From NCBI GenBank assembly GCA_963700145.1, contig OY969474.1, positions 32,001 to 96,000 on the forward strand: 64,000 nucleotides of DNA. Reading direction: 5' to 3'. The position numbers and the translations under genes were made by a program. Within the stretch, counting starts at the first letter, position 1; every line of letters starts with the position of its first letter. The notes under the pieces were generated by a model, which worked only from the letters and a program-made list of their open reading frames with translations, searched no databases and was not told the DNA's origin. Source of the stretch: an uncultured Acidobacteriota bacterium. Its GTDB lineage: Bacteria; Acidobacteriota; Thermoanaerobaculia; Multivoradales; UBA5704. This document shows, piece after piece, positions 1-64,000 of the stretch.

Positions 1-528
1 GTCGAAGCTGCGCAGCTCGTCGGCGTAGCGGAGCTGCTGCATGACGAGGCCGTTCTCGAACGGGCGCAGCAGGACGAGGTAGCTGCGGCCGCGCGCGAGG
101 TAGGTGGCGAGCGCGGCGTACCCCGACTCCTTCATCGCCAGCGCCAGCAGGCGGTAGGGCTTCGGCCCGCCCTTGTCCGGCCCGAGGTAGTAGGACTTCT
201 CGAAGTAGATCGGATCGACCGCGGCGAGCGGCACGAACTCGGCGATCTCGATCGCGTTGGTGGCCTCCGGCTCGAGCGCCTTGAGCTCCTCCTCGTTGAA
301 GAGGACGTACTGCCCCTTGGCGAACTCGTACCCCTTGGCCATCTCGTCGCGCTCGACGAAGACCTCGTCGGTGGGGCACCAGTAGCGGTACTTGAGGCGC
401 GTGCCGCAGGAGCGGTGCACCATGTTGAAGGAGACGGCGCTCTGCGGTTCGCCGGTCGAGTACAGCTTGACCGGGATCGCCACGAGGCCGAAGGAGATCG
501 TGCCGGAGCCGATCGCACGTGCGGGCAT
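1..528 (-). CDS. ku: Ku protein (NHEJ end-binding), 3' end outside window
   Basis: Manual translation from ATG 528: MPARAIGSGTISFGLVAIPVKLYSTGEPQSAVSFNMVHRSCGTRLKYRYWCP...KGYEFAKGQYV...IEIAEFVPLAAVDPIYFEKSYYLGPD, the canonical prokaryotic Ku N-terminus. Absent from the ORF track because there is no stop in the window. Confidence 0.95.
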   Translation of the reverse strand, partial: MPARAIGSGTISFGLVAIPVKLYSTGEPQSAVSFNMVHRSCGTRLKYRYWCPTDEVFVERDEMAKGYEFAKGQYVLFNEEELKALEPEATNAIEIAEFVPLAAVDPIYFEKSYYLGPDKGGPKPYRLLALAMKESGYAALATYLARGRSYLVLLRPFENGLVMQQLRYADELRSFD

Positions 529-589
529 AATGCGGAAAAGTGTAGCACGGAAGGCTAGTTAGGGGCGGTGGAGGGGGCCCGCGGCGGGC

Positions 590-1008
590 GATTGGGCTGG
601 GTCGGCCGCCGGACTGCGTAAGTAGAGGACCGGATGGGCCTTCGCGACGGCCAATTGGGCTGGGTCGGCCGGCCAACTGCGTAGGTTGGGGACCGCGGAG
701 CGCTCCGCGCCCAGCGAATTGCGTAGGTTGAGGACCGAATGGGCTGGGTTGGCGGACGAACTGCGTAAACTGAGGACAGGAGTGGGTCGATCGGTAGCAC
801 GACCCAGCCGGTTTGCCCGACGAACCGCGTAAAACGAGGACCGGAGCTGCCATTTCGGCAGAGAACCCAGCCCAACGGCCCGGCAAACCGCGTAGGTTGA
901 GGACCGCGACCCCTCAATCAGCCGGCGAATTGCGTAGGTAGAGGACCGGAGCGCTCCATCCGGCCGCCGAACCGCGTAAAACGGGGACCGCGGGACCCGA
1001 ATCGCCGC
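590..1008. repeat. Degenerate 21-nt-register repeat array; 8 copies of an approximately GAAYYGCGTARRWHGRGGACC unit
   Basis: GCGTA cores at 616, 679, 721, 763, 827, 890, 932 and 974 (spacings 63, 42, 42, 64, 63, 42, 42). A second motif TGGGCTGGGT/ACCCAGCC occurs in the intervening 21-mers in both orientations. Confidence 0.9.
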
Positions 1009-1443
1009 TTACGGCGCCGTCGGAGCGCCGCCGTTCGGGCCGGCGGGCGGCGCCGTCAGCCCGCGCCGGTCCAGCTCGGCGCAAAACGCCCGGCGCAGCA
1101 CCTCCTCGAGCTCGGCGCGCGTCCGCGGCAGTCCGGCGAGGGCTGCGTCGCGCTCCGCGGGGCTGCGGCGGGCGATCCAGTCGCTCAGGCTCCGCTTCGC
1201 GGCGGCTTCCTGCTCCGGGAAGGCGAGCGACAGCAGCTGCGACACCGGCACGTCCAGCACCTCGGCGAAGGCCATCAGGTGGTCGACCGTCAGCCGGCTC
1301 TCGCCGCTGAGGAGCTTCCCGAGGTTGCCGTTGCCGACCCCCAGCCGCCGCCCCAGCGCGCGCTTGCTCCAGCCGTCGCGGAACAAGGCCTCCACCGCCT
1401 CGCTGAGCAACTGTCGTAGGTCCTTCGTGTCGAGCTGGGGCAT
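1009..1443 (-). CDS. XRE/Cro-family helix-turn-helix protein
   Basis: From ATG 1443: MPQLDTKDLRQLL...WSKRALGRRLGVGNGNLGKLLSGESRLTVDHLMAFAEVLDVPVSQLL, an HTH_3-like pattern. Confidence 0.8.
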   Translation of the reverse strand: MPQLDTKDLRQLLSEAVEALFRDGWSKRALGRRLGVGNGNLGKLLSGESRLTVDHLMAFAEVLDVPVSQLLSLAFPEQEAAAKRSLSDWIARRSPAERDAALAGLPRTRAELEEVLRRAFCAELDRRGLTAPPAGPNGGAPTAP

Positions 1444-1515
1444 CTCGACCGCGGAGTATGGACCCCTCCACACCCGCTGTCCACCGGGAACACCGCCGCC
1501 GCGCCGGCCGTTTCC

Positions 1516-1544
1516 TTGACTGGGCGCCTCCTGGGTGCCAAACT
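1516..1544 (+). promoter_or_regulatory. Putative sigma70 promoter for tRNA-Phe
   Basis: TTGACT (1516-1521), 17-nt spacer, CAAACT (1539-1544), followed by a GC-rich discriminator CCGCCG. Confidence 0.5.
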
Positions 1545-1591
1545 CCGCCGTCCGCGCGGGAGCCCGACGGCCTCCCAAGACTGCCCACCGT

Positions 1592-1667
1592 GCCCAGGTA
1601 GCTCAGTTGGTAGAGCACGTGACTGAAAATCACGGTGTCGCTGGTTCGATTCCGGCCCTGGGCACCA
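1592..1667 (+). tRNA. tRNA-Phe (GAA)
   Basis: 76 nt. GCCCAGG/CCTGGGC acceptor stem, D-arm GCTCAGTTGGTAGAGC, anticodon arm CGTGA-CTGAAAA-TCACG, T-loop GGTTCGATTCC, encoded CCA. Confidence 0.98.
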
Positions 1668-1681
1668 CTCAGAGCGCCGCC

Positions 1682-1984
1682 ATGGACGAGCTCCGAAACG
1701 CCATCCGGCGACAGGACCTCTCGGCGTTCTGCCGCCGTCACGGCATCCGGCGGCTCGCTCTGTTCGGCTCCGTGCTGCGCGACGATTTCGGGCCGCAGAG
1801 CGACGTTGACGTCCTCGTCGAGTTCGAGCCGGCCGCACGCGTCGGCCTTCGCTTCTTCACCATCCAAGAGGAGCTGACCGCGCTGCTCGGCCGGCGAGTG
1901 GATCTCAACACTCCCGCTTTCCTCAGCTCGGCGTTTCGCCAGGAAGTGCTGGCAGAGGCCGAGAATCTCTATGTCGCGGCGTGA
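1682..1984 (+). CDS. mntA: Minimal nucleotidyltransferase (MNT) antitoxin
   Basis: [24 protein letters not shown] (GSx10DxD) and LLGRRVDL; overlaps the downstream HEPN gene. Confidence 0.9.
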   Translation: MDELRNAIRRQDLSAFCRRHGIRRLALFGSVLRDDFGPQSDVDVLVEFEPAARVGLRFFTIQEELTALLGRRVDLNTPAFLSSAFRQEVLAEAENLYVAA

Positions 1985-2315
1985 CGATCGCGTCCGGCTC
2001 GGTCATATGTTGAGCCATGCCCGCGAGGCCATTGGCATGGCCCAGGGCCGCTCGCGCGCCGATCTAGACACCGATCGCCAGTTCAACCTGGCGCTCGTGC
2101 GCCTCGCCGAGATCGTCGGCGAGGCCGCCGCTCGGATCACGACAGAGACGCAGGAGCGCCTGACCTCCGTGCCCTGGGCGGAGGTAGTCGGACTTCGCAA
2201 CAGAGTGATCCACGGTTACGACGAAGTGGATTTCGACATCTTATGGAACACCGTCGTCTTCGACTTTCCGCCTCTCGCGGAAGAGATCGACCGCTTTCTA
2301 AGGGGTCGCGCTTAG
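1971..2315 (+). CDS. hepT: HEPN (DUF86) RNase toxin
   Basis: EIVGEAA...PWAEVVGLRNRVIHGYDEVDFDILW with an intact Rx4HxY motif. Confidence 0.92.
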   Translation: MSRRDDRVRLGHMLSHAREAIGMAQGRSRADLDTDRQFNLALVRLAEIVGEAAARITTETQERLTSVPWAEVVGLRNRVIHGYDEVDFDILWNTVVFDFPPLAEEIDRFLRGRA

Positions 2316-2620
2316 GCATCGATCAGCTCCGGTTCGATGCGCTGCCAAAGAGAAGGCTTGATGGCGCGTCGCGAGACGAGATCCACCCGGCGCCCCAGCG
2401 CCCGCTCAAGCTCCTCCCCGAGATCGACGAAGCGCAGGCCGATCGAGGGGTCTACCTCCACTAGCACATCGACATCGCTGTCCTCTCTCGCCTCGCCGCG
2501 TGCCCAGGAGCCGAAGAGGGCCAAGCGCCGGATCGGGTAACGGCCGCTGAGGATGGCGCGCTGCTCGCGCAATGTCGCCAGGATCTCTTCGACGGTTGGC
2601 ATGACCGAACTCTGCCTCAT
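2312..2620 (-). CDS. Orphan MNT nucleotidyltransferase
   Basis: [23 protein letters not shown] and LGRRVDLV; directly downstream of res. Alternative start at 2602. Confidence 0.88.
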   Translation of the reverse strand: MRQSSVMPTVEEILATLREQRAILSGRYPIRRLALFGSWARGEAREDSDVDVLVEVDPSIGLRFVDLGEELERALGRRVDLVSRRAIKPSLWQRIEPELIDA

Positions 2621-5434
2621 TTACCCGTGCGCCGCCAGCACGTCCGCCACGTCTGACGGCGACCGCGACACGTCGCACGCCCACCGCCCGAACCCCCCGT
2701 GCTCGTTGACGGCGGCGACCCACTCGGCGAGGAAGTCCCGCTTGGTGCGGTCCTGCGCGGTCTCCTGGCCCTTCGTCTCGAGCACCAGCAGCACGCCGTT
2801 CGAGAGCCGCACGAGGAAGTCCGGCCGGTACTTGTGGACGCCGCCTTCGAAGAGGTAGTGGACTTCGAAGCCGAGGTGCTCGTTCTTGGCCCAGGCGGCG
2901 ACTTGGGGGTGGTGGTCCAGGGCGAAGGCCTCGCTCGATTCCCAGGCGCTGTCGAAGACGCAGAAGTTGATGTGCGAGCGGTCGGTCGGGGCGTTGGGCT
3001 TCGAGGTGTACCAGGGGAGCATGTCGCCGGTCGAGCGGAGGGGGCGCTCGCGGTCGAGGACGAGCTTGCGCGCGGTCGTGTTCTCCAGGCGGATGGCGTC
3101 GAAGAGGTGCTGGACGATGCGGCTCATGTTGAGGGTCAGGAGGATGCGCCGCCGCAGCGGGTCGTCGGCGTAGGCGCGCGGCGTGATGGCGATGCGGTCG
3201 GAGGCGAGGAACCGCTCGACGATCCGCACGAGCTGGCCGAGCAGCGCCTCGCGGCTGCCGGGCCAGCCGGGCTTGACCTGGTCGAAGACCTCGGCGGCGG
3301 TCTTGAAGGCGATCGTCTGCATGCGGTTGCGGCGGCCGAGCTCTTCGAGCTCGATCTGCGCGATGCGGGTCGGGTCGGGCTTGCCGTCCACGGTGGGCGC
3401 GATCTCGGCGAGCTGGATCGTCTCGTGCGCCTCGAGGTGGAGCGGCGGCACGGCCGACAGGTCGAGGGTCAGGCGCGTACCGTAGACCTGATCGATTCGC
3501 ACGACGTTCGGCCACTCGATCGCGAGCTCCGCTTTCTCCGGCACCGGCTCGATCCGCGTGCGCGGCTTGGGCGGCGGGGGCGGCGTCCCCTCGGTCGCCT
3601 CGTGCGGCAGGAAGGTGAACGGCACGCCGAAGATGTTGACGAACTCGGGGCGGAAGAAGCCGCTCTCGGGATCGACCTCGTAGCTCGTGCGCCGCAGCCC
3701 GCGCCCCACGACCTGCTCGCAGAGGAGCTGGCTGGTGAAGGCGCGCAGGCCCATGATGTGCGTCACCGTCTTGGCGTCCCAGCCCTCGGAGAGCATGCCG
3801 ACCGAGATCACGTTCTGGATGTGCTCGCCCGGCTTGCCGCGCTGCCCGACGCTGTCGACCTGCTGGCGCAGCGCCTCGGCCTGCTGCTGCTTGGTGAGCT
3901 TGCGGACCGGCGCCTCCTCGTCGGCGGTTTCCTCGTCCTCGTCCGCCGCCTCCACCGCAGCCACTGATGCCGCGGCCTCCGGCGCCTCCTCCCGCTCCTC
4001 GGCCATCTCCAGCACCTTCGAGTCGATGTGGAGGAGCCGCTCCGGGTCGCCCAGCTTCTCGATCAGGATGCGCTTCTTCTCGAAGGCCGTGTGGATGCGC
4101 GCCGCCGTCTCGGTGCGGTTGCAGACAGTGATCATCACCGGCGGCGTCGCGGCGCCCTCCCGCTCCCACTCGTTCGCCGTCTCCTGCCAGTCGCGCCCGA
4201 GGAGGTAGTAGGCGTTGGTCACGAGCTGCGGCAGCGGCTCGTGCGGCTCGGCCTTGCGGTTGAGGTCGTCGGCGACGTGCGGGTAGATGTGGAAGAGCTT
4301 CGAGCGGTAGCTCTTGGCGTCGGGCACGCCGTCGTCGCGGATCACCACCCGCGGCGTCTTCACCAGCCCGGACTCGATCGCGTCGGAGAGCCCGAAGTCG
4401 CTGACGATCCAGCCGAAGAGCGCCTCCTCCTGGCTGCGCTTGCCCGACGGCACGAACGGCGTGGCGGAGAAGTCGTAAGCGGCGAGGATGCCGCGCGCGC
4501 GGTGGATGCGGTCGAGGCCGCCGACCCACTTCGTGGCCTCTTCGACCTCGGCCTTCGAGACGCCCGCCACCTTCTGCCCGGCGGGGACGCGCCAGGCGTG
4601 GTGCGCCTCGTCGTTGATGACCAGGAGGCTGCGCGCGCCGGCCAGGTCGCCCAGCACGTCGCGCACGTAGGCCTCGTCGCTCTTCGCGCCGCGCTTGTCG
4701 ACGGAGCGCCGCTTCTGCGAGCCGCTCCTCGCTCTCCCAACCGAGCGCGTGCCAGTTGCGCACCAGCACCGTCCCCTGCCGCAGCCGCTCGCGCAAGCGC
4801 GGAGGGGACGACGTCGAAGGCGTCGTAGTAGCTCTCGGGGTGCGCGGTCTCGAGCACCTGCAGGCGGCTCCGCACGGTCAGGCCCGGCGCCACGACGAAG
4901 ACGTGCTTGGCGAAGCGGCGGTCCTGCGGGTCGGCGACCTTGTTGAGCACGTGCCAGGCGATCGCCATCGCCATGACGATCGTCTTGCCGGTGCCCGTCG
5001 CCAGCTTGACGCAGAGGCGCGCGAAGGCGCCGCCGTCGCCCGCGAGCTCGATTCCCTGCCGCTCGGCGGCGGGCGCCTCGGTCAACCAGATCAGCGTCTC
5101 GACGGCCTCGAGCTGGCAGAAGAAGAAGCGCTGCCCCTCCTCCCGCTCGGGGGTCGTACCAGTGCTCGAGCAGGCGCTTCGTCGTGCCGGTGACGCCGGG
5201 GTAGCCGGCCGCCCGCCAGGCGGCCACCCGCTCGCGGATCCGGTTCACTACCGGCAGCTCGACGAAGATCCCCGGATCGTCGAAGGAGTCCTGCCCCGGT
5301 GTCGCGATCACGTACCCCGCCGGGCGCCGGCCGTCGCGGAGCTCGAAGCGCCGGAGCTCGCGGTCGTAGCCCCAGTGGCGGCGCGGCTCCTCGTACGGGG
5401 AGTTGACGATCAGGTGGTCGATGCCGCGGGGCAT
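2621..5434 (-). CDS. res: Type III restriction enzyme Res subunit (SF2 helicase + PD-(D/E)xK nuclease), frameshifts near 4.7-5.15 kb
   Basis: KLATGTGKT (Walker A, in the alternate frame 4360..5085), INDEAHH, SATP, MLSEGWD, QVVGRGLRR, and C-terminal YRPDFLVRL...LETKG. Confidence 0.9.
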   Translation of the reverse strand: MPRGIDHLIVNSPYEEPRRHWGYDRELRRFELRDGRRPAGYVIATPGQDSFDDPGIFVELPVVNRIRERVAAWRAAGYPGVTGTTKRLLEHWYDPRAGGGAALLLLPARGRRDADLVDRGARRRAAGNRARGRRRRLRAPLRQAGDGHRQDDRHGDGDRLARAQQGRRPAGPPLRQARLRRGAGPDRAEPPAGARDRAPRELLRRLRRRPLRACASGCGRGRCWCATGTRSVGRARSGSQKRRSVDKRGAKSDEAYVRDVLGDLAGARSLLVINDEAHHAWRVPAGQKVAGVSKAEVEEATKWVGGLDRIHRARGILAAYDFSATPFVPSGKRSQEEALFGWIVSDFGLSDAIESGLVKTPRVVIRDDGVPDAKSYRSKLFHIYPHVADDLNRKAEPHEPLPQLVTNAYYLLGRDWQETANEWEREGAATPPVMITVCNRTETAARIHTAFEKKRILIEKLGDPERLLHIDSKVLEMAEEREEAPEAAASVAAVEAADEDEETADEEAPVRKLTKQQQAEALRQQVDSVGQRGKPGEHIQNVISVGMLSEGWDAKTVTHIMGLRAFTSQLLCEQVVGRGLRRTSYEVDPESGFFRPEFVNIFGVPFTFLPHEATEGTPPPPPKPRTRIEPVPEKAELAIEWPNVVRIDQVYGTRLTLDLSAVPPLHLEAHETIQLAEIAPTVDGKPDPTRIAQIELEELGRRNRMQTIAFKTAAEVFDQVKPGWPGSREALLGQLVRIVERFLASDRIAITPRAYADDPLRRRILLTLNMSRIVQHLFDAIRLENTTARKLVLDRERPLRSTGDMLPWYTSKPNAPTDRSHINFCVFDSAWESSEAFALDHHPQVAAWAKNEHLGFEVHYLFEGGVHKYRPDFLVRLSNGVLLVLETKGQETAQDRTKRDFLAEWVAAVNEHGGFGRWACDVSRSPSDVADVLAAHG

Positions 5435-8124
5435 CAGTCGATCTCGAGGATGCGCAGCGACTCGATGCCGCGGTCGTCCACCATCTTGACCGCCACCTTC
5501 TGGCCGGGCGCGCCCGCGAAGGGCAGCGACACCGTGCCGCGGTAGGCCTCGATCGCCTCCTCGTCGATCTCGGCGCGCAGGCTCTTGGCGAGGCGCGCCC
5601 AGCCCTCGCCGTCGCCCGCCATCGGGAAGAACACCTGGCGCGGGAAGAGGCTGCGGTCGTCGTAGTCGGGGTCGAGCATCCAGAGCGCGATGCGCCGCAC
5701 GTCGCCCGACTCGATCTCGCCGGTCTTGGTGTTGTAGTAGTCGAAGCCCTGCACCTCGACCTGCCAGCTCCCGGCGTGCTCACCCTGCCTCGACGCGCCG
5801 CAGCTCGACGTCCGGCTGGCCGACCAGCCAGAAGGATCTCGTTGCTGGCGCGCTTCTTCTTGAGGTCGTCGGTCAGGAGGTCGGGTTCATCTGCGCCTTG
5901 AGGAGCGTCATGCCCGGCCTTCGCGGGCGTCAGCTCGTCGATGTCCTTGGCGGCCTCGGGGTCGAACTGGAAGGCGGCGAAGACGAGGAGGGCGGGCTTG
6001 GCATCGAGGGAGCGCGCCTCCTGCCAGGCGCGCTCGACCTGCTTCTGCTCCAGCGGCGCGTGCTCGGGGCCGAAGGAGACGACGACGCGCTGCGCCGCGC
6101 TCGCCGCGCCCTCGGCGACGTGGCCCGCGCCGGCGTCGTTGGGCAGCGTCTCGGCCTCGGCGTGGAGCCAGCGCGTGCCGGCGAGCGGCTCGACGCGGGA
6201 GAAGAGGATGCGCTGCCCCGACTTGCCGCGGATGCCGGTCTTGAGCAGCTCCTCGCGCCACTCGGCCTGGCGCAGCGTCGCGCCCGAGCGGGCGGCGGAG
6301 ACGTCCGGCGGCGGGTGCATCGGCGGCTCGTCCGCGACCGTCGAGCGGCTTGACCACCGGCGCCGGGCACCGCCTCGACGGTGAACGGGCCGGTGACGCG
6401 GGCCCGGCTCTTGTCAGCCTTCGGCTGGTCGTAGAGCGTCTCCTGATCGGCGTACTTGGCGATGGCGCGGTCGATCTCCGCGCGGCTCATCCCCTCGCGG
6501 ATCTCGGGGTTGTTGGCGATCGACTTGAGCGTGACGTGCGGGACGGTCTTGTAGACGAAGCCGCTGGCGACGCCTTCGTTCGGGTGCGCCAGCTCGTAGT
6601 AGTCGTAGACGCGCCGTCATGAGCCGCTGCTTGGCGAGGGCGATGGCGACGCGCGAGGTGTCGCAGGTGATCCAGCGACGGCCCCACTGCTCGGCGACGA
6701 AGGCGGTGGTGCCGGAGCCGCAGGTGGGATCGAAGACGAGATCGCCTGGGTCTGTGGTCATGAGGAGGCAACGGGCGACAACCTTCGCATTGGTCTGAAC
6801 GACGTAAATGCGGGCCTCCACAAACCCGCCGAGACCCGTATCTGTCCCACCAGTTGCTCAGGGGCCTATGGCCGAAGTCATCGTGATAGCGGACGTACGA
6901 AGGTGTGTTTCCAGAAAGCGGTCACGCGGCCTGCCAACTGTAAGTGACGCATCCCTTCGCGGTGTCGTTGCCCAATGTCGGCCGGCCGGCGGCCTGAACG
7001 TCCTCCCATCGATCTCGAGGGGATAGATGCATGTAGCGGATGATGCCCATGTTCGAGATCTGGTCGAGCCTGAAAGGACGAGCACCTTCGCGTCTGCACT
7101 TCGTCCTTGCTCGATTTCGTCGCGAGACAGTCGGCCGCTTGCCGGCAGATCCGTCTACAAATCGATACGGTGCTACTCGGGTCCCAGCGGTCGTTCTTGG
7201 TAAAGCTGCCGGTACTTCACACTTTTCTTGCTTCGTGCGTACCAGAGGATGTAGTCGGCGACAGTTCCCAGCACGATCGTCTTCGCAAACGGGCTGCTTG
7301 CCCCGCTGGTCTTCCTGAAGTTGATCACCGAACAGAAGTTCTCTGCGCCGAAGACCTCGTCCATCAACTCTCTAACGTGGTGCAGGTTCTCATCGCTGAT
7401 CTGCACGAAGATGGAGCCACTTTCGTGCAGGAGCTCTCGTGCTAGCAGATAGGCGGTCTCGAAGGTACGTCAGGTACGAGTGGATCCCCAGCTCCCACGT
7501 GTCTCGGAACGCCCGGATCATCTCCGGCTCCTGCGTCAGGTCTTCGTCCCTGCCGTCCTTCACGTCCCGCCGGTTGACGAAGGGCTGGAAGTTCGATCCG
7601 TACCGGATGCCGTAGGGCGGGTCGATGTAGATCATCTGCACCTTGCCCGCCATGCCCTCCTTCTCGAGCAGCGAGTTCATCACCAGCAGCGAGTCGCCCG
7701 CCACCATCCGGTTGCTCCAGCCGTGCGCGTGCTTGTAGAAATCCAGCGCCTCGCGCAGCGGCCGCTGCTCCTCCGGGCGCGCGAACATCGACATCTGCTC
7801 GGGGCCTCGCGCCGCATCGCCGTTGCGCTTGCGCACGGCTTCGAGCATCGTCTTCGGATCGATCCGCTCGTGAACGTGCAGCGACACCGTCGGCACCTCG
7901 AAGCTGGTGTGCTCGGCCTTGCCGGCCCAGACGAGCTGCGGGTCGAGGTGCGGGTCGTACGCGTACTTCTTCTTGCTCTCTTCGGGGTCGGTCTCGGGCT
8001 TCACCAGCCCGACCGGCGGATTGTTGAGGCGCGTCTCGTGCGTGTGCTCGTACTGCTCGATCGGCTTGCGCGAGCTTTTCGACCGACCGCCGTCGGTCTT
8101 CCTGGGACGTGGCATCCGGCGCAT
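5434..8124 (-). CDS. mod: Type III R-M DNA methyltransferase (Mod), several frameshifts
   Basis: Pieces join into one gene: [60 protein letters not shown]-terminal [21 protein letters not shown] overlap with res. Alternative start at 8115. Confidence 0.9.
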
Positions 8125-8181
8125 TTCTCCAGAGTGGGCGCCTCGATTCTACATGGGGACTGCGCTACCATTCCGTTCGCC

Positions 8182-8454
8182 ATGGCTGCCACGACCGAGA
8201 TCGGAAGCCTCATCGAGCGCCGCCCGGATGTGCGGGGGAATCGGCCGATCCTCAGTGGCACGGGTGTCTCCGTCCACCGCATCGTCGGGTGGTACAAGCT
8301 TGGTCTGGGCCCGGAGGAGATCGCCGAGAATTTCGACCATCTTTCCCTAGCGCAGGTCCACGCGGCGCTTGCCTACTACCACGCGAACCGCGAAGAGATC
8401 GAAGGGTACCTTGCCAAGGAAGAGGCCCCAAGCCGATTGGCTCAGGCTTCTTAG
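8182..8454 (+). CDS. DUF433-domain protein (antitoxin-like)
   Basis: IERRPDVRGNRPILSGTGVSVHRIV...GPEEIAENFDHLSLAQVHAALAYYHANREEI. Confidence 0.85.
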   Translation: MAATTEIGSLIERRPDVRGNRPILSGTGVSVHRIVGWYKLGLGPEEIAENFDHLSLAQVHAALAYYHANREEIEGYLAKEEAPSRLAQAS

Positions 8455-8496
8455 GCCGTAGCTTGCCCTAAGGCTCGCAACGCTGTCGGGGCGACG

Positions 8497-8718
8497 TCAC
8501 CGAGAGGTCTGGCGCGCCCCGTTGAGGATCTCCTCCAGGCTCATCCCCTCGAAGTGCTTGTCGCGCCAGCTCTGGTAGTCGAACGGCTCGTGGCTCAGGA
8601 GCGCGAGGAACCGCAACGTCTCGACCGGTCCGAGGCTCGCCTCGAGGACCGCCAATCCCTTCGCGCGAAGGGCGTCGTCCGCTAGTGCTTCAGCCACTCT
8701 CAAGGTCCTCCAAAGCAC
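8497..8718 (-). CDS. Small hypothetical protein resembling antitoxins of PIN toxins
   Basis: KGLAVLEASLGPVETLRFLALLSHEPFDYQSWRDKHFEGMSLEEI pattern; start uncertain. Confidence 0.55.
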   Translation of the reverse strand: MLWRTLRVAEALADDALRAKGLAVLEASLGPVETLRFLALLSHEPFDYQSWRDKHFEGMSLEEILNGARQTSR

Positions 8719-8755
8719 GGGTGTTTTCTCGCGCGGCTCTCGGCCCGAGCTCGTG

Positions 8756-9835
8756 TCAGAGCGGACTTCCCGTCGCGGCCTCGTTGAGCTGGTCCTTGCA
8801 CTCGTCGAGCCTCGGCGCCCAGGCCGGCGCAGGGGCGGCGCCGTTCCACGTGCCGACGAGCTGCGGGGCCGCGCCGGGCGCGGCGACGCGATAGTGGCGC
8901 CAAGCCGGCGCCGCTTCGAAGAAGTAGTCGTAGCCGGTGCCCGGGCCGGCGATGGCGCACAGCCCTGTGGTCGGCGCCGGTTCGCCCGCAGGCCAACTCA
9001 AGACGTTGGCCTCCCCGCGCACGACGCCGGCCAGCGCCGCGTAGTCGGCCGCGACGCGCAGCGGATGGACGAGCCCCTCGAACTCCAGGAGCACCCACGG
9101 GATGTAGCTGTAGACGTGGGCGAGGGAGCCGCGGTACCAGGCGTTCAGGCAATCCCACTCCTCGTAGGTGCCGGCGCCGACGGCCGCGAAGGCGGACGGG
9201 GTGAGCTCGAGGAGGAGCGACTGCGGGTCCCACCAGATGTTGTGGAAGACCGCCGGCCCCGCGGCCGGATCGAAGCCACGGATGGCGGCGAGATCGGCCC
9301 GCAGCCGCTCGTACAACGCGGTCGTCGCGACGGGGCCGTCACCCAGGAGCAGCGCCAGCGCTTCGGCCTCGGCATCGGCGCGCGGCGAGGCTTCGACGTC
9401 CGCGCGGGTGCCCTGCCCGCACGCGGGGCCCCCGATGCCGCAGCCGTTGAACGTGGCGGTGTCGGCGAGCGGGGCGAACAGGGCGCCCCCGGCGCGGTGG
9501 TACTGCTTGCGCTGACCGCTCCAGGTGTCCTCGACCGTCAGCGTGACCTCCACGTTGGTGAGGCCCGAGGCGAAGACCCAGAAACGGTCGTAGGCGGCGC
9601 AGGCGTCGATCACCTTGACCACCAGCTCGACATTGGTCGGAGAGAAGAACCAGAAGAGGCCCGTCTCCGAAGTGAGGGGGACCGCCTCGGCTTGGCCGCT
9701 GGCGCCGCCGGGGAGACGCCACTCGGCGGTCACCAGGAAGCGCTCTCCGACCAGAGGTAGACCGCTGGCGGCGTGGGCGGAGGAAGTGGCGAAGCAGGCG
9801 AGAGCAACGGCGAGCAGGGCGGTGCGCAGCTTCAT
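8756..9835 (-). CDS. Secreted hypothetical protein
   Basis: Signal peptide, then an RFLVTAEWR...GLFWFFSPTNVELVVKVIDAC...FWVFASGLTNVEVTLTVED domain of the kind seen in Thermoanaerobaculia secreted proteins. Confidence 0.8.
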   Translation of the reverse strand: MKLRTALLAVALACFATSSAHAASGLPLVGERFLVTAEWRLPGGASGQAEAVPLTSETGLFWFFSPTNVELVVKVIDACAAYDRFWVFASGLTNVEVTLTVEDTWSGQRKQYHRAGGALFAPLADTATFNGCGIGGPACGQGTRADVEASPRADAEAEALALLLGDGPVATTALYERLRADLAAIRGFDPAAGPAVFHNIWWDPQSLLLELTPSAFAAVGAGTYEEWDCLNAWYRGSLAHVYSYIPWVLLEFEGLVHPLRVAADYAALAGVVRGEANVLSWPAGEPAPTTGLCAIAGPGTGYDYFFEAAPAWRHYRVAAPGAAPQLVGTWNGAAPAPAWAPRLDECKDQLNEAATGSPL

Positions 9836-9898
9836 GGCGCAATAGCATGGCGCGAGGTGGCCGGCGACCGGCGAGAAGGGCGCGCCCGAGCCGCTAAA

Positions 9899-12484
9899 TC
9901 ACTCAGAGACCAGGTAGTAGCCCACGACGTCCAGCACGAGGTGGACCGTGCCCGCGGGCTGGTTCGCCCGTACGCTGACCGCTCCCGCCGCGCCGAGACG
10001 GACCATCGCGTTGTTGGAGCGGGCGCGGGTCGGGCCCGCGCGGTAGATAACGACGGAGCCCGCCGGGGGCGCCGTGTCGGCGGCGTAGACCTGGAGGTCC
10101 CCGTCGTCGGTGGCGCTCACCGCGGAGACGTTGAGGGCGACCGCCACGGCCTGGGCCGGGATGCCGCAGGTGCCGGCGAGCGGGAACGTGCGCTCGACGC
10201 CGGGGGCGAGCGCGGGACCGCCCTGCGGGCCTGCCGAGTCCCGCGTATCCACGAGGCGGCACGGTGTCAGCGTGAAGAAGTCGGCCGGCCGGTCGGGCCC
10301 GCTGATCTTTAGTAGAAAGCCGCTGGAGGCCGCGCTGGCGTCCGGGTCGAAGCTGGGCAACCCTCCGATGCCGTCGCCATCGGGGAAGCTGGTCTCGCTG
10401 GAGTGGGTCTGGCCGACGACATAGGCGGCGCCGGCGCCGTCCACGGCCACGCCGAACGCATCGTCGGTATCGACAGAGCTGCCGCCGATGTAAGTGGCAA
10501 AGAGCAACGGCGTCCCGCTCGCCGCCACCTTGACGACAAAGCCGTCGCCGTTGAGGTTGTACGTCGTGTCGGGGCCCGTAAGGCCGCCGAAGCCGTCGCC
10601 GTCGGGTAAGGTCGCCTGCGTGGAGCCGGTGTGGCCGACGACGTAGGCATTGCCGGCCGTGTCGAGGGCGACGTCGAAGGCTTCGTCGGTGGAGCTGCCG
10701 CCCAGGTAGCTGGCCCAGACGAGCGCCGCGCCCGCAGCATTCACCTTGGCCACGAAGGCATCCTCCATCCCGCCGTTGTGGGTCGTGTCCGCCCCGGTGA
10801 GAGCGCCGAAGCCGTCGCCGTCGGGGAACGTCGCCTCCGTGGACTGAGTCGTACCGACGAGGTAGGCCTCGCCGGTCGGAGCCACGGCGAGGCCGCCGGC
10901 CGCCCTTTCGTATGAGGCGCCGCCGACGTAGCCGGCGTAGAGGAAGGCCGTTCCCGCCGCGTCGATCTTGGCGATGAAGGCATCCGCGAGGCCGTTGTGC
11001 GTCGTGTCCGGTCCGCTGAGGGCGCCGAAGCCGTCGCCGTCGGGGAAGGTCGCCTGCGTCGACATGGTCGTACCCGCGAGGTAGGCGTTGCCGGTCGAAT
11101 CTACGGCGACGTCGGTGGCGCCATCGGTGCCGAGGCCGGCGCCGCCGATGTAGCCGGCGTTGAGGAACGCCGTGCCCGCGGCGTTCACCTTGACGAAGAA
11201 GCCGTCGTCGTACGACCCGTTGTAGGTCGTGTCCGGTCCAGGAAGACCGCCGAAGCCGTCGCCGTCGGGGAAGGTCGTCTCGGTGGAGTTGGTGACGCCG
11301 GCGACGTAGGCATTGCCGGCCCCGTCCACGGCGATGGAGTTCGCCCTATCGGAACCGGAGCCGCCGACGAAACCCGCATAGAGCAGCGAAGTGCCGGCGG
11401 CATCGAGCTTGGCGACGAAGCCATCGGAAGCTCCGCCGTTGAAGCTCGTGTCGGGTCCGGAGACGGCCGGAAACCCCGTACCGGTCGTGTCTCCGGCAAC
11501 GTAGACATTGCCGGCCGCATCGATCGCGAGGTCAGCGATCCAGGAGACGCCCTGGAAGTAGGCGGTCCAGAGAACGGCGGTGCCGGCCGCATTGATCTTG
11601 GCGACGTAAACCAGGGTGCTGGAAGACCCGGGTGGGTGATAGTCGCTGATGCAGGCCGCGTAGGCATTGCCCGCCCCATCCACGGCGACCGCCGAGCAGG
11701 CGTCGTAGTCGAACTCCGGGTCGAAGTTCCTCCCGAAGAAGCCGGCGTAGACGAAGACCTCGGGGTCGATGAGCAGCGGCAGGCGAGGGTCGTAGGCGCC
11801 GAGTCGGAAGCCGTGGCTGCCGCCGGCGGTGTCGAGGTCGTAGGCCGTCGCGACCTCGACCGCGCGGCCGCCCACCGTCTGGAAGGAGACCGGCCGCGCG
11901 TCGTGGAGGCTTCCCGCGGGCGTTTCGACCTCGAGCTCCCCCCGGGCGTTCACCGCCAGTCGCGTGGCGCCGCGATAGGCCAAGCGGATCCGGCGCGGAT
12001 CGGCGCCGGGGCGCACCAGGAGCTCGTACTTCAGCCGCCCGGCGGCGCCGGAGAAGATCAGGTCGATCCCCGGCCAGAGGTCCGGGTAGACCAGCCGGGA
12101 GTAGGTCGGGATCCCGGCGCGCCAGCTCGCCGGCTGGCCCTGGAAGTAGCTCACCACGGCCGGCGTTCTGGCCTCGGCCCGCGGCTGGACGTCGCGGGCG
12201 GCTCCCACGAACTCCAGGCGCAGGGCGTCCGGTGGCTCGGCTCCCCGCGCCTTCGAGTGGAGGAGGAACGTCAGCGCCTGCGCCGTGAAGGAGAGGGTCT
12301 TGTCCCGGTCCTGGACGTAGTAGGCGACGTGCGGGTCGGCCTGGCCGCGGTTCTCGATGAAGGAGAGCGGTAGGCGTGCCAGCGCGGCCTCCTGCCGCAC
12401 GTTCCGGGCGCCAGCCGGCGAGGCGCCGGCAGCGAAGCCGAGGAGGGAGACGATGAGGGCCGTCCAGGCTTCGCGACTGCGCAT
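9899..12484 (-). CDS. Secreted SBBP beta-propeller repeat protein with C-terminal TPCRLVDTR domain
   Basis: LPLSFIENRGQ N-domain, repeated AVDxAGNAYVxGxT and FPDGDGFGxLxGPDTTxNG units, C-terminal FFTLTPCRLVDTR...HLVLDVVGY. Start 12484 gives a signal peptide. Confidence 0.88.
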   Translation of the reverse strand: MRSREAWTALIVSLLGFAAGASPAGARNVRQEAALARLPLSFIENRGQADPHVAYYVQDRDKTLSFTAQALTFLLHSKARGAEPPDALRLEFVGAARDVQPRAEARTPAVVSYFQGQPASWRAGIPTYSRLVYPDLWPGIDLIFSGAAGRLKYELLVRPGADPRRIRLAYRGATRLAVNARGELEVETPAGSLHDARPVSFQTVGGRAVEVATAYDLDTAGGSHGFRLGAYDPRLPLLIDPEVFVYAGFFGRNFDPEFDYDACSAVAVDGAGNAYAACISDYHPPGSSSTLVYVAKINAAGTAVLWTAYFQGVSWIADLAIDAAGNVYVAGDTTGTGFPAVSGPDTSFNGGASDGFVAKLDAAGTSLLYAGFVGGSGSDRANSIAVDGAGNAYVAGVTNSTETTFPDGDGFGGLPGPDTTYNGSYDDGFFVKVNAAGTAFLNAGYIGGAGLGTDGATDVAVDSTGNAYLAGTTMSTQATFPDGDGFGALSGPDTTHNGLADAFIAKIDAAGTAFLYAGYVGGASYERAAGGLAVAPTGEAYLVGTTQSTEATFPDGDGFGALTGADTTHNGGMEDAFVAKVNAAGAALVWASYLGGSSTDEAFDVALDTAGNAYVVGHTGSTQATLPDGDGFGGLTGPDTTYNLNGDGFVVKVAASGTPLLFATYIGGSSVDTDDAFGVAVDGAGAAYVVGQTHSSETSFPDGDGIGGLPSFDPDASAASSGFLLKISGPDRPADFFTLTPCRLVDTRDSAGPQGGPALAPGVERTFPLAGTCGIPAQAVAVALNVSAVSATDDGDLQVYAADTAPPAGSVVIYRAGPTRARSNNAMVRLGAAGAVSVRANQPAGTVHLVLDVVGYYLVSE

Positions 12485-12696
12485 GCGACGCGAAGCTACC
12501 ACGCCGGCGGCAGCGAGTGCAGCAGCAGGAGCTTGACGTGGTCGGTGAATCTTAGTATTTTTGTACCAGACTCCGCGGTACATCGATGCAGAGCGGCGCA
12601 AGAGCCCGGGTTGCGTCTGGGTAGCCTTACAGGCACGGACAATCAAATGACATCTGGACGTGATCTGCCAAACTCGTTCCGAAAAGAGGTTGGGCG

Positions 12697-13983
12697 GTGA
12701 AAGAGAAGGACTGGGGCACGCTCCTTTGGAGTTTGCAGCGTCGCAACTGCATCCTTCTTCTGGGACCAGAACTCACGGCCGAAGGCCTGCCGGGAAGCAC
12801 GACGCTTACCGGGGAACTCGCGCGGCAGCTCGCAAGCGATATCGAGCCGCCTTTGCTGGCGACGACGGACTTGCCGCGCGTCGCACAGCAGTACCTTGCT
12901 CAGAATGGTCGCAACGACCTGGAACGAGAAGTTGTCCGTTTCTACGCGGCGCACGAGGACGACTCGTCGGAGATCCACGAAGCGCTCGCCGCCGTGCCGT
13001 TTTACTTTGCCATCACGTCATGCCACGACAGCCTGCTACGGCGCGCCATGGAGAGGGCGGGTAAGGCCCCCTTCGCCGAGCGGTACAACTTCCAGGGCGA
13101 CAAAGAGGACAACGTCCCGATGGGGACGGTTGACCGCCCCCTGATCTATCACCTCTACGGCTCCATCCAGGAGCCGGAATCGCTCGTACTCACCGAAAAC
13201 GATCTTCTCGATTTCCTGGTAGCAGTCGTATCGAAGAACCCATCGCTGCCGGACAACGTCCGCAGTGCGCTGCAGAAGAAGGGCAAGAATTTTCTCTTCC
13301 TCGGCTTCGGGATCAGGCACTGGTATCTCCGCATCCTGCTCCACCTCTTAAAGTTCAATCAATCCGACAGTCGCTCGTTCGCCCTTGAGGCATTTCAGGC
13401 CCAGAACTTTCCGGACCTCGAGCAGACGGTCCTCTTCTACAAGACCGGCTTCAAGATCGAGGTGTTCGACACCGAGATCGAGACCTTCGTCCAGGAGCTC
13501 CGCGAGCGCTACCAGGCGATGTCGCCCTCCCTCGAGGCGCCGCCGTCCGGCAGGGGCCTGCGCCAAGCGCGCGTCTTCCTCTCCTATGCCAGTGAGGATC
13601 AAGCGACCGCCAGACGGCTGTGCCAGGAGCTGCGAGAGGGCGGACTTGATCCCTGGATGGACAAGACGGGGCTCGGCCCGGGGGTGGAATGGGACGGGAT
13701 GATCGAGGAGAAGCTCGAGGAGGCGGACTATGTCTGCGTCCTCCAGAGCCGGGCCCTTGCGGACAAGAGATTCAGCTACGTCAACAAAGAGATCAAGCTT
13801 GCCCTCGAGCGCCAGAGGTATGCCCAAAAGGGAGTGCTCTACCTCATCCCTCTCCAGATCGACGACGGTCCACGATTGGACATCCTCAAGGAGCTCGAAA
13901 CCTTGTCGCTGCGCGACGATGACGCGGTCAGGAGTTTGGTCACCACGATCAAGCGGGACTTCCAGCGCCGCGGAAGGCAGTAG
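12697..13983 (+). CDS. SIR2-like (degenerate) domain + C-terminal TIR domain protein
   Basis: CILLLGPEL, ITSCHDSLL, LIYHLYGS...LVLTENDLLDFL and FLFLGFG (SIR2_2-like). VFLSYASED...PWMDK...YVNKEIKLALE (TIR, catalytic-type Glu retained). Confidence 0.85.
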   Translation: MKEKDWGTLLWSLQRRNCILLLGPELTAEGLPGSTTLTGELARQLASDIEPPLLATTDLPRVAQQYLAQNGRNDLEREVVRFYAAHEDDSSEIHEALAAVPFYFAITSCHDSLLRRAMERAGKAPFAERYNFQGDKEDNVPMGTVDRPLIYHLYGSIQEPESLVLTENDLLDFLVAVVSKNPSLPDNVRSALQKKGKNFLFLGFGIRHWYLRILLHLLKFNQSDSRSFALEAFQAQNFPDLEQTVLFYKTGFKIEVFDTEIETFVQELRERYQAMSPSLEAPPSGRGLRQARVFLSYASEDQATARRLCQELREGGLDPWMDKTGLGPGVEWDGMIEEKLEEADYVCVLQSRALADKRFSYVNKEIKLALERQRYAQKGVLYLIPLQIDDGPRLDILKELETLSLRDDDAVRSLVTTIKRDFQRRGRQ

Positions 13984-13985
13984 GG

Positions 13986-16900
13986 ATGGCCGCCACCTTC
14001 CACTCCCGCTACCCCGGGGCGCGCTCCTTCCAGGACGATGACGTCGATCGCAAGCTCTTCCGAGGCCGCGACAGAGAAAAGGAATCTCTGCTGCACCTGG
14101 TGCTCGCCGAGGATCTCGTCGTCGTCTACGCGAAGTCGGGCATGGGAAAGACGTCGTTGCTCAACGCAGGGCTGATGGAGCCGCTGCGCGAGGAGGGGTA
14201 TCTGCCCATGAGTGTTCGTCTGAACGACCCCGCGGCGGGGCCCTTCCGGACGCTCTACGACGGCATCGCCGAAAAGGCCACCCAACAGGGAATCGAGCAC
14301 GTCTCTGGCGACGAGACCTCGCTGTGGCACTTCTTCAAGACGCTCGAGCTGTGGCGCGGCGACGATCTGCTCACGCCGGTGCTGATCCTCGATCAGTTCG
14401 AGGAACTCTTCACCCTGCAGTCGCGCGCGAACCGGCGCGCCTTCATCGACCAGCTCGCGGACCTGGTCCGCGGCAAGGTGCCTCAAGACCTCGCCGAGAG
14501 CCGCGGCCTCGAGGACGATCGCCGTTTGAGCCCCTCCGCACCCCTGATCAAGGTGGTGCTCGCGATCCGCGAGGACTTCCTCGGCAACCTGGAGGAGCTG
14601 GGTCGCAAGATTCCGAATATCTTGAATACCCGCTTCCGCCTCGGCCCGCTCAGTCGAGACGAAGCGCGGCGGGCGATCAGCGAGCCGGCGCGGGTTCTCG
14701 ACGAGCAGATCCCCACCGCGCGCTTCGACTACGAGCCCGCGGCCGTCGAGGCGATCCTCGACTTCCTCGCCGAGCGCCATCTGCAAGGGGGGGTCGACAC
14801 CACCCCCGAGATCGAACCATTCCAGCTCCAGCTCATATGCCAGCACGTCGAGTCGATCGTGGCTGCGCGCCAGGCGGCCTCCGGAGCCGTAGCGCCGATC
14901 ACTTACGACGACCTCGGGGGAGACGCTGGCATCTACGAGATGCTCAAGGGATTCTGTGACAGCCAGATCGGGGCGATCGCGGACACCTACGGCAGGCGCG
15001 CGCTTTACCGGCTATGTGAGCAGGGGTTGATCAGCCCGCACGGCCGCCGCCTGAGCCTCGAGGAGGGCGAGATCGAGCGCCGATTCCGTGTGCCCAAGGA
15101 AGCCCTGCACCACCTGGTGAACCGGCGCCTCCTCAGAGCTGAGCCGCGGCTCGGGAGTTTCTCCTACGAGCTAAGCCATGACACCTTGGTCGCGCCGATC
15201 CTCGCCTCGCGCGAGCGCCGTGCGCGGTCCCGGCGACTATGGGCAGGCGGCGCGGCCCTCGCGGCGGTGCTCGTCGTGGTCGCCGTCTTCGGCAGGCGCG
15301 GCTACGTCCATGGGCAAGAGGATGCCCTGGCCGACGACGCGCGACGGATCGGCGAGTACCTAGCGAGCGATCCCCCGCGGGCCCTCGTCCTGGCTGTGGA
15401 CGCGACCGGCCGTAGCCTCTCGCTCTACGGCGAGCCCACGCCCCAAATCTCCCTCGAATTGGCCAAGGTGGTCGAGAAGGCCCGCTTTACGCGCTCACGG
15501 ATCCTCCAGGAGATGCAGCCAACGGCCAGCGCCCTCGCCCCCGGAGGAGAGATCGCCGCGACCGGGACCGAGGATGGCAGGATCGTTCTCTACGATACCG
15601 CAGGTAACCGTCTGCGCGAGCTCGCTCCAGCCGGGGGAGGGCCGGTCACGCAACTTGCGTTCAGCCCCGGGGGCCAATGGATCGCAGCGGTGACAGGGGA
15701 GCGGCTGCGGCTCTGGAGCCGGGAGGGCCGGTCCGAAGGCCATCCCTACGCGGTCACGGGCGGCGTGCGGGCGATCGCCTTCCGCCCGGGCGACGACTGC
15801 TTGGCCGTGGCCACACCAGCGGGGCTGCGCCTTCTGGAGATCGCGAAGAAGCGGTGGAGCGGCGGGAAGCCGCAGGGCGGAATTACGCGCTTGACCTTCA
15901 GTCACGACGGCGAGCGGCTGCTCTCTTTGCATCAGGACGGCACGGCTCGCGTATGGGGCGTGCCCTCGCCGGGGGCGCTGTCCAATGCGAGCAGCGCCCT
16001 GGCGGTGATCAGCTCGCCCAATGATTGGTCGTTCGGCGGCAACCGGCGGGCCCTACTTAAGCCTGATGGGATCTGGATCGGGGACCGCGGGACCAGGCGT
16101 CTGCGCCCGCTCACAGGGATCGGCGAGAGCCCGACATCGCTGGCCCTGAGCCCCGACGGCAAGAGCATCGCTGTTGGATTGTACGCCGGCGGTTTCGAGC
16201 TGCATCGCCTCGAAAAAGAACGCAAGGCAGCGAAGGCCACTGGCAGCGCCACCCCTGCCACCGCCGGCTCCAAGGCAGTCGCGACGCGGATCTTCGAGAA
16301 GCCTCAGGGCACTGCTACGACGGCGCTGGCTCTAGATTCGACGACGGACTTCGCGGCGACCGGCGAGGCTGACGGCACGATTACGTTTTGGAACCGCACA
16401 ACCGGAGATTTCACGGCTCAGGAGAGAGCTCACGAGGGTTATATCTTCGCCCTCGCCATCGATCGCAAGGAGCACCGGCTGATCAGCGGTGGCAGCGATT
16501 GCGCAATCAGAATCTGGAGCCTCGATCGTAAGCTGTTGCGTGATCTCACGCGCAGCGGCGAGAACTGTGCAGTGATGGGTCTAGCCGTCCACCCAGGGGC
16601 GGAGTTTTTCGCCCTTGGTGACCGGGCAGGACATATCGAGACGTGGAGCTTCGACGGCCGACGCCTCTCGTCGTCCACAAGCGAGCCGGTTCTCGCCCTG
16701 GCGATAGGCCCCAAGGGCGTCGTGAGCTCGGCGCACTTCGACGGCGCAGTGCGTGAATGGTCAACCGACCAGGGCCGAGATCTCTCCCTACTCGACGAAG
16801 TTCCTGCTCCCCATCTGCTGATGACGGCCGCAACCTTTGCCCCGGATGGCGCCATCGTGCTCGGCGGTGAGGACGGCCGCTGGCGGATGGTTCCCCAGGA

Positions 16901-19900
16901 GAGCTACATGCAGGATCCGGGCGACGGTGTGATCAGGTTCGACGAGAGCGGCGAAGGGGTCAAGACGCAGGATGCCCACAAGGCGGCTGTGCAAGTCCTG
17001 GCCTTCAGCTCGGACGGCCTGAGCCTGGTTAGTGGCGACGCGGTGGGCGGCCTGCGCCTGTGGAGCGCGGAGGGTGAGCTGCTAAGTGACCCCATCCCGG
17101 GCCGGGGGTCGCCCACGACTGCCGCCGGCTTCAGCGGCGATGGCGAGAGCGTGCTGGCCCTTGCCCGTGACCTCACGCTGACAATCTGGGACCGCCACGG
17201 CATGAACCCACCGGGTGTTCCGGAGGCTCAGATCGGCGAAGGCTTTGGTCTCGCTATCGATCCTAAGGGAGCATTTTTCGCCACGATCTCTGACAGTGGC
17301 GACGGCAAGCAGTTGGCCGTATGGGATCTGCATACAGCCCGGAAGCTGAGCTGGTCTAGCGAGATCGAGCAGTGCTCGCCTGCAGGCATCGCCATCCGCC
17401 CGGACGGGTTGGGGATGGCTGTCGGCTGCGAGGACGGGCATATTGCCATGGTGGATGCTTGGTTGGACGAGCTGCCCAGCGCGTCCAAGAAGCCGGGCGC
17501 CGCCGTCCGGGCACTCGCCTTCGATCCACAAGGGCAGTACTTTGCGGCCGGCGACGACGATGGAAGGCTGGGCCTCTGGGACGCGCGAGGGAGGCCTCTC
17601 GCCGCGCCGCCATGGCCGGCGCATGCGGGTCCCGTGCTCGCGCTCGCGGTAAGCCCGGACGGCAACTGGATCGCTAGCGCCGGCGGCGAGGCGCCACCCG
17701 CCGGCGCTGGAGCGGTCCGCAAGGACGACTCCAACGTCAAATTGTGGAACCGTTGGAAACCGGGCGAGGTCGTTTGGCCACGTCCCTGGAATGTTCTCTC
17801 CAGCCACCCGCGTCGCGGCATCAACTCCTTGGCCTTTAGCCCCGACGGTAGAACCCTAATCACCGGCGGGGATGACGGGATGGTCCGCTTCTGGAACGTC
17901 GAGGACGGCACGGAGCAGCAGATCCTGGAGACCCAGGGAGGTCGCGTCGCCTCGGTCGCCTTCAGCCCCGACGGTACGCAAATCCTCACCGCGGGCTTCG
18001 ACGGCAACCTCCGGCTCTGGGATCTTCAGCGTAATCTGCTCGCGCTGGCCCTCCCCATCCGCGCCAATGCCGGGCCTGGAGAGGAGTTAGCCGTTCAGGC
18101 GGCCTTTGCCCCCGGGGGAGACCTCCTCGTCAGTAGCGCGGCGCAGGGGAGGTCACTGCTCCGGCGAGGGAGCTGGCGCGGGTGGCTGCAGGTCGCCTGC
18201 CATCGCCTGCGCCGCGATGATGGCTGGCGCCGTCCCAGCCTACCCGGCGAGCGCAAGGCCCGAGAAACCTGCGAGCGGTGGGCTGGGCCCGACGACGATC
18301 CATGGAGCGGGCTGGCATCCGCCGGACAGGCACCGCCGGGCTCCACGCCCCTCCATCGGGCTGTCGTGATGGGGGTTGTGGGAGACGTGACGTCTCTGCT
18401 CCTCGAGGGGCAGGACCCCAACGTCCGCGATGCAGCGGCCCGGACGCCGCTCGCCCTTGCGGTTGCGGCGGGCCGTGCCGAGGCGGCCCGGGCGCTCCTC
18501 GCCAACCACGCGGATCCCAGGCTCGGGGACGGCTTCGGCGACACCCCCCTCCACCAGGCCGCCGCCCGCGGTGACTCGATGGTGATCGACCTCCTCCTTC
18601 GCGGCGGGGCCGCGCCGGGCGCACGCAACCGCTACGGCGTGACGCCCCTCATGAACTCGGCCCATCGCGGCCATGCGGCCGCTGCCCGGGCGTTGCTCGA
18701 CAAGGGGGCTCCGGTCGACACGGCGGATGACGGAGGAAACACCGCCTTGATGGACGCTGCCAGAAATGGCCATCTGGATCTTGTGGAGCTATTGATCGCG
18801 CGAGGAGCCGACATCAACCGGGAGAATCGGACTCCGGCGCGGATGACCGCCCTGCGCTGGGCGAGGTACGGAGGACATTCCGGCGTTGTCGATTTCCTCC
18901 AAGCGAAAAGTCTGCGCGTCAGCGAAGACCTGCCCACGGCCGTCCAGCGCATCCACCTGGCGCGCTATGCTCCCGCCCACCTGCGGCCGGCTGCCGCGAC
19001 GCTGGGGCGCTGGTGGACACCGATCCGGAACGAAGTCAGCATGCGGACTTTCCGCTCGGTCCGCGCGATCGCCGAGCAAGGCGACAGCTTTGCGCAGTTC
19101 CTGGTGGGTTACGCCTTGGCGCGGGGGCTAGGAGTCGGCCGCGATCCGGACGCCGCCCTGATTTGGTACCGCCGATCGGCCGAACAGGGCGACCCGCTCG
19201 GCCAAGCCGCGCTCGGGATGGCCTACTGGACGGCCGAAGGTCCGCGTACGCGGCAGGACATGCAACAGGCCCTGCTCTGGAACCAACGATCCGCGGCGCA
19301 GGGTCATCCCGTGGGCCACTGGAACCTCGGCAACATGTACAGCCAGGGTATCGGGGTCGAGAACTCCTCCGGGACCGGCGCCCTCTGTTCTTACCTAGAG
19401 GCCGCCCGCGCGCAACTCGCAGACCTTGTTTGCAGCCCCCCAGTTCCGGCCCAACGCCAATGGGCGCGCGCCGATCCCGCCGCGATCAATTCCGTCGGCT
19501 GGAGTCTCGACAACGGTGCGGGTTACAGAGAGGACTCGCAAGCTGCTTTCGCCTACTTCCGGCGGGCCGCTAGCCAAGGGGACCTGGTCGCCCAGCGCAA
19601 TATCGGCTCGATGTGGCTCTATGGAAGGGCTGTCCCGAGATCTCTCGCGCAAGCCCACGTGTGGCTGCGGCGGGCGGCCGACCAGGGGCACGGCGGTGCC
19701 ATGTCTCTCCTAGGCCATAGCTACCTCTATGGCTTAGGGGTCCCGGCCTCTGCCGTCGAGGCCCTGAGTTGGTACAGACGGGGCGGCGAGGCCGGCAATC
19801 GTTCGTCTCAGCGCCAGACAGGTTGGATGCTGGAGCGCGGCCTCGGGGAGGAGCGGTCGCTGGTCGCCGCCGTGGGCTGGTACCGAAGAGCCGCCGCGCA

Positions 19901-19952
19901 AGGCAGTATTCCCGCCACCCAGAGACTCGAGAGTCTGGGGATAAAGCCGTGA
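13986..19952 (+). CDS. nSTAND1-type NTPase - TM helix - WD40 - ankyrin - Sel1 repeat protein (NLR-like), 1988 aa
   Basis: YPGARSF...FRGRDRE, Walker A YAKSGMGKTSLLNAG, Walker B LILDQFEELF, YELSHDTL, TM LWAGGAALAAVLVVVAVFG, many AFSPDG..WD repeats, TPLHxA/TALMDAA ankyrins, and A..WYRRSAEQG Sel1 repeats. Confidence 0.92.
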   Translation: MAATFHSRYPGARSFQDDDVDRKLFRGRDREKESLLHLVLAEDLVVVYAKSGMGKTSLLNAGLMEPLREEGYLPMSVRLNDPAAGPFRTLYDGIAEKATQQGIEHVSGDETSLWHFFKTLELWRGDDLLTPVLILDQFEELFTLQSRANRRAFIDQLADLVRGKVPQDLAESRGLEDDRRLSPSAPLIKVVLAIREDFLGNLEELGRKIPNILNTRFRLGPLSRDEARRAISEPARVLDEQIPTARFDYEPAAVEAILDFLAERHLQGGVDTTPEIEPFQLQLICQHVESIVAARQAASGAVAPITYDDLGGDAGIYEMLKGFCDSQIGAIADTYGRRALYRLCEQGLISPHGRRLSLEEGEIERRFRVPKEALHHLVNRRLLRAEPRLGSFSYELSHDTLVAPILASRERRARSRRLWAGGAALAAVLVVVAVFGRRGYVHGQEDALADDARRIGEYLASDPPRALVLAVDATGRSLSLYGEPTPQISLELAKVVEKARFTRSRILQEMQPTASALAPGGEIAATGTEDGRIVLYDTAGNRLRELAPAGGGPVTQLAFSPGGQWIAAVTGERLRLWSREGRSEGHPYAVTGGVRAIAFRPGDDCLAVATPAGLRLLEIAKKRWSGGKPQGGITRLTFSHDGERLLSLHQDGTARVWGVPSPGALSNASSALAVISSPNDWSFGGNRRALLKPDGIWIGDRGTRRLRPLTGIGESPTSLALSPDGKSIAVGLYAGGFELHRLEKERKAAKATGSATPATAGSKAVATRIFEKPQGTATTALALDSTTDFAATGEADGTITFWNRTTGDFTAQERAHEGYIFALAIDRKEHRLISGGSDCAIRIWSLDRKLLRDLTRSGENCAVMGLAVHPGAEFFALGDRAGHIETWSFDGRRLSSSTSEPVLALAIGPKGVVSSAHFDGAVREWSTDQGRDLSLLDEVPAPHLLMTAATFAPDGAIVLGGEDGRWRMVPQESYMQDPGDGVIRFDESGEGVKTQDAHKAAVQVLAFSSDGLSLVSGDAVGGLRLWSAEGELLSDPIPGRGSPTTAAGFSGDGESVLALARDLTLTIWDRHGMNPPGVPEAQIGEGFGLAIDPKGAFFATISDSGDGKQLAVWDLHTARKLSWSSEIEQCSPAGIAIRPDGLGMAVGCEDGHIAMVDAWLDELPSASKKPGAAVRALAFDPQGQYFAAGDDDGRLGLWDARGRPLAAPPWPAHAGPVLALAVSPDGNWIASAGGEAPPAGAGAVRKDDSNVKLWNRWKPGEVVWPRPWNVLSSHPRRGINSLAFSPDGRTLITGGDDGMVRFWNVEDGTEQQILETQGGRVASVAFSPDGTQILTAGFDGNLRLWDLQRNLLALALPIRANAGPGEELAVQAAFAPGGDLLVSSAAQGRSLLRRGSWRGWLQVACHRLRRDDGWRRPSLPGERKARETCERWAGPDDDPWSGLASAGQAPPGSTPLHRAVVMGVVGDVTSLLLEGQDPNVRDAAARTPLALAVAAGRAEAARALLANHADPRLGDGFGDTPLHQAAARGDSMVIDLLLRGGAAPGARNRYGVTPLMNSAHRGHAAAARALLDKGAPVDTADDGGNTALMDAARNGHLDLVELLIARGADINRENRTPARMTALRWARYGGHSGVVDFLQAKSLRVSEDLPTAVQRIHLARYAPAHLRPAAATLGRWWTPIRNEVSMRTFRSVRAIAEQGDSFAQFLVGYALARGLGVGRDPDAALIWYRRSAEQGDPLGQAALGMAYWTAEGPRTRQDMQQALLWNQRSAAQGHPVGHWNLGNMYSQGIGVENSSGTGALCSYLEAARAQLADLVCSPPVPAQRQWARADPAAINSVGWSLDNGAGYREDSQAAFAYFRRAASQGDLVAQRNIGSMWLYGRAVPRSLAQAHVWLRRAADQGHGGAMSLLGHSYLYGLGVPASAVEALSWYRRGGEAGNRSSQRQTGWMLERGLGEERSLVAAVGWYRRAAAQGSIPATQRLESLGIKP

Positions 19953-20092
19953 GCCCAAGCGCCATCTCGCTCCGCTCGCTCTTGCGGTTCGACTCGGCGT
20001 AACTCATCGCGCGCCCCTGAGGGGACTTCGCCTGCACGTCCGTCTTATTGGAGGAAGATAGCTGACAGTATCTGCCGCAGGAGGAACCCACC

Positions 20093-22168
20093 ATGCAGGA
20101 CCTCGAAGCCCGCGTCAAAGCGGCGGTTGCCAAGATCGAAGGCCGCGATCCCAAGCTGGCCGATGAGCTGAACGAGCTCCGCGGGAGTGCGAAGACCAAG
20201 AAGGAAGCCAGGGCCCTGGCGCCGGCGATGGCCCTGCGGGGGCTCGCACTGGAGGGGGCGGCTCCCAGGCCGGCGGTCGCGCTCGAAACGATCGTGCTGC
20301 GGGTCGGCCGCCCGGTGCTGGCGGTCGTCCGCGACGAGGCCCTCCTCGAGTTCCAGGACGCGGAGAGCGAGATCTGGCGGCAGCGGCTGACCGACGCGCG
20401 CGACCGCCTGGTGCCGGCCATCAAGGCGGTCGGCCGCATCGAGGTGGAGAACCATCCACGGTTCGAATGGCTCGGGACCGGATGGCTGGTCGCCGACGAC
20501 GTCGTGGTGACGAACCGGCACGTGGCGCGCGAGTTCGGCCGCGGCAGCGGCTCCGGCTTCGTCTTCCGGCCGGGCCGGGCCAACCGGCGGATGACCGCGT
20601 CGATCGATTTCCTGGAGGAGTTCGACCGCCCCGAGAGCCTGGAGTTCCGCCTGCGGCGCATCCTGCACATCGAGGGCGACGGCGGACCCGACGTGGCGCT
20701 GCTCCAGGTCGAGCCGGTTGCGGGAAGGGGCCTGGCGGCGCCGATCAGGCTCGGCGTCCGGAGAGGCGCGGGAGGAGCAGCAGGTGGCCGTGATCGGCTA
20801 TCCGGCGAAGGACAGCCGGATCCCGGACCAGCAGCTCATGCAGGACATCTTCGGCGACGTCTTCGACAAGAAGCGGCTGGCGCCGGGCCAGATCACCGGC
20901 AGCGCGGGCCACGAGCTCGCTGCACGACTGCTCGACGCTCGGCGGCAACTCCGGCTCGGTGGTGCTCGACCTCGAGACCGGCGAGGCGCTCGGTCTCCAC
21001 TTCGCCGGCCGCTTCCTGGAGGCGAACTTCGCGGTGCCCGCCGCGCTCGTCGCGGAGCGGCTGCGGCGGCTCGGCCGCGAGGGTGCGCGCCCCGCCGCGG
21101 CGCGCCCGCCGGCCGGCGCGCGCGGCACTCTCCAGTCGCGCTCCGGCGGCGCCACGGCCTCCGTCGACGACGATCAGCCTACACGATCCCGGTCCGGGTC
21201 ACGGTGGACATCGGCGCTCCGGTCGCCGGCGAGCCGGCCGGGCGCGCAGGGCACGCCACCCGGCGCTCCTCGCGCCGACCCCTGCCGACGTGGGCGACGA
21301 CGAGGACGAGATCCTCCTCGACGTCGAGGCGCGGCCGGAGGACTACGCAGACCGGCCCGGCTACACGGCCGGGCTTCCTCGGCTACGGGTTCGAGGTCGC
21401 CGCTGCCGGCGCTGGGCGCGGAGCTGGAGAGCGACCTGCTCACCTTCGAGGTCGACGGGGAGACGGAGAGCGAGCTCCGCTACCAGCACTTCTCGGTCGT
21501 CATGAGTCAGAGCCGGCGCCTCTGTCTCTACAGCGCGGTGAACATCGACGGCGACCAGTCGCGGAAGGTGAAGCGCACCGGATGGCGGCTGGACCCGCGG
21601 ATCGCCCAAGGAGGCGCAGATCCTCCGCGAGTGCTACGGCAACGCGCCCAAGTTCAGCCGCGGCCACATGACGCGGCGCGAGGACCCGATCTGGGGCTCC
21701 GCAGGGGACGCCAAGCTCGGCAACGCCGACTCCATGCACGTCACCAACGCCGTGCCGCAGATGCAGGTCGTTCAATGCCGGCATCTGGCTCGGCCTCGAG
21801 GACTACGCCCTCGACAACGCGCGCGAGGACGACATGCGGATCTCGGTGTTCACGGGACCGTTCCTGCGCGACGACGACCCGGTCCGCTTCGGCGTCCAGG
21901 TCCCGCGCGACGTTCTGGAAGGTCATCGCGTTCGTCCACGACGAGACGGGCGAGCTCTCCGCCACGGGCTACACGATGTCGCAGGACGACTTCCTGCGCG
22001 AGGAGGAGTTCGTCTTCGGCCAGCACGAGACGTCGCAGGTGCCGATCGTCGCTGATCGAGCAGCGGACCGGGCTGTCGTTCGGCGACCTCGCCTCCCGCG
22101 ATCCGCTCGGCGAGGTGGAGGAGGCCCTGCCGGCGCCGCTGACGGATTTCCGGCAGATTCGGTTCTAG
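20093..22168 (+). CDS. Trypsin-like serine protease fused to NucA/EndoG-type non-specific endonuclease (frameshifted in this assembly)
   Basis: RBS AGGAGG. Protease triad TNRHVA / PDVALL / HDCSTLGGNSGS. Nuclease part: LRYQHFSVVMSQSRRLCLYSAVNIDG, WRLDPRI, FSRGHMTRREDP, TNAVPQ..FNAGIWLGLEDY, VFTGP, FWKVI, IEQRTGLSF. The pieces lie in different frames. Confidence 0.85.
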
Positions 22169-22197
22169 GTAGTTCTACCTTCAAGGGAGGTCTCTCC

Positions 22198-23130
22198 ATG
22201 CCTCATGTCACGTTCGTCCACGGCATCGCCAATAAACCCCCGACGGACAAGCTGCTGGACCTCTGGCGGCGCAGCCTGGCGGAGTCCGACGGCCCCGACC
22301 TCGGCAGCGAAGGGGTCACCAGCTCGATGGTCTACTGGGCGGACGTGTTGTACGCCGAGCCGCTCAAGGAGGGCATGGAGGAGAGCGCCACGGACGAGTC
22401 CACGGTCGAGGCCGTGTCGCCCGAGTCCCCGGACCTCGGCGTCGAGAACATGGACGCCGCGGAGCAGCTCTGGGTGGCCGAGCTCGCGGTCAAGCTGGCC
22501 GTCCCGCTCGCCGCCGAGGAGGCGGTCGAGGCCCTGCCCACGCCCGTGCGCGAACAGCTCGAGCGCATCCCCCTGCCCTGGCCGGTCAAGGAGCGGCTCA
22601 TGCGGCGCCTCCTGCGGGACGTCCACCACTACCTCTTCAACGTCGACTACAGCCCACGGCCGGGAGAGACCTTCAAGGTGCAGGACGAGATCCGCGGGCG
22701 GATGATCAAGGCGTTGCAGGAGGGCGCGACCATGCCCGGCCCCCACGTCGTGATCAGCCACAGCATGGGCACGGTGATCGCCTACGACTGCCTGAAGCGA
22801 GTCGGCGACGCACCCGTGGTGGACGGTCTGATGACCATCGGCAGCCCGCTCGGAATCGACGAGGTCCAGGACAAGCTGCGGCCGGAGTGGAGCCGGGACA
22901 ACGGCTTCCCGCACGAGAAGGTCCGCGGCAAGTGGATCAACGTCTACGACCGTCTCGATCCGGTGGCCGGCTTCGATCCGAGCTTCGCCAACGACTACCG
23001 GCGCGGCGGCCAGAGGACGGTCGAGGACGTCAACGAGCAGAACTCCGGCTCGTGGCGCCACAACGTCAGCAAGTACCTGAGCGGGGCGCAGCTCCGGGCA
23101 CGCGTGCGCGAGATGCTGGGCTTGGAGTGA
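22198..23130 (+). CDS. Alpha/beta-hydrolase (lipase-like)
   Basis: RBS AGGGAGG. MPHVTFVHGI, nucleophile elbow ISHSMGTVIAYD, MTIGSPLG, WINVYDRLDPV, C-terminal His (WRHNVSKY). Confidence 0.85.
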   Translation: MPHVTFVHGIANKPPTDKLLDLWRRSLAESDGPDLGSEGVTSSMVYWADVLYAEPLKEGMEESATDESTVEAVSPESPDLGVENMDAAEQLWVAELAVKLAVPLAAEEAVEALPTPVREQLERIPLPWPVKERLMRRLLRDVHHYLFNVDYSPRPGETFKVQDEIRGRMIKALQEGATMPGPHVVISHSMGTVIAYDCLKRVGDAPVVDGLMTIGSPLGIDEVQDKLRPEWSRDNGFPHEKVRGKWINVYDRLDPVAGFDPSFANDYRRGGQRTVEDVNEQNSGSWRHNVSKYLSGAQLRARVREMLGLE

Positions 23131-23136
23131 ACGACG

Positions 23137-24786
23137 ATGGACACGCCCTGGAACGAGGACGAGTTCCTGACCGAGCTGACCGCGGTCGTCGAGCGCTTCA
23201 ACCGCGACGGCGCGGCCAAGCTGTGCAATGAGCTGATCGCCGCGCTGCATCAGGGAGCGCTGCCGAGCGCCAAGGCGGCGAAGAAGATCCTCCAGGTCTT
23301 GCGCCGCAAATGCCACTTCGACCTGATGGAGCGGGTGACGGAGGCCCTCCGCCTCGTCGGGCTCGACGAGAACCAGATCCGCCGCCAATACGCCCAGTCG
23401 CTCATCGACCAGGGGAAGGCCGCGGCGGCCATCGACGTCCTGGAGTCGCTGATGGCGCGGACGGAAGGGAAGGACCCGGCAGAGCACGCGGAGGCGCGCG
23501 GCCTGCTCGGCCGCGTCTACAAGCAGCTCTACGTCAATGCGGTCAACGCCGACCCCGAAGCCAGGCGCTCGCGGCTGAGCCAGCTCAACCTGCAGCGGGC
23601 GGTGAACGCCTACCACGAGGTCTACCTGTCGGGCCCGGCCGATCACCTGTGGCACGGCATCAACACGGTGGCGCTGGTCTTCCGCGCGCGGAGGGACGGC
23701 GTGCAGCTCGATCCGGAGCCGGACGCCGAGACGATCGCCCGGGAGATCCTGGCGGCGCTCGAGGCGCGCAAGGAGCAGGGGGCGATCGGCTACTGGGACA
23801 TGGCCACGGCGGCGGAGGCGAGCGTGGCGCTCGCGGATTTCGGCAAGGCGCTGCTCTGGGTCGCGGAATACGTGCAGCAGGCCGACGCCGACGCCTTCGA
23901 GCTGTCGAGCACCGAACGCCAGCTGCGGGAGGTCTGGGGGCTGACCGTCGAGAAGCCGCCCGGCTCTCTCCTCCTCCCGTTGCTCCAGGCCCACATCCTT
24001 CAGCGCAAGGGCGGCCGGGTCGAGGTGCCGCAAGGGAGCCTGGGCGCGACGATAGAGCGCGCCGGCGACCTACGGCTGGAGAAGGTCCTCGGCAGCGAGG
24101 GATTCATGACCCTGAAGGCGTACCGGGAGGGGCTGGAGCGCTGCCGGCTCGTCGCGCAGGTGAAGACGCGGACGGACGAGGGCTTCGGCACCGGGTTCCT
24201 GATCCGCGGCAAGGACCTCGACGATCGGTTCGGCGACGAGCTTCTCGTGCTGACCAATGCCCACGTGGTCAGCGATGATCCGGCCGTCCGGGCCGCCAAG
24301 GGCTCGCTGCCGGCCGAAGATGCCGTCGTCGTGTTCGAAGCCCTGGAGTCGGCCGCCGATCAGGAGTATCAGGTCTCGCTCCTGTGGTCCTCTCCTCCCG
24401 ACGAGCTGGATGCGACGCTGCTGCGGATCGATCCGCCGATCACCGGCCTGACGCCCTATCCGGTCGCGAAGAACCTCCCGCTGGGTGACGGCAAGCAGAA
24501 GGTCTACGTCATCGGCCATCCCGGCGGTCGTTCGCTCTCCCTCTCGCTCAACGACAACCTGCTGCTCGACTACGACGACCGGCTGCTGCACTACCGTGCT
24601 CCCACCGAAGGGGGCAGCTCGGGAAGCCCGGTCTTCAACAACCAGTGGAAACTGATCGGTCTCCACCACGCCGGAGGCTTCGGCCTGCAGCGCTTGAACG
24701 GCAAGGAGGGGACCTACGACGCCAACGAGGGCATCCAGATCCAGAAGATCATCGTCGCGATAAAAGAGGCGGCGATCGGCGGCTGA
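23137..24786 (+). CDS. TPR-S/DUF4071 (MAP3K TRAF-binding-like) domain + trypsin-like serine protease
   Basis: N-part: ARGLLGRVYKQ, AVNAY, WHGINTVAL, YWDMATAAEA, ELSSTERQLR. C-part: GTGFLI, TNAHVV, LDATLL, IGHPGG, TEGGSSGSPVFN, LIGLHHAG. Confidence 0.88.
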   Translation: MDTPWNEDEFLTELTAVVERFNRDGAAKLCNELIAALHQGALPSAKAAKKILQVLRRKCHFDLMERVTEALRLVGLDENQIRRQYAQSLIDQGKAAAAIDVLESLMARTEGKDPAEHAEARGLLGRVYKQLYVNAVNADPEARRSRLSQLNLQRAVNAYHEVYLSGPADHLWHGINTVALVFRARRDGVQLDPEPDAETIAREILAALEARKEQGAIGYWDMATAAEASVALADFGKALLWVAEYVQQADADAFELSSTERQLREVWGLTVEKPPGSLLLPLLQAHILQRKGGRVEVPQGSLGATIERAGDLRLEKVLGSEGFMTLKAYREGLERCRLVAQVKTRTDEGFGTGFLIRGKDLDDRFGDELLVLTNAHVVSDDPAVRAAKGSLPAEDAVVVFEALESAADQEYQVSLLWSSPPDELDATLLRIDPPITGLTPYPVAKNLPLGDGKQKVYVIGHPGGRSLSLSLNDNLLLDYDDRLLHYRAPTEGGSSGSPVFNNQWKLIGLHHAGGFGLQRLNGKEGTYDANEGIQIQKIIVAIKEAAIGG

Positions 24787-24793
24787 GCCCGGG

Positions 24794-26136
24794 TCACTTC
24801 GGCCAGCCGGCCAGCTCCTCCTCGGCCTCCTTGGCCCACGGCACCTCGTCGCCTCGCCTCTCCCGCGCCTCGCGGATGAGGCGCAGGTTGCGTACCGTGG
24901 TCTCCGGCTCCCAGGTCTCGCGGACGTTGGCCAGCGCGTCGCCCAGGGCCTGGACGGCCTTCTCCTCGTCCTTGCCCAGGACCGCCAGCTCGAGGCGCGT
25001 CGCGTAGTCCCAGTAGTCGGGCTGGCCGGCGGCGATCTTCCGCTCGACGGCGTAGGCGACGACGGGGAGGAGCTCTCCGCGGCGGGGGTCGGGCGGCTCC
25101 TTGAGCTCCATCAGGGTGACGGCGTTGATGCCGGGGTAGGCGTCGCGCCAGTCGGCCTCGAAGCCCTTCCGATAGGCGTCGATCGCCTTGTCGAGCAGGC
25201 CGCGGGCGGCGATCGCCTTGCCGGCCTTCGCGGCGGCCTCCCAGCGGTCCTTGTAGACGCGGCCGAGGATGCCGTAGGTCTCGCTGCTCGGGCCGCGCGT
25301 CGCGATCAGGTCGAGCAGCGACCTGCTCCGCCTCCTCGCCCCGCCCGGCCCGGTTCAGGGCCAGGCCGAGCTGCTCCTGGACCATGACGGTCACGGCGAG
25401 CGGCTGCGGCATCTGCTCGACGAGCTCGATCATGTCGTCCCAGGCCTTGACCGCCCGGTAGGAGAGGAGGAGGTCGACGACGACGCCCGACTCGACGCTC
25501 GTCAGGTCCCCCATCTCCGCTTCGGCGGCGCGCAGCGGCCTCGGCGCCCTCTCGCGCGCGCGGCGGCGAGCTTCCTCTTCTGCTCCTCGGAGTAGCGGAC
25601 GCGCTCGCGGAAGACATCGGTCTTCGTGTGATCGATGTCGGGATAGCTCTCGACGAGCTGATAGATCGGGCTGTCGTGCGCGGCGTCCTTGCTCGCCGCC
25701 TCGCGGGCCTGGGCGAGGCGCTCGGCGAGCGCCGCGCGCGCGGCCTCCAGGTCCGCGGGCTTCCCCTCGGCGTCAGCGTGTAGGGCATGGCGCGCAGGGG
25801 AGCGACGTCGAAGGGGAGCTGGCTGCCGCCCTCGGAGAAGATCAGGACGGTGCTCCAGGGGCGCACCGCGTGGCGCACGCCCAGTTCGTAGAAGACGTTG
25901 GCGTTCGCCGTCGTCAGGTCGGCCACCGCGAACTTGCAGAAGATCAGCCGCTCGAACATCGGCTTGTGGATGATGCCGCCGGTCATCTCCTCGTCGGCGC
26001 GGATCGGCTCGAGCCCGGCCTCGCGGATCGCCGGTGCGATCAGCTCCTGGTAGACGGCGTCGAAGTCCACCGGCGCGCCGGACACGTCGGGTTTCTTGCC
26101 GAACGGCATGAGGACGAAACAGAGGTCGTTGGGCAT
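24794..26136 (-). CDS. Nucleoside-deoxyribosyltransferase/deoxyribohydrolase-like domain + TPR-S/DUF4071 domain (frameshifted in this assembly)
   Basis: From ATG 26136: MPNDLCFVLMPFG...IRADEE...AVADLTTANANVFYELGVRHA...LPFDV. Later SETYGILGRVYKD, AIDAYRKGF, YPGINAVTL, YWDYATRLELAV, WEPETTVRNLRLI. Confidence 0.85.
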
Positions 26137-26171
26137 GTGTGAGATCCCCGGCGTGTCCGCGGCTCCGCGCT

Positions 26172-27518
26172 TTACTCCACCTTCCTCGCCTCGGTGGCGA
26201 GGTGGCTCTGGCGCAGGACGAGGTGCGTCACCGCTCCGCCTGCGCCCTTGACGAACGCAAGCTCGCTGTCCGGGTCGCGGGTGAAGAACGTGGACTCGGA
26301 CGCGGCAAAGAGCTCCCGGCGCGGGCCGCTTCCCGTCTGCGCCCAGAGCTTGCCGTCCTCGCGGGAGACCACGAGCCGGACGTTCGGCCTCAGCTCGTAG
26401 CTGCCGACGTAGGCGTCGAAGGCCTCGGGGGCGATCGGCACGGCGGTGTGCTCGACGGGCGCGAGCTCGGGGTCGTAGAGGGCGGCGACGCCGTTGGTGA
26501 TGGCGGCCGGGTCGGCCTGCGCCAGGTTGGTGAGCACGATGACGGTCAGCTTCTTGTCGACGAAGCGCACGATGTCGGCGGCGAAGCCTTGCCAGCCGCC
26601 GCCGTGCCGCACGACGCGGTGGCCGCGGACCTCGCCCACCATCCAGCCGAAGCCGTAGCCGAACGACGCGGGGCTGCCGTCGGCGAGCCTGGCCGGCGTC
26701 CAGGTCAGGTCGAGCGTGGCGCGGTCGAGGAGCTTCTCTGTGTAGAGCCCGGCGTCCCACCGCGCGAGGTCGAGCACGGTCAGGTAGAGCGCGCCGTCGG
26801 CGGTCGTGTTGAGCACCGGGGAGACCCACTCCTGGTTCTTGAGCTCGCCGTCGACGAGCCGGTAGCCGGCGGCGCGGTTGGGCACGATGGCGGCCTCGTC
26901 GATGATGCGCGCGGTCGCCATGCCGAGCGGCGCGAAGACCCGCTCGCGGAGGAGGTCGCCGTAGAACTTGCCGGTCACCCTGCGCACGAGGACTCCGAGC
27001 ATCACGTAGCCCGGGTTGCTGTAGCTCCACCGCGTGCCGGGCGCGAAATCGAGCGGCAGCGCCGCGATCTCCTTGACCAGCTCGTCCTCGGTGTAGTCCC
27101 GGCGCATGTCGAGCTCGTCGTAGAGCGCGTTCGAGAGGCCCGAGGTGTGCGTCAGCAGGTGGCGCACCGTGATGTCGCGCCAGGTTTCCGGCGCCTCGGC
27201 GACGTGCTTGCCGATGCGGTCGTCGAGGCTCAGCTTGCCGTCCTCGACGAGCATCATCACGAGCGCGGCCGTGAACTGCTTGCCGACCGATCCGGACTGA
27301 TAGATCGTTTCCGGACGCGCCGGAACGCCGAGCTCGACGTTCGCGAGTCCGTAGCCTTGGGCCTTGACGACCCCTCCGTCGCGCACGACGGCAAGCGAGA
27401 GGCCGGGGATCTTCTGGCGCTGCATCTCGGCCGCGACGAAGGCGTCGACCTCCGCGGCGGCCGCCGGCGCCGTCAGCGCGGCGAGGAGGAGGGGAACCAG
27501 GGCTCGTGGGTTCCTCAT
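26172..27518 (-). CDS. Serine hydrolase (beta-lactamase/AmpC-like family) with C-terminal DUF3471-like domain
   Basis: Signal peptide, SVGK (SxxK), LLTHTSG, YSN, HGGG. Confidence 0.9.
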
Positions 27519-27574
27519 CGCGGCGGATTGTAACTTCGAGCTAAGCTTCTATCTCATTCTCTAAGGAGAGGCTC

Positions 27575-28819
27575 ATGCGCGATCGTCGTTTCCCGTCGTC
27601 GTCGTCATCCGTCTCCGCCGTCTTCGCCGTTGCCGCGCTGTTGTTCGCCGCCACCTCGGCCGCCGCCTCCGGGCCTTACTCGGTCACGGCGACAAGCACG
27701 AGCCAGGTCGGCCCTCTCGTCCGGACCGAGTTTCTCGTGCAGGCCGGCGCCCATCCCCTGGACCGCTTCAAGATGGTCCGGCTGGCGAAGGACGTGCCGC
27801 CGCACGTGCTCGCCGGCTCGATCCTCTTCCTGCCGCCGCTCGGCCTCACCTTTAGCTTCTACGAGCAGCGCGACGAGTCCGGCGGGATGGGAAGCTCGAT
27901 CGCCGAGTTCTTCGCCCTGCGCAACTTCGACGTCTACGGCTACTCGCCTCGCTTCGCGGACATCCCGGCCGGCACCTGCGAGGCCGGTCTGCTCGACTGC
28001 TCGGTGATGGCGGACTGGAACCTCCAGTCGATGGTGGACGACATCGCCTTCGTCCGCGCGCAGATCGAGCAGCTCCATCCGGGGACGAAGATCGTCGCCG
28101 GCGGCGCTTCGCTCGGCGGCATCCTCGCCCTCGCCGTCGCCAACGCCCAGCCCGCCGACTACGACGGCATCCTGCCCTGGGAGGGGATGCTGGCGAGCCC
28201 CGACCCGGTGGTGCAGGGGCTCAACCAGCTCTACTGCGCCGCGCTCGAGGTGCAGATCGCCGGCGGCGGCGTGGTGGACGGCGTCTCGACCAACGTCTTC
28301 AAGGCGGTGACCAAGCAGGCGGAGCTGGCGCCTTCGGGGTCGAACGCCATTCCGCTCTTCCCCTCCACCCTGACCGCCCATCAGGTGATGGTGCTGCTGC
28401 TCGCCGTCACCGCGCCCGGGCCGGTCACCATGCCGGTGCCCAACTACGTGCAGATGAACGGCAGCTTCGCCGAGGACCGCCTGTTCTTCGCCGACGAGGC
28501 GCGGGTGTTCGAGAACGTCGGCCGCTTCAACAGCTACGTGCCGGTGCCGGTGGTGCGCGACGTCTCGTGCTCGCTGGCCGGCGTGGAGACCGCCTACGTC
28601 TCCAACCTCGGCAGCTACACCGGCTCGGTCCTCGCCATCGGCGGCGGCCGAGGCTTCGGCCCGTTCATGGCCGCGCAGCTCGCGATGCTCGGCTCGACCG
28701 ACGTCACCTTCCTCCTCGAGCCGGAGTTCGGCCACATCGACCACTTCATGACCGCCCGGCACCGGGAGTTCGTCGAGCACCCGATCCTCGCCTGGGCGGG
28801 GCGGGTGCTCCAGGAGTGA
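27575..28819 (+). CDS. Secreted alpha/beta-fold hydrolase
   Basis: RBS AAGGAG, signal peptide, GASLGG nucleophile elbow, C-terminal FGHID. Confidence 0.8.
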   Translation: MRDRRFPSSSSSVSAVFAVAALLFAATSAAASGPYSVTATSTSQVGPLVRTEFLVQAGAHPLDRFKMVRLAKDVPPHVLAGSILFLPPLGLTFSFYEQRDESGGMGSSIAEFFALRNFDVYGYSPRFADIPAGTCEAGLLDCSVMADWNLQSMVDDIAFVRAQIEQLHPGTKIVAGGASLGGILALAVANAQPADYDGILPWEGMLASPDPVVQGLNQLYCAALEVQIAGGGVVDGVSTNVFKAVTKQAELAPSGSNAIPLFPSTLTAHQVMVLLLAVTAPGPVTMPVPNYVQMNGSFAEDRLFFADEARVFENVGRFNSYVPVPVVRDVSCSLAGVETAYVSNLGSYTGSVLAIGGGRGFGPFMAAQLAMLGSTDVTFLLEPEFGHIDHFMTARHREFVEHPILAWAGRVLQE

Positions 28820-28841
28820 CCTCGCGGGGGCACGCGCCTGC

Positions 28842-28870
28842 TTGACCAGGCCATACGGCAGAGCCATACT
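28842..28870 (+). promoter_or_regulatory. Putative promoter for a leaderless vapBC transcript
   Basis: TTGACC (28842-28847), 17 nt, CATACT (28865-28870); ATG 28878 follows after 7 nt with no SD. GCCATAC is repeated within the promoter (possible operator). Confidence 0.55.
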
Positions 28871-28877
28871 CATGCAT

Positions 28878-29093
28878 ATGAGAACGACCCTGATCCTCGA
28901 CGACGAGCTGCTCGACAAGGCGAGCCGGCTGGCCGGCCTCGCGGGGAAGACCGCGACGGTCCACGCCGGGCTGGAGGCGTTGATCGCGCGCGAGAGCGCT
29001 CGGCGGCTGGCCGCGCTCGGCGGCACGGAGAAGGCCCTGCGCCCCATCCGCCGCCGGCGGCCCGCGCCGCGCCGGCCGGCGGCGAAGCGGTGA
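28878..29093 (+). CDS. vapB: VapB antitoxin
   Basis: MRTTLILDDELLDKASRLAGLAGKTATVHAGLEALIARESARRLAALGGT; GTGA overlap with vapC. Confidence 0.88.
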   Translation: MRTTLILDDELLDKASRLAGLAGKTATVHAGLEALIARESARRLAALGGTEKALRPIRRRRPAPRRPAAKR

Positions 29094-29461
29094 TTCTCGT
29101 CGACACCTCGGTGTGGGTCGATCACCTGCGCAACGGCAGCCCGCGCCTGGCGGCGCTGCTCGCCGAGGGCCAGGTGCTAAGGCACCCCTTCGTGCTCGGC
29201 GAGCTGGCCCTCGGCCACCTCCGGCGCCGCCGCGAGGTCCTGGCGCTCCTGGCCGACCTGCCCGCGGCCGGCGCCGCCGACCACGACGAGGTGCTCGCCT
29301 TTGTCGAGCGCCACGCCCTCGCCGGCGGCGGGATCGGCTGGGTCGACGCCCACTTGCTCGCCGCCGCGGCCCTCGGCGGCGATTCGCTGTGGACCCTCGA
29401 TCGGCGCCTGGCGGCGCTGAGCGAGAAGCTGGGCGTGGCGGCCGGGCACGGCCGCCACTAG
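29090..29461 (+). CDS. vapC: VapC PIN-domain toxin
   Basis: MILVDTSVWVDHL...VLGELALG...IGWVDAHLLA...LWTLDRRL. Confidence 0.92.
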   Translation: MILVDTSVWVDHLRNGSPRLAALLAEGQVLRHPFVLGELALGHLRRRREVLALLADLPAAGAADHDEVLAFVERHALAGGGIGWVDAHLLAAAALGGDSLWTLDRRLAALSEKLGVAAGHGRH

Positions 29462-30399
29462 TCCGGCAGCTTGATCACGAGGCTGCGGAACCCGTCGGGC
29501 TTGAAACAGAAGGCGCCTTCGTCGCTGAGGACCATGAGGTCGGAGGGCGCCGCCAAGAAGGCGGCCTCTGGAATCAGTCCCGCGAAGTTGGCGCTGGCGA
29601 TCGGTTCCGGCGGGTCGTTTGATTGTCCGGACCAGCGATACGCCTGAAACCGCCCACTGTCGTCCGTCGAGCCGGCGATGATCACGTAAGCCTCGCCGGC
29701 GGGCCAAAACTCCAAGCTGCGGATGCCCAGCCCGTTGAGATCGAGCTCGACAGGAGCGCCGAAGGAGGCCGGCGCGCCGTCCAGGACCGCTCGCGGATTG
29801 TTGAGCGTCACGATCAGCGCCTTCCCCTCTCTGGTTGGGTTGCGGAATCCGATCAGCAGCTTCCCGTCGGGACTCGCACCGAGGCCCTCGATGTTGAGCC
29901 CGCCGGGCTCTTCGGGCGCGAGCTCAGACGCGCACGCGAGCTTGAAGGCGTTGAACCGCTCGTCGCGCTGGAGATCGGCGAGGAGTGTTGTATAGGGTCT
30001 TCCCACGGCCTCAGCGGAGAAGGTGCCGTCGCGCGGTGCGACGCGTAGCGCGAAGAGCCGATGGCGTTCGGGCTGCTCTTCGCCGTTGCGATTCCTGCTG
30101 TGCGAGCCGATCCAGTAGAGGTCGTCTCCGATGCGGGCGGCCCCCTCCATGTCTTCCGTTTCGAAGCCAGCCGGCAGCGGGAGGTCCTGGGGCTTGTCGG
30201 GCTGTTCCTGGCTTAGCACGAACAGCTTTTTCTGCTTCTCGTCGTCGGCGAGCACAAACGTGCTGGAAGCAAGCGCGACGGCGGCCGAAGGCTCGCACGC
30301 TCCGCGATAGAGGACGGGCCGGGGCTTGGGAGCCTGCGCCGAGGCGGCGGTGCAGAAGGCGACGGCGAGCGTTAGGCTGCGGACGATGGGGGGCCTCAT
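29458..30399 (-). CDS. Secreted DUF3616-like beta-propeller protein
   Basis: RBS AAGGAG, signal peptide, CEPSAAV, DMEGAARIGDDLYWIGSHSRN, GLNIEGL, LIGFRNP, LDLNGLGIRS. Confidence 0.75.
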   Translation of the reverse strand: MRPPIVRSLTLAVAFCTAASAQAPKPRPVLYRGACEPSAAVALASSTFVLADDEKQKKLFVLSQEQPDKPQDLPLPAGFETEDMEGAARIGDDLYWIGSHSRNRNGEEQPERHRLFALRVAPRDGTFSAEAVGRPYTTLLADLQRDERFNAFKLACASELAPEEPGGLNIEGLGASPDGKLLIGFRNPTREGKALIVTLNNPRAVLDGAPASFGAPVELDLNGLGIRSLEFWPAGEAYVIIAGSTDDSGRFQAYRWSGQSNDPPEPIASANFAGLIPEAAFLAAPSDLMVLSDEGAFCFKPDGFRSLVIKLPD

Positions 30400-30467
30400 G
30401 CGTGCTCCTTTCGTGCGGGACAAGAATTTCCTCACCGTGAAGTGACGGACGCTCTCTGCCCTTTCCC

Positions 30468-30983
30468 ATGGCCCGCTCGGCTCCGTCGCATCTCTCCCTC
30501 ACCGCCGCCACCCCCGACGACGTCCCGGCGATCGCTGCGCTGCGGACGGCGGTCGCCGAGCGGCTGACGCGCGAGTACGGCCCGGGACACTGGTCGCCCG
30601 CGGTGTCCGAGCGGGGCGTCCTCCACGGGATGCGCACGTCGCGGGTGCTCGTGGCGCGGGACGGCGGGCGCATCGTCGCCGCGCTGCGGCTGGCGACGAA
30701 GAAGCCGTGGGCCATCGACCCGACGTACTTCACCGCCTGCGGGCGGGCGCTCTACCTGACCGACATGGCGGTCGCGCCGGACGTGCAGCGCCGCGGGATC
30801 GGGCGCCGCTGTCTCGAGGAGGCCCGCCGGCTGGCGCGCGAGTGGCCGGCCGGTGCGATCCGGCTCGACGCCTACGACGCGCCCGCCGGCGCCGGCGGCT
30901 TTTACGCGCGCTGCGGCTTCCGCGAGGTCGGGCGCGTCACGTACCGCAAGACGCTGTTGATCTACTACGAGCTGCTCGTGTAG
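30468..30983 (+). CDS. GNAT acetyltransferase
   Basis: YLTDMAVAPDVQRRGIGRR and FYARCGFREVG. Confidence 0.9.
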   Translation: MARSAPSHLSLTAATPDDVPAIAALRTAVAERLTREYGPGHWSPAVSERGVLHGMRTSRVLVARDGGRIVAALRLATKKPWAIDPTYFTACGRALYLTDMAVAPDVQRRGIGRRCLEEARRLAREWPAGAIRLDAYDAPAGAGGFYARCGFREVGRVTYRKTLLIYYELLV

Positions 30984-31477
30984 CGCGCGGTCCAATACCG
31001 GGCGACGACCCGCTCGGCGATCGGGTCGCAGACCTCCGGCCAGGCCGGTCCCTCCCAGCGGACCGCGCGCGCCTCGGCGGCGGCATCGGCCGGGAGGTAC
31101 GGGAGAATGGACACGGCGCCGCCGCGTGGATCGCGGGCGCCGAAGACGACGCCGCCGATCCGGTGCAGGACGAGGGCGCCGAAGCACATCAGGCAGGGCT
31201 CCAGCGTGCAGTAGCAGGTCATCTCGGCGAGGTGCGGCACGAGCGGTTCGGGAATCGCCGCGAGGGCGAGCACTTCGGCGTGCCGCCCGGGATGGGCGGC
31301 GGGCTGGAGGGTGCGCGCCGCGGCCGCCGCCACGATCTCGTCACTGAGCGCGATGACCGCGGCGACCGGCAGGTTGCCGCCGCGCTCCGCCGCGAGGGCT
31401 AGCTCGACGGCGTGCTGCAGGAAGCGGGCTGCGGCCGCGGTGAGGCCGGCGGCCGGTCCGCTCAGCGTCTGGGCCAT
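30965..31477 (-). CDS. Zn-dependent nucleoside/nucleotide deaminase (CDA/TadA superfamily)
   Basis: HAE and TLEPCLMC motifs, VVFGARDPRGG. Confidence 0.85.
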   Translation of the reverse strand: MAQTLSGPAAGLTAAAARFLQHAVELALAAERGGNLPVAAVIALSDEIVAAAAARTLQPAAHPGRHAEVLALAAIPEPLVPHLAEMTCYCTLEPCLMCFGALVLHRIGGVVFGARDPRGGAVSILPYLPADAAAEARAVRWEGPAWPEVCDPIAERVVARYWTARYTSSS

Positions 31478-31520
31478 CGCGGCGGAGTGTAGACGAGGCG
31501 CGACGCGCCCTGAGCGCCGA

Positions 31521-34500
31521 TCAGCGCACCTCCACGCGCAGCCCGATCCGCAGGGTGCGCGGCTCCTGCAGCTCGTCGGCTTGGCCGCCGCGGGTGACGC
31601 CGAGGTCGAGCTCGCGAGCGACGACGGCGCCGTCGTCGAGGAGGTTGGAGCCTTCGAGGCTCAGGGTCAGCAGGGCGTCGCCGATCTCGACTTCCTTGGA
31701 CAGGCGGCCGTCGAGCGTGACGACCTCGCCGGTGCGGAGGGCGTCGGGGCGCTCGGTGAGCTGGACGCGCGCGATGCCGGCCCGCTCGCGGGCGATCCGG
31801 CGGTAGTAGGGAAGAGGGTCGCCGTCGCGGCCGCGCAAGGTCGCCGCGACGTAGACGCCGCGCGGCAGATCGACCAGGCCGCTCGTCTGGAACGTCCAGC
31901 GCGCCGACCGGAAGGACGGCGTCTCGTGCGGCCGGCCGCTGTCCACCGCCGTCACCGGCTGGCCGGCGTCGTCGTCGCCGCCGAGGGCGTTCGTCGGGTC
32001 GTCGAAGAGCCGGAAGTCCCGCCCCAGCGTCTGCTCGCCGTCCTGCCAGGTGAGGTGCCCGCGGCTCAGCCAACGCCCCGACCGCCGCTTCTCCCAGTGG
32101 AGGGTGAGCGCGCGGTCGTCCCGCCGCCGGTCGCCGTTGGCGAGGAGGGTGCCCCCGGTCCAGGCGAGGCCTGGCCGGAGGTCCCAGAACGGGACGTCGT
32201 AGGCGGCGCCATCCGGCAGCGTGCCGATCAGGCGGCCGGCGGGGACCCAGTCGGCGGCGGTGGCGAGGAAGACGTCGCCGGTCGCGGCGTCGCGCACCCG
32301 CAGGCGCTCCTCGAGCAGGTGGTGGGTGCGCCGCCAGGTGGCGCGCAGGCCAACGACGAAGTCCCAGCCGAGCGTGCGCTCGATGCCGAGCACCGCTTCG
32401 TCGGTGAGCTCCGGGCGGAGGTCGCGGCTCACGGCGTCGGGGTCGAGCTCCGGGCGCAGCGGGTCCCGGCCGTCGCCTGACCAGGGGATCGCCGGCCCGC
32501 CGCCGGCCTCGGGAAGCCGGAGGAAAAGCGCTCCGGGTGCGCCGGGGTCGGCGTGCCAGACGGCCTGCGGACCGAGGCGCGCGGCGAAGCGGCCGGCCGA
32601 GGCGCGCACCAGAGTTTCGTCCTCCGCGCCGAGCGTCCAGGTCAGGCCGAGGCGGGGCGCCGGCGTCCAGACACGGCCGGCGCCGCCGAGGTCCTGCCCG
32701 TCGAAGCGCAGGCCGAGGACCGCGGTCAGCGGGCCGGTCGTGAGCAGGTCCTGGGTCCACAGGCTGAAGGTCTCCGTCGCGGCGCGCCCAGAGCCGCGCC
32801 AGAGCTCGGCCAGCTCGAGCCCCGCCGGCAGCCCGACGCTCTCGCCGGCCGTCGCGATCGAGCCGGGCGGGATCAGGGCGCGCGCCTCGTCCTCGGCCCG
32901 CCACCCCAGGCCACCGGTCATCGTGTGCTCCGCGCGGTCGCTGAGCCAGAGCGACGCGTGGAGCCGCGCCTCGCGCATCCGCCGCTGGTCGTCGAAGAGA
33001 AACCAGCCGCCGCGGGCGATCCCCGCGGCGTCGAACCGCAGGTCGCCGGCTTCTTCCGGCGTCTCCCGCCGGGCGCGATCGACGCCCGCCAGCAGCGCGC
33101 CGGCGTAGGACGAGCCGCTCATGAGGTAGGTGGCCTCGCCCTTCCAGACGTCCTCCCGGCCGTCCAGTCGCAACATGGTCTCCGGTGCACGGCCCGGCCC
33201 GGCTCCCACTCCCGCCCCGTCGTGGTCGCCGCGCCGCCAGAGCAGCTCGGCGGACGCCGTGTCGCCGAGCTGTGCGTTGAGCTTGAGCCCTTCGCTTTGC
33301 CGCGACTCCGCCGCCGCCTGGCCGCCGAGCGCCGTGCGCTCGCTCTCGTCGCGGCCGGCGTGGGCCCAGAACCAGAGATGGTCGGTACGCAGCGGGCCGC
33401 CGCCCTCGGCGTCGACCACCCGCAGCGCGTCGAGCCGGTTGGCGGGGGGGTCGCTCCGCTCCGCGGCGAGCCCGCCGCCGCCCCACAGCGCGGAGACCGA
33501 GCCCCGCCACTCGGAGGTGCCGCGCGGCCGGATCAGTTGCAAGCGCGCTTCCGCCGTCTCCAGCGTCACGTCGGCGCCGCCGGTGGCGACCTGGACCTCC
33601 TCGAAGGTGTCGAAGTCGTAGGCACCTGGCGATGCGGCCGTGGCGCCCGAGTCGGTGACGACCACGCCGTCGACCGCGACCTGGCCGGGGCTCGCGGCGA
33701 GGACGCTCCAGGGGTCCCGCGCCGTCGGGATTCTCGCCAGCTCGGTTTGCGAGACGACGGAGCCGGTCGAGAGCCGGCGCGCGTCGAGGAGCGGCGACTC
33801 GGAGGTGACGGTGATGCATTCCTGCACCGAGCCACCCGCCCCGGAGCCGCCCGCCGCGGAGCCCTGCGGCTGGTTGAGAGGCAGCACGTGCGGCGACGCC
33901 GCGACCCCCGCAGGTGCCGTGATCTCTTCGTCGACCGCCACGAGGCTGGTGTAGGGCGTGACGAGGTGGTGCCGCAGCCCGAGCGCGACGACCTCGCGGC
34001 GCACCTCGCCGGCGTCGGCGCCCTCCAGCAAGCCGTCGGTGAGCGCCTGGACCTTGCGGCCGGCCCACAGCTTGTCGAGCCCGGCCGCCTTGACCTCGAC
34101 GGCGGCGGGCAGCTCCTCGCGCCAGCTCCGGCCGCCGCGCTCGCCGGCCACGGCCACGGACCCGGGCTCGCGCAGGCGGGCGGCGACGATGAGGGGCTCG
34201 CCCAGGTAGAGGTCGGGCACGCGCCGCGGCCAGGCCTCGGTGTCGGCGTCGGACCACGCGACCTCGATCTCGCGCAGCATCGGCGCCTCCAGGCGGGCGA
34301 AGAGGTCGGCCATGCCGGAGGCGACACGGTCGAGGGTGGGGAGGTGCGTCCACGACCCCCGTCCCAGCTCGGCCGCCCGCCGCAGGAACGGGACGTTGGG
34401 GGCGGCGCCGATGGCGACGGTGAAGAGGCGCCGCTCGCCGAGGCGCTCGGCGAGGGTGCGCAGGATGGTCATCTCGTTGTCGACCCTGCCGTCGGTGATG

Positions 34501-35723
34501 AAGATGACCTGCCGCACCAGGCCTCGGCCCTCGTCTCCCTGAAGGGCGCGCTCGAGAGCCGGCAGCATCTGGGTGCCGTCGTCCGCCACCAGCGCGCGGA
34601 CGAAGCGTCGCGCCTCCTCGACGTTGACCGGGCTCGCCGGGACGCTGTCGGGGAAGAGCGGCACGACGGTGTCGTCGAAGTCGATGACGTTGAACCGGTC
34701 GGCCGGGCCGAGACGGCCCAGCGCCAGGAGGAGCGCCTCCTGCGCCTGCTCCATCGCCGACCCGTGCATCGAGCCCGAGCTGTCGATGACGAAGAGGGTC
34801 TCGCGCGGCAGGCGGTCGGCGACCGCCTCGGCGTCGGCGGGCGGCAGCACCATCAGCAGCGCGTAGCGCTCGCCGTCCACCTCCTCGGCGAAGAAGACCG
34901 ACCGCGGCTCGCGGCCGGCGGCGGCCGCCCACTCGAGGACGAAGTCGCCGTCGGCGGCGGCGAGGCCGCCGGCGAGGTCGACCGCCCAGCGCGGCTGCCG
35001 GCGATCGCTCTCGACGGCGACGTCGTGCGTGGGGCTGTCGATCCACGCCAGCGGGAAGCCGGGCGCGAGATCGACGTGCAGGCCGAACGGATTGATCGGC
35101 GACCCGGCGAGGGGCGGCTGCGGCAACCGGGGCCCGGACGCGGCGCTCGCGGAGCCGGGCACCGGCTCCGCCGGTGTGTAGCGCGGCGCCGCCAGGGTCG
35201 GGAAGCGGAGGACAAATCGGCCGCGCTCGTAGCGCACCACCTGCTGCAGCTCGATCGCCACCTCCACCGTCTCGCCCGGGCCGATGTTGGCGACCGAGCT
35301 GGTGAAGAGGTCCGGCCGGAGCTGCTCGAGGAGCGACGCCCTGCGTCCCTCCGCGGCGGCCGTGGCGAAGGTCTGCCGCGCCTCGGCCGTCTCCTGAACG
35401 ACGCCTTCGATGACGCGGCCGTCGACGACGAAGCGCAGCGTGTCCACCGCCGCGCCGTCGGGCAGCGGGAAGAGGTAGATCCCTGTCAGCCACTGTCGCG
35501 TCGGGTTGGCGAAGATCTGGGTGACGCGCGAGCGCGCGACGACGCCGGTCACCCGCACCTCGATGGTGGTGCCCAGGACCGGCGCGGCGACCTCGGAGCC
35601 GTCCACCTCCGAGCGCAGCACGAGGCCGCATTCCGGTGTGAAGGGGCGGCCCGTTTCGGCGGCGGCGCCCGCCCGAGAAACGATCAAGAGAGAGAGGAAG
35701 AAACCACCCGCGATGGATCGCAT
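31521..35723 (-). CDS. VIT + vWA domain protein fused to a TonB-dependent-receptor-like plug and barrel
   Basis: VIT (VTQIFANP...YLFPLPDGAAVD...LLEQLRPDLFTSSVANI), vWA MIDAS (FVIDSSGSM, FITDG), HHLVTPYTSLVAVD, then ITVTSESPLLD...ELARIPTARDPW...YDFDTFEEVQVATGG...RGTSEWRGS and a terminal PRTLRIGLRVEV strand. Confidence 0.8.
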   Translation of the reverse strand: MRSIAGGFFLSLLIVSRAGAAAETGRPFTPECGLVLRSEVDGSEVAAPVLGTTIEVRVTGVVARSRVTQIFANPTRQWLTGIYLFPLPDGAAVDTLRFVVDGRVIEGVVQETAEARQTFATAAAEGRRASLLEQLRPDLFTSSVANIGPGETVEVAIELQQVVRYERGRFVLRFPTLAAPRYTPAEPVPGSASAASGPRLPQPPLAGSPINPFGLHVDLAPGFPLAWIDSPTHDVAVESDRRQPRWAVDLAGGLAAADGDFVLEWAAAAGREPRSVFFAEEVDGERYALLMVLPPADAEAVADRLPRETLFVIDSSGSMHGSAMEQAQEALLLALGRLGPADRFNVIDFDDTVVPLFPDSVPASPVNVEEARRFVRALVADDGTQMLPALERALQGDEGRGLVRQVIFITDGRVDNEMTILRTLAERLGERRLFTVAIGAAPNVPFLRRAAELGRGSWTHLPTLDRVASGMADLFARLEAPMLREIEVAWSDADTEAWPRRVPDLYLGEPLIVAARLREPGSVAVAGERGGRSWREELPAAVEVKAAGLDKLWAGRKVQALTDGLLEGADAGEVRREVVALGLRHHLVTPYTSLVAVDEEITAPAGVAASPHVLPLNQPQGSAAGGSGAGGSVQECITVTSESPLLDARRLSTGSVVSQTELARIPTARDPWSVLAASPGQVAVDGVVVTDSGATAASPGAYDFDTFEEVQVATGGADVTLETAEARLQLIRPRGTSEWRGSVSALWGGGGLAAERSDPPANRLDALRVVDAEGGGPLRTDHLWFWAHAGRDESERTALGGQAAAESRQSEGLKLNAQLGDTASAELLWRRGDHDGAGVGAGPGRAPETMLRLDGREDVWKGEATYLMSGSSYAGALLAGVDRARRETPEEAGDLRFDAAGIARGGWFLFDDQRRMREARLHASLWLSDRAEHTMTGGLGWRAEDEARALIPPGSIATAGESVGLPAGLELAELWRGSGRAATETFSLWTQDLLTTGPLTAVLGLRFDGQDLGGAGRVWTPAPRLGLTWTLGAEDETLVRASAGRFAARLGPQAVWHADPGAPGALFLRLPEAGGGPAIPWSGDGRDPLRPELDPDAVSRDLRPELTDEAVLGIERTLGWDFVVGLRATWRRTHHLLEERLRVRDAATGDVFLATAADWVPAGRLIGTLPDGAAYDVPFWDLRPGLAWTGGTLLANGDRRRDDRALTLHWEKRRSGRWLSRGHLTWQDGEQTLGRDFRLFDDPTNALGGDDDAGQPVTAVDSGRPHETPSFRSARWTFQTSGLVDLPRGVYVAATLRGRDGDPLPYYRRIARERAGIARVQLTERPDALRTGEVVTLDGRLSKEVEIGDALLTLSLEGSNLLDDGAVVARELDLGVTRGGQADELQEPRTLRIGLRVEVR

Positions 35724-35986
35724 GTCCCGCCTCCATGGGGCCGTCCTCCCTCTGAGACGGTCCAAGAAATCTGGCGATCCGGAAGGAGCAACCGTGGTGC
35801 CACGGCGCCCGCGAGCGGCGGCCGCGGCGATGCTTCAAGTTCAGGTATCGAGCCGATTCAACCGCTTGATCGAAAACGGCTGGCGAGAAGGAAATGTGAT
35901 CGATTCGTCCACGGTCGGGGACGACGGCGTCCTGCCGCCGCGGGTTGAAGCCGGACCGCGGCCCGGAGTATCGTGCCTCGTTGTCA

Positions 35987-37048
35987 ATGATCCACTGGAA
36001 AGAAACCGCGGAGGTCCTGGCGCGGCTCGACGAGCTGGCGGGGGCGGGACGCCGGGCGGCGCTGGCCACGGTGGTGCGCATCGCCGGCTCCGCCTATCGG
36101 CGGCCCGGCGCCAAGCTCCTGGTGGAGGAGAGGGGCGGCGCGCTGGGGAGCGTCAGCGGCGGCTGTCTCGAGGCCGACGTGCGCGAGGTGGCGCAGGCGG
36201 TCATGGCGACGGGGAAGCCGACCCTGCGTCATTACGACACCGGCAGCGACGAGGACGCCGTCTGGGGGCTCGGGCTGGGCTGCAACGGGCTGGTGGACGT
36301 CCTGGTGCAGCCGGCGACCGAGGGGCCGCTGGCGGCGCTCGCCGGCCGCTGGCGGGAGCTGCTGGCGGGGGATGCGCCGTTCGCGATGCTGACGACCGTC
36401 GCGGAGGGGGAGGAGCTGGGGGCCGCGCGGCTCGTCGCCCCCGGCGAGCGCCTCCCGGCGCTCCCGCTCACGGGCGGCGCCGGCGTGCACGAGCTGGCCG
36501 GCCGCTCCGTCTTCGTCGAGCCGTTCGTGCCGCCGCCCCAGCTGCTCGTCTGCGGCGCCGGCGACGACGCCATCCCGCTCGTCGCCTACGCGGCCGACGC
36601 CGGCTTCCGCGTCACGGTGGCCGATCACCGGCCGGCGCTCCTCGAGCCGGGGCGCTTCCCGCGCGCGGCGCGCCTCCTCCCGGCCCGCGCGGAGGAGCCG
36701 GACCTGGCGCTGCCGTCCGCCGCGCGCACCCTGGCGGTGGTGAAGACCCACTCGCTGGCGCACGACCGCGCCTGGGTGCGGCGCCTCCTCGCGGCGGGCC
36801 TGGCCTACGTCGGCCTGCTGGGGCCGCGGGAGCGGACGCGCGCCATCCTGCGCGACCTCGGCGCCGAAGGGGACGAGCGGGTCTTCGGCCCGGTCGGCCT
36901 CGACCTCGGCGCCGACGGTCCCTGGCAGGTGGCGACGAGCATCGTCGCCGAGCTGCTCGCCTTCGGCGCGCGGCGCGAGCCGCGCCACCTGTCGCAGCGG
37001 GACGAGGCGATCCACACCGGGGAGCGCGACCTCGCCCGGCCGGGTTGA
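35987..37048 (+). CDS. xdhC: XdhC/CoxI family molybdoenzyme maturation factor
   Basis: [51 protein letters not shown]. Confidence 0.92.
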
Positions 37049-37115
37049 ACCCGCTCGGGCCTCGTGCTATGAACCGGCCACGTTCCCGCCTCACCTCCCG
37101 GACAGGAGGTCTCCG

Positions 37116-37626
<511 letters not shown>

Positions 37627-37637
37627 GGGGAGGGACC

Positions 37638-40022
37638 ATGGCCTCACGCATCTTCGGCTCCGGCATCAAGCGCCGCGAGGACCCGCGGCTGATCACCGGC
37701 CAGGCCAAGTACACCGACGACATCATGCTCCCCGGCATGGCCCACGCTGGCCGTCGTGCGCAGTCGCCGCACGCCCACGCCCGCATCACGCGCGATCGAC
37801 GCCTCGCGCGCCGCGCGAGCGTGCCCGGCGTCCTCGCCGTCTACACCGGCGCCGACATGAAGGACGCCGGCTTCGGCGGCATCCCCTGCGCCTGGGTCGT
37901 GCCCGAACTCCGAGACCAAGACGCCGGCGTATCCGCCGATCGCCATCGACACCGTCCGCTACGTCGGCGACGCGGTGGCGATCGTGGTGGCCGAGGACCG
38001 CTACGCCGCCCGCGACGCCGCCGACGCGGTCGAGGTGGACTACGAGCCGCTGCCGGCGGTCGCCGACGCCAGGAAGGCCGCGCAGCCCGGCGCGCCGCAG
38101 CTCCACGACGGAGGTGCCGGACAACGTCTGCTTCCACTGGCAGGTCAGCGGCGGCGACGTCGACGCGGCCTTCAGCGAGCGCCGACGTGGTCGGTCAAGG
38201 AGCGCATCGTCAACCAGCGCCTGATCCCCAACGCCATGGAGCCGCGCGGCGGCGCTCGCGCAGTACAACGCCGGCGATGGGCGAGCTGACGCTCTGGGTC
38301 ACCATCGCAGAACCCGCACATCGCCCGCTTCCTGCTCTCGCTGGCACGCTCGGCATGCCCGAGCACAAGATCCGCGTCATCGCGCCCGAGGTGGGCGGCG
38401 GCTTCGGCAGCAAGATCCCGCACTACCCGGAGGACATCGATGGTGGCCTTCGCCGCCAAGATGCTCGGGCGGCCGGTCAAGTGGACGGAGACGCGCAGCG
38501 AGAACTACCAGGCGACGATCCACGGCCGCGACCACGTGCAGGAGGTCGAGATGGCGGCACGCCAGCGACGGCACGATCCTCGGCCTCCGCGCCACCGTCT
38601 GGGCCAACCTCGGCGCCTACCTCTCGACCGCCTCGACCGGCATCCCGACGATCCTCCACGGGCTGATGCTCTCGGGCGTCTACGACATCCCGAACATCCA
38701 CGAGGACGTCTACGGCGTCTTCACCAACACGACGCCGGTGGACGCCTACCGCGGCGCCGGGCGGCCGGAGGCGACCTTCATCGTCGAGCGCCTGGTGGAC
38801 CTGGTGGCGCGCCGAGCTCGGGATGGACCCGGTCGAGGTGCGGCGCAAGAACTTCATCCCGCCGACGTTCCCGACGGCCACACCGTCGCGACCGGCGCTG
38901 ACCTACGACAGCGGCAACTACGCGGGCGCGCTCGACAAGGCGCTAGAGATGGCCGACTACCCGGCGCTTCCGCCGGCAGCAGGCGGAGCTGCGCGCCGCA
39001 GGGCCGCTACCTCGGGCATCGGCCTCTCGCACCTACATCGAGATCTGCGGCCTCGGGCCGTCGCAGGTGGCCGGCGCGGTCGGCTTCGGCGGCGGCCTCT
39101 GGGAGAGCGCCATCGTGCGCGTCCACCCCACCGGCAAGGTCCACGTCTTCATCGGCATCTCGCCGCACGGCCAGGGCGAGGAGACGACCTTCGCGCAGAT
39201 CGTGGCCGACGAGCTGGGCGTGCCCGTGGACGACGTGACGGTCGTCCACGGCGACACCGCGCAGACCCCGCAGGGCTGGGGCACCTACGGCAGCCGCCGC
39301 ACGGCCGTCGGCGGCCGGCGCGCTGATGGGCGGCGATCGGCAAGATCAAGGAGAAGGCGAAGCTCGTCGCCGCCCACCTGCTGGAGGCGGCGGCCGAGGA
39401 CATCGAGTACGCCGACGGCAAGTTCTTCGTCACGCGGCACGCCCGACGCAGGCGAAGACGATCCAGGACGTCGCGCTGATGGCCAACGTCGCCTGGAACT
39501 ACCCGCAGGGGCTCGAGCCGGGGCTGGAAGCCACGGCCTTCTTCGACCCGCCCAACTTCGTCTACCCCTTCGGCGCCCACATCGCGGTCGTCGAGGTCGA
39601 CGCCGAGACCGGCGAGGTCGAGCTGCAGCGCTACGTCGCGGTCGACGACTGCGGCCAGCGTCATCAACCCGATGATCGTCGACGGCCAGATCCACGGCGG
39701 CATCGCGCAGGGGGTCGGCCAGGCGCTCTGGGAGGGCGCGGTCTACGACGAGCAGGGCCAGCTCGCTGACCGGCACGATGATGGACTACGCGCTGCCCAA
39801 GGCGGACGCCTTCCCCAACTTCGAGCTGGGCATGACCGAGACGCCGTCGACCGTCAATCCGCTGGGCGTCAAGGGCATCGGCGAGACCGGGCACGATCGC
39901 CTCGACGCCCGCCGTCTACAACGCGGTCCTCGACGCGCTTGGCGCCGCTGGGCGTCAAGCAGGTCGACATGCCGTTGTCGCCCGAGCGGGTCTGGCGCGC
40001 CATCCGGGAAGCGAGGAGCTGA
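37638..40022 (+). CDS. coxL: Molybdopterin-binding large subunit (form II CoxL-like), multiple frameshifts
   Basis: [39 protein letters not shown] active-site loop, [29 protein letters not shown]. Confidence 0.9.
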
Positions 40023-40026
40023 GGCC

Positions 40027-40894
40027 ATGTATCCCGCGAGCTTCGACTATCACCGGCCCGCCTCGCTGGCCGAGGCCGCCGACCTGCTGAAGAACGATCC
40101 CGACGCGCAAGCTGCTCGCCGGCGGGCACAGCCTGCTGCCGGCGATGAAGCTGCGCCTGTCGGTGCCGACGGCCCTCGTCGACCTCTCCGGGATCGCGGG
40201 GCTGGCGGGGATCGGGGACGCCGGCGGCGGCCTGGTCGATCGGCGCGATGACCACGCACGCGGCGGTGGCCGACTCCGACGGCGGTGCGCTCCGCGTGTC
40301 CCGCTGCTCGCCGAGACGGCGGCGCAGATCGGCGACCTCCAGGTGCGCAACCGCGGCACGATCGGCGGCTCCCTCGCGCACGCCGACCCGGCCGCCGACT
40401 ACCCGGCGCCGCTCACCGCTCTCGGCGCGACGCTGGAGATCGGCGGTGCCGCGGCGCGCACGGTGCCGGTGGAAGGCTTCTTCCAGGGGCTCTTCACGAC
40501 CGACCTCCAGCCCGGAGAGATCCTGACCGCGGTGCACGTGCCGGCCTACGGCCAGGGGACGGGCGGCGCCTACGTGAAGCACCGGCATCCCGCCTCGGGC
40601 TTCGCGGTCGTGGGCGTGGCGGCCCTGGTGACGGTCGAGGGCGGCACCTGCGCGAAGGTGAGCCTGGTCGTCGGCGGCGTCCAGACCAACCCCGTCCGCG
40701 CGCAGGCCGCCGAGGCGGCCCTCACCGGCCAAGCGCCGGGCGAAGCGGCCTTCGCCGCCGCCGCCGCCAAGGTCGCCGAGTCGCTCACCAAGCCGCTCTC
40801 CGACCTCTACGCCTCCGGCGAGTTCCGCGTGCACCTGGCGGGGGTGCTGGCCAAGCGGGCGCTGGCGCAGGCGGTGGAGCGGGCGGGGGCGTGA
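40027..40894 (+). CDS. coxM: FAD-binding medium subunit (CoxM-like), frameshifted
   Basis: MYPASFDYHRP, LAGGHSLLPAMKLRL, IGDLQVRNRGTIGGSLAHADPAADYP. Confidence 0.92.
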
Positions 40895-40968
40895 CTGGTC
40901 GCGTCGGCCGCGGCTGGTCGTAACCGCGGGCCGGCGTAGCCTCGCTGTCGCCTCGCTACAATGCCCCG

Positions 40969-41865
40969 GTGATCCCCGCCTCCATCGACGCGCTCCACGC
41001 CGCGCTGCGCGAGCGCCGCTACGTCGCGGACCGCGGACTGGCCACGGCGCTCTTCCTGGCGCTGAAGCTCGAGCGGCCCGCTCTTCCTCGAAGGGCGAGG
41101 CCGGGGTGGGCAAGACCGAGGTGGCGAAGGTGCTGGCCGATCTGCTGGGCGCGGAGCTGATCCGGCTCCAGTGCTACGAGGGGCTCGACGTCCACCAGGC
41201 CGTCTACGAGTGGAACTACGCGCGCCAGATGATGCACATCCGCCTGGCCGGAGGCGCGCGGACGAGCGGCCGACGCGAGGCGGACCTCTTCGGGCCGGAC
41301 TTCCTGCTCGCGCCGGCCGCTGCTGCAGGCGATCGAGGCGCCCGGCGACCCGCCGCCGGTGCTGCTGATCGACGAGGTGGACCGCAGCGACGAGGAGTTC
41401 GAGGCCTTCCTGCTGGAGGTGCTCTCCGACTTCCAGGTCACCATCCCGGAGATCGGCACCATCCAGGCGGTGCAGCCGCCGGTCGTGGTACTCACCTCCA
41501 ACCGCACCCGCGAGGTCCACGACGCGCTGAAGCGCCGCTGCCTCTACCACTGGATCGACTACCCCACGTTCGCGACGGAGGTCGCCATCGTGCGGTCCAA
41601 GGTGCCCGGGCGCCGCCGACGGGCTGGCGCGCCAGGTGGCGGCGCTTCGTCCAGGAGCTGCGCCGCGCCGAGCTGTACAAGGTGCCCGGCGTGGCCGAGA
41701 CGCTCGACTGGGCCGCGGCGCTCGTCGCCCTCGACGCCGAAGGCGCTCGACCCGGCGGTGGTGGACGACACGCTCGGCGTCCTGCTGAAGTATCAGGACG
41801 ACGTGGCGCGGATGAAGGGGGCCAACGCCGAGGCCATCGTGGACCGCGTCCGCGCGGCGGGGTAG
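40969..41865 (+). CDS. coxD: MoxR-type AAA+ ATPase (CoxD-like), frameshifted
   Basis: GEAGVGKTEVAK, LIRLQCYEGLD, LLIDEVDRSDEEFEA, LTSNRTREVHDALKRRC. Confidence 0.88.
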
Positions 41866-41875
41866 GCGCGGCGCG

Positions 41876-43135
41876 ATGCAGCTCCTCCGCAACCTCCTGC
41901 TCTTCGGCCGGGTGCTGCGCGGCCTCGGCCTCGACGTCAGCCCGGCGCGGATGATCGACCTCGTCGCGGCGTTGCGGCTCCTCGACCTGGGGCGGAAGCA
42001 GGACGTCTACCACGCGATGCGCGCCCTCGTCGTCCACCGGCGCGAGGACATCGCGGCCTTCGACCAGGCCTTCGAGTTCTTCTGGCGCAAGCCCGCCGAG
42101 GGCTTCACCACCCTCGACCTGCGGGCGATGGGCGAGCGGCGCCGCTTCCGCCGGCCGCGGTTCGATCCGCCGGCGCCTCCCGACGCGGCGCCGGGCGGAG
42201 CGCAAGACCGGCCCGCCCCCGAGGCCCCGCCGACGCTGCGGGCGACGCTCACCTACAGCCCGGCCGAGGTGCTGCGCCACAAGGACTTCGCCGAGATGAC
42301 GGGCGAGGAGCTGGCCGAGGTCGAGCGGCTCCTGGCCGGCCTGGCGTGGCGGCTCGGGGAGCGGCGGACGCGGCGCTGGGCGGGCGGGCGCGGGCCGCGG
42401 CTCGACCTGCGGCGCAGCCTCCGCCGCAGCCTCCGCCACGGCGGCGAGATCCTCGACTGGGAGCGCCGCCGGCGGCGCGCGAAGCCGCGCCCGCTGGTGG
42501 TGCTGGCCGACGTCAGCGGCTCGATGGAGCGCTACACGCGGCTGCTGTTGCTCTTCCTCTACGCCTTGGCCGAGGGGCTGGAGCAGCGCGTCGAGGCCTT
42601 CGTCTTCGGCACTCGCTTGACCCGCGTCACCCGCCAGCTCCGCGGCCGCGACGTGGAATTGGCCCTGCGCGAGGTGTCGCGGGCGGTGCCGGACTGGTCG
42701 GGCGGGACCCGCATCGGCGAGGCCTTGCACGCCTTCAACTTCGCCTGGGGGAGGCGGGTGCCCGGCAGCGGCGCCGTTGTGCTGCTGATCAGCGACGGCT
42801 GGGACCGCGGCGAGCCCGAGCTGCTGCGCGGCGAGATGGCGCGCCTCCAGCGGAGCTGCCATCGGCTGGTGTGGCTGAACCCGCTGCTGGGCGCGCCGGA
42901 GTACGAGCCGCTGGCGCGCGGGATGCGGACGGCGCTCCCCTTCGTCGACGACTTCCTGCCGGTGCACAACCTGGCCAGCCTCGAGGAGCTGGCGCGGCGG
43001 CTCGAGGCGATCGACGAGCACCGGCCGCCGCGCCGGCAGGCGCCTGCGCTCCGTCTCCGAGACGAGGCCCCCGCGGCGCGTGCCGTTGAACGCCTCCCCC
43101 CGCTGGGCGTATGGTTGCCGCCGGAGCGGCCATGA
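41876..43135 (+). CDS. coxE: vWA protein (CoxE-like)
   Basis: LADVSGSMERY, FVFGTRLTRVT, WSGGTRIG, ISDGWD, WLNPL. Confidence 0.9.
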   Translation: MQLLRNLLLFGRVLRGLGLDVSPARMIDLVAALRLLDLGRKQDVYHAMRALVVHRREDIAAFDQAFEFFWRKPAEGFTTLDLRAMGERRRFRRPRFDPPAPPDAAPGGAQDRPAPEAPPTLRATLTYSPAEVLRHKDFAEMTGEELAEVERLLAGLAWRLGERRTRRWAGGRGPRLDLRRSLRRSLRHGGEILDWERRRRRAKPRPLVVLADVSGSMERYTRLLLLFLYALAEGLEQRVEAFVFGTRLTRVTRQLRGRDVELALREVSRAVPDWSGGTRIGEALHAFNFAWGRRVPGSGAVVLLISDGWDRGEPELLRGEMARLQRSCHRLVWLNPLLGAPEYEPLARGMRTALPFVDDFLPVHNLASLEELARRLEAIDEHRPPRRQAPALRLRDEAPAARAVERLPPLGVWLPPERP

Positions 43136-43749
43136 CCCACGACAACGAGCGCGGCGGCCCGGTCGCCGGCATCCTGCTCGCCGCCGGCACCTCGAGCCGG
43201 ATGGGGAGCAACAAGCTGCTCTTCGCGCTCGAGGGTGAGAGTCTGGTGCGGCGGGCGGCGCGGCGGGCCCTGGAGGCCGGGCTGTCACCGCTGCTCGTGG
43301 TGCTCGGCCACGAGGCGGAGCGGGCGGAGCGGGAGCTCCAGGACCTGCCGTGCGTGGTGGTGGTCAACGCCGCCTATGAGAGCGGCATCACCTCCTCGCT
43401 GCAGAGCGGCGTCGCCGCGCTACCCGCGGCGGCGCGGGCGATGGTGGTGATGCTCGCCGACATGCCTTTCGTGACCGCCGAGATGCTGGCCGGCCTCGCC
43501 GCACGCTGGCGGGCGGGCGCGGCGCCGCTCGTCATCTCCGACTACGAGGGGGTCAACGCCCCGCCCATGCTCTACGACCGCGCACTCTTCGGCGAGCTGC
43601 GCGCGATGCCGGTCGAGGGGGCAAGCGGCTGCGGTCGGCCGGTGGTCCAGCGCCACCGGGCGGAGGCGGAGGTGCTCGCCTGGCCGGCGGCGGCGCTCGC
43701 CGATCTGGACGTGCCCGAGGACTACGAGCGCCTGACGGCGCGGGAGTAG
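43132..43749 (+). CDS. mocA: Molybdenum cofactor cytidylyltransferase (MocA-like)
   Basis: ILLAAGTSSRMGSNKLL, LADMP, DLDVPEDY; located in a cox cluster. Confidence 0.8.
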   Translation: MTHDNERGGPVAGILLAAGTSSRMGSNKLLFALEGESLVRRAARRALEAGLSPLLVVLGHEAERAERELQDLPCVVVVNAAYESGITSSLQSGVAALPAAARAMVVMLADMPFVTAEMLAGLAARWRAGAAPLVISDYEGVNAPPMLYDRALFGELRAMPVEGASGCGRPVVQRHRAEAEVLAWPAAALADLDVPEDYERLTARE

Positions 43750-43774
43750 TGCACCACCGCCTGAGGCCACGACC

Positions 43775-44458
43775 ATGGCGATGCAGATCGAGAAGAGCTT
43801 CACCGTCCGGGCGCCCGCGGCGGCGGTCTGGAAGTTCCTGACCGATCCCGCGAGGGTGGCGGGCTGCCTGCCGGGCGCCGCGATCACCAGGCAGGTGGAC
43901 GAGAAGACCTACGGCGGCACGATGACCGTCAAGGTCGGCCCGGTGACCGCCGGCTATCGCGGCACCATGCGCTTCGAGCGGCTGGACGCCGCGGCGCGCG
44001 AGGCAGAGATCGTCGCCTCCGGCCAGGAGACGCGCGGCAAGGGCGGCGCCGACATGCGCATGACCAGCCGCGTCGTCGAGCGCACGCCGGGCGAGACCGA
44101 GGTCACGGTCGTCTCCGCCGTCAACGTCGTCGGCATCCTCGCCCAGTTCGGCCGCGGCATGATCCAGGACGTCAGCGACAGGCTCTTCGAGAAGTTCACC
44201 GAGTGCATGCGGCGGCAGCTCGAAGCGCCGGCGGCGGCCGCGCCGCCCGCCGCCGCGACCGGCGTCGCGCCGAAGGAGCCGGCGGCCGCCGCATCGCCGC
44301 CCCCGGCGGTTCCCGAGCCCGAGGCACTGGACTTGGGCGCCCTCGGCGCCGCGGCGGCGGGCCGCGCCGCCACTCGCACTCTCCGCCGTCCCGGCTTCTG
44401 GATCGCCGTGCTCGTCGTCGCGGCGGTCGTCTACTGGTTCTTGAGGAGCAACGGGTGA
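43775..44458 (+). CDS. coxG: CoxG/SRPBCC protein with C-terminal membrane anchor
   Basis: VWKFLTDPARVAGCLPGA...VKVGPV...LAQFGRGMIQDVS, Pro/Ala linker, C-terminal TM helix. Confidence 0.88.
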   Translation: MAMQIEKSFTVRAPAAAVWKFLTDPARVAGCLPGAAITRQVDEKTYGGTMTVKVGPVTAGYRGTMRFERLDAAAREAEIVASGQETRGKGGADMRMTSRVVERTPGETEVTVVSAVNVVGILAQFGRGMIQDVSDRLFEKFTECMRRQLEAPAAAAPPAAATGVAPKEPAAAASPPPAVPEPEALDLGALGAAAAGRAATRTLRRPGFWIAVLVVAAVVYWFLRSNG

Positions 44459-44489
44459 TCCCCGCCACGCCGTGGGCTCAGCTCGGCGC

Positions 44490-44519
44490 TTGACTTTGCA
44501 GCGTTGCCGTTCTCACAAT
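44490..44519 (+). promoter_or_regulatory. Putative promoter of the poly-Ile protein gene
   Basis: TTGACT (44490-44495), 18 nt, CACAAT (44514-44519); a 9-bp perfect hairpin at 44554-44576 precedes the RBS. Confidence 0.4.
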
Positions 44520-44594
44520 GGCGCGAAAGATCGTAATCCAGGCTCACTCCATGCACGCGGTGAGTCCCACCGCGTGAAACGAAAGGAGGAAGCG

Positions 44595-44918
44595 ATGTCG
44601 AGGCTCAAGAGGTTCGGCCTCGTCCTGGCGCTCGCCCTCAGCCTGCTGATCCCGTTGGCCTCGCCCGCCGCCGCCCTCGCGGCGACGCCGGCGAGCGCTC
44701 AGGCGGCGGCCTTCACCGTCCCGGCGGCCTCCGCCGCGACGGCGACGGCCGTGTTGTCGGCGGCCAACAACCTGCTGCGGCAGGAGGCGGTGGCGCGCAG
44801 GCCGATATGGATCATCATCATCATCATCATTATCATCATCATCATTATCATCATCGTCCTCCGCCGCAGGCCGCCGCGGCCGCCGGGGCCGCCGCCGGGG
44901 CCGGGGCCGAGGGTGTAG
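44595..44918 (+). CDS. Small (107 aa) exported/membrane protein with a 15-Ile run and Arg/Pro-rich tail
   Basis: RBS AAGGAGG, signal peptide MSRLKRFGLVLALALSLLIPLASPAAA, then ...RRPIW(I)15VLRRRPPRPPGPPPGPGPRV. Confidence 0.75.
   Translation: MSRLKRFGLVLALALSLLIPLASPAAALAATPASAQAAAFTVPAASAATATAVLSAANNLLRQEAVARRPIWIIIIIIIIIIIIIIIVLRRRPPRPPGPPPGPGPRV
44811..44855 (+). repeat. (ATY)15 trinucleotide repeat
   Basis: ATCx6 ATT ATCx4 ATT ATCx3. Confidence 0.95.
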
Positions 44919-44934
44919 CCGCTCCTCTTCCACA

Positions 44935-44973
44935 CGGTGCCGAGGTCCTGCTCCTCGCAGGAGCTCGGCACCG
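44935..44973. terminator. Stem-loop between convergent genes (terminator or REP-like)
   Basis: CGGTGCCGAG-g-TCCTGC tcctc GCAGGA-g-CTCGGCACCG; no U-tract. Confidence 0.5.
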
Positions 44974-45017
44974 CCTCATGTCTCGTCAAGGCGTCTTCTA
45001 GACGCGGCTCTTCTGCG

Positions 45018-45725
45018 CTAACCGCCTGACAACTCAGCGAAGCTTCGGCAGGTACGGTGCGGGCCGGGGTCGGCGGGCGGGTTGCCGGGTCGCACCAGGC
45101 AGCCGGTGCGCATGCCTGCGGTAGCCGCGGCGTCGAGCTCGCCACGGTGGTCGCTTAGGAAGAGGATGTCCGCGGGCGGCAGCGCGAAGGCGCCGGCGAT
45201 CGCTGCGTAGGAGCCGGCTTCGAGCTTGGGGCCGGTCGTGGTGTCGTGGAAGCCTTCGAAATGGCCGGTGAGGTCGCCGTAGTCGGTGTGGGCGAAGAGG
45301 AGCTTCTGCGCCCGCACGCTGCCCGAGGAGAAGACACGCAGCCGCACGCCCGCCGCCGTCCAGGCGGCGAGCGCCGGCGGGACGTCGGGGAAGACGTGGC
45401 CACGCAGCGTCCCGTCGCGGTAGCCGCGCGCCCAGATCGCTCCCTGGAGCTGCTTCAAGCCCGTGGACTTGCGGTCGTGCGCCATCAGGTAGCGGGCGTA
45501 GGGCGCGCCGCCGAACGGTGGGAGGCCGGTGGCGGCAGGGAACTGCCCCGCCTCCTCGCGGTGCTCCGCGGCGAGCCGTGCGAGCGCCTGCGCGGCCTCC
45601 GGATCGCCGGCGGGCGGCTCCGCGCAGAAGGCGTCGAGGCGCGCCGCGGCATAGGGGAAGAGGACGTCGTAGACGAAGGCGACGGAGGTCGTGGTCCCCT
45701 CGATGTCGGTGAGGACCGCGCGCAC
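45018..45725 (-). CDS. mtnC: Enolase-phosphatase E1 (acireductone synthase)
   Basis: LTDIEGTTTSVAFVYDVLFPYA, DRKSTGLKQLQGAIW, FSSGSVRAQKLLF, LFLSD. Confidence 0.95.
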   Translation of the reverse strand: MRAVLTDIEGTTTSVAFVYDVLFPYAAARLDAFCAEPPAGDPEAAQALARLAAEHREEAGQFPAATGLPPFGGAPYARYLMAHDRKSTGLKQLQGAIWARGYRDGTLRGHVFPDVPPALAAWTAAGVRLRVFSSGSVRAQKLLFAHTDYGDLTGHFEGFHDTTTGPKLEAGSYAAIAGAFALPPADILFLSDHRGELDAAATAGMRTGCLVRPGNPPADPGPHRTCRSFAELSGG

Positions 45726-45748
45726 GCCGGCGGGGAGCCCGCCGCCGC

Positions 45749-46306
45749 TCAGAGGCCCGGCGCCGGGATGTAGCGCGGCCCGAAGCAGAGCGGCTGGAAC
45801 CCTGCCTCGGCGCGCGAATCGGTGTAGTGCGGCGTCCAGCCGGACTGATCCTGGAAGAGGCGGATCGCGCGGATGGTGCGGTCGGCGCAGAGATCGAACC
45901 AGTGCGTGGTGCCGCGCGGCACGCGGATCATGTCCCCCTTCTCGACCTCGATCGAGAAGACTGGCCTGTCGGGCAGGTGGATGTGGAAGAGGCCGCGGCC
46001 GTGGACGATGAAGCGCACCTCGTCCTCGTCGTGCCAGTGCTCCTTGTTGAAGCGGTCGAGCATCGCCTGGAGGCCCGGCGTCTCCGGCTGGACGTTGATG
46101 ACGTCGGCGGTGACGTAGCCGCCTTCGGCCATCAGGGCCCGGATCGGCTCGCCGTAGGCGGCGAGGATGGCGTCGTTGTCGGCGTCCTCGGGCAGCGAGT
46201 CCGAGCCCTCGAAGCGGCGGTACCAGATGCCGGCGCGGGCGAGCAGCGCGTCGCGCTCGGCGCCCTCGACGACCCGGCCCTCTTCGCGCAGCGTCACGGT
46301 GGCCAT
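45749..46306 (-). CDS. mtnD: Acireductone dioxygenase
   Basis: GYVTADVI...FNKEHWHDEDEVRFIVHGRGLF...VPRGTTHWF...AIRLFQDQSGW. Confidence 0.95.
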   Translation of the reverse strand: MATVTLREEGRVVEGAERDALLARAGIWYRRFEGSDSLPEDADNDAILAAYGEPIRALMAEGGYVTADVINVQPETPGLQAMLDRFNKEHWHDEDEVRFIVHGRGLFHIHLPDRPVFSIEVEKGDMIRVPRGTTHWFDLCADRTIRAIRLFQDQSGWTPHYTDSRAEAGFQPLCFGPRYIPAPGL

Positions 46307-46463
46307 GGTGCGGCTCCTCCCGCGAGAATGTACCAGAGCCGGCCGGCGCGGTTGCGTCGCCCGGTGATGGGCTCCGCTACCCGAGCGGTCGCCTGCCGGA
46401 GCAGGCGACTGATCTAGATTGCGGGTTGCCCGGCCGCCGGCCCACTGGTACCGTGCCCGTCTC

Positions 46464-47093
46464 GTGAGCTCCGGGGACAGCGATCCGCGCCCGCGCCTCG
46501 GGGCGACGGCGCGACGGCTCCACCGCCGCGGCTGGATGGAAGGCACCGCCGGCAACCTCTCCGCCCGCCTCGACGACGGCACGCTCTGGATCAGCGCCAG
46601 CGGCAAGGACAAGGGGCGCCTCCGCCCGCGCGACTTCCTGCGCCTGGCGCCCGGCGGCGAGGTCGTCGAGCGCGGCGGCGAGGGCGACCGCCCGTCGGCC
46701 GAGACGGCGATCCACCACGCCGTCTACGCCCTCTTCCCGGAGGCCCGTGCCTGCCTCCACGTGCACAGCATCGCCTCCAACCTCGCCGCCCGGATGACGG
46801 ACGGCGACGAGCTGCCACTGCCGCCGCTCGAGATGCTCAAGGGGCTGGGGATTCGCGAGGAGGAGCCGCGGGTCGCCCTGACGGTCTTCCGCAACCACGC
46901 GCACGTGCCGGCGATCGCCGCCGAGATCGCCGCCCGCTTCGCCGCCGCCCCGCCGCGACTCCCCGGCCTCCTCGTCCGCGACCACGGCCTCACCGTCTGG
47001 GCGGCCGACCTCGATGCGGCCGTGCACCACCTGGAGCTCTTCGACTACCTCTTCGCCTACATGACCGCCGCCCGCGCCGGCGGCATCGGCTAG
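46464..47093 (+). CDS. mtnB: Methylthioribulose-1-phosphate dehydratase
   Basis: GWMEGTAGNLSAR, ISASGKDKG, PSAETAIH, LHVHS, EMLKGLG, LLVRDHGLTVW; next to mtnC and mtnD. Confidence 0.93.
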   Translation: MSSGDSDPRPRLGATARRLHRRGWMEGTAGNLSARLDDGTLWISASGKDKGRLRPRDFLRLAPGGEVVERGGEGDRPSAETAIHHAVYALFPEARACLHVHSIASNLAARMTDGDELPLPPLEMLKGLGIREEEPRVALTVFRNHAHVPAIAAEIAARFAAAPPRLPGLLVRDHGLTVWAADLDAAVHHLELFDYLFAYMTAARAGGIG

Positions 47094-47100
47094 CGCCGGC

Positions 47101-47676
47101 TCAGCGCTCGAGCTTCGCCTCGATCCGCCGGTCGGGGACGAGCCACATCAGCGCCACGAAGACGTAGATGGCGTCGGCGATCCATTGGTTGACGAAGGCC
47201 AGCGGGATCGCCGCGACGTAGAGGCCCGTCGAGAGCTTCCCCTTGGTGTCGCTCCCCATCGCGGCCGCGAGCCGCGAGTGCGGCCCCTGCGCCGCGACCA
47301 GCGTGCGCGCCAGGATGTAGTAGGCGACGCTGGCCAGCAGCAGCACGACGCCGTAAGCCGCTGTGGGCAGCGGCGCGAAGTGGTTCTCGCCCATCCAGCC
47401 GGTGACGAAGGGCACGAGCGACAGCCAGAAGAGCAGGTGCTGGTTGGCCCACAGGACCTTGCCGCTGATCCGCTCGGCGGCGTGGAGCATGTGGTGGTGG
47501 TTGTTCCAGTAGATGCCGAGGATGACGAAGCTCAGCACGTAGGTCAGGAAGACCGGCAGGAGCGGACGCAGCGCCTGCCAGCTCGCGCCGTGCGGGATGC
47601 GCAGCTCCAGGACCATGATGGTGATGAGGATGGCGATCACGCCGTCGCTGAAGGCTTCGAGACGCGTCTTGCTCAT
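47101..47676 (-). CDS. TMEM175-family potassium channel
   Basis: From ATG 47676: MSKTRLEAFSDGVIAILITIMVLEL...YWNNHHH (FSD motif). Confidence 0.92.
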   Translation of the reverse strand: MSKTRLEAFSDGVIAILITIMVLELRIPHGASWQALRPLLPVFLTYVLSFVILGIYWNNHHHMLHAAERISGKVLWANQHLLFWLSLVPFVTGWMGENHFAPLPTAAYGVVLLLASVAYYILARTLVAAQGPHSRLAAAMGSDTKGKLSTGLYVAAIPLAFVNQWIADAIYVFVALMWLVPDRRIEAKLER

Positions 47677-47687
47677 CGGGGGTCCTC

Positions 47688-50204
47688 CTAGCGCAGCGCG
47701 CGCCGGCTCTGGTACCACTCGAGCGGGCGGCGGAGGTGGTAGGTGCGCTCGCCGTCCTGAAGCTCGATGCCGGTGGCGAGGCGGCCGTAGCGGACGAAGA
47801 GGTAGCCGCGCTTGCTCTCGGGGGAGAGGCGCAGGCGGGTGCGCAGGTCGAGCCGTCGGCCGGCGACGACGAGCGGGTCGAGCACGATGGCGCCGTCGGC
47901 GAAGCGCACTTCGGCGCGGGCGGCGAGGCGCTCCTCGGCGAGGACGCCCTGGAGCCATCCCAGCGCTCGCTGCCGGCGGGCGAAGAGGGCGAGGAGGAGC
48001 CCCGCGTCCTTGAGCCGCGCCGCGACGGTGCTCTGGAGGGCGAGCGGGCGGGTCAGGCGGACGGTGCCGCGCTCGAGGTCGAAGTGCCCCCACCAGCCGC
48101 CGGGCGCCGGGCCGGGGATGGACGGAGCGCCGCCGTCGAGTTCGCTCCAGCTCACCCGCTCGAGCACCAGGCGGCTGCCGTCGAGGCGGAAGCGGTCGTC
48201 GGCCAGGTTGGCGGCGGCGAGCCGCGCCCGCAGGTTGAGCCCGGCGGCGATCCCCAGGTCGTGGAAGCGCAGCCGCACGGCGTTGGAGGTCAGGACCACC
48301 TCGCCGCGGCCGCTGTTGCCCGCGGTCTCCAGCTCGAAGTCGGAGCGCAGCCGCCCGGCGCCGCCGAGGATCGCCACGCCGGCGTCCGGCGGCAGGTAGC
48401 CGTTGAAGGCGGCGAGGTCGGGCGCCTCGGCGGCGGGGAGGTGGACGCGCAGGCGGAGGTCGCGCGCGGCGTGTGTGAGGTCGAGGTCGTCGGTCGTCAC
48501 CGTCATGCGGAGGCCGCTGCCGCGCAGGTGGGGCAGTGCGCCCGGCGCAGCGCGTGCGGCGACCTCGAAGCGGCCGAAGAGGACCTGGAGGTCGAGCGCC
48601 GGCGCGCCCGCCCGCGGCTCGACGGAGCCGGTCACGACGGCGCTGCCGCGCGCGCGGCTGGTCAGGTACTCGGCCTCGACGCGCGCCGGCGCGATGCGCA
48701 GCCGGCTGCCGGGCGAGAGGCGCCCGCGGTCGAGCCGCAGCGTGGCGGTGAAGGGGCCCTCGCCGCGCAGGTCGAGCCAGGGCGCCTTCTTCAGATACAC
48801 GTCCAGGAAGCCGAGCGAGGCGAGCCGGCCGGCGAGCTCGGCGTCGGCGGAGAGCGGCCGGAGGTTGGCGGCGCCGCGCAGGCTGCCCGGCGCGAACGGG
48901 TCGAGGCGCGCCGTGCCGCGCGCCGCGAGGCCGTCCGCCAGGGTCTCCGCGCCGCGGCGCGCGCGCCCCCGCGCGACGGTGAAGGTGGTGCGGTCGAGCG
49001 CCAACTTGCCGTCGCGCCAGGTGAAGCCGCCGGCGGCCTCGACGCCCGCCGTCAGCGCCAGGTCGCGGACCTCCATGGCGGCGGCCCCGGCGAGCCGCGC
49101 GTCCGTCAGGTGGACGCTCCACCGCCGCCGCGGCGGTCCGCGCCGCACCGCGGGGGGCGGACCGATCCCGACGCGGACGTCCGCGCCCTCGCCGCGCAGC
49201 CCGGCGAGGCGCAGCTCGCGTCGCATCAGGGCGGGGAGGTCGATGCGCGCCGCGGCGCGCGGCAGGGCGATCGTCCAGGCGGCGCGCCGGCCGGAGAGGT
49301 CGAGCCGCACGCGCTCGCCGTGGAGCTGCCCCCAGAGGGTGGCGCGGCGGGCGGCGAGGAGGCGGCTCAAGCGCAGCTCGGCGGTCGCCGCGGCGAGGCG
49401 CAGGGCGGCGCTCTCGAAGGCGCCGCCCTGGCGGTAGACGGCGACGCTGGCGGCGCGGCCGTCGAGGGCCAGCCGCGGGCCGGCGGGCGCCGCCTTCACC
49501 TCGGCGCGCACGACCAGCCGCGCCGCCTCCGGCGTCCGCAGCGCCGAGTAGATCGCGCGGCTGCCGGGAAGGAGGCGCCCATCGCGCACGCCGAGGTCGA
49601 GGAGCAGCCTCCCCGGGCCGCCGCCGGCCAGGCGCAGCGAGCCGGAGAGGAAGTCGAGGCCGCGCAGGCCGCGGTGGCGCCGCGGCGCGTAGGGCCCCAA
49701 GCGGAGTGAGCCGGCGAGCCGCGCGTCGCGCGCGATCGTCGCGCGTCCGGCGCGCAGGGTGGCGCCGCGCAGGTCGAAGCGCTCCAGCTCCAGTCGCGCC
49801 TCCCGGCCCGGCGCGATTTGCAGGCTGCCGGCGGCCATGCCCTTGCCCTCCAGGCGCAGCGGGCCGAGGCGCAGGGCGCCCAGGCGCGCGATCGTCACGT
49901 CTTCGAGCCGCACCTCGCGGCGCAGCAGGGGAAGGAGGCCGAGCCGGCCGCGCCCGCGCTCCACGCGCAGCGACCAGGGCAGCCGCCGCCGCGGCGCCGC
50001 GACCTCGAGCCCGCGCACCCACAGATCGCCCGGCCAGAGGGTCCAGGCGGCGCGCCAAGTCAGGCGCATCCGTTCCGGGCGGCGGTTGACCGCCCACTCG
50101 GCGAGCGGCGTGTTGAGGAAGAGGTTGGCGCCGGCGAGATACCCGCCGGCGGCCAGGCCGAGGACGAGCAGGAGCCGCCGCGCGGCGGCGGCCCCGCGGC
50201 TCAT
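47688..50204 (-). CDS. Large hypothetical protein, N-terminal anchor and beta-rich body (AsmA/TamB-like)
   Basis: Long ORF with an N-terminal TM (LLLVLGLAAGGYLAGANLFL) and amphipathic beta-strand patterns; function is inferred. Confidence 0.6.
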   Translation of the reverse strand: MSRGAAAARRLLLVLGLAAGGYLAGANLFLNTPLAEWAVNRRPERMRLTWRAAWTLWPGDLWVRGLEVAAPRRRLPWSLRVERGRGRLGLLPLLRREVRLEDVTIARLGALRLGPLRLEGKGMAAGSLQIAPGREARLELERFDLRGATLRAGRATIARDARLAGSLRLGPYAPRRHRGLRGLDFLSGSLRLAGGGPGRLLLDLGVRDGRLLPGSRAIYSALRTPEAARLVVRAEVKAAPAGPRLALDGRAASVAVYRQGGAFESAALRLAAATAELRLSRLLAARRATLWGQLHGERVRLDLSGRRAAWTIALPRAAARIDLPALMRRELRLAGLRGEGADVRVGIGPPPAVRRGPPRRRWSVHLTDARLAGAAAMEVRDLALTAGVEAAGGFTWRDGKLALDRTTFTVARGRARRGAETLADGLAARGTARLDPFAPGSLRGAANLRPLSADAELAGRLASLGFLDVYLKKAPWLDLRGEGPFTATLRLDRGRLSPGSRLRIAPARVEAEYLTSRARGSAVVTGSVEPRAGAPALDLQVLFGRFEVAARAAPGALPHLRGSGLRMTVTTDDLDLTHAARDLRLRVHLPAAEAPDLAAFNGYLPPDAGVAILGGAGRLRSDFELETAGNSGRGEVVLTSNAVRLRFHDLGIAAGLNLRARLAAANLADDRFRLDGSRLVLERVSWSELDGGAPSIPGPAPGGWWGHFDLERGTVRLTRPLALQSTVAARLKDAGLLLALFARRQRALGWLQGVLAEERLAARAEVRFADGAIVLDPLVVAGRRLDLRTRLRLSPESKRGYLFVRYGRLATGIELQDGERTYHLRRPLEWYQSRRALR

Positions 50205-50285
50205 CGGGCGCCGCGGTCGTCCACCCCGCTGTCGACTCACGGCGCCACTATAGACTGCGGCTCAGCCATTCCTTTGGAGGGTGTC

Positions 50286-50843
50286 ATGAGAAGCCTGCGC
50301 CGCAGTCGTCGCATCCTGTCCCTCGCCGCGCTCGCGCTCGCCGCCGCCGCTCCGGCGGCCTTCGCACACGGCGGCGACGCGAGCCTCGTCCATGCCTGCG
50401 TCTGGAGCGCCAACGGCAACATCCGCATCGTCGCGCCGGGCGAAGCGTGCAAGCCGCACGAGACCCCGCTCGACTGGGCGATCGCGGGCGCCCCCGGTCC
50501 GGCCGGCCCGCCGGGCCCTCCCGGCCCCCCGGGCCCGCCGGGCGAGCCCGGCCCGGAAGGCCCGCCCGGAGTCAGCGGGCTGGAGATCGTCTGGGAGACC
50601 TTCATCATCACGGCGCAGACGACGTTCACCGTCGATTGCCCGGCTGGCAAGACCGCCATCGGCGGCGGCGGCATCCTGCCGGCGCCCGGCTGGATGTTCC
50701 TCTCCCGGCCCGTCGGCCCCGACATCGCCGGCCCCTCCGGCTCGGCCGCGAGCGCGACGGGCTGGCAGGTCGGCGCCAACAACGTCGTCATGGACGGCTC
50801 CGTGAGCATGACCGTCTACGCGGTCTGCGCGACGGCGGAGTAG
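50286..50843 (+). CDS. Secreted collagen-like repeat protein
   Basis: Signal peptide, Cys-containing N-domain, GAPGPAGPPGPPGPPGPPGEPGPEGPPG, then CPAGKTAIGGGG...VYAVC. Confidence 0.8.
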   Translation: MRSLRRSRRILSLAALALAAAAPAAFAHGGDASLVHACVWSANGNIRIVAPGEACKPHETPLDWAIAGAPGPAGPPGPPGPPGPPGEPGPEGPPGVSGLEIVWETFIITAQTTFTVDCPAGKTAIGGGGILPAPGWMFLSRPVGPDIAGPSGSAASATGWQVGANNVVMDGSVSMTVYAVCATAE

Positions 50844-50861
50844 CCGGCGAAGAGCGCTGCG

Positions 50862-51959
<1,098 letters not shown>

Positions 51960-51971
51960 GGTTCCGTCGAG

Positions 51972-52349
51972 TTACCAGCTCACGCGCCGGAGGCCCGAGA
52001 CGGCATCGAAGTGGTCGTCACGGCTAACGACCGGCAGCCTGTGCTGCCGCGCCAAGGCGGCGATCCAGATGTCGTTTTCAGGGATCGGCCGGCCCTTCCG
52101 ACGTAGCTCCTCACGCACGTCTGCGTAAGCCTCGGCGGTTGCGGCGTCGACCGTCAGAAGGATGGATTCCCGTGCGAGCGTCACCAGGAGCTGAAGGAGA
52201 TGGTCGCGGTGACGCGAGCGGAGGAGCCCATACCGGTACTCACCGAGGACGATCACCGGCAAGTGGTGACGCGGGTCCGCGGCAAGCGCCTCGCCCAGGG
52301 CGGCGTCGCCGGCGAGGAGTGCGGAGACGGCGTTGGTGTCGAGGATCAC
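51972..52349 (-). CDS. vapC: VapC PIN-domain toxin
   Basis: MILDTNAVSALL...VLGEY...PIPENDIWIAALA...VVSRDDHF. Confidence 0.92.
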   Translation of the reverse strand: MILDTNAVSALLAGDAALGEALAADPRHHLPVIVLGEYRYGLLRSRHRDHLLQLLVTLARESILLTVDAATAEAYADVREELRRKGRPIPENDIWIAALARQHRLPVVSRDDHFDAVSGLRRVSW

Positions 52350-52594
52350 CGCCACTCGTCCGGGTCGACGCGCTCCAGCTCACGGCCGACGATCCGGTCG
52401 ATGGACTCCACCTCCGCCGCCTGCGCCTGGCCAAAGACGGCTCGCCAGCCTGGCCGAGAGCTCTGACCCGGCTCGCGGTCCAGATGTGCTTCCAGCGCCT
52501 CGGTGACGAACTCCTTGAGACTCTCCCCGCGCATCGCGGCCGTGGCCTTGGTGCGGCGGAAGAGCTCCTCCGGGATCTCGAGCGTCGTCTTCAT
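52346..52594 (-). CDS. vapB: VapB-like ribbon-helix-helix antitoxin
   Basis: MKTTLEIPEELFRRTKATAAMRGESLKEFVTEALE; overlaps the vapC start. Palindrome CCATA-TT-TATGG at 52607-52618 upstream. Confidence 0.85.
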   Translation of the reverse strand: MKTTLEIPEELFRRTKATAAMRGESLKEFVTEALEAHLDREPGQSSRPGWRAVFGQAQAAEVESIDRIVGRELERVDPDEWR

Positions 52595-52656
52595 GGGCCC
52601 ATCTTCCCATATTTATGGTCCCGCCGACCGTCCCAAGCCCGTGCGGGCGATTCCGC

Positions 52657-52732
52657 GGTGCCGCTCGTTCTTGACCTCGACGCCGTCCACCTCTTCGACG
52701 CCGCGAGCGAGCAGCGGCTCGCTGCCTGAGGT
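52657..52732 (+). repeat. Direct repeat copy 2 (duplicated ABC ATPase 3' end)
   Basis: Encodes [23 protein letters not shown] versus [23 protein letters not shown] in the gene. Confidence 0.92.
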
Positions 52733-53016
52733 CTCGTGAAGAGGAAACCGATGGGCGTTTTCGACGCCCGGGCGGGGAGGTCGGTCGTACTGCCGGGAGT
52801 GGTGCCGTCAGAGCAGAAGTAATCCGATCGCGGGAGAGGAGTTCGCCACGGTCGGCCGCGTCTTTCGCGCCAGGCGACCTATGTTACGGAGCGCCGGCGG
52901 GCCTTCGGGAGCCTCTGCCCGAAGATCTCCCGCGCCCGGAGCTTCATCTCGACGTTCCGGAGATGTATCTCCTATAGACGGAGATCTATCTTCGGGGTCC
53001 GACAACGGGTCTTCCA

Positions 53017-54381
53017 GGATGTGTCCCGATTCTTGTGGAGATTCGGCGTAACCCCCTGACTGTCGGGTTGACGTTAGCTCCTCACGCGGCCTGCGTCCAA
53101 ATCGTGGCGAGGAAACGTTGCAGGTCTTGGTGGCCATTGACGCTGCGTAGGCGGATCTGGCCGCAGGCCACCAGTGCCCAGAGCAGGGTCAAGGCCGCCT
53201 CTTCGGTGGCGAAGCTGGCCTGGGTCTTGGTGCGGCGTCGAAACTCGCGATGGAGGTTTTCCAGCGCGTTGGTCGAGCGTAGGGTCCTCCACAGCGAGCG
53301 GGGAAACTCGTAGAAGGTCAACAGCTCCTCTCCGGCCTCCTCGAGCGAGCGGGCGACAGCCGGACACAGGCGAGACCACTTGGCGAGGAAGGCCGCGTAG
53401 GCCTGATGGGCCGCCCCACCGTCGCGGGCCTCGACGATCGGGCGCCAGTCGCGCCGGAGCTCGCCGCGAGCATGGCGCGGGCAGTGCTCCAGCAGGTTTC
53501 GGAGCTTGTGCTGGGTGCAACGCTGCACGCGCACCCCCGGCCACGCCGCCAGCGCCTTGCGCAAGCCAGCGTGGCCGTCGACGATGAGCAACTCGGGCGC
53601 CGCCAAGCCCCGCCGCTGCAGATCCTCGAGCAGCTCGCCCCACAGCCGCGCCGCCTCGCTCGTGGCCAACCGTAACGCCACCAGGACCTTGCCGCCATCG
53701 GGGCGCACGCCCAGAGCGGCCAGCACCGGCACCGCCACCACCCGCCGGGCCAGCCGCACCTTGACGTGGAACCCGTCGAGAAACAGCAGCGCGTAACGCT
53801 CGCCCGCACAATCGCGCTCCCGCCAGGCCGCAAACCGCTCTTTGAGCCGCCCCACCACGCGCGAGGCCGCGCTCTTGGACAGGTGCTCTTCTCCCAGCAG
53901 CGGCGCCAGCGCCTTGCCGATCCGTCGGCTATTGGCCCCCGCCAGATAGCACGACAGGATCGCCGCGTCGATCTCCCGCACCCGCCGCGCGTAGCGCGGC
54001 ACCAACGCGCTGGCGAACTCTTCCGTCGTGCCCTCCACTGTGGCCACCCGACCGCGCGGCACCCGCAGCGGCCGGGTCCCCGCCACCGTCGTCACCCGCC
54101 GTAGCGTGGCTCCGTTGCGGTAGCCGCGGCGCACCGCCGTCCGCTCGTAGGGCTGCGCACCCAGCGCCTCCTGAAGCTCCTGCTCTAGCACCAGCTCCAC
54201 GGCCTCCAGAAGCCTCTGCTCGAGCAGCCGCCGGATGTCCTGGCGCAGCGGCACCACCTCCTGCTCTGACGTGCTAGCCTCCCACATGGCGTAACCCTCC
54301 TCCGCCGCCCACGCGACGGGATGTGCTTGACAGCTAGGAGGTTACGCCACTTTCTTTTTCCACAAGAATCGGGACGGATCC
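53017..54381 (-). mobile_element. Complete IS256-family insertion sequence (1365 bp)
   Basis: Terminal IRs GGATgtGTCCCGATTCTTGTGGA and (revcomp) GGATccGTCCCGATTCTTGTGGA; 8-bp target duplication GTCTTCCA at 53009-53016 and 54382-54389. Confidence 0.95.
53082..54287 (-). CDS. IS256-family DDE transposase
   Basis: GYRNG...LRVPRGR, LLFLDG, LLIVDG, QRCTQHKLRN, LRSTNALENLHREFRRRTK. Confidence 0.95.
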   Translation of the reverse strand: MWEASTSEQEVVPLRQDIRRLLEQRLLEAVELVLEQELQEALGAQPYERTAVRRGYRNGATLRRVTTVAGTRPLRVPRGRVATVEGTTEEFASALVPRYARRVREIDAAILSCYLAGANSRRIGKALAPLLGEEHLSKSAASRVVGRLKERFAAWRERDCAGERYALLFLDGFHVKVRLARRVVAVPVLAALGVRPDGGKVLVALRLATSEAARLWGELLEDLQRRGLAAPELLIVDGHAGLRKALAAWPGVRVQRCTQHKLRNLLEHCPRHARGELRRDWRPIVEARDGGAAHQAYAAFLAKWSRLCPAVARSLEEAGEELLTFYEFPRSLWRTLRSTNALENLHREFRRRTKTQASFATEEAALTLLWALVACGQIRLRSVNGHQDLQRFLATIWTQAA

Positions 54382-54558
54382 GTCTTCCATGCATTGGAGA
54401 TCTATCTCCGACGCCCCGGGATGAATCTCCCATGCATGGAGATCTATCGCCCGCTCTCCGAGATCTTCCCGGAGAACTCGGAGATGATCTCCAGGACCCA
54501 GCCAAGGTCGATCCTCCGGCCGCCCGTAAAGGGCTTGCTGCCCGTGAGTTGGCTGGCT

Positions 54559-54887
54559 TCAAGCCGCGCTGCCAGGCCCGTGCGCCGGGATCTTCTCCAG
54601 CTCGCCAGCCAGGCGTTGCTCGGCATGCCAGAGGTCGTAAGCCAGCTGCATGCGCAGCCAGAATCCCGGGCATTCCCGCAGAACCTGCCCAGGCGCACCG
54701 CCATCTCGGGGCTGACGGAGGATCTTCCGGAGAGGATGCGGTGCAGAGTCTGGCGCGTCACCCGAAGCTGCAGCGCGGCCTCGGTCACGGTGAGCCCCAA
54801 GGCGGGCAGCACGTCCTCACGCAGGATCTCTCCCGGATGAGTGAGCGGCCTCTTGGGCCGCGCCGGCGTTGTCGTGTTCGCAGACAT
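54559..54887 (-). CDS. higA: HigA-family antitoxin (XRE HTH), one frameshift near 54665
   Basis: THPGEILREDVLPALGLTVTEAALQLRVTRQTLHRIL...SPEMAVRLGRFCGN, continuing in another frame as FWLRMQLAYDLWHAE...PGSAA*. Confidence 0.88.
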
Positions 54888-54898
54888 CCTCCACCTCA

Positions 54899-54961
54899 CT
54901 AGTGATCCTGCTCCAAGTCGACCCGAATCGCCTCGCCCTCCTCCCACTCGAAGGTGACGCA
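54899..54961 (-). pseudogene. higB: 3' remnant of a HigB (RelE/ParE-type) toxin gene
   Basis: VTFEWEEGEAIRVDLEQDH* matches the typical HigB C-terminus and sits 11 nt upstream of higA; no 5' part is present. Confidence 0.7.
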
Positions 54962-55042
54962 CAGCTCGCGCAGCACGTCCACCAGGCGGTGGGCCTGATT
55001 GTCGATGACGTAGGGGAGGGGAGTCGCACTCGCGGGATGAAA

Positions 55043-55378
55043 TCAGCGGTCGAGGAGGCGCCGCACCGCAGCCTCGAGCGGCGGCAGCTTGTTCTGGATC
55101 ACGTCCCAGACGATCTCGAGGTCGACGCCGAAGTACTGGTGGGCGAGGATGTCGCGCAGCCCGGCGACCTTGGACCAGGGAACCTCGAGCGCTTGCTGCC
55201 GCACCTCCTCGGGCACTTGTTTGGCGGCCTCTCCTATAATCTCCAAGTTCCGCACTACCGCGTCGACGGCCATGTCATCTCTGCGGAAGCCTTCGAGCGG
55301 GCGCATGCCTACATAACGATGGATTCTGTCGGCCGCCGCTAGGATGTCCTCGAGATAGACCCTAGCGGAACGTGGCAT
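55043..55378 (-). CDS. hepT: HEPN (DUF86) RNase toxin
   Basis: YLEDIL...[15 protein letters not shown]...[25 protein letters not shown] (Rx4HxY). Confidence 0.92.
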
Positions 55379-55664
55379 AAACCGTTTCCCTCAGGATTTC
55401 TTCGCGGAGGGCTTCCTTGAGGGCCTCCTTGAGCACGAGGTCCACTCTCCGCCCGAACAGCTTCTCTAAGTAGCCCTTGAGATCCAAGTAGGCATCGAGG
55501 CTTTTCTGCCCTGGGAAAAATTCAACCAACACATCCACGTCACTGAGCGCTCGGCCACCACCTCGGGCCTGGGAGCCAAAGACGCCGATCTTCTGCACTC
55601 CGAAGGATTGAAGTGCACCTTGGTGTTCTTCGAGGGAGCGGACGACGTCAATGGGCTTAGTCAT
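55362..55664 (-). CDS. mntA: MNT nucleotidyltransferase antitoxin
   Basis: [24 protein letters not shown]...LFGRRVDLV; overlaps the HEPN gene. Confidence 0.9.
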
Positions 55665-55803
55665 CGGTTGCCTCGTAGCTACTGGGGTCTTGCGAGTTCA
55701 TTAGGCGACTTGGCAGCCTTAGGCTCCGGAGGTTCAGTCCCTTCTGGCGGCATTCCTCAATTCTAGGCTGAGCCATGCGATGATAGAAGGCAGGTTCCCG
55801 CCG

Positions 55804-57363
55804 ATGTCTGCCGCGGCTCTGCTTCGTGTCCTCCTCGTCAAGCCGAGCAAGTACGGCGAGGACGGGTTCGTCGAGCGCTTCCGGCGCGGGTTCCTGCCCA
55901 ACAGCACGCTCGCCTACTTGCGCAGCCTCACGCCGGCCGCCGTGGACGGGTCGCCGGTCGAGGTGACGACGGTCGACGAGTACGTCCGCACCGACCTCGG
56001 CTACCTCGATCTCCTGGCACCCGCACCCGGCCGGCGCACGCTCCTGGCACTGGTCGGCGTGCAGAGCCACCAGCTTCACCGCGCGCTCGACCTCGCGGCG
56101 CTGGCGCGGTCGCGCGGGGTCGAGCAGTGCGTCGTCGGCGGGCCGCACCCGATGACTTGCGACACGACCGACCTCCAGGGGCGCGGGGTGAGCTTCGCGC
56201 TGGCGGAGGCGGAGATCATCTGGCCGCAGATCCTGCGGGACGCGGCGGCGGGGGAGCTGCGGCCGCTCTACGGCGAGGACGGGCGCTGGCTGGAGCGGCT
56301 GGACCCGCCGCCGCTCATCCCGCCGACGCGGCGGGAGCTGCGGCGCTACGCGGTGCCGCTCCTCGGCGTCTACCCGGCGCGCGGCTGCCCCTACACCTGC
56401 AACTTCTGCTCGGTGATCAAGATCGCCGGCCGGCAGGTGCGCGGCCAGCCGGTGGCGACGACGATCGCCAGCCTCGAGGCCGCGCGGGCGGCCGGCGTGC
56501 GCTACGTCCTCTTCGCCTCCGACAACTTCAACAAGTACCCGGAGGTGCGGCAGCTGCTGGAGGGCATGATCGAGGCCGGCATCCGCCTGCCGTTCTTCGC
56601 CCAGTGCGACGCGCAGGTGCACCGCCAGGAGGAGCTCTTCGAGCTGCTGGCGCGCGCCGGGTGCTTTCACATGTTCGTCGGCGCCGAGTCGTTCAGCCGC
56701 GAGGCGCTGCGCGGCGCCCACAAGCTGCAGAACGACCCCGCCGCCTACGCGCGGATCGTCGAGCTCTGCCGGCGGCACGGCATCGTCAGCCACTTCTCGA
56801 ACATTCTCGGCTTCCCGCCGGACACCGAGGAGGGGATCGCCGAGCACCTGCGCCGGCTGCGGGAACTGGCGCCGGACGTGGCGTCGTTCTACCTCCTGAC
56901 GCCGATCCCCGGCACCGACCAGTACCAGGACTTCCTCGACCAGGGGCTGATCACGGAGGACAACCTCGACCGCTTCGACGCCACCTGCGTGACGTGGCGT
57001 CATCCGCGCCTGGCGCCGCGGCGCCTGCGCGCCCTCCTCTACGAGGCGTACCGGGGCTTCTACCGCGGGCGCACCGTGACGGCGAAGCTCGGGCGGTGGG
57101 CGCTCGGGCGCCGCGACTTCCGCACCGCCGGCGCGCTGCTCTCGGTCGCCGGCTACTCGTTCCAGTCGCGCTGGGCGGCGCGGCGGCGCGAGCACCCGAT
57201 GGCCGGCGGCCTCGGCCGGGTGCGCCGCGACCGCGCCGCCGACTACCTGCCGCTGCGCCGCCGCCTCTTCGGCTTCGACCTGGCGCCGCTGCCGCGGAGC
57301 CTCGCCCTCTCGCGCGCCGACGAGGACTTGAACCGCCGCGCCAAGCTGCCGCTCGCACGCTGA
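55804..57363 (+). CDS. Radical SAM protein (B12-binding-domain class)
   Basis: VVGGPHP, RGCPYTCNFCSV (Cx3Cx2C), SDNF, LTPIPGT. Alternative start at 55780. Confidence 0.9.
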   Translation: MSAAALLRVLLVKPSKYGEDGFVERFRRGFLPNSTLAYLRSLTPAAVDGSPVEVTTVDEYVRTDLGYLDLLAPAPGRRTLLALVGVQSHQLHRALDLAALARSRGVEQCVVGGPHPMTCDTTDLQGRGVSFALAEAEIIWPQILRDAAAGELRPLYGEDGRWLERLDPPPLIPPTRRELRRYAVPLLGVYPARGCPYTCNFCSVIKIAGRQVRGQPVATTIASLEAARAAGVRYVLFASDNFNKYPEVRQLLEGMIEAGIRLPFFAQCDAQVHRQEELFELLARAGCFHMFVGAESFSREALRGAHKLQNDPAAYARIVELCRRHGIVSHFSNILGFPPDTEEGIAEHLRRLRELAPDVASFYLLTPIPGTDQYQDFLDQGLITEDNLDRFDATCVTWRHPRLAPRRLRALLYEAYRGFYRGRTVTAKLGRWALGRRDFRTAGALLSVAGYSFQSRWAARRREHPMAGGLGRVRRDRAADYLPLRRRLFGFDLAPLPRSLALSRADEDLNRRAKLPLAR

Positions 57364-57412
57364 GCGCAGAGGGAGCTGATAGGCTCCCGCGCGCCCGCCC
57401 GGCAGCCTGCGC

Positions 57413-59194
57413 ATGCGCCGTTCCGCCGTCCTCCCGCTCGCCCCGCTCCTGCTCGTCCTGACGGCCGCCTCCTCGGTCGAGAACGACGCCGCGCCCGAGC
57501 TGTTCGTCGACGCCGCCGCCGCGAGCGGGCTCGACTTCGTCCACTTCAACGGCATGTCGGGCGAGCTCTACTTCACCGAGATGATGGGGCCGGGGGGCGC
57601 GCTCTTCGACTACGACGGCGACGGCGACCTCGACGTCTACCTGGTGCAGGGGGCGATGCTGGGGCCCAAGAAGACGCCGGCGCAGGCGACGGTGCCGCCG
57701 CAAGGGCCCCTCCCGCCGCGCGGGCGGCTCTTCCGCAACGACCTGCGCGTGGCGGCGGACGGCGCGCGGACGCTGCGCTTCACCGACGTCACGGCGGCGA
57801 GCGGCATCGACGCCCGCGCCAACGGCATGGGGGTGGCGACCGGGGACTTCGACAACGACGGCCGCCTCGACCTCTTCCTCGCCCACGACGGTCCGGACCA
57901 GCTGCTGCGCAACCGGGGCGCCGACGGCTCCGGCCAGGTCACCTTCGAGGACGTCTCCGCCCAGGCCGGCGTCACCGATCCGCTGTGGAGCGTCGGCGCT
58001 TCGTTCCTCGACTTCGACCGCGACGGCTGGCTCGACCTCTACGTCGTCAACTACGTGGACTTCCCGCTGGCCAAGAACCCGTCCTGCTACGCCGCCAGCA
58101 GTCGGCGCGACTATTGCGGCCCGGCCGACTTCCCGCCGGTGCCCGACCGCCTCTACCGCAATCGCGGCAAGGATGCCGCCGGGCACGTCGCCTTCGAGGA
58201 CGTCTCGACGCGCGCCGGAATCGCCGGCGCGGCGGCGCCGGGGCCGGGGCTCGGCGTCGTCGCCTTCGACGCCGACCGCGACGGCTGGCAGGACCTCTAC
58301 GTCGCCGAGGACGGCGCCCCCAACCGCCTGTGGATGAACCGGCGCGACGGCACCTTCCGCGACGAGGCGCCGCTCGCCGGCGCGGCGGTCAACCGGCTGG
58401 GGCGCCCCGAGGCGAGCATGGGGGTGGACGCCGGCGACTTCGACGCCGACGGCGACGAGGACCTCTTCATGACCCACCTCGACGGCGAGACCAACACGCT
58501 CTACGTCAACGACGGGGCCGGCCTCTTCGAGGACCGGACGGTCGAGAGCGGCTTGGCGCAGGGGAGCCTCCCCTTCACCTCCTTCGGCACCTGGTGGCTG
58601 GACGTCGAGAACGACGGCTGGCTCGACCTCTTCATCGCCAACGGCGCGGTGCGCATCCAGGAGGAGCTGGCGCGCACCGGCGACCCCTTCCCGCTGGCGC
58701 AGACGAACCAGCTCTATCGGAACCTGGGCAAGGACGCGGCGGGGCGGGTGCGCTTCGCCGAGGCGACGGCCGAGGCGGGGACGGTCTTCGGCCGCCCGGC
58801 GGTCGGGCGCGGCGCTGCCTTCGGCGACGTCGACGAGGACGGCGACACCGACGTCCTGGTCTGCAACAACAACGGCCCGGTGCGCTTGCTGCTGAACCAG
58901 GCCGGCTCGCGCAATCCGTGGCTCGGGCTGCGGCTCGTCGACCGCCACGGCCGTGACGCGCTCGGCGCCCGCGTCGAGGTGGCGCGGCAGGGTGCGCCCG
59001 CGCTCTGGCGACGCGCCCATAGCGACGGCAGCTACGCCTCGGCGAGCGACCCGCGGGTGCAGGTCGGGCTCGGCGCGGCGCCGCGCGTCACCGCGGTGCG
59101 GGTCCTCTGGCCGGACGGCGCCGCGGAGAGCTTTCCGCCGCCGCCGCTCGGCCGCTACACCACGCTCGAGCAGGGGACTGGAAAAACGCCATGA
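57413..59194 (+). CDS. CRTAC1-family FG-GAP + ASPIC/UnbV protein
   Basis: Signal peptide, repeated DxDxDGxxD motifs, C-terminal ALGARV...SYASASDPRVQVGLG...VLWPDG. Confidence 0.92.
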   Translation: MRRSAVLPLAPLLLVLTAASSVENDAAPELFVDAAAASGLDFVHFNGMSGELYFTEMMGPGGALFDYDGDGDLDVYLVQGAMLGPKKTPAQATVPPQGPLPPRGRLFRNDLRVAADGARTLRFTDVTAASGIDARANGMGVATGDFDNDGRLDLFLAHDGPDQLLRNRGADGSGQVTFEDVSAQAGVTDPLWSVGASFLDFDRDGWLDLYVVNYVDFPLAKNPSCYAASSRRDYCGPADFPPVPDRLYRNRGKDAAGHVAFEDVSTRAGIAGAAAPGPGLGVVAFDADRDGWQDLYVAEDGAPNRLWMNRRDGTFRDEAPLAGAAVNRLGRPEASMGVDAGDFDADGDEDLFMTHLDGETNTLYVNDGAGLFEDRTVESGLAQGSLPFTSFGTWWLDVENDGWLDLFIANGAVRIQEELARTGDPFPLAQTNQLYRNLGKDAAGRVRFAEATAEAGTVFGRPAVGRGAAFGDVDEDGDTDVLVCNNNGPVRLLLNQAGSRNPWLGLRLVDRHGRDALGARVEVARQGAPALWRRAHSDGSYASASDPRVQVGLGAAPRVTAVRVLWPDGAAESFPPPPLGRYTTLEQGTGKTP

Positions 59195-60780
59195 GCCGGA
59201 CAACGAGCGTCGTGCTGCTTACCCTCGTTCTACTCGCCGCGCCCACCGCCGCGCAACCGCCGACCGCGCAGCCGCCGGCACCGCAGCTGGAGGCCATCCC
59301 CTACCCCGACGTTGCCGGCCTCGAGCCCGCGGTCGCCGAGAGCATGCGCGACGCGCGCGCCGTCCTCGAGGGGCTGCTCGTCGCCCCCGAAGGCGGCCTC
59401 ACCAGCGAGCTGGCGGAGGTCTACGGCCAGCTCGGGCAGCTCTACCACGCCCACGATTTCGCCGCGGCCGCCGCGGTGGCGTACCGCAATGCCGTCCGGC
59501 TCGCTCCCGACGAGCCGCGCTGGATCTACCTCCTGGCGCTGCTCGACCAGGCCGCGGGCCGGCTGGAGGACGCCGCCGACGGCTACACCCGCGCCGCCGA
59601 GCTGCGTCCCGACCTCGTCGCCGCCCTCGTCCACCTGGGCGAGGTGCGCCTGGCGCAGAACCAGCCGGACGAGGCCGAGCGCTTCTTCCACCGGGCGCTG
59701 ACGGTCGCGCGCACCGCCGCCGCCTACGCCGGGCTCGGGCAGGCGGCGCTCTCGCGGCGCAGCTACCGCGAGGCGATCGCTCATTTCGAGGCGGCGCTCG
59801 CCGCCGCGCCCGACGCCAACGCCCTCCACCACCCGCTGGCCCTCGCCTACCGCGACGCGGGGGAGACGGAGCGCGCCCGCGAGCACCTGGCGCTCGCCGG
59901 CTCGGTCGGCGTGCGCCCGCCCGACCCTTGGCTCGACGAGCTGCAGCAGGTGGCGCGGGGCGAGCGCTGGCACCTGCTGCGCGGCCGCGTGGCGTTTCGC
60001 AAGGGTCGCTACGCCGACGCGGCGACGGAGTTCCGCGCCGCCGTCGCCGCCCGGCCGGAGAGCGCCGGCGCGCGCATCGCGCTCGGCGCGGCGCTCGCCG
60101 CGGCCGGCGACCGGCAGGCGGCGCTCGCCGAGCTCGAGGCGGCCCTGCGGCTCGAGCCGCAGAACGGCACCGCCCACTACAACGTGGGCTCGCTGCTGAT
60201 GGCGGAGGAGGGGCGGGCGGCGGAGGCGGCCGAGCACCTGCGCGCCGCCGTCGCCGCCGACGCGAGCGACGGCGCCGCCCACAACGCGCTCGGGAGGCTG
60301 CTCGACCGCGCGGGGCAGCCGGAGGAGGCGCTCGTCCACTTCACCGAGGCCGTCGAGCACCTCCCGGCCGACGAGCAGGCGGCCCTCGACGAGGCGGCCT
60401 TGCTGGTCCGGCTCGGGCGCTTCCGGCCGGCGCGGGCGCGGCTCGAAGAGGCGCTCGAGCGGCTGCCGGACAGCGGCCGGCTCACCCACGCCCTGGCGCG
60501 CGTCCTCGCCGGCGCGCCCGACCTCACGGTGCGCGACGGCGCCCGCGCCCTCGAGTTGGCGGAGAAGGTCCACACCGCCCGCCCCGAGGCCTTCGCGGCC
60601 GCCACCGTTGCCCTCGCCCTCGCCGAGCTCGGCCGCTGCGACGAGGCGGCGCAGTGGCAGCGGCGGGCGGTCGAAGCGGCGCGCGCCGAGGGCTCCGCCG
60701 AGCGCCTCGCCGAGCTGGAAGGCGCCCTCGCCGGGTACGAGCGCGGCGCGCCCTGCCGCCCGCCCGGCGCGGCGCCCTAG
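59191..60780 (+). CDS. Secreted TPR repeat protein
   Basis: Signal peptide and many A..ALG/LG..A..F..A TPR units; ATGA overlap with the upstream gene. Confidence 0.88.
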   Translation: MSRTTSVVLLTLVLLAAPTAAQPPTAQPPAPQLEAIPYPDVAGLEPAVAESMRDARAVLEGLLVAPEGGLTSELAEVYGQLGQLYHAHDFAAAAAVAYRNAVRLAPDEPRWIYLLALLDQAAGRLEDAADGYTRAAELRPDLVAALVHLGEVRLAQNQPDEAERFFHRALTVARTAAAYAGLGQAALSRRSYREAIAHFEAALAAAPDANALHHPLALAYRDAGETERAREHLALAGSVGVRPPDPWLDELQQVARGERWHLLRGRVAFRKGRYADAATEFRAAVAARPESAGARIALGAALAAAGDRQAALAELEAALRLEPQNGTAHYNVGSLLMAEEGRAAEAAEHLRAAVAADASDGAAHNALGRLLDRAGQPEEALVHFTEAVEHLPADEQAALDEAALLVRLGRFRPARARLEEALERLPDSGRLTHALARVLAGAPDLTVRDGARALELAEKVHTARPEAFAAATVALALAELGRCDEAAQWQRRAVEAARAEGSAERLAELEGALAGYERGAPCRPPGAAP

Positions 60781-60957
60781 GCGCCCGGCCCGCCCGTCCT
60801 GTCACGCTTTCCCCCTCTGGCGATACCGTTCCTTTCAGAGGCCAGAGCACCCAGAGCACCCAGGACGAGTCTGTCCGAGCCGCATGAACGAGCCAACGCG
60901 CGGACCGCGATCGGGGGGGATCGGAGGGTTGCGGACCGCTTCACAGAGGAGGATCCG

Positions 60958-63900
60958 ATGAAGCATGCCGTCCGCAGGACGGGCCGGATCGCCGGTCTCT
61001 TCGGGCTGCTGGCCGCACTGGCCGGCGGTGCCGCGTGGGGCACGAAGCCCCCCGAGGAGTCGGGCGCCTACCTGAAGCAGAAGGAATTCTTCAAACCGGA
61101 GCTCTACATCAGCAGCTCCCACGCCGACCTCGAAGCCGTCGGCGGGCAGCTCCCCAACAAGAAGGCCTGGGACGACTACCAGAAAGGGCGCGCCGACAAG
61201 GGGAAGGCGAAGGCCAAGGCCTTCATCGACCCGCGCTCCGGCGCCGCCACCAACCTGATGCCGGCCGAGCCGCTGCTGCCCGGGCGCGGCGCCGGCAACG
61301 CGGTGACGCTCGAAGAGCTGGGGGCCAAGATCGGCAAGCAGCTCTCGAAGCTCGACGCCGTCGCGGTGGGCGACGCCGGCCTGCTCTTCGTGCGCGACTA
61401 CAAGGACGTCCTCGCCGTCGACCTCGATCAGCTCGGCGGCATCCGCACGACGCAGATCCACGACGGCCTCTGGCAGATCAGCATCCCGCAGACCTACAAG
61501 GGGGTGCCGGTGCGCCACGGCCGGCTGGTCGTCTCGATCAACAACGGCAACGTGGTGGTCGCCGGCGCCGAGACCTGGGCCAACGTCAAGGGCCTCTCGG
61601 TCAACGCCAAGGTGACCGCGGCCGCGGCGCTGGCGGCCGGCTTCGCCCACGCCGGCGGCGGCTCGGCGATGGACGAGATGCTCCGCCAGCCGACCCTCGA
61701 GATCATCCCGGTGGCGGCCAAGGAGCACGAGAACAACGGCAAGTTCGAGGGCCCGATCGGCGCCGGCTACAAGCACCGCCTGATCTGGAGCTTCGTCTTC
61801 CGGCGCCTGCCGGACGAGGCCGCCTGGGAGGTCATGGTCGACGCCCACGACGGCGAGGTGCTCGCCTTCCAGGACGCCAACCACTACGTCAACCAGTCGA
61901 TCACCGGCGGCGTCTACCCGGTGACCTCGACCGGGATCTGCCCGACCAACGGCACCTGCGGCATCATGCAGAGCGGCTGGCCGATGCCCTTCGCCGACAC
62001 CGGTCTCGCCTCGCCCAACAACTTCACCAACAGCGGCGGCATCTTCAACTACACCAGCGGCACGGCGACGACGACGCTCACCGGCCGCTACGTCGACATC
62101 GTCGACAACTGCGGCGCGATCAGCAACGGCGCCGCCGGCTCGATCAACCTCGGCGGCACCAACAACCAGCACGACTGCACGACCGGCGGCGGCTCGGCGG
62201 GCAACACGCCGGCCTCGCGCACGGCGTTCTACGAGCTCAACAAGATCGCCGAGCAGGCGCGCGGCTACCTGCCCTCCAACACCTGGCTGCAGGCGCGGCT
62301 GACCACCAACGTCAACATCAACCAGACCTGCAACGCCTTCTGGAGCCCGGCGGCGGGGACGGTCAACTTCTACCGCTCGGGCGGCGGCTGCCGCAACACC
62401 GGCGAGCTGGCCGGGGTCTTCGACCACGAGTGGGGCCACGGCATGGACGACAACGACGCCGGCGGCGGCCTCTCGAACTCCAGCGAGGCCTACGCCGACA
62501 TCGCGGCCATCTACCGCCTGCAGGACTCCTGCGTCGGCCACGGCTTCTTCCAGACCCTCGACGACGGCTGCGGCATGACCGCCGACGGCACCGGCTTCAA
62601 CTCCAACGAGGCGCAGCAGGGCGCCGCCCACTGCGACCTCAACTGCTCGGGGGTGCGCGACGCCGACTACCTGCGGCACAGCCCGAACACGCCGGACACC
62701 GCGCTCGGCTTCGTCTGCACTTCCTGCCTGGCGAGCACCGGCCCCTGCGGCCGGCAGGTGCACTGCGCCGCGGCACCATCGCGGCAGGCGGCCTGGGACC
62801 TGGTGGCGCGCGACCTCCAGCAGGCGCCCTTCAACCTCGACAGCCAGACGGCGTTCATCGTCGGCAACAAGCTCTTCTACCAGGGCAGCGGCAACATCGG
62901 CACGTGGCACGCCTGCACCTGCGGCGGCACTTCGTCGGGGTGCGGCGCGACCAACGCCTACATGCAGTGGATCACCGCCGACGACGACAACGGGAACCTC
63001 AACGACGGCACGCCGCACATGACGGCGATCTTCAACGCCTTCAACCGCCACGGCATCGCCTGCGCCACGCCGACGGCCGTCAACAGCGGCTGCGCGGCGG
63101 GCCCGAGCGTGGCGCCGACCCTCGGCGGCACGGCCGGTGACTACCTGTCGTCGCTGTCGTGGAACTCGGTCTCCGGCGCCACCCGCTACTGGGTGTTCCG
63201 CACCGAGGGGCATGCCGGCTGCAACTTCGGCAAGACGCTGATCGCCGAGACCACCGGCCTCTCTTACACCGACACCCAGGTGGCGGCCGGCCGCCTGTAC
63301 TCCTACAACGTGGTCGCCGCGGGGTCCTCCTCGGCCTGTTACGGCCGAGCGAGCAACTGCGTGCAGGTCACCCCGACCGCCGGCGCGCCGACGCCGGACT
63401 TCAGCATCGCGTGCAGCCCGTCGAGCCTGACGGTGACCCAGGGGAGCAACACGAGCACGACCTGCACCGTGACCTCGATCAACGGCTTCTCGAGCCTGGT
63501 GACGCTGTCGTGCGCCAACCTGCCGTCGGGCTCCTCCTGCGGCTTCAGCCCGGCCTCGGTCACCCCGCCGGCCAACGGCACGGCCAACAGCACCCTGACC
63601 GTCACGGCGACGGCCGGGGCCGCGACCGGCACCTTCACCATCCAGGCGCAGGGGACGAGCGGCGCGACGCGCAGCACCAACCTCTCGCTCACCGTCAATC
63701 CGAGCGGCGGCGGCGGGGCGCAGAACGCGGTCTTCGACGGTGTCCTCCAGGCCCCGAAGTGCGCCACCGTCGGCATCTCCTGCGACTCCGGCGCGACGCT
63801 CCTCCTCGGCCGCGACAACATGAGCGGCGGGGTCGAGCCGAACCAGCCGAACACCATCAACGACTCCTGCGCCGACGGCGCCTCGGGCACCTTCCACGTC

Positions 63901-64000
63901 GACGAGTCGAACGACCGCATCAAGGTCTCGACGACCGACGGCACCAACTTCGCGCCGGGCAAGACGGTGCGGATCGACGCCACGGTGTGGGTGTGGAGCG
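60958..64000 (+). CDS. Large secreted gluzincin metallopeptidase (M4/M36-like) with propeptide and C-terminal FN3/Ig-like domains, 3' end outside window
   Basis: RBS GAGGAGG, MKHAVRRTGRIAGLFGLLAALAGGAAWG, propeptide QTYKGVPV and WEVMVDAHDGEV, CNAFW, FDHEWGHG (His codon at 62425), SSEAYADI. Absent from the ORF track because there is no stop. Confidence 0.88.
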   Translation, partial: MKHAVRRTGRIAGLFGLLAALAGGAAWGTKPPEESGAYLKQKEFFKPELYISSSHADLEAVGGQLPNKKAWDDYQKGRADKGKAKAKAFIDPRSGAATNLMPAEPLLPGRGAGNAVTLEELGAKIGKQLSKLDAVAVGDAGLLFVRDYKDVLAVDLDQLGGIRTTQIHDGLWQISIPQTYKGVPVRHGRLVVSINNGNVVVAGAETWANVKGLSVNAKVTAAAALAAGFAHAGGGSAMDEMLRQPTLEIIPVAAKEHENNGKFEGPIGAGYKHRLIWSFVFRRLPDEAAWEVMVDAHDGEVLAFQDANHYVNQSITGGVYPVTSTGICPTNGTCGIMQSGWPMPFADTGLASPNNFTNSGGIFNYTSGTATTTLTGRYVDIVDNCGAISNGAAGSINLGGTNNQHDCTTGGGSAGNTPASRTAFYELNKIAEQARGYLPSNTWLQARLTTNVNINQTCNAFWSPAAGTVNFYRSGGGCRNTGELAGVFDHEWGHGMDDNDAGGGLSNSSEAYADIAAIYRLQDSCVGHGFFQTLDDGCGMTADGTGFNSNEAQQGAAHCDLNCSGVRDADYLRHSPNTPDTALGFVCTSCLASTGPCGRQVHCAAAPSRQAAWDLVARDLQQAPFNLDSQTAFIVGNKLFYQGSGNIGTWHACTCGGTSSGCGATNAYMQWITADDDNGNLNDGTPHMTAIFNAFNRHGIACATPTAVNSGCAAGPSVAPTLGGTAGDYLSSLSWNSVSGATRYWVFRTEGHAGCNFGKTLIAETTGLSYTDTQVAAGRLYSYNVVAAGSSSACYGRASNCVQVTPTAGAPTPDFSIACSPSSLTVTQGSNTSTTCTVTSINGFSSLVTLSCANLPSGSSCGFSPASVTPPANGTANSTLTVTATAGAATGTFTIQAQGTSGATRSTNLSLTVNPSGGGGAQNAVFDGVLQAPKCATVGISCDSGATLLLGRDNMSGGVEPNQPNTINDSCADGASGTFHVDESNDRIKVSTTDGTNFAPGKTVRIDATVWVWS

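Follow-up and report, generated by a model that had tools for sequence, protein, structure and literature searches.

Organization of the locus

The window, that is, the whole stretch of 64,000 nucleotides that was analysed, carries two adjacent genes, here named gene A and gene B. To our knowledge, the bacterial STAND/NLR-like defences characterised so far (Avs, bNACHT) reside in the cytoplasm, bear their effector on the same polypeptide and detect phage proteins within the cell. A previous sequence-only reading of the locus had proposed a two-gene NLR-like system, with the effector supplied in trans and an inactive SIR2 fold serving as adaptor. Its coordinates, frames and 2-nt gap were right, both reading frames being open (Table 1). 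The pair represents a real variant, so far without a name, of conflict systems of the STAND/NLR type, and we infer its mechanism below.

Table 1. Coordinates of the features of the locus within the window.
Feature	Position	Strand	Description
tRNA-Phe	1592-1667		From context scan
Putatively divergent intergenic region 5' of gene A	12486-12696		211 nt, GC 0.578
Gene A	12697-13983	+	Open reading frame, GTG start, 428 aa, SIR2_2 and TIR_2 (P0001)
Pseudo-SIR2 domain of gene A	12697-13521	+	Residues ~1-275; profile, alignment and fold matches
TIR domain of gene A	13567-13938	+	Residues ~291-414; Glu365 at 13789-13791
Gene junction	13981-13988	+	TAG-GG-ATG, 2-nt gap
Gene B	13986-19952	+	Open reading frame, ATG start, 1988 aa (P0002); nSTAND1 NTPase, predicted transmembrane helix, WD40, ankyrin, Sel1
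nSTAND1 NTPase module	14010-15191	+	Residues 9-402
Predicted transmembrane helix	15237-15293	+	LWAGGAALAAVLVVVAVFG; residues 418-436, hydropathy 2.31, directly after the NTPase
WD40/beta-propeller region	15543-18185	+	Residues ~520-1400, start approximate
Ankyrin repeats	18381-18896	+	Residues ~1466-1637; Pfam Ank_2 1522-1614, PADLOC PDC-M72A 1466-1637
Sel1 repeats	19089-19949	+	Residues ~1702-1988; Pfam E 1e-36, 5 stretches, best 1702-1736

The sequence GGAAGG is located about 9 nt 5' of the gene B ATG, and the junction, with this motif and its short gap, is consistent with coupled translation of both genes. AAGAGG lies 7-8 nt 5' of the GTG start of gene A, the N-terminus of which can be aligned with those of its homologues (MKEKDW/MRERDW). 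The upstream region had been described as AT-rich and divergent; the lower GC content was confirmed, and the region is divergent only on the assumption that the ATG near 12484 is the start of the minus-strand neighbour, whose N-terminus then resembles a signal peptide. A search of this region for sigma-70-like promoters yielded one match (12533-12561) against 0.6 expected, which is not above chance.

Characteristics of gene A

The N-terminal half of gene A matched the Pfam family SIR2_2 (residues 106-230, E 1.4e-15, 58.1 bits against a cut-off of 24.5). In the AlphaFold model of gene A (pLDDT 82.2), the best Foldseek matches of the SIR2-like part were ThsA (5e-15), KomC/HAM-SIR2, DSR2 and Avs5, and several of these fold neighbours (BcThsA 8bto, KomBC 9v0g, Avs5 9nc9 and 9jap) are titled as helical or filament assemblies. 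Profile and fold are those of a defence-type SIR2 NADase; the Asn/His pair and the GAGxS loop are absent. The catalytic residues of SIR2 NADases are the Asn of TTNYD and the His of KxHG (N112 and H152 in ThsA, N133 and H171 in DSR2). In the HMMER alignment to ThsA chains, TTNYD corresponds to TSCHD in gene A, with Cys109 (nt 13021-13023) in place of the Asn, and KLHG/KMHG to HLYG, with Tyr154 (nt 13156-13158) in place of the His; the two motif deviations noted previously were therefore borne out, and the GAG nucleotide loop is in addition replaced by GPE (residues 23-25). Among 234 family sequences, the Asn position is occupied by Asn in only 4 (T 112, C 40, S 39, A 17, others) and the His position by His in 7, being mostly Tyr or Phe, while the second Gly of GAG is Gly in 21 and Asp or Glu in 190. 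As judged from these alignments, the SIR2-like half is devoid of the canonical catalytic residues and nucleotide loop throughout the family. It has conserved residues of its own, namely Cys18 (224/234), Trp209 (224/234), Arg212 (229/234) and the nearly invariant Asp111.

The C-terminal half matched TIR_2 (residues 293-414, E 5.7e-21, 75.7 bits against a cut-off of 28) as well as TIR-APAZ and AbTIR chains. Mean pairwise identity within the family was 0.40 for this half and 0.39 for the SIR2-like half. Glu365, in the motif YVNKE, aligned with the Glu of chain 7uxr and with Glu77 of TIR-APAZ chains (e.g., 8ifk), which is their catalytic residue. The Glu that the TIR domain had been said to retain is thus at the catalytic position, and it is kept in all 234 family members; this invariance argues for enzyme activity, and the TIR half is the likely NAD+-cleaving part of gene A.

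Characteristics of gene B

Gene B matched nSTAND1 (PF20703; 121 bits against a cut-off of 27.1, E 1.2e-34), with residues 9-402 aligned to positions 2-341 of the profile. Since the match begins at residue 9, there is no space for an N-terminal effector, and the STAND protein opens directly with its NTPase, as had been stated. Walker A is SGMGKTS (residues 51-57, nt 14136-14156) and Walker B is LILDQFEE (Asp136); both columns are invariant across 33 partner sequences, and the nSTAND1 profile was likewise above its cut-off in the 8 partner proteins scanned (8/8). The NTPase model (pLDDT 93.8, pTM 0.89) comprises an AAA+ core, a helical domain and a winged helix of the ORC/Cdc6-STAND type. By sequence, the NTPase gave no detectable match to solved chains (best E 0.3), and by Foldseek the model matched ORC2/Cdc6 (E 1e-08), NLRC4, Apaf-1, ZAR1 and wheat resistosome chains.

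The predicted transmembrane helix, absent from the previous reading, has the Arg-rich segment RERRARSRR on its N-terminal side. A helix is found at the same place in 33 of 38 complete partners, the other five having none by the hydropathy criterion, and Lys plus Arg are more numerous on the N-terminal than on the C-terminal flank in 34 of 37 partners (means 4.8 and 1.7). Because of this helix after the NTPase and of the positive-inside bias, the WD40-ankyrin-Sel1 part would be placed outside the cytoplasm; gene B is thus predicted, by hydropathy and the positive-inside rule alone, to span the membrane with its repeats extracytoplasmic, and would therefore be unlike a cytosolic sensor of the Avs/bNACHT type. 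Canonical WD40 and ankyrin repeats are better known as cytoplasmic domains.

The WD40 repeats were detected by Pfam with E 2.1e-63 (best stretches 754-1399), and the earlier repeats were read off the translation. The C-termini of the partners are swappable, being of TPR, WD40-ankyrin-Sel1 or unassigned type, and long repeat arrays (TPR, WD40-ankyrin-Sel1) occur in 21 of the 38 complete partners. A repeat sensor is absent from 12 of them: seven consist of the NTPase plus a two-helix hairpin, four have 5-6 helices and one has a short tail. Given these 12 partners without repeats and the five without a transmembrane helix, neither a sensor outside the cytoplasm nor the membrane anchor is a universal property of the family.

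Conservation and distribution of the gene pair

A STAND gene lies directly downstream, on the same strand, in 47 of 51 related loci, which belong to Acidobacteriota, Aminicenantes, Desulfobacterota, Pseudomonadota, Actinomycetota, Bacteroidota, Nitrospirota and others; the median gap between the two genes in these 47 loci is -4 nt. No third conserved gene was found in the flanks of the related loci, in which only the SIR2-TIR and STAND genes recur. The conservation of the pair, proposed previously as a check, is therefore well documented over many phyla, and the effector is indeed encoded apart from the STAND switch. Pairwise distances of the two proteins were correlated (Mantel r 0.86; 0 of 2000 permutations as high; 40 pairs), a correlation that could stem from linkage alone. 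At one locus (L002), an intact SIR2-TIR gene had no STAND gene within 10 kb, and, among eight atypically long profile matches scanned, one protein (P0232) has SIR2, TIR and nSTAND1 fused.

A search with the NTPase gave matches in 8 of 401 genomes of the phylum, its own genome counted; a SIR2-type gene lies directly upstream in all 7 other loci, and among the genomes searched none from the same family or the same order matched. Phyla are intermixed in the cassette tree. At E <= 1e-30, 1418 clusters (50% identity) matched the SIR2-TIR profile, and since the family is so large and spans many phyla, one successful test would annotate many genes. Neither a PADLOC or NCBIfam model covering the NTPase part or the pair, nor a paper naming the pair, nor an experimental study of any member was found in the models and literature searched.

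TIR-less relatives and the SIR2 fold

SIR2 genes without a TIR domain precede nSTAND1 genes at five further loci (L061, L062, L068, L069 and L070). GAG and TTNYD are kept in 5/5 of them and HLHG in 4/5, with GAGA or GAGV as nucleotide loop; all three motifs are lost in the TIR-fused proteins P0001, P0123, L064, L066 and L067. In an unrooted tree of the SIR2 domain, the TIR-less genes constitute one side of a branch (100/99). Pairs of this kind are present, unannotated, in Nonomuraea gerenzanensis (NZ_LT559118.1) and on pB of Ensifer adhaerens (NZ_CP098809.1), and likewise in three genomes of the phylum of the window. They share with the window pair the gene order, the NTPase clade and a related SIR2 (28-35% identity), and the Ensifer partner, like gene B, has a transmembrane helix followed by a propeller (PQQ_2/BamB-type); the L061 partner has no transmembrane helix at all. 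Unlike gene A, they retain the SIR2 motifs and lack the TIR, and seem to represent the module in a form whose SIR2 is active. Because the TIR-less genes keep the motifs that the TIR-fused ones have lost, the comparison suggests that the TIR assumed catalysis while the SIR2 fold remained as docking part.

Prediction of the complex of gene A with the NTPase gave an ipSAE of 0.43 (runs 0.45, 0.43 and 0.41), the best of three controls scoring 0.00, and was rated as weak support. The runs shared at least 85% of their contacts, and the pLDDT of the partner was 76. When the tool was calibrated, 58 of 80 solved complexes and 2 of 110 mismatched pairs attained the mark; with a score of 0.60 or under, only 7 of the 80 solved complexes did so, along with both mismatches. 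This check, also proposed previously, was thus passed above the controls, if weakly, and the adaptor role suggested for an inactive SIR2 draws comparative support from the contrast with the TIR-less relatives.

Alternatively, the SIR2-like domain would be no dead scaffold but would still bind a ligand or catalyse a reaction at a remodelled site; it may, for example, bind the product of the TIR or another nucleotide and gate the module, or perform a different chemistry. The conservation of Cys18, Trp209 and Arg212, together with Asp111, could indicate a site for a ligand or a novel active site instead of a docking surface, and the half is about as conserved as the TIR. However, the same residues might equally form a docking surface, and the change of the pyrophosphate-binding GAG loop to G-P-D/E, the variable Asn site and a His site that is mostly Tyr or Phe make this explanation improbable in our judgement.

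Proposed mechanism

We consider it moderately probable that the pair is a two-gene NLR-like conflict module, probably directed against phages or other invaders, in which gene B is the membrane switch and sensor and gene A an effector in trans that docks by its pseudo-SIR2 domain. This reading is built on the domains, the motif states, the coupling of the genes, the conservation of the pair, the predicted transmembrane helix and the contrast with the TIR-less pairs, and what it says of binding, topology, NADase activity, trigger and outcome is conditional. Gene B would act as a cytoplasmic nSTAND1 ATPase anchored by one transmembrane helix, with its repeats outside, and the TIR of gene A would probably cleave NAD+, the pseudo-SIR2 fold being kept to dock on, or polymerise with, the NTPase. 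A trigger at the envelope or membrane would lead to nucleotide-using oligomerisation of the NTPase on the inner membrane face, clustering of the pseudo-SIR2-TIR protomers and assembly of TIR active sites; NAD+ depletion or production of a signal nucleotide would follow, and finally growth arrest or cell death.

More tentatively, the module may be an outside-in innate receptor, in which an envelope event is transmitted by a STAND ATPase with ligand-binding ectodomain repeats to a TIR NADase through a pseudo-SIR2 polymerisation adaptor, that is, a functional analogue of TLR/TIR signalling on an NLR chassis. Candidate cues would be phage adsorption or injection, or a foreign surface or secreted molecule; for the hairpin-only forms the cue could be membrane perturbation. 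The pseudo-SIR2 adaptor would then derive from the original enzyme of the system.

The roles might also be reversed, the SIR2-like/TIR protein sensing or making a signal and the oligomerising membrane STAND protein damaging the membrane as executioner, a scheme that would recall the membrane-spanning effectors known from other TIR or cyclic-nucleotide systems. What stays constant in the module is the SIR2-like, TIR and NTPase parts and the first transmembrane segment, and the 12 partners without repeats carry only transmembrane helices past the NTPase, with no obvious sensor domain, as such a role would have it. On the other hand, the long swappable arrays of 21 partners are the usual pattern of STAND sensors, the Walker motifs are preserved, as they are in switch ATPases, and in the TIR-less relatives the same NTPase clade is accompanied by a seemingly active SIR2, which is a typical effector, one such partner (L061) being devoid of any transmembrane helix; we therefore regard a reversal as unlikely.

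With gene B as switch and gene A as effector, the module would depart from Avs and bNACHT in three respects: the effector is separate, the SIR2, once an enzyme fold, appears to have been retained as a pseudo-enzyme coupler when the TIR was gained, and the switch is predicted to be embedded in the membrane, the sensor lying outside. Two questions would thereby become directly testable, namely the existence of innate immune receptors at the bacterial envelope and the origin of pseudo-enzymes during the exchange of effectors.

Comparison with known systems

The nSTAND1 counter-invader systems (Kaur, Iyer, Burroughs, Aravind, eLife 2021, PMC8195603) share the NTPase clade and the logic of the pair. 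In the excerpts of that paper drawn on here, a STAND switch whose repeat sensors vary is linked to effectors such as TIR, and nSTAND1 occurs in proteins with Death-like or EAD adaptor domains, SIR2 being named once, for a different system. In comparison with the systems in these excerpts, the window pair has no EAD and its effector is a separate pseudo-SIR2/TIR protein. An EAD-coupled STAND system (Kaur et al. 2020, 2021), in which effector and NTPase protein share one and the same EAD, was rejected: no EAD family was among the Pfam matches of gene A, and the NTPase of gene B starts at residue 9. In one relative (P0135), an EAD8 adaptor domain is inserted between the SIR2-like and TIR parts.

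Avs5 (AVAST type 5; 9nc9, 9jap) likewise combines a SIR2_2-type domain, similar in fold, with a STAND NTPase, but fuses both in a single chain (entry title 'SIR2-STAND'). The SIR2 of Avs5 is an active NADase, whereas that of the window is on a separate protein, lacks Asn, His and GAG, and carries a TIR; the window NTPase is nSTAND1 and its protein is predicted to span the membrane. Membership in Avs5 was rejected, the two reading frames being split by TAG-GG-ATG and separate in 47 loci.

Thoeris (ThsA SIR2-SLOG and ThsB TIR) has the same two NAD-related folds. ThsA is the best match of the SIR2-like half in sequence and fold, and ThsB models match the TIR half weakly. In contrast to Thoeris, the SIR2 of gene A lacks the catalytic residues and there is no separate ThsB; membership was rejected since neither gene matched SLOG or Macro, the TIR is fused and the gene conserved next to gene A encodes a STAND NTPase. 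Automatic pipelines could wrongly assign gene A to Thoeris-like systems.

A repeat sensor outside, one transmembrane segment and a signalling module inside make up the layout of animal Toll-like receptors and of bacterial Ser/Thr kinases with extracellular propellers or PASTA domains. By analogy only, gene B resembles these receptors in its predicted repeat ectodomain, single transmembrane helix and cytoplasmic part engaging a TIR; here, however, a STAND ATPase is inside and the TIR belongs to a separate, probably enzymatic protein, and no homology to LRR ectodomains is claimed.

Genome context and composition

The G+C content was 0.61 for gene A and 0.677 for gene B, against 0.70-0.71 in the flanks, and the GC3 of both genes was 0.80, whereas the median of the genome is 0.946 and 149 of 2146 long reading frames have 0.80 or less. 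The block is thus more A/T-rich than its surroundings, as had been seen by eye, with a moderate effect. Together with this composition, the tRNA-Phe gene, type III RM-like fragments and a downstream TPR-S/trypsin gene fit a mobile island. The defence-island context is thin, the RM matches being fragments or weak.

A further explanation, which appears improbable, is that the module is not anti-phage but signals from the outside inwards or tells self from non-self (in kin discrimination, developmental cell death or envelope stress), the TIR acting mainly as an interaction domain. In its favour, the sensor is predicted outside the cytoplasm, the genome has many TIR-domain genes (15 P0001 matches at E <= 0.001, 14 besides itself) and a second cassette with native codon usage, and nSTAND1-type systems are tied to multicellular bacteria in the excerpts drawn on from the Aravind group (PMC8195603, PMC7159879), but the invariant TIR Glu argues for enzyme activity and, with the patchy spread (8/401), the mixing of phyla in the tree and the atypical composition, makes a mobile defence-type gene set fit. 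The second cassette is a diverged copy of the module in the same genome, with a GC3 of 0.96-0.97, and did not figure in the sequence-only reading.

Organization of the SIR2-TIR/nSTAND1 gene pair

The pair comprises gene A, which encodes a SIR2-like protein with a TIR domain (P0001), and gene B, which encodes its STAND partner of the nSTAND1 type (P0002). Coordinates and domains are detailed in the table. Both frames were open, and the G+C content of the codon positions was that of real genes (GC3 of 0.80, higher than GC1 and GC2), in a window of 71% G+C. The junction of the two genes was TAG-GG-ATG, with GGAAGG ahead of the ATG. The frames, the domains and this two-gene junction confirmed the sequence-only reading of a SIR2-like/TIR gene followed by an effector-less nSTAND1 gene.

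The AlphaFold model of the gene A product had a pLDDT of 82.2, and its SIR2-like half resembled chains of ThsA, KomC/HAM-SIR2, DSR2 and Avs5. Residues 1–440 of gene B were modelled with a pLDDT of 93.8 and matched ORC/Cdc6, NLRC4, Apaf-1 and plant resistosome chains, the fold matches that would be expected of a STAND module.

Features of the gene pair, its surroundings and the second cassette of the same genome
Feature	Position	Strand	Description
tRNA-Phe	1592-1667		11 kb from the pair
Upstream gene	2621-5434	-	937-aa protein, weak type III restriction-enzyme matches
Lower-GC stretch	6500-8000		G+C about 0.60
Methyltransferase fragment	7390-8124	-	244 aa, type III, E 1e-46, profile positions 76-252 of 983
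Divergent upstream gene	9899-12484	-	Secreted-looking protein, DUF7948 and SBBP beta-propeller repeats
Gene A	12697-13983	+	GTG start, AAGAGG upstream, 428 aa
SIR2_2 in gene A	residues 106-230		Pfam E 1.4e-15
TIR_2 in gene A	residues 293-414		Pfam E 5.7e-21
Gene B	13986-19952	+	1988 aa, open frame
nSTAND1 in gene B	from residue 9		Pfam E 1.2e-34
Repeats in gene B			Many WD40, then ankyrin and Sel1 (Pfam)
Downstream gene	20093-21505		Trypsin-like; weak Trypsin_2 and PADLOC 'nacht'-accessory matches
Frame-switching stretch	20650-22200		Frame of highest third-position G+C changes every ~150-300 nt
Downstream gene	20959-23130		Endonuclease_NS match
Downstream gene	23137-24786		TPR-S, MAP3K_TRAF_bd and Trypsin_2
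Second cassette	C1:4781138-4785965 (L060:3138-7965)		P0123 followed by P0124

Conservation of the gene pair

A search for conservation of the pair, suggested along with the sequence-only reading, was carried out on one genome per species and yielded 51 loci with gene A relatives, from many phyla. With residues 1–420 of gene B as query, 47 of the 51 loci proved to carry a related STAND gene directly 3' of the SIR2-TIR gene and on the same strand (E 1e-129 to 1e-10). The gap between the two genes had a median of -4 nt and lay between -120 and +20 nt in 40 of the 47 loci, as given by a longest-ORF caller. The STAND gene was absent from four loci: L043 stops at a contig end, L042 and L049 contain broken fragments of the SIR2-TIR gene, and in L002 an intact SIR2-TIR gene is followed by unrelated genes. 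The SIR2-TIR gene was frameshifted or truncated in L034, L047, L049, L051 and L042, and the STAND gene, where present, was truncated too, both genes being decayed in L034, L047 and L051; this points to a joint decay of the pair.

When all flanking ORFs of the 51 loci were clustered, no third recurrent gene was detected next to the pair, and the third-largest cluster consisted of antisense shadow ORFs. Over 40 pairs, the distances of whole gene A and of the NTPase were correlated with a Mantel r of 0.86, not attained in any of 2000 permutations; the values were 0.85 for the SIR2-like half and 0.74 for the TIR half. The correlation shows co-inheritance of the two proteins, a pattern that linkage alone could yield.

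State of the SIR2 and TIR motifs

HMMER alignment to ThsA chains placed Cys109 of gene A at the Asn position of the TTNYD motif and Tyr154 at the His position of K(L/M)HG. Residues were counted over 234 aligned members, that is, all proteins of 380–520 aa from the family searches plus gene A and P0123, the SIR2-TIR protein of the second cassette. The Asn position was occupied by T (112), C (40), S (39), A (17), R (9), N (4) and some less frequent residues, and the His position by Y (166), F (40), C (8), L (7), H (7), Q (4) and N (2). In the GAG loop, the position of the second Gly showed D (116), E (74) and G (21). The TIR Glu (Glu365 in gene A) was present in 234 of 234 members, and was aligned to Glu77 of TIR-APAZ chains and to the Glu of an AbTir-type chain, which we take to be the catalytic residues. 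The deviant SIR2 motifs and the retained TIR Glu had thus been read correctly from gene A, and the 234-member alignment extends both to the entire family.

Relatives lacking the TIR domain and other variants

Plasmid records gave three partial matches only to P0001, two of them TIR-less relatives matched through the SIR2-like half only and unannotated in those records. Nonomuraea gerenzanensis NZ_LT559118.1 encodes a 292-aa SIR2_2 protein, with an nSTAND1-TPR gene 10 nt further downstream, and Ensifer adhaerens pB a 318-aa SIR2_2 protein ahead of an nSTAND1 gene whose product has a transmembrane segment (482–500) and a PQQ_2/BamB-type propeller. Within the phylum of the window, the NTPase domain matched 8 of 401 genomes, its own genome included; no other match belonged to the same family or order among these genomes. 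A SIR2-type gene was located directly upstream of the NTPase gene in all seven other loci of the phylum (three SIR2-TIR, three TIR-less and one cut by the locus end).

The TIR-less proteins (L061, L062, L068, L069 and L070) had GAGA/GAGV and TTNYD in five of five cases and HLHG in four of five, L069 having HLYG; all three SIR2 motifs were lost from the five examined proteins with a TIR fusion (P0001, P0123 and those of L064, L066 and L067). When the SIR2 domain was analysed by maximum likelihood (26 rows), the TIR-less genes made up one side of a branch (100/99) and the TIR-fused genes fell in two groups, in an unrooted topology without outgroup that does not tell a single gain of the TIR from two. 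The simplest reading of these comparisons is that an active SIR2 plus nSTAND1 module gained a TIR domain, after which the SIR2 site would have decayed while the fold was kept.

The comparative evidence supports the proposal, made from the window alone, that the effector would be supplied in trans to an NLR-like STAND switch. The adaptor role ascribed at the same time to the SIR2 fold is plausible, on an evolutionary argument from the TIR-less relatives.

At E ≤ 1e-30, the family profile retrieved 1418 clusters (50% identity), and eight atypically long proteins from the best 150 of them were scanned for variant architectures. P0232 combines SIR2, TIR and nSTAND1 in one chain with a second TIR, P0135 has an EAD8 adaptor domain separating its SIR2-like part from its TIR, and P0163 and P0140 have an N-terminal CHAT domain and an N-terminal ParA/MinD-like domain, respectively. 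Other long variants had an added SPASM domain, second SIR2 or second TIR, and one of the eight consisted of SIR2_2 and TIR_2 alone.

Predicted complex of gene A with the NTPase

The complex was predicted from the NTPase domain of gene B (residues 1–415, alignment A2 of the NTPase family) and gene A (alignment A1 of its family). The ipSAE of 0.43 (runs 0.45, 0.43 and 0.41; best of three controls 0.00) was rated as weak support. In the calibration of the method, 58 of 80 solved complexes attained the mark, as did 2 of 110 mismatched pairs, and passes at ipSAE ≤ 0.60 comprised only 7 of the 80 solved complexes and both mismatches. Contacts agreed by at least 85% between runs and the partner pLDDT was 76; no interface is reported. 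In view of the strong prior given by the coupling of the genes, the score is taken as at most mildly supportive of a predicted association between gene A and the NTPase.

Predicted membrane helix and C-terminal regions of the STAND partners

Gene B contains a single strongly hydrophobic stretch, residues 418–436, just past the winged helix that closes the NTPase module and flanked on its N-terminal side by an Arg-rich segment. Among the 47 STAND partners, 9 ORFs were cut or truncated and 38 were complete. The complete partners had one helix and a large C-terminal region (21), one helix and a short tail (1), only the NTPase and a two-helix hairpin (7, about 500 aa), five to six helices (4) or no helix by the hydropathy criterion (5). 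Counts of Lys plus Arg over 15 flanking residues averaged 4.8 on the NTPase side of the first helix versus 1.7 on its far side, and were higher on the NTPase side in 34 of 37 partners. This bias would fit an N-in, C-out orientation, the topology being a prediction from hydropathy alone. The C-terminal region consisted of TPR arrays in the partners of L007, L003 and L032 and of WD40-Ank-Sel1 in the same order as gene B in L018; in L022 and L001 it belonged to no known family.

Comparison with known systems

No match to P0001 was obtained in phage records. The NCBIfam models for retron TIR, Thoeris type III ThcB4 and Dsr2 were rejected, since they gave weak TIR-only or SIR2-only matches far below the cut-offs. 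The PADLOC models ThsA, ThsB, SAVED-TIR, Aga-TIR and Dsr2 matched single domains only and no PADLOC model matched the NTPase domain, on which grounds assignment to Thoeris, DSR or pAgo-associated systems was rejected. A PDB sequence search with the NTPase profile gave a best E of 0.3.

The name nSTAND1 was given by Kaur et al. 2021 (PMC8195603); the available part of that article links it to proteins with Death-like/EAD domains and mentions SIR2 a single time, for a different system. SIR2 is absent from the main text of Kaur et al. 2020 (PMC7159879). The accessible portion of a 2023 preprint on DGR targets describes some STAND proteins predicted to have periplasmic sensor domains, and in a 2026 preprint on ParA systems nSTAND1 appears once and SIR2 is absent. 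A description of the SIR2-TIR/nSTAND1 pair was not found in the literature searched, of which supplementary neighbourhood tables might list it. The pair is a member of none of Thoeris, Avs5 or DSR, and fits best among the STAND/nSTAND1 conflict systems, as a new and unnamed variant.

Genomic context and second copy

The region 1592–8124 may represent the remains of a restriction-modification system bordering a genomic island. The probable start of the divergent upstream gene is the ATG near 12484 and not the TTG at 12646 of the ORF list. The trypsin-like, Endonuclease_NS and TPR-S genes downstream were rejected as parts of the system, since the 51 loci show no recurrent third gene. Because they do not recur beside the pair elsewhere, these conflict-domain genes (20093–24786) probably constitute a separate system. 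The first two of these long ORFs overlap, and the frame switching at this place possibly reflects gene breakage, short genes encoded on the two strands or indel errors. A promoter and terminator scan gave no more matches than expected from shuffled sequence.

The genome (5.46 Mb, one contig) harbours a second, diverged cassette. P0123 (451 aa, SIR2_2 and TIR_2) is 29% identical to gene A, shows the motifs SLTFD and FHLLG and keeps the TIR Glu; P0124 has nSTAND1, a transmembrane segment and about 14 very regular WD40 repeats. The GC3 of genes A and B ranks in the lowest 7% among the genome's long ORFs (149 of 2146; median 0.946). That of the second cassette (0.96–0.97) is close to the median and well above the window copy, and this cassette therefore looks long resident. 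P0001 had 15 matches in the genome at E ≤ 0.001, itself included, and the TIR part accounts for 12 of the 14 further matches; TIR-domain genes are abundant in this genome.

Follow-up and report, generated by a model that had tools for sequence, protein, structure and literature searches.

A lipase-like hydrolase and a TPR-S-trypsin protease as the conserved core of a candidate conflict-system island in an uncultured Acidobacteriota bacterium

Do four adjoining genes in the genome of this soil acidobacterium, encoding a trypsin-NucA fusion, a lipase-like hydrolase, a TPR-S-trypsin and, convergently, a DRHyd-TPR-S protein, form one protease-cascade immunity system, as the original prediction proposed, or is the conserved unit a smaller one? 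We addressed this question within the window, that is, the whole 64,000-nucleotide stretch of DNA analyzed, where the locus is laid out as follows.

12697..13983, + strand: SIR2-like + TIR fusion, 428 aa, the island's first gene
13986..19952, + strand: nSTAND1 NTPase, 1988 aa, intact, with WD40 propellers and ankyrin and Sel1 repeats
20093..22168, + strand: gene 1, trypsin-like protease, linker, and NucA (Endonuclease_NS) fusion
22198..23130, + strand: gene 2 (LIP), lipase-like alpha/beta hydrolase, 310 aa, intact
22384..22560, + strand: LIP insert, residues 63-121, variable, acidic, and disordered
23137..24786, + strand: gene 3, TPR-S (ASK1-like TPR sensor) and V8-family trypsin-fold serine protease, 549 aa, intact
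24794..26136, - strand: gene 4, DRHyd/TIR-like N-glycosidase domain and TPR-S, homologue of the full ASK1 N-terminal region

The spacing reported earlier for genes 1 to 4 was confirmed, with gaps of 29 nt and 6 nt between the co-oriented genes and 7 nt separating the stop codons where genes 3 and 4 converge. The island is bigger than these four genes: directly upstream of gene 1 lie the SIR2-TIR gene, which falls outside the region first described, and, 2 nt after its end, the nSTAND1 NTPase gene, which ends 140 nt before gene 1. Pfam matches in the former are TIR_2 (5.7e-21, 75.7 bits) and SIR2_2 (1.4e-15, 58.1 bits), and in the latter nSTAND1 (1.2e-34, residues 9-402), WD40 (2.1e-63), Ank_2 (6.6e-30), and Sel1 (1e-36). 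The four genes sit within a 13.7-kb strain-specific island, with window positions 12.5-26.16 kb having no match in four same-genus genomes in which both flanks do match. Gene 3 was found in 0/4 of these genomes and has a full-length relative in 1 of 30 relatives, and the distribution of the island is patchy.

Pfam bears out the domain calls of the original prediction, and all the motifs quoted there are present. Gene 3 matches Trypsin_2 (80.6 bits), TPR-S (53.6 bits), and MAP3K_TRAF_bd (35.6 bits), all over curated cut-offs, and carries the motif GSSGS and a protease triad (His376, Asp425, and Ser495) that is invariant across 22 homologues. Its PDB profile matches include SplB, V8, and glutamyl endopeptidases. 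The best alignment of the protease is to Glu-specific endopeptidases of known structure, whose S-T-x-G-G and G-I-H motifs contain the counterparts of Thr490 and His510. A threonine and a histidine beside the catalytic serine, as found here, may be determinants of Glu specificity. The pieces of gene 1 match Endonuclease_NS above cut-off (34 bits) and, on a fragment, Trypsin_2 at 23.2 bits, under the 27.6 cut-off; its catalytic motifs (TNRHV, DVALLQV, GGNSGS, SRGH, and TNAVPQ) are in place, and its linker is 100 residues long. These pieces are colinear, in alternating frames and at 54-86% identity per piece, with an intact 694-aa homologue (L038:477-2561). A PADLOC model labelled 'nacht' recognizes the protease region of this homologue (1.1e-17).

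Gene 2 has a sole Pfam match, to Abhydrolase_6, at 21.2 bits and below cut-off; Ser189 (in SHSMG), Asp251/Asp254, and His288 are invariant in an alignment of 38 homologues. Foldseek matches of its AF2 model (pLDDT 81) are minimal lipases, YdeN, and Nir2 DDHD, the best VIA-align match is lysosomal phospholipase A2 (4x90; Z 13.3, rmsd 3.5, 186 aligned) with many esterases tying, and its ESM Atlas neighbors are PGAP1/LCAT/Lipase_3 clusters at 0.95. Because this fold match is generic, with ∼170-190 of 310 residues aligning and dozens of esterases, thioesterases, and lipases tying within Z 1, the label "lipase" is a lead only. PADLOC-DB v2 gave no hits for LIP, for which it has no model, and weak trypsin-domain matches alone for gene 3; NCBIfam had no name for any of the locus proteins. 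No signal peptide is visible in the N-termini read by eye, as had been noted before.

Gene 4 is broken into pieces (frames -3, -2, -1, and -2) that match MAP3K_TRAF_bd (55.6 bits) and, on a fragment and slightly under cut-off, TPR-S (25.9 bits). They are colinear with L008:5711-7051 at 61-78% identity (73% and 69% via the family alignment), contain the motifs CFVLMPF and NANVFYELG, and match a PADLOC TIR effector model (3e-7). The DRHyd-TPR-S family is large, with at least 7991 proteins at E<=1e-5 among 8000 scored, and 70-84% identical across phyla. TPR-S and DRHyd-TPR proteins reportedly make up the 'core Tpr' systems of Burroughs and Aravind (J Bacteriol 2020). The kinship of genes 3 and 4 claimed at the outset holds: every one of the shared TPR-S motifs (LGRVYK, AxxAY, GINxVxL, YWDxATxxE, and ExxxTxRxLR) occurs in both, and an intact gene-4 homologue matches gene 3 (E 8e-10). 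The proposed link to ASK1 (MAP3K5), whose N-terminal region comprises a thioredoxin-binding domain and a TPR central regulatory region (PDB 8qgy, 5ulm), was likewise recovered. A gene-4 homologue with 69-78% identity has a modelled fold that matches 8qgy across both N-terminal domains (E 9.4e-10, 428 columns, 18% identity) and compares with 5ulm at TM 0.47/0.55; the gene 3 TPR-S also has a profile match to 5ulm (E 1.3e-3). Unlike ASK1, the bacterial proteins are without a kinase, gene 3 has a protease as its output domain while gene 4 has no output domain, and the bacterial N-domain retains a glycosidase-like N-x-N...E motif.

Our neighborhood survey of gene-3 homologues shows that the conserved core, and the unit under selection, is the LIP and TPR-S-trypsin pair. 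In 52 of 80 loci the gene immediately preceding the protease gene, in the same orientation, encodes LIP (52/77 among those with enough upstream DNA). The loci span at least nine phylum-level groups by record title and include Actinomycetota records. The synteny is tight in both directions: in a 400-genome sample of the phylum, a close LIP homologue occurs only in two genomes, G122 and G205 (54% and 50% identity), and in both it lies upstream of a gene-3 homologue, by 24 and 98 nt. The four genes together, proposed as a conserved arrangement, occur in none of the 80 loci, and gene 4 cannot be the obligatory switch because DRHyd-TPR-S is found beside the core, within 8 kb, in only 15/80. The other genes, DRHyd-TPR-S included, are swappable accessories, among them trypsin-NucA (5/80), GH108 muramidase (19/80), amidase, patatin, and TIR proteins (27/80). 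Where LIP is missing, the slot upstream of the protease holds trypsin-NucA (L041, L052), NucA (L071, L083), GH108 muramidase (L068, L075), Amidase_2 (L013, L018, L023), DRHyd-TPR-S (L033), or an uncharacterised protein (L058). Peptidoglycan hydrolases without visible export signals would be odd as cytoplasmic effectors. Pfam families in 275 flanking proteins are led by TIR_2 (21), TPR-S (20), Glyco_hydro_108 (17), and PG_binding_3 (17), with Amidase_2, Endonuclease_NS, patatin, caspase, and LSDAT also present; defence genes also cluster for causes other than co-function. TIR proteins are the commonest neighbors of the core elsewhere, occurring by a purpose-built HMM in 27/80 loci (19/48 with full flanks).

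These data support the conflict-system setting originally proposed for the locus, and the likeliest role that sequence suggests for the sensor-protease and its lipase-like partner is a self-destruct immune switch. Our best reading, which we regard as an even call, is a sensor-protease/pro-effector conflict system (defence or programmed death) whose conserved unit is the two-gene cassette. Gene 3 would be a cytoplasmic sensor-protease that detects its trigger through the ASK1-like TPR-S domain. This trigger, most likely an NAD-derived nucleotide made by a nearby-encoded TIR or DRHyd enzyme (in the window, SIR2-TIR and gene 4 are the candidates), would turn on the V8-family serine protease. Since neither a TIR nor a DRHyd-TPR-S gene was present in the flanking sequence examined at 46/80 loci (23/48 with full flanks), a nearby-encoded nucleotide trigger is not general. 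LIP would be a lipase/phospholipase-like pro-effector, and the protease may cut its disordered acidic insert between Glu62 and Glu122, freeing an active enzyme that would damage the membrane through a presumed lipid substrate. The insert is 58-79 aa long in the family, 21% acidic versus 6% basic, and less conserved than the rest of the protein (column identity 0.41 versus 0.68 elsewhere), with pLDDT <50 at residues 67-79 and 110-117 of the AF2 model; the flanking Glu62 and Glu122 are invariant in 38 sequences. Trypsin-NucA, with its linker, could be an attached second substrate or executioner in the window, a part that peptidoglycan hydrolases, patatin, or plain NucA may play elsewhere, and the predicted outcome is abortive infection via destruction of membrane, wall, and DNA. 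A predicted LIP and TPR-S-trypsin complex lends this weak support: it scored 0.37 (runs 0.01, 0.37, and 0.50) against 0.00 for the best of three controls, in three runs that disagree (contact agreement at least 0%, partner pLDDT at least 81). In calibration, the mark was reached by 58/80 solved complexes and 2/110 mismatched pairs, and at scores <=0.60 by only 7 of those 80 and both mismatches.

Genes 1 and 4 bear on this reading through their frame changes, ∼9 and ∼3, respectively, whereas genes 2 and 3 have none by GC3 frame plot and homologue-guided ungapped HSPs. The frameshifts are genuine features of the sequence record. Were all 12 breaks also real in the cell, genes 1 and 4 would be pseudogenes in this strain and the core pair alone would survive and work in this genome. 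The breaks are indeed confined to the two accessory genes; gene 2, gene 3, and the nSTAND1 gene, 8.6 kb in all, have none, and the core pair is also what other loci conserve. Yet we think decay unlikely: all nine gene 1 shifts run in the same direction (+1), and its pieces are without in-frame stops and keep their identity to a distant homologue. In gene 1, related contigs omit one base at 21277, 21378, 21398, 21604, 21911, and 22048; related soil-metagenome contigs, from ∼95-99% identical strains and independent runs, are without the extra base at most break sites, and therefore intact alleles exist. Runs X1 and X5 concur at 21398, 21604, 21911, and 25318, and only one run covers 21277, 21378, 22048, and 25536-25555, all at low depth (2.3-6.3). 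Across the genome, where the median number of apparent shifts per 20 kb is 2, there are ∼9 such patches, and the contig ends in a diverged copy of this same region, which suggests that the assembly mixes strains.

A different objection, to which we grant a sizeable minority share of belief, is that the island merely co-locates four independent systems without cross-talk, i.e., (i) SIR2-TIR and nSTAND1 (Avs-like), (ii) a self-contained trypsin-NucA ('System 3'), (iii) LIP and TPR-S-trypsin, and (iv) DRHyd-TPR-S as a stand-alone BcTpr-like NADase. The absence of the full quartet from the 80 loci fits this, as do the opposite strand of gene 4, the size of the DRHyd-TPR-S family, which is far above the number of its pairings with gene 3, the 'nacht' match of the gene 1 protease region beside an nSTAND1 gene just upstream, and the core alone in 29/78 operons in the BcTir/Tpr preprint (10.1101/2023.05.26.542521). 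However, gene-1-type proteins immediately adjoin TPR-S-trypsin in 4/5 loci having them, and the DRHyd-TPR-S and TIR frequencies are well over a rough 9% background, estimated per 17.6 kb from 28 TIR-like ORFs in 5.46 Mb of the window's own TIR-rich genome. Several TPR-S fusions can also be stacked in one locus, as in L008 (LIP, TPR-S-trypsin, DRHyd-TPR-S, and TPR-S-patatin in a row), and in L072 a TIR-nSTAND1-WD40 fusion directly upstream of LIP and TPR-S-trypsin mirrors the window's order. Protease and hydrolase might instead be side-by-side co-effectors, on the model of the obligatory alpha/beta-hydrolase and caspase dyads of VMAP ternary systems, or the hydrolase might regulate the protease; the weak predicted complex is silent on who acts on whom, but we doubt this strongly, as the upstream slot takes unrelated enzymes (nuclease, muramidase, and amidase), a better fit to interchangeable substrates or effectors, and LIP's insert, disordered and variable, is of a type with those cut in the Tuck 2025 pro-nuclease. 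Least credible, and highly improbable in our view, is an exported lytic arsenal (lipase, muramidase, amidase, and nuclease) for interbacterial antagonism or predation, with TPR-S-trypsin as maturation protease or chaperone: the neighbor enzymes do target envelope and DNA like secreted antibacterial effectors, and a GH108 neighbor matches phage endolysin family phrog_315 (3.2e-49). Against it stand the N-termini, in which no signal peptide is visible by eye, the Actinomycetota records, and a census dominated by TIR, TPR-S, STAND, caspase, and LSDAT, typical of intracellular conflict systems, in which no secretion-system or immunity-gene families are among the commonest entries.

Parts of the sensor-protease/pro-effector system have been predicted computationally before (Kaur 2020; reportedly also Burroughs & Aravind 2020) and analogues have been tested (Tuck 2025; BcTir/Tpr preprint). 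For the arrangement itself, our literature searches found no experimental description, in keeping with the original statement. However, gene 4's architecture was tested in BcTir/Tpr (2023 preprint). There, a DRHyd-like glycosidase-TPR protein of Bacillus cereus makes a cADPR isomer and defends with a TIR partner (10.1101/2023.05.26.542521). By architecture and motif, gene 4 resembles BcTpr, with a MilB/NDT-like N-glycosidase (∼190 aa) followed by TPR and an N-x-N-x3-E motif at a near-identical position (N78/N80/E84 versus N80/N82/E86). TIR genes are frequent neighbors and patatin and caspase partners recur, as in those systems; unlike there, no TIR-only gene adjoins gene 4, the TIR here being SIR2-fused and 10.8 kb away. 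The accessible operon list of the preprint gives TIR, YspA, patatin, LSDAT, calcineurin, caspase, and OB partners across 78 operons and names no trypsin or lipase-like one. In phage defence, according to PMC13455253, a TIR-made NAD-derived nucleotide activates a caspase-like protease that kills the cell; the sensor domain and protease fold differ from ours, and the likeness would lie in the proposed trigger logic.

For trypsin and NucA, Kaur 2020 (section 32) predicted a proteolytic cascade deploying NucA in operons with lysozyme-like effectors and STAND NTPases. Our locus similarly has a protein that fuses trypsin to NucA, another trypsin paralogue in the same operon, and lysozyme-type effectors and a STAND NTPase nearby. 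In contrast, the system of section 32 is mostly alphaproteobacterial with EAD1 or bDLD2 adaptors, while no EAD adaptor was detected at this locus, the second trypsin here is fused to TPR-S, and the main partner is a lipase-like hydrolase absent from that section. Together with this prediction, Tuck 2025 (Science, PMC12799240) provides, by analogy, experimental precedent for the original logic that a sensor protease switches on neighboring effectors: in pairs found in Hachiman, AVAST, Lamassu, and DRT, a pro-nuclease gene lies immediately upstream of a trypsin-fused sensor, and the pro-nuclease is activated by excision of disordered gating insertions. Our locus differs in having an alpha/beta hydrolase rather than an MBL-fold nuclease as effector, a protease that is C-terminal to TPR-S rather than N-terminal to HamA, Avs, or LmuA, and Glu as the putative P1 rather than the Ile of HamM; cleavage, gating, and defence are predictions here. 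As in those pairs, LIP carries an insertion modelled as disordered, the cassette recurs across unrelated contexts, and the proposed outcome would be cell death or arrest.

The four genes examined here, together with two larger genes that lie directly upstream within the same strain-specific island, are laid out as follows:

12697..13983, same strand as gene 1, SIR2-TIR fusion gene, stopping 2 nt before the nSTAND1 gene
13986..19952, same strand as gene 1, nSTAND1-WD40-ankyrin-Sel1 gene (1988 aa), stopping 140 nt before gene 1
20093..22168, + strand, gene 1, trypsin-NucA fusion
22198..23130, + strand, gene 2, the lipase-like hydrolase LIP
23137..24786, + strand, gene 3, TPR-S-trypsin
24794..26136, - strand, gene 4, DRHyd-TPR-S

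The positions and spacing in the original prediction were confirmed, with spacers of 29, 6 and 7 nt between genes 1 and 2, 2 and 3, and 3 and 4; the motifs that it quoted were all found in the translations, and each of its domain calls is backed by Pfam, in part through sub-threshold matches (gene 2 and the trypsin fragment of gene 1). The window has a GC content of ∼70% and spans positions 32001-96000 of a single 5.46-Mb contig. The stretch from 12.5 to 26.16 kb is unmatched in four genomes of the same genus, whose sequences match both flanks at 80-96%; gene 3 is found in none of these four, and only 1 of 30 relatives carries a full-length relative of it. A scan for promoters and terminators gave nothing above shuffled sequence (0 promoters, and 2 terminator-like sites versus 1.8 expected), and in public sequencing runs the best share of the locus's sampled words was 0.17, none reaching half. 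Beyond the four genes, at 28842-29461, two small overlapping ORFs (83 and 123 aa) resemble by eye an antitoxin of the VapB type and a VapC toxin with a PIN domain.

To place this arrangement in a broader context, we scanned one genome per species, confirmed 358 relatives of gene 3, and retained the best 80 loci for tblastn searches, in which intact sequences served as queries and a coverage of at least 0.5 was required. By record title, these loci come from Acidobacteriota, Bacteroidota, Pseudomonadota, Actinomycetota, Verrucomicrobiota, Planctomycetota, Gemmatimonadota, and others. LIP is present in 53 of the 80 and lies directly upstream of the gene-3 homologue, on the same strand, in 52 (52 of 77 when three loci without upstream DNA are set aside). 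Conversely, among 400 genomes sampled across the phylum, two contained a close LIP homologue, both abutting a gene-3 homologue, and three had weak LIP-like matches with the protease absent. Because this adjacency holds in both search directions, we take the unit to be LIP plus TPR-S-trypsin, a compact two-gene system that is widespread across many phyla. Conservation of the proposed four-gene immunity system was not borne out, as no locus of the 80 holds LIP, trypsin-NucA, and DRHyd-TPR-S jointly: DRHyd-TPR-S occurs in 15 loci and trypsin-NucA in 5, and both are facultative. Other accessories include a muramidase with GH108 and PG_binding_3 domains (19/80 loci, 16 of them just upstream of LIP and 2 in LIP's place), Amidase_2 and plain NucA directly upstream of the protease gene (3/80 and 2/80 loci), and a TPR-S-patatin fusion beside the core pair in 3/80 loci (L008:7140-9830, L066:3292-6267, and L075:4362-7328). 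In L008, this fusion adjoins the other TPR-S genes, so that three distinct TPR-S fusions follow one another in that locus.

A census of 275 flanking proteins against Pfam (two per side of the unit, each of at least 110 aa and uncut by a contig end) returned TIR_2 (21), TPR-S (20), Glyco_hydro_108 (17), PG_binding_3 (17), MAP3K_TRAF_bd (at least 10), Amidase_2 (5), and Endonuclease_NS (at least 5), as well as patatin, caspase, LSDAT_prok, Phage_lysozyme, Muramidase, and WD40/STAND proteins. With an HMM iterated from three TIR seeds, TIR-like proteins were found in 27/80 loci (19 of the 48 with full flanks), and either a TIR or a DRHyd-TPR-S protein in 34/80 (25 of 48). As a rough control from a single genome, the 28 TIR-like ORFs in the window's own genome correspond to a ∼9% chance per 17.6 kb. 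The window's SIR2-TIR and nSTAND1 genes fit this TIR-rich pattern, and their fused counterpart is found at L072:2632-6999, where one TIR-nSTAND1-WD40 protein (1455 aa) is encoded directly upstream of LIP and TPR-S-trypsin. A match of the gene-1 protease region to a PADLOC model labeled "nacht" had suggested a link between gene 1 and the nSTAND1 gene; we no longer favor this as the main reading, since gene-1-type genes are immediate neighbors of TPR-S-trypsin genes in four of five other loci. The TPR-S-patatin, GH108, and Amidase_2 neighbors matched no family in PADLOC-DB v2.0.0, and three recurrent neighbor families, comprising relatives of L013:9733-10692, L047:5342-6286, and L020:9209-10903, had no match in Pfam, NCBIfam, or PADLOC. 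One such family, of ∼320 aa, is found in 8 loci, mostly of Bacteroidota, where its gene follows the protease gene closely and converges on it; the others measure ∼250-314 aa (5 loci) and ∼564 aa (5 loci).

Gene 3 matches Trypsin_2 (80.6 bits), TPR-S (PF20308; 53.6 bits, cut-off 27.6), and MAP3K_TRAF_bd (PF13281; 35.6 bits, cut-off 24.1), and its His376, Asp425, and Ser495 do not vary among 22 homologues. The best alignments of the protease are with solved staphylococcal glutamyl endopeptidases and Spl proteases, and with the solved glutamyl endopeptidases it shares a Thr located five positions ahead of the catalytic Ser as well as the His of the "IGIH" stretch. In V8 protease, these two residues are the probable determinants of Glu specificity. 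Burroughs and Aravind reportedly proposed in 2020 that TPR-S senses NAD-derived signals. At least 2,755 of 8,000 scored candidates are relatives of gene 3; of the 120 listed, all but one carry Trypsin_2 and all but one TPR-S. Against PADLOC-DB v2.0.0, gene 3 gave trypsin-domain matches only, with E values of 3.6e-7 or weaker. One listed relative of 917 aa (P0086) additionally bears PF01656, a CbiA/ParA-like NTPase domain; a 2026 preprint that deals with immune ParA-like NTPases names trypsin only as a rare effector.

LIP is a 310-aa alpha/beta hydrolase in which His8-Gly9, Ser189, Asp251/254, and His288 are invariant across the homologue alignment, and its sole Pfam match is to Abhydrolase_6, below threshold. 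The fold matches of its structure model (pLDDT 81) are generic, with lysosomal phospholipase A2 (Z 13.3) level with esterases and thioesterases; Foldseek returned minimal lipases and the Nir2 DDHD domain, and the ESM Atlas neighbors fall in PGAP1/LCAT/Lipase_3 clusters. A LIP profile found nothing below E 0.6 among PDB sequences, LIP matched no family in PADLOC-DB v2.0.0 or in PHROGs, and NCBIfam offered no name for any core protein. Glu62 and Glu122, both invariant, bound an acidic insert of 58-79 residues whose conservation is low and which the model shows as disordered. The predicted complex of LIP with TPR-S-trypsin scored 0.37 (runs of 0.01, 0.37, and 0.50), and the best of three controls 0.00; at least 0% of contacts agree between runs, and partner pLDDT is at least 81. 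Of 80 solved complexes, 58 reached the mark used for such predictions, as did 2 of 110 mismatches, and values at 0.60 or under came from just 7 of those 80 solved complexes, yet from both mismatches, so that the modeled complex lends weak support to an interaction.

Genes 1 and 4 are both broken in frame. The pieces of gene 1 match Endonuclease_NS (34 bits) and, below threshold and on a fragment, Trypsin_2; the intact homologue in L038 reaches 144.1 and 67.3 bits, respectively. Intact gene-1 homologues are 594-774 aa long, with a linker of ∼120 residues, and gene 1 keeps every catalytic motif. The pieces of gene 4 score 55.6 bits for MAP3K_TRAF_bd and, on a fragment, 25.9 bits for TPR-S (180.4 and 100.5 bits for the intact homologue in L008). 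By alignment and model, the gene-4 family combines a Rossmann-like alpha/beta N-domain with an all-helical region, and N78-A79-N80 and E84 are nearly invariant in 22 sequences. The family counts at least 7,991 proteins, 70-84% identical across phyla; this range holds for the ∼446-aa DRHyd-TPR-S across records of Acidobacteriota, Nitrospirota, and Desulfobacterota, an unusual conservation for a putative immune protein.

The breaks were mapped by a GC3 frame plot and by ungapped HSPs to intact homologues, which concur. Gapped tblastn with intact homologues had been tried and was abandoned, since all frames of 70% GC DNA look alike and the alignments ran through the breaks, giving spurious in-frame "stops." Gene 1 runs through phases 2, 0, 1, (three linker shifts), 1, 2, 0, 1, 2, which amounts to about nine shifts, each of +1; in gene 4, three breaks map near 25326-45, 25547-59, and 25741-71. 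The frame is unbroken in genes 2 and 3 and in the 6-kb gene upstream. These breaks could represent true decay of genes 1 and 4 or an error in the consensus, and the sequences of related strains bear on this choice. Contigs from soil-metagenome runs of different studies have one base fewer at several break sites, so intact alleles exist in nature: two runs (X1 and X5) concur on a missing base at 21398, 21604, 21911, and 25318, and single runs cover 21277, 21378, 22048, and 25536-25555. The contig pieces listed show 0-35 differences over 106-592 bases at depths of 2.3-6.3; four breaks have no row among them, and uncovered parts of the locus are uninformative.

The assembly itself offers further evidence. 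Apparent frame shifts cluster in about nine patches of the genome (e.g., at 1.52, 3.48, and 2.40 Mb), against a median of 2 switches per 20 kb; this count is a proxy, and its looser version (2,001 switches) consists mostly of ordinary gene boundaries. The last 7.8 kb of the contig (G000:C1:5447965-5455767) is a colinear, 85-100% identical copy of segments within 26163-45230 of the window (26163-29000, 30947-31505, 43781-44442, and 45026-45230), without the stretch from 31.5 to 43.8 kb, which a same-genus genome (G004) likewise does not have. This copy resembles two strain variants that overlap where the contig ends meet and, given its identity of 85-100%, indicates that strains were mixed in this very region. 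Within the window, positions 36007-43127 of the + strand also show dense apparent frame switches, both +1 and -1. We consider consensus error the probable cause of the breaks and decay of genes 1 and 4 improbable.

Taking the HamM/HamA and Avs pairs as a guide, we propose that TPR-S-trypsin acts as a sensor-protease that would unmask an effector encoded just upstream. LIP would fill this effector role in most loci, through a cut within its acidic insert, and trypsin-NucA may serve as a further substrate in the window, echoing the proteolytic cascade predicted for trypsin-NucA operons in Kaur 2020. The trigger is probably an NAD-derived nucleotide, because TIR and DRHyd genes are the commonest neighbors, BcTpr makes a cADPR isomer, and TPR-S is reportedly a proposed sensor of such signals. 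However, 46/80 loci have no TIR or DRHyd-TPR-S gene within the sequence compared, and other triggers are thus possible. If the cassette works as proposed, the recently demonstrated principle of a sensor-fused protease unmasking a pro-effector would widen from nucleases to a membrane-targeting hydrolase and reach another sensor class, TPR-S, whose ligand can be sought directly in a two-gene system. More speculatively, and in our view unlikely as a whole, the locus could be a bacterial precursor of the ASK signalosome, organized as a protease cascade of apoptotic type: a TIR/DRHyd enzyme, activated by a STAND sensor, would supply an NAD-derived nucleotide to be read by TPR-S domains, and TPR-S-trypsin, as a Glu-specific initiator, would ungate the pro-phospholipase and free NucA from the executioner protease-nuclease, with death by destruction of membrane, wall, and DNA. 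Were this so, homology would suggest that the TPR region of animal ASK1 has a cADPR-like ligand.

In bacteria, the TPR-S and DRHyd domains combined correspond to the N-terminal region of ASK1. The gene-4 homologue in L008, which is 69-78% identical to the window's pieces, has a fold in common with that region (8qgy, E 9.4e-10; 5ulm, E 1e-6, TM 0.47/0.55, rmsd 4.0), and the family model matches ASK1 across both domains. The signal sensed by the ASK1 N-terminal region is still debated. A 2026 paper (PMC13455253) makes a genetic case for an action of cADPR upstream of Ask1/JNK; a ligand for the bacterial domain, if found, would make the question of ASK1 sensing testable.

A close bacterial parallel is BcTpr, described as a MilB/NDT-like glycosidase (residues 1-189) followed by TPRs (190-415) that makes the cADPR isomer (10.1101/2023.05.26.542521). 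Gene 4 likewise has a glycosidase-like N-domain of ∼190 aa and a C-terminal TPR region, and BcTpr's N80-P81-N82...E86, as given there, corresponds to N78-A79-N80...E84, with Pro replaced by Ala. BcTir/Tpr has an adjacent TIR-only partner; gene 4 adjoins gene 3 and a Beta-lactamase-family gene, and the SIR2-TIR gene (12697..13983) lies in the same island. In "System 3," as outlined in Kaur 2020, trypsin is coupled to NucA/Endonuclease_NS, often with several trypsin paralogues; here, gene 1 is such a fusion and gene 3 supplies a second trypsin. The EAD1/bDLD2 adaptor of a subset of "System 3" is absent from the gene-1 homologue in L038, where Pfam at E < 0.01 gives only Trypsin, Trypsin_2, and Endonuclease_NS.

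A match to an already characterized system, which had been raised as a check on the original prediction, was not found, PADLOC-DB v2.0.0 holding no system model for the core proteins. We found no description of LIP plus TPR-S-trypsin in the literature, and the supplementary neighborhood tables of Kaur 2020 and of Burroughs and Aravind 2020 may already list it. The nearest functional analogues are the HamM/HamA and Avs pairs, in which, according to Tuck 2025 (PMC12799240), the gene for a pro-nuclease stands ahead of one for a trypsin-fused sensor and the nuclease becomes active once its disordered insertions are excised. The upstream gene in those pairs encodes an MBL-fold pro-nuclease; in the window it encodes an alpha/beta hydrolase, and the locus is therefore an analogue and not a member. 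The gating insertions of those pairs carry conserved cleavage residues; the LIP insert, by alignment and model, is disordered with invariant flanking Glu residues. The parts of the locus fall within known or predicted kinds, namely, TPR-S systems, "System 3," and protease-gated effectors.
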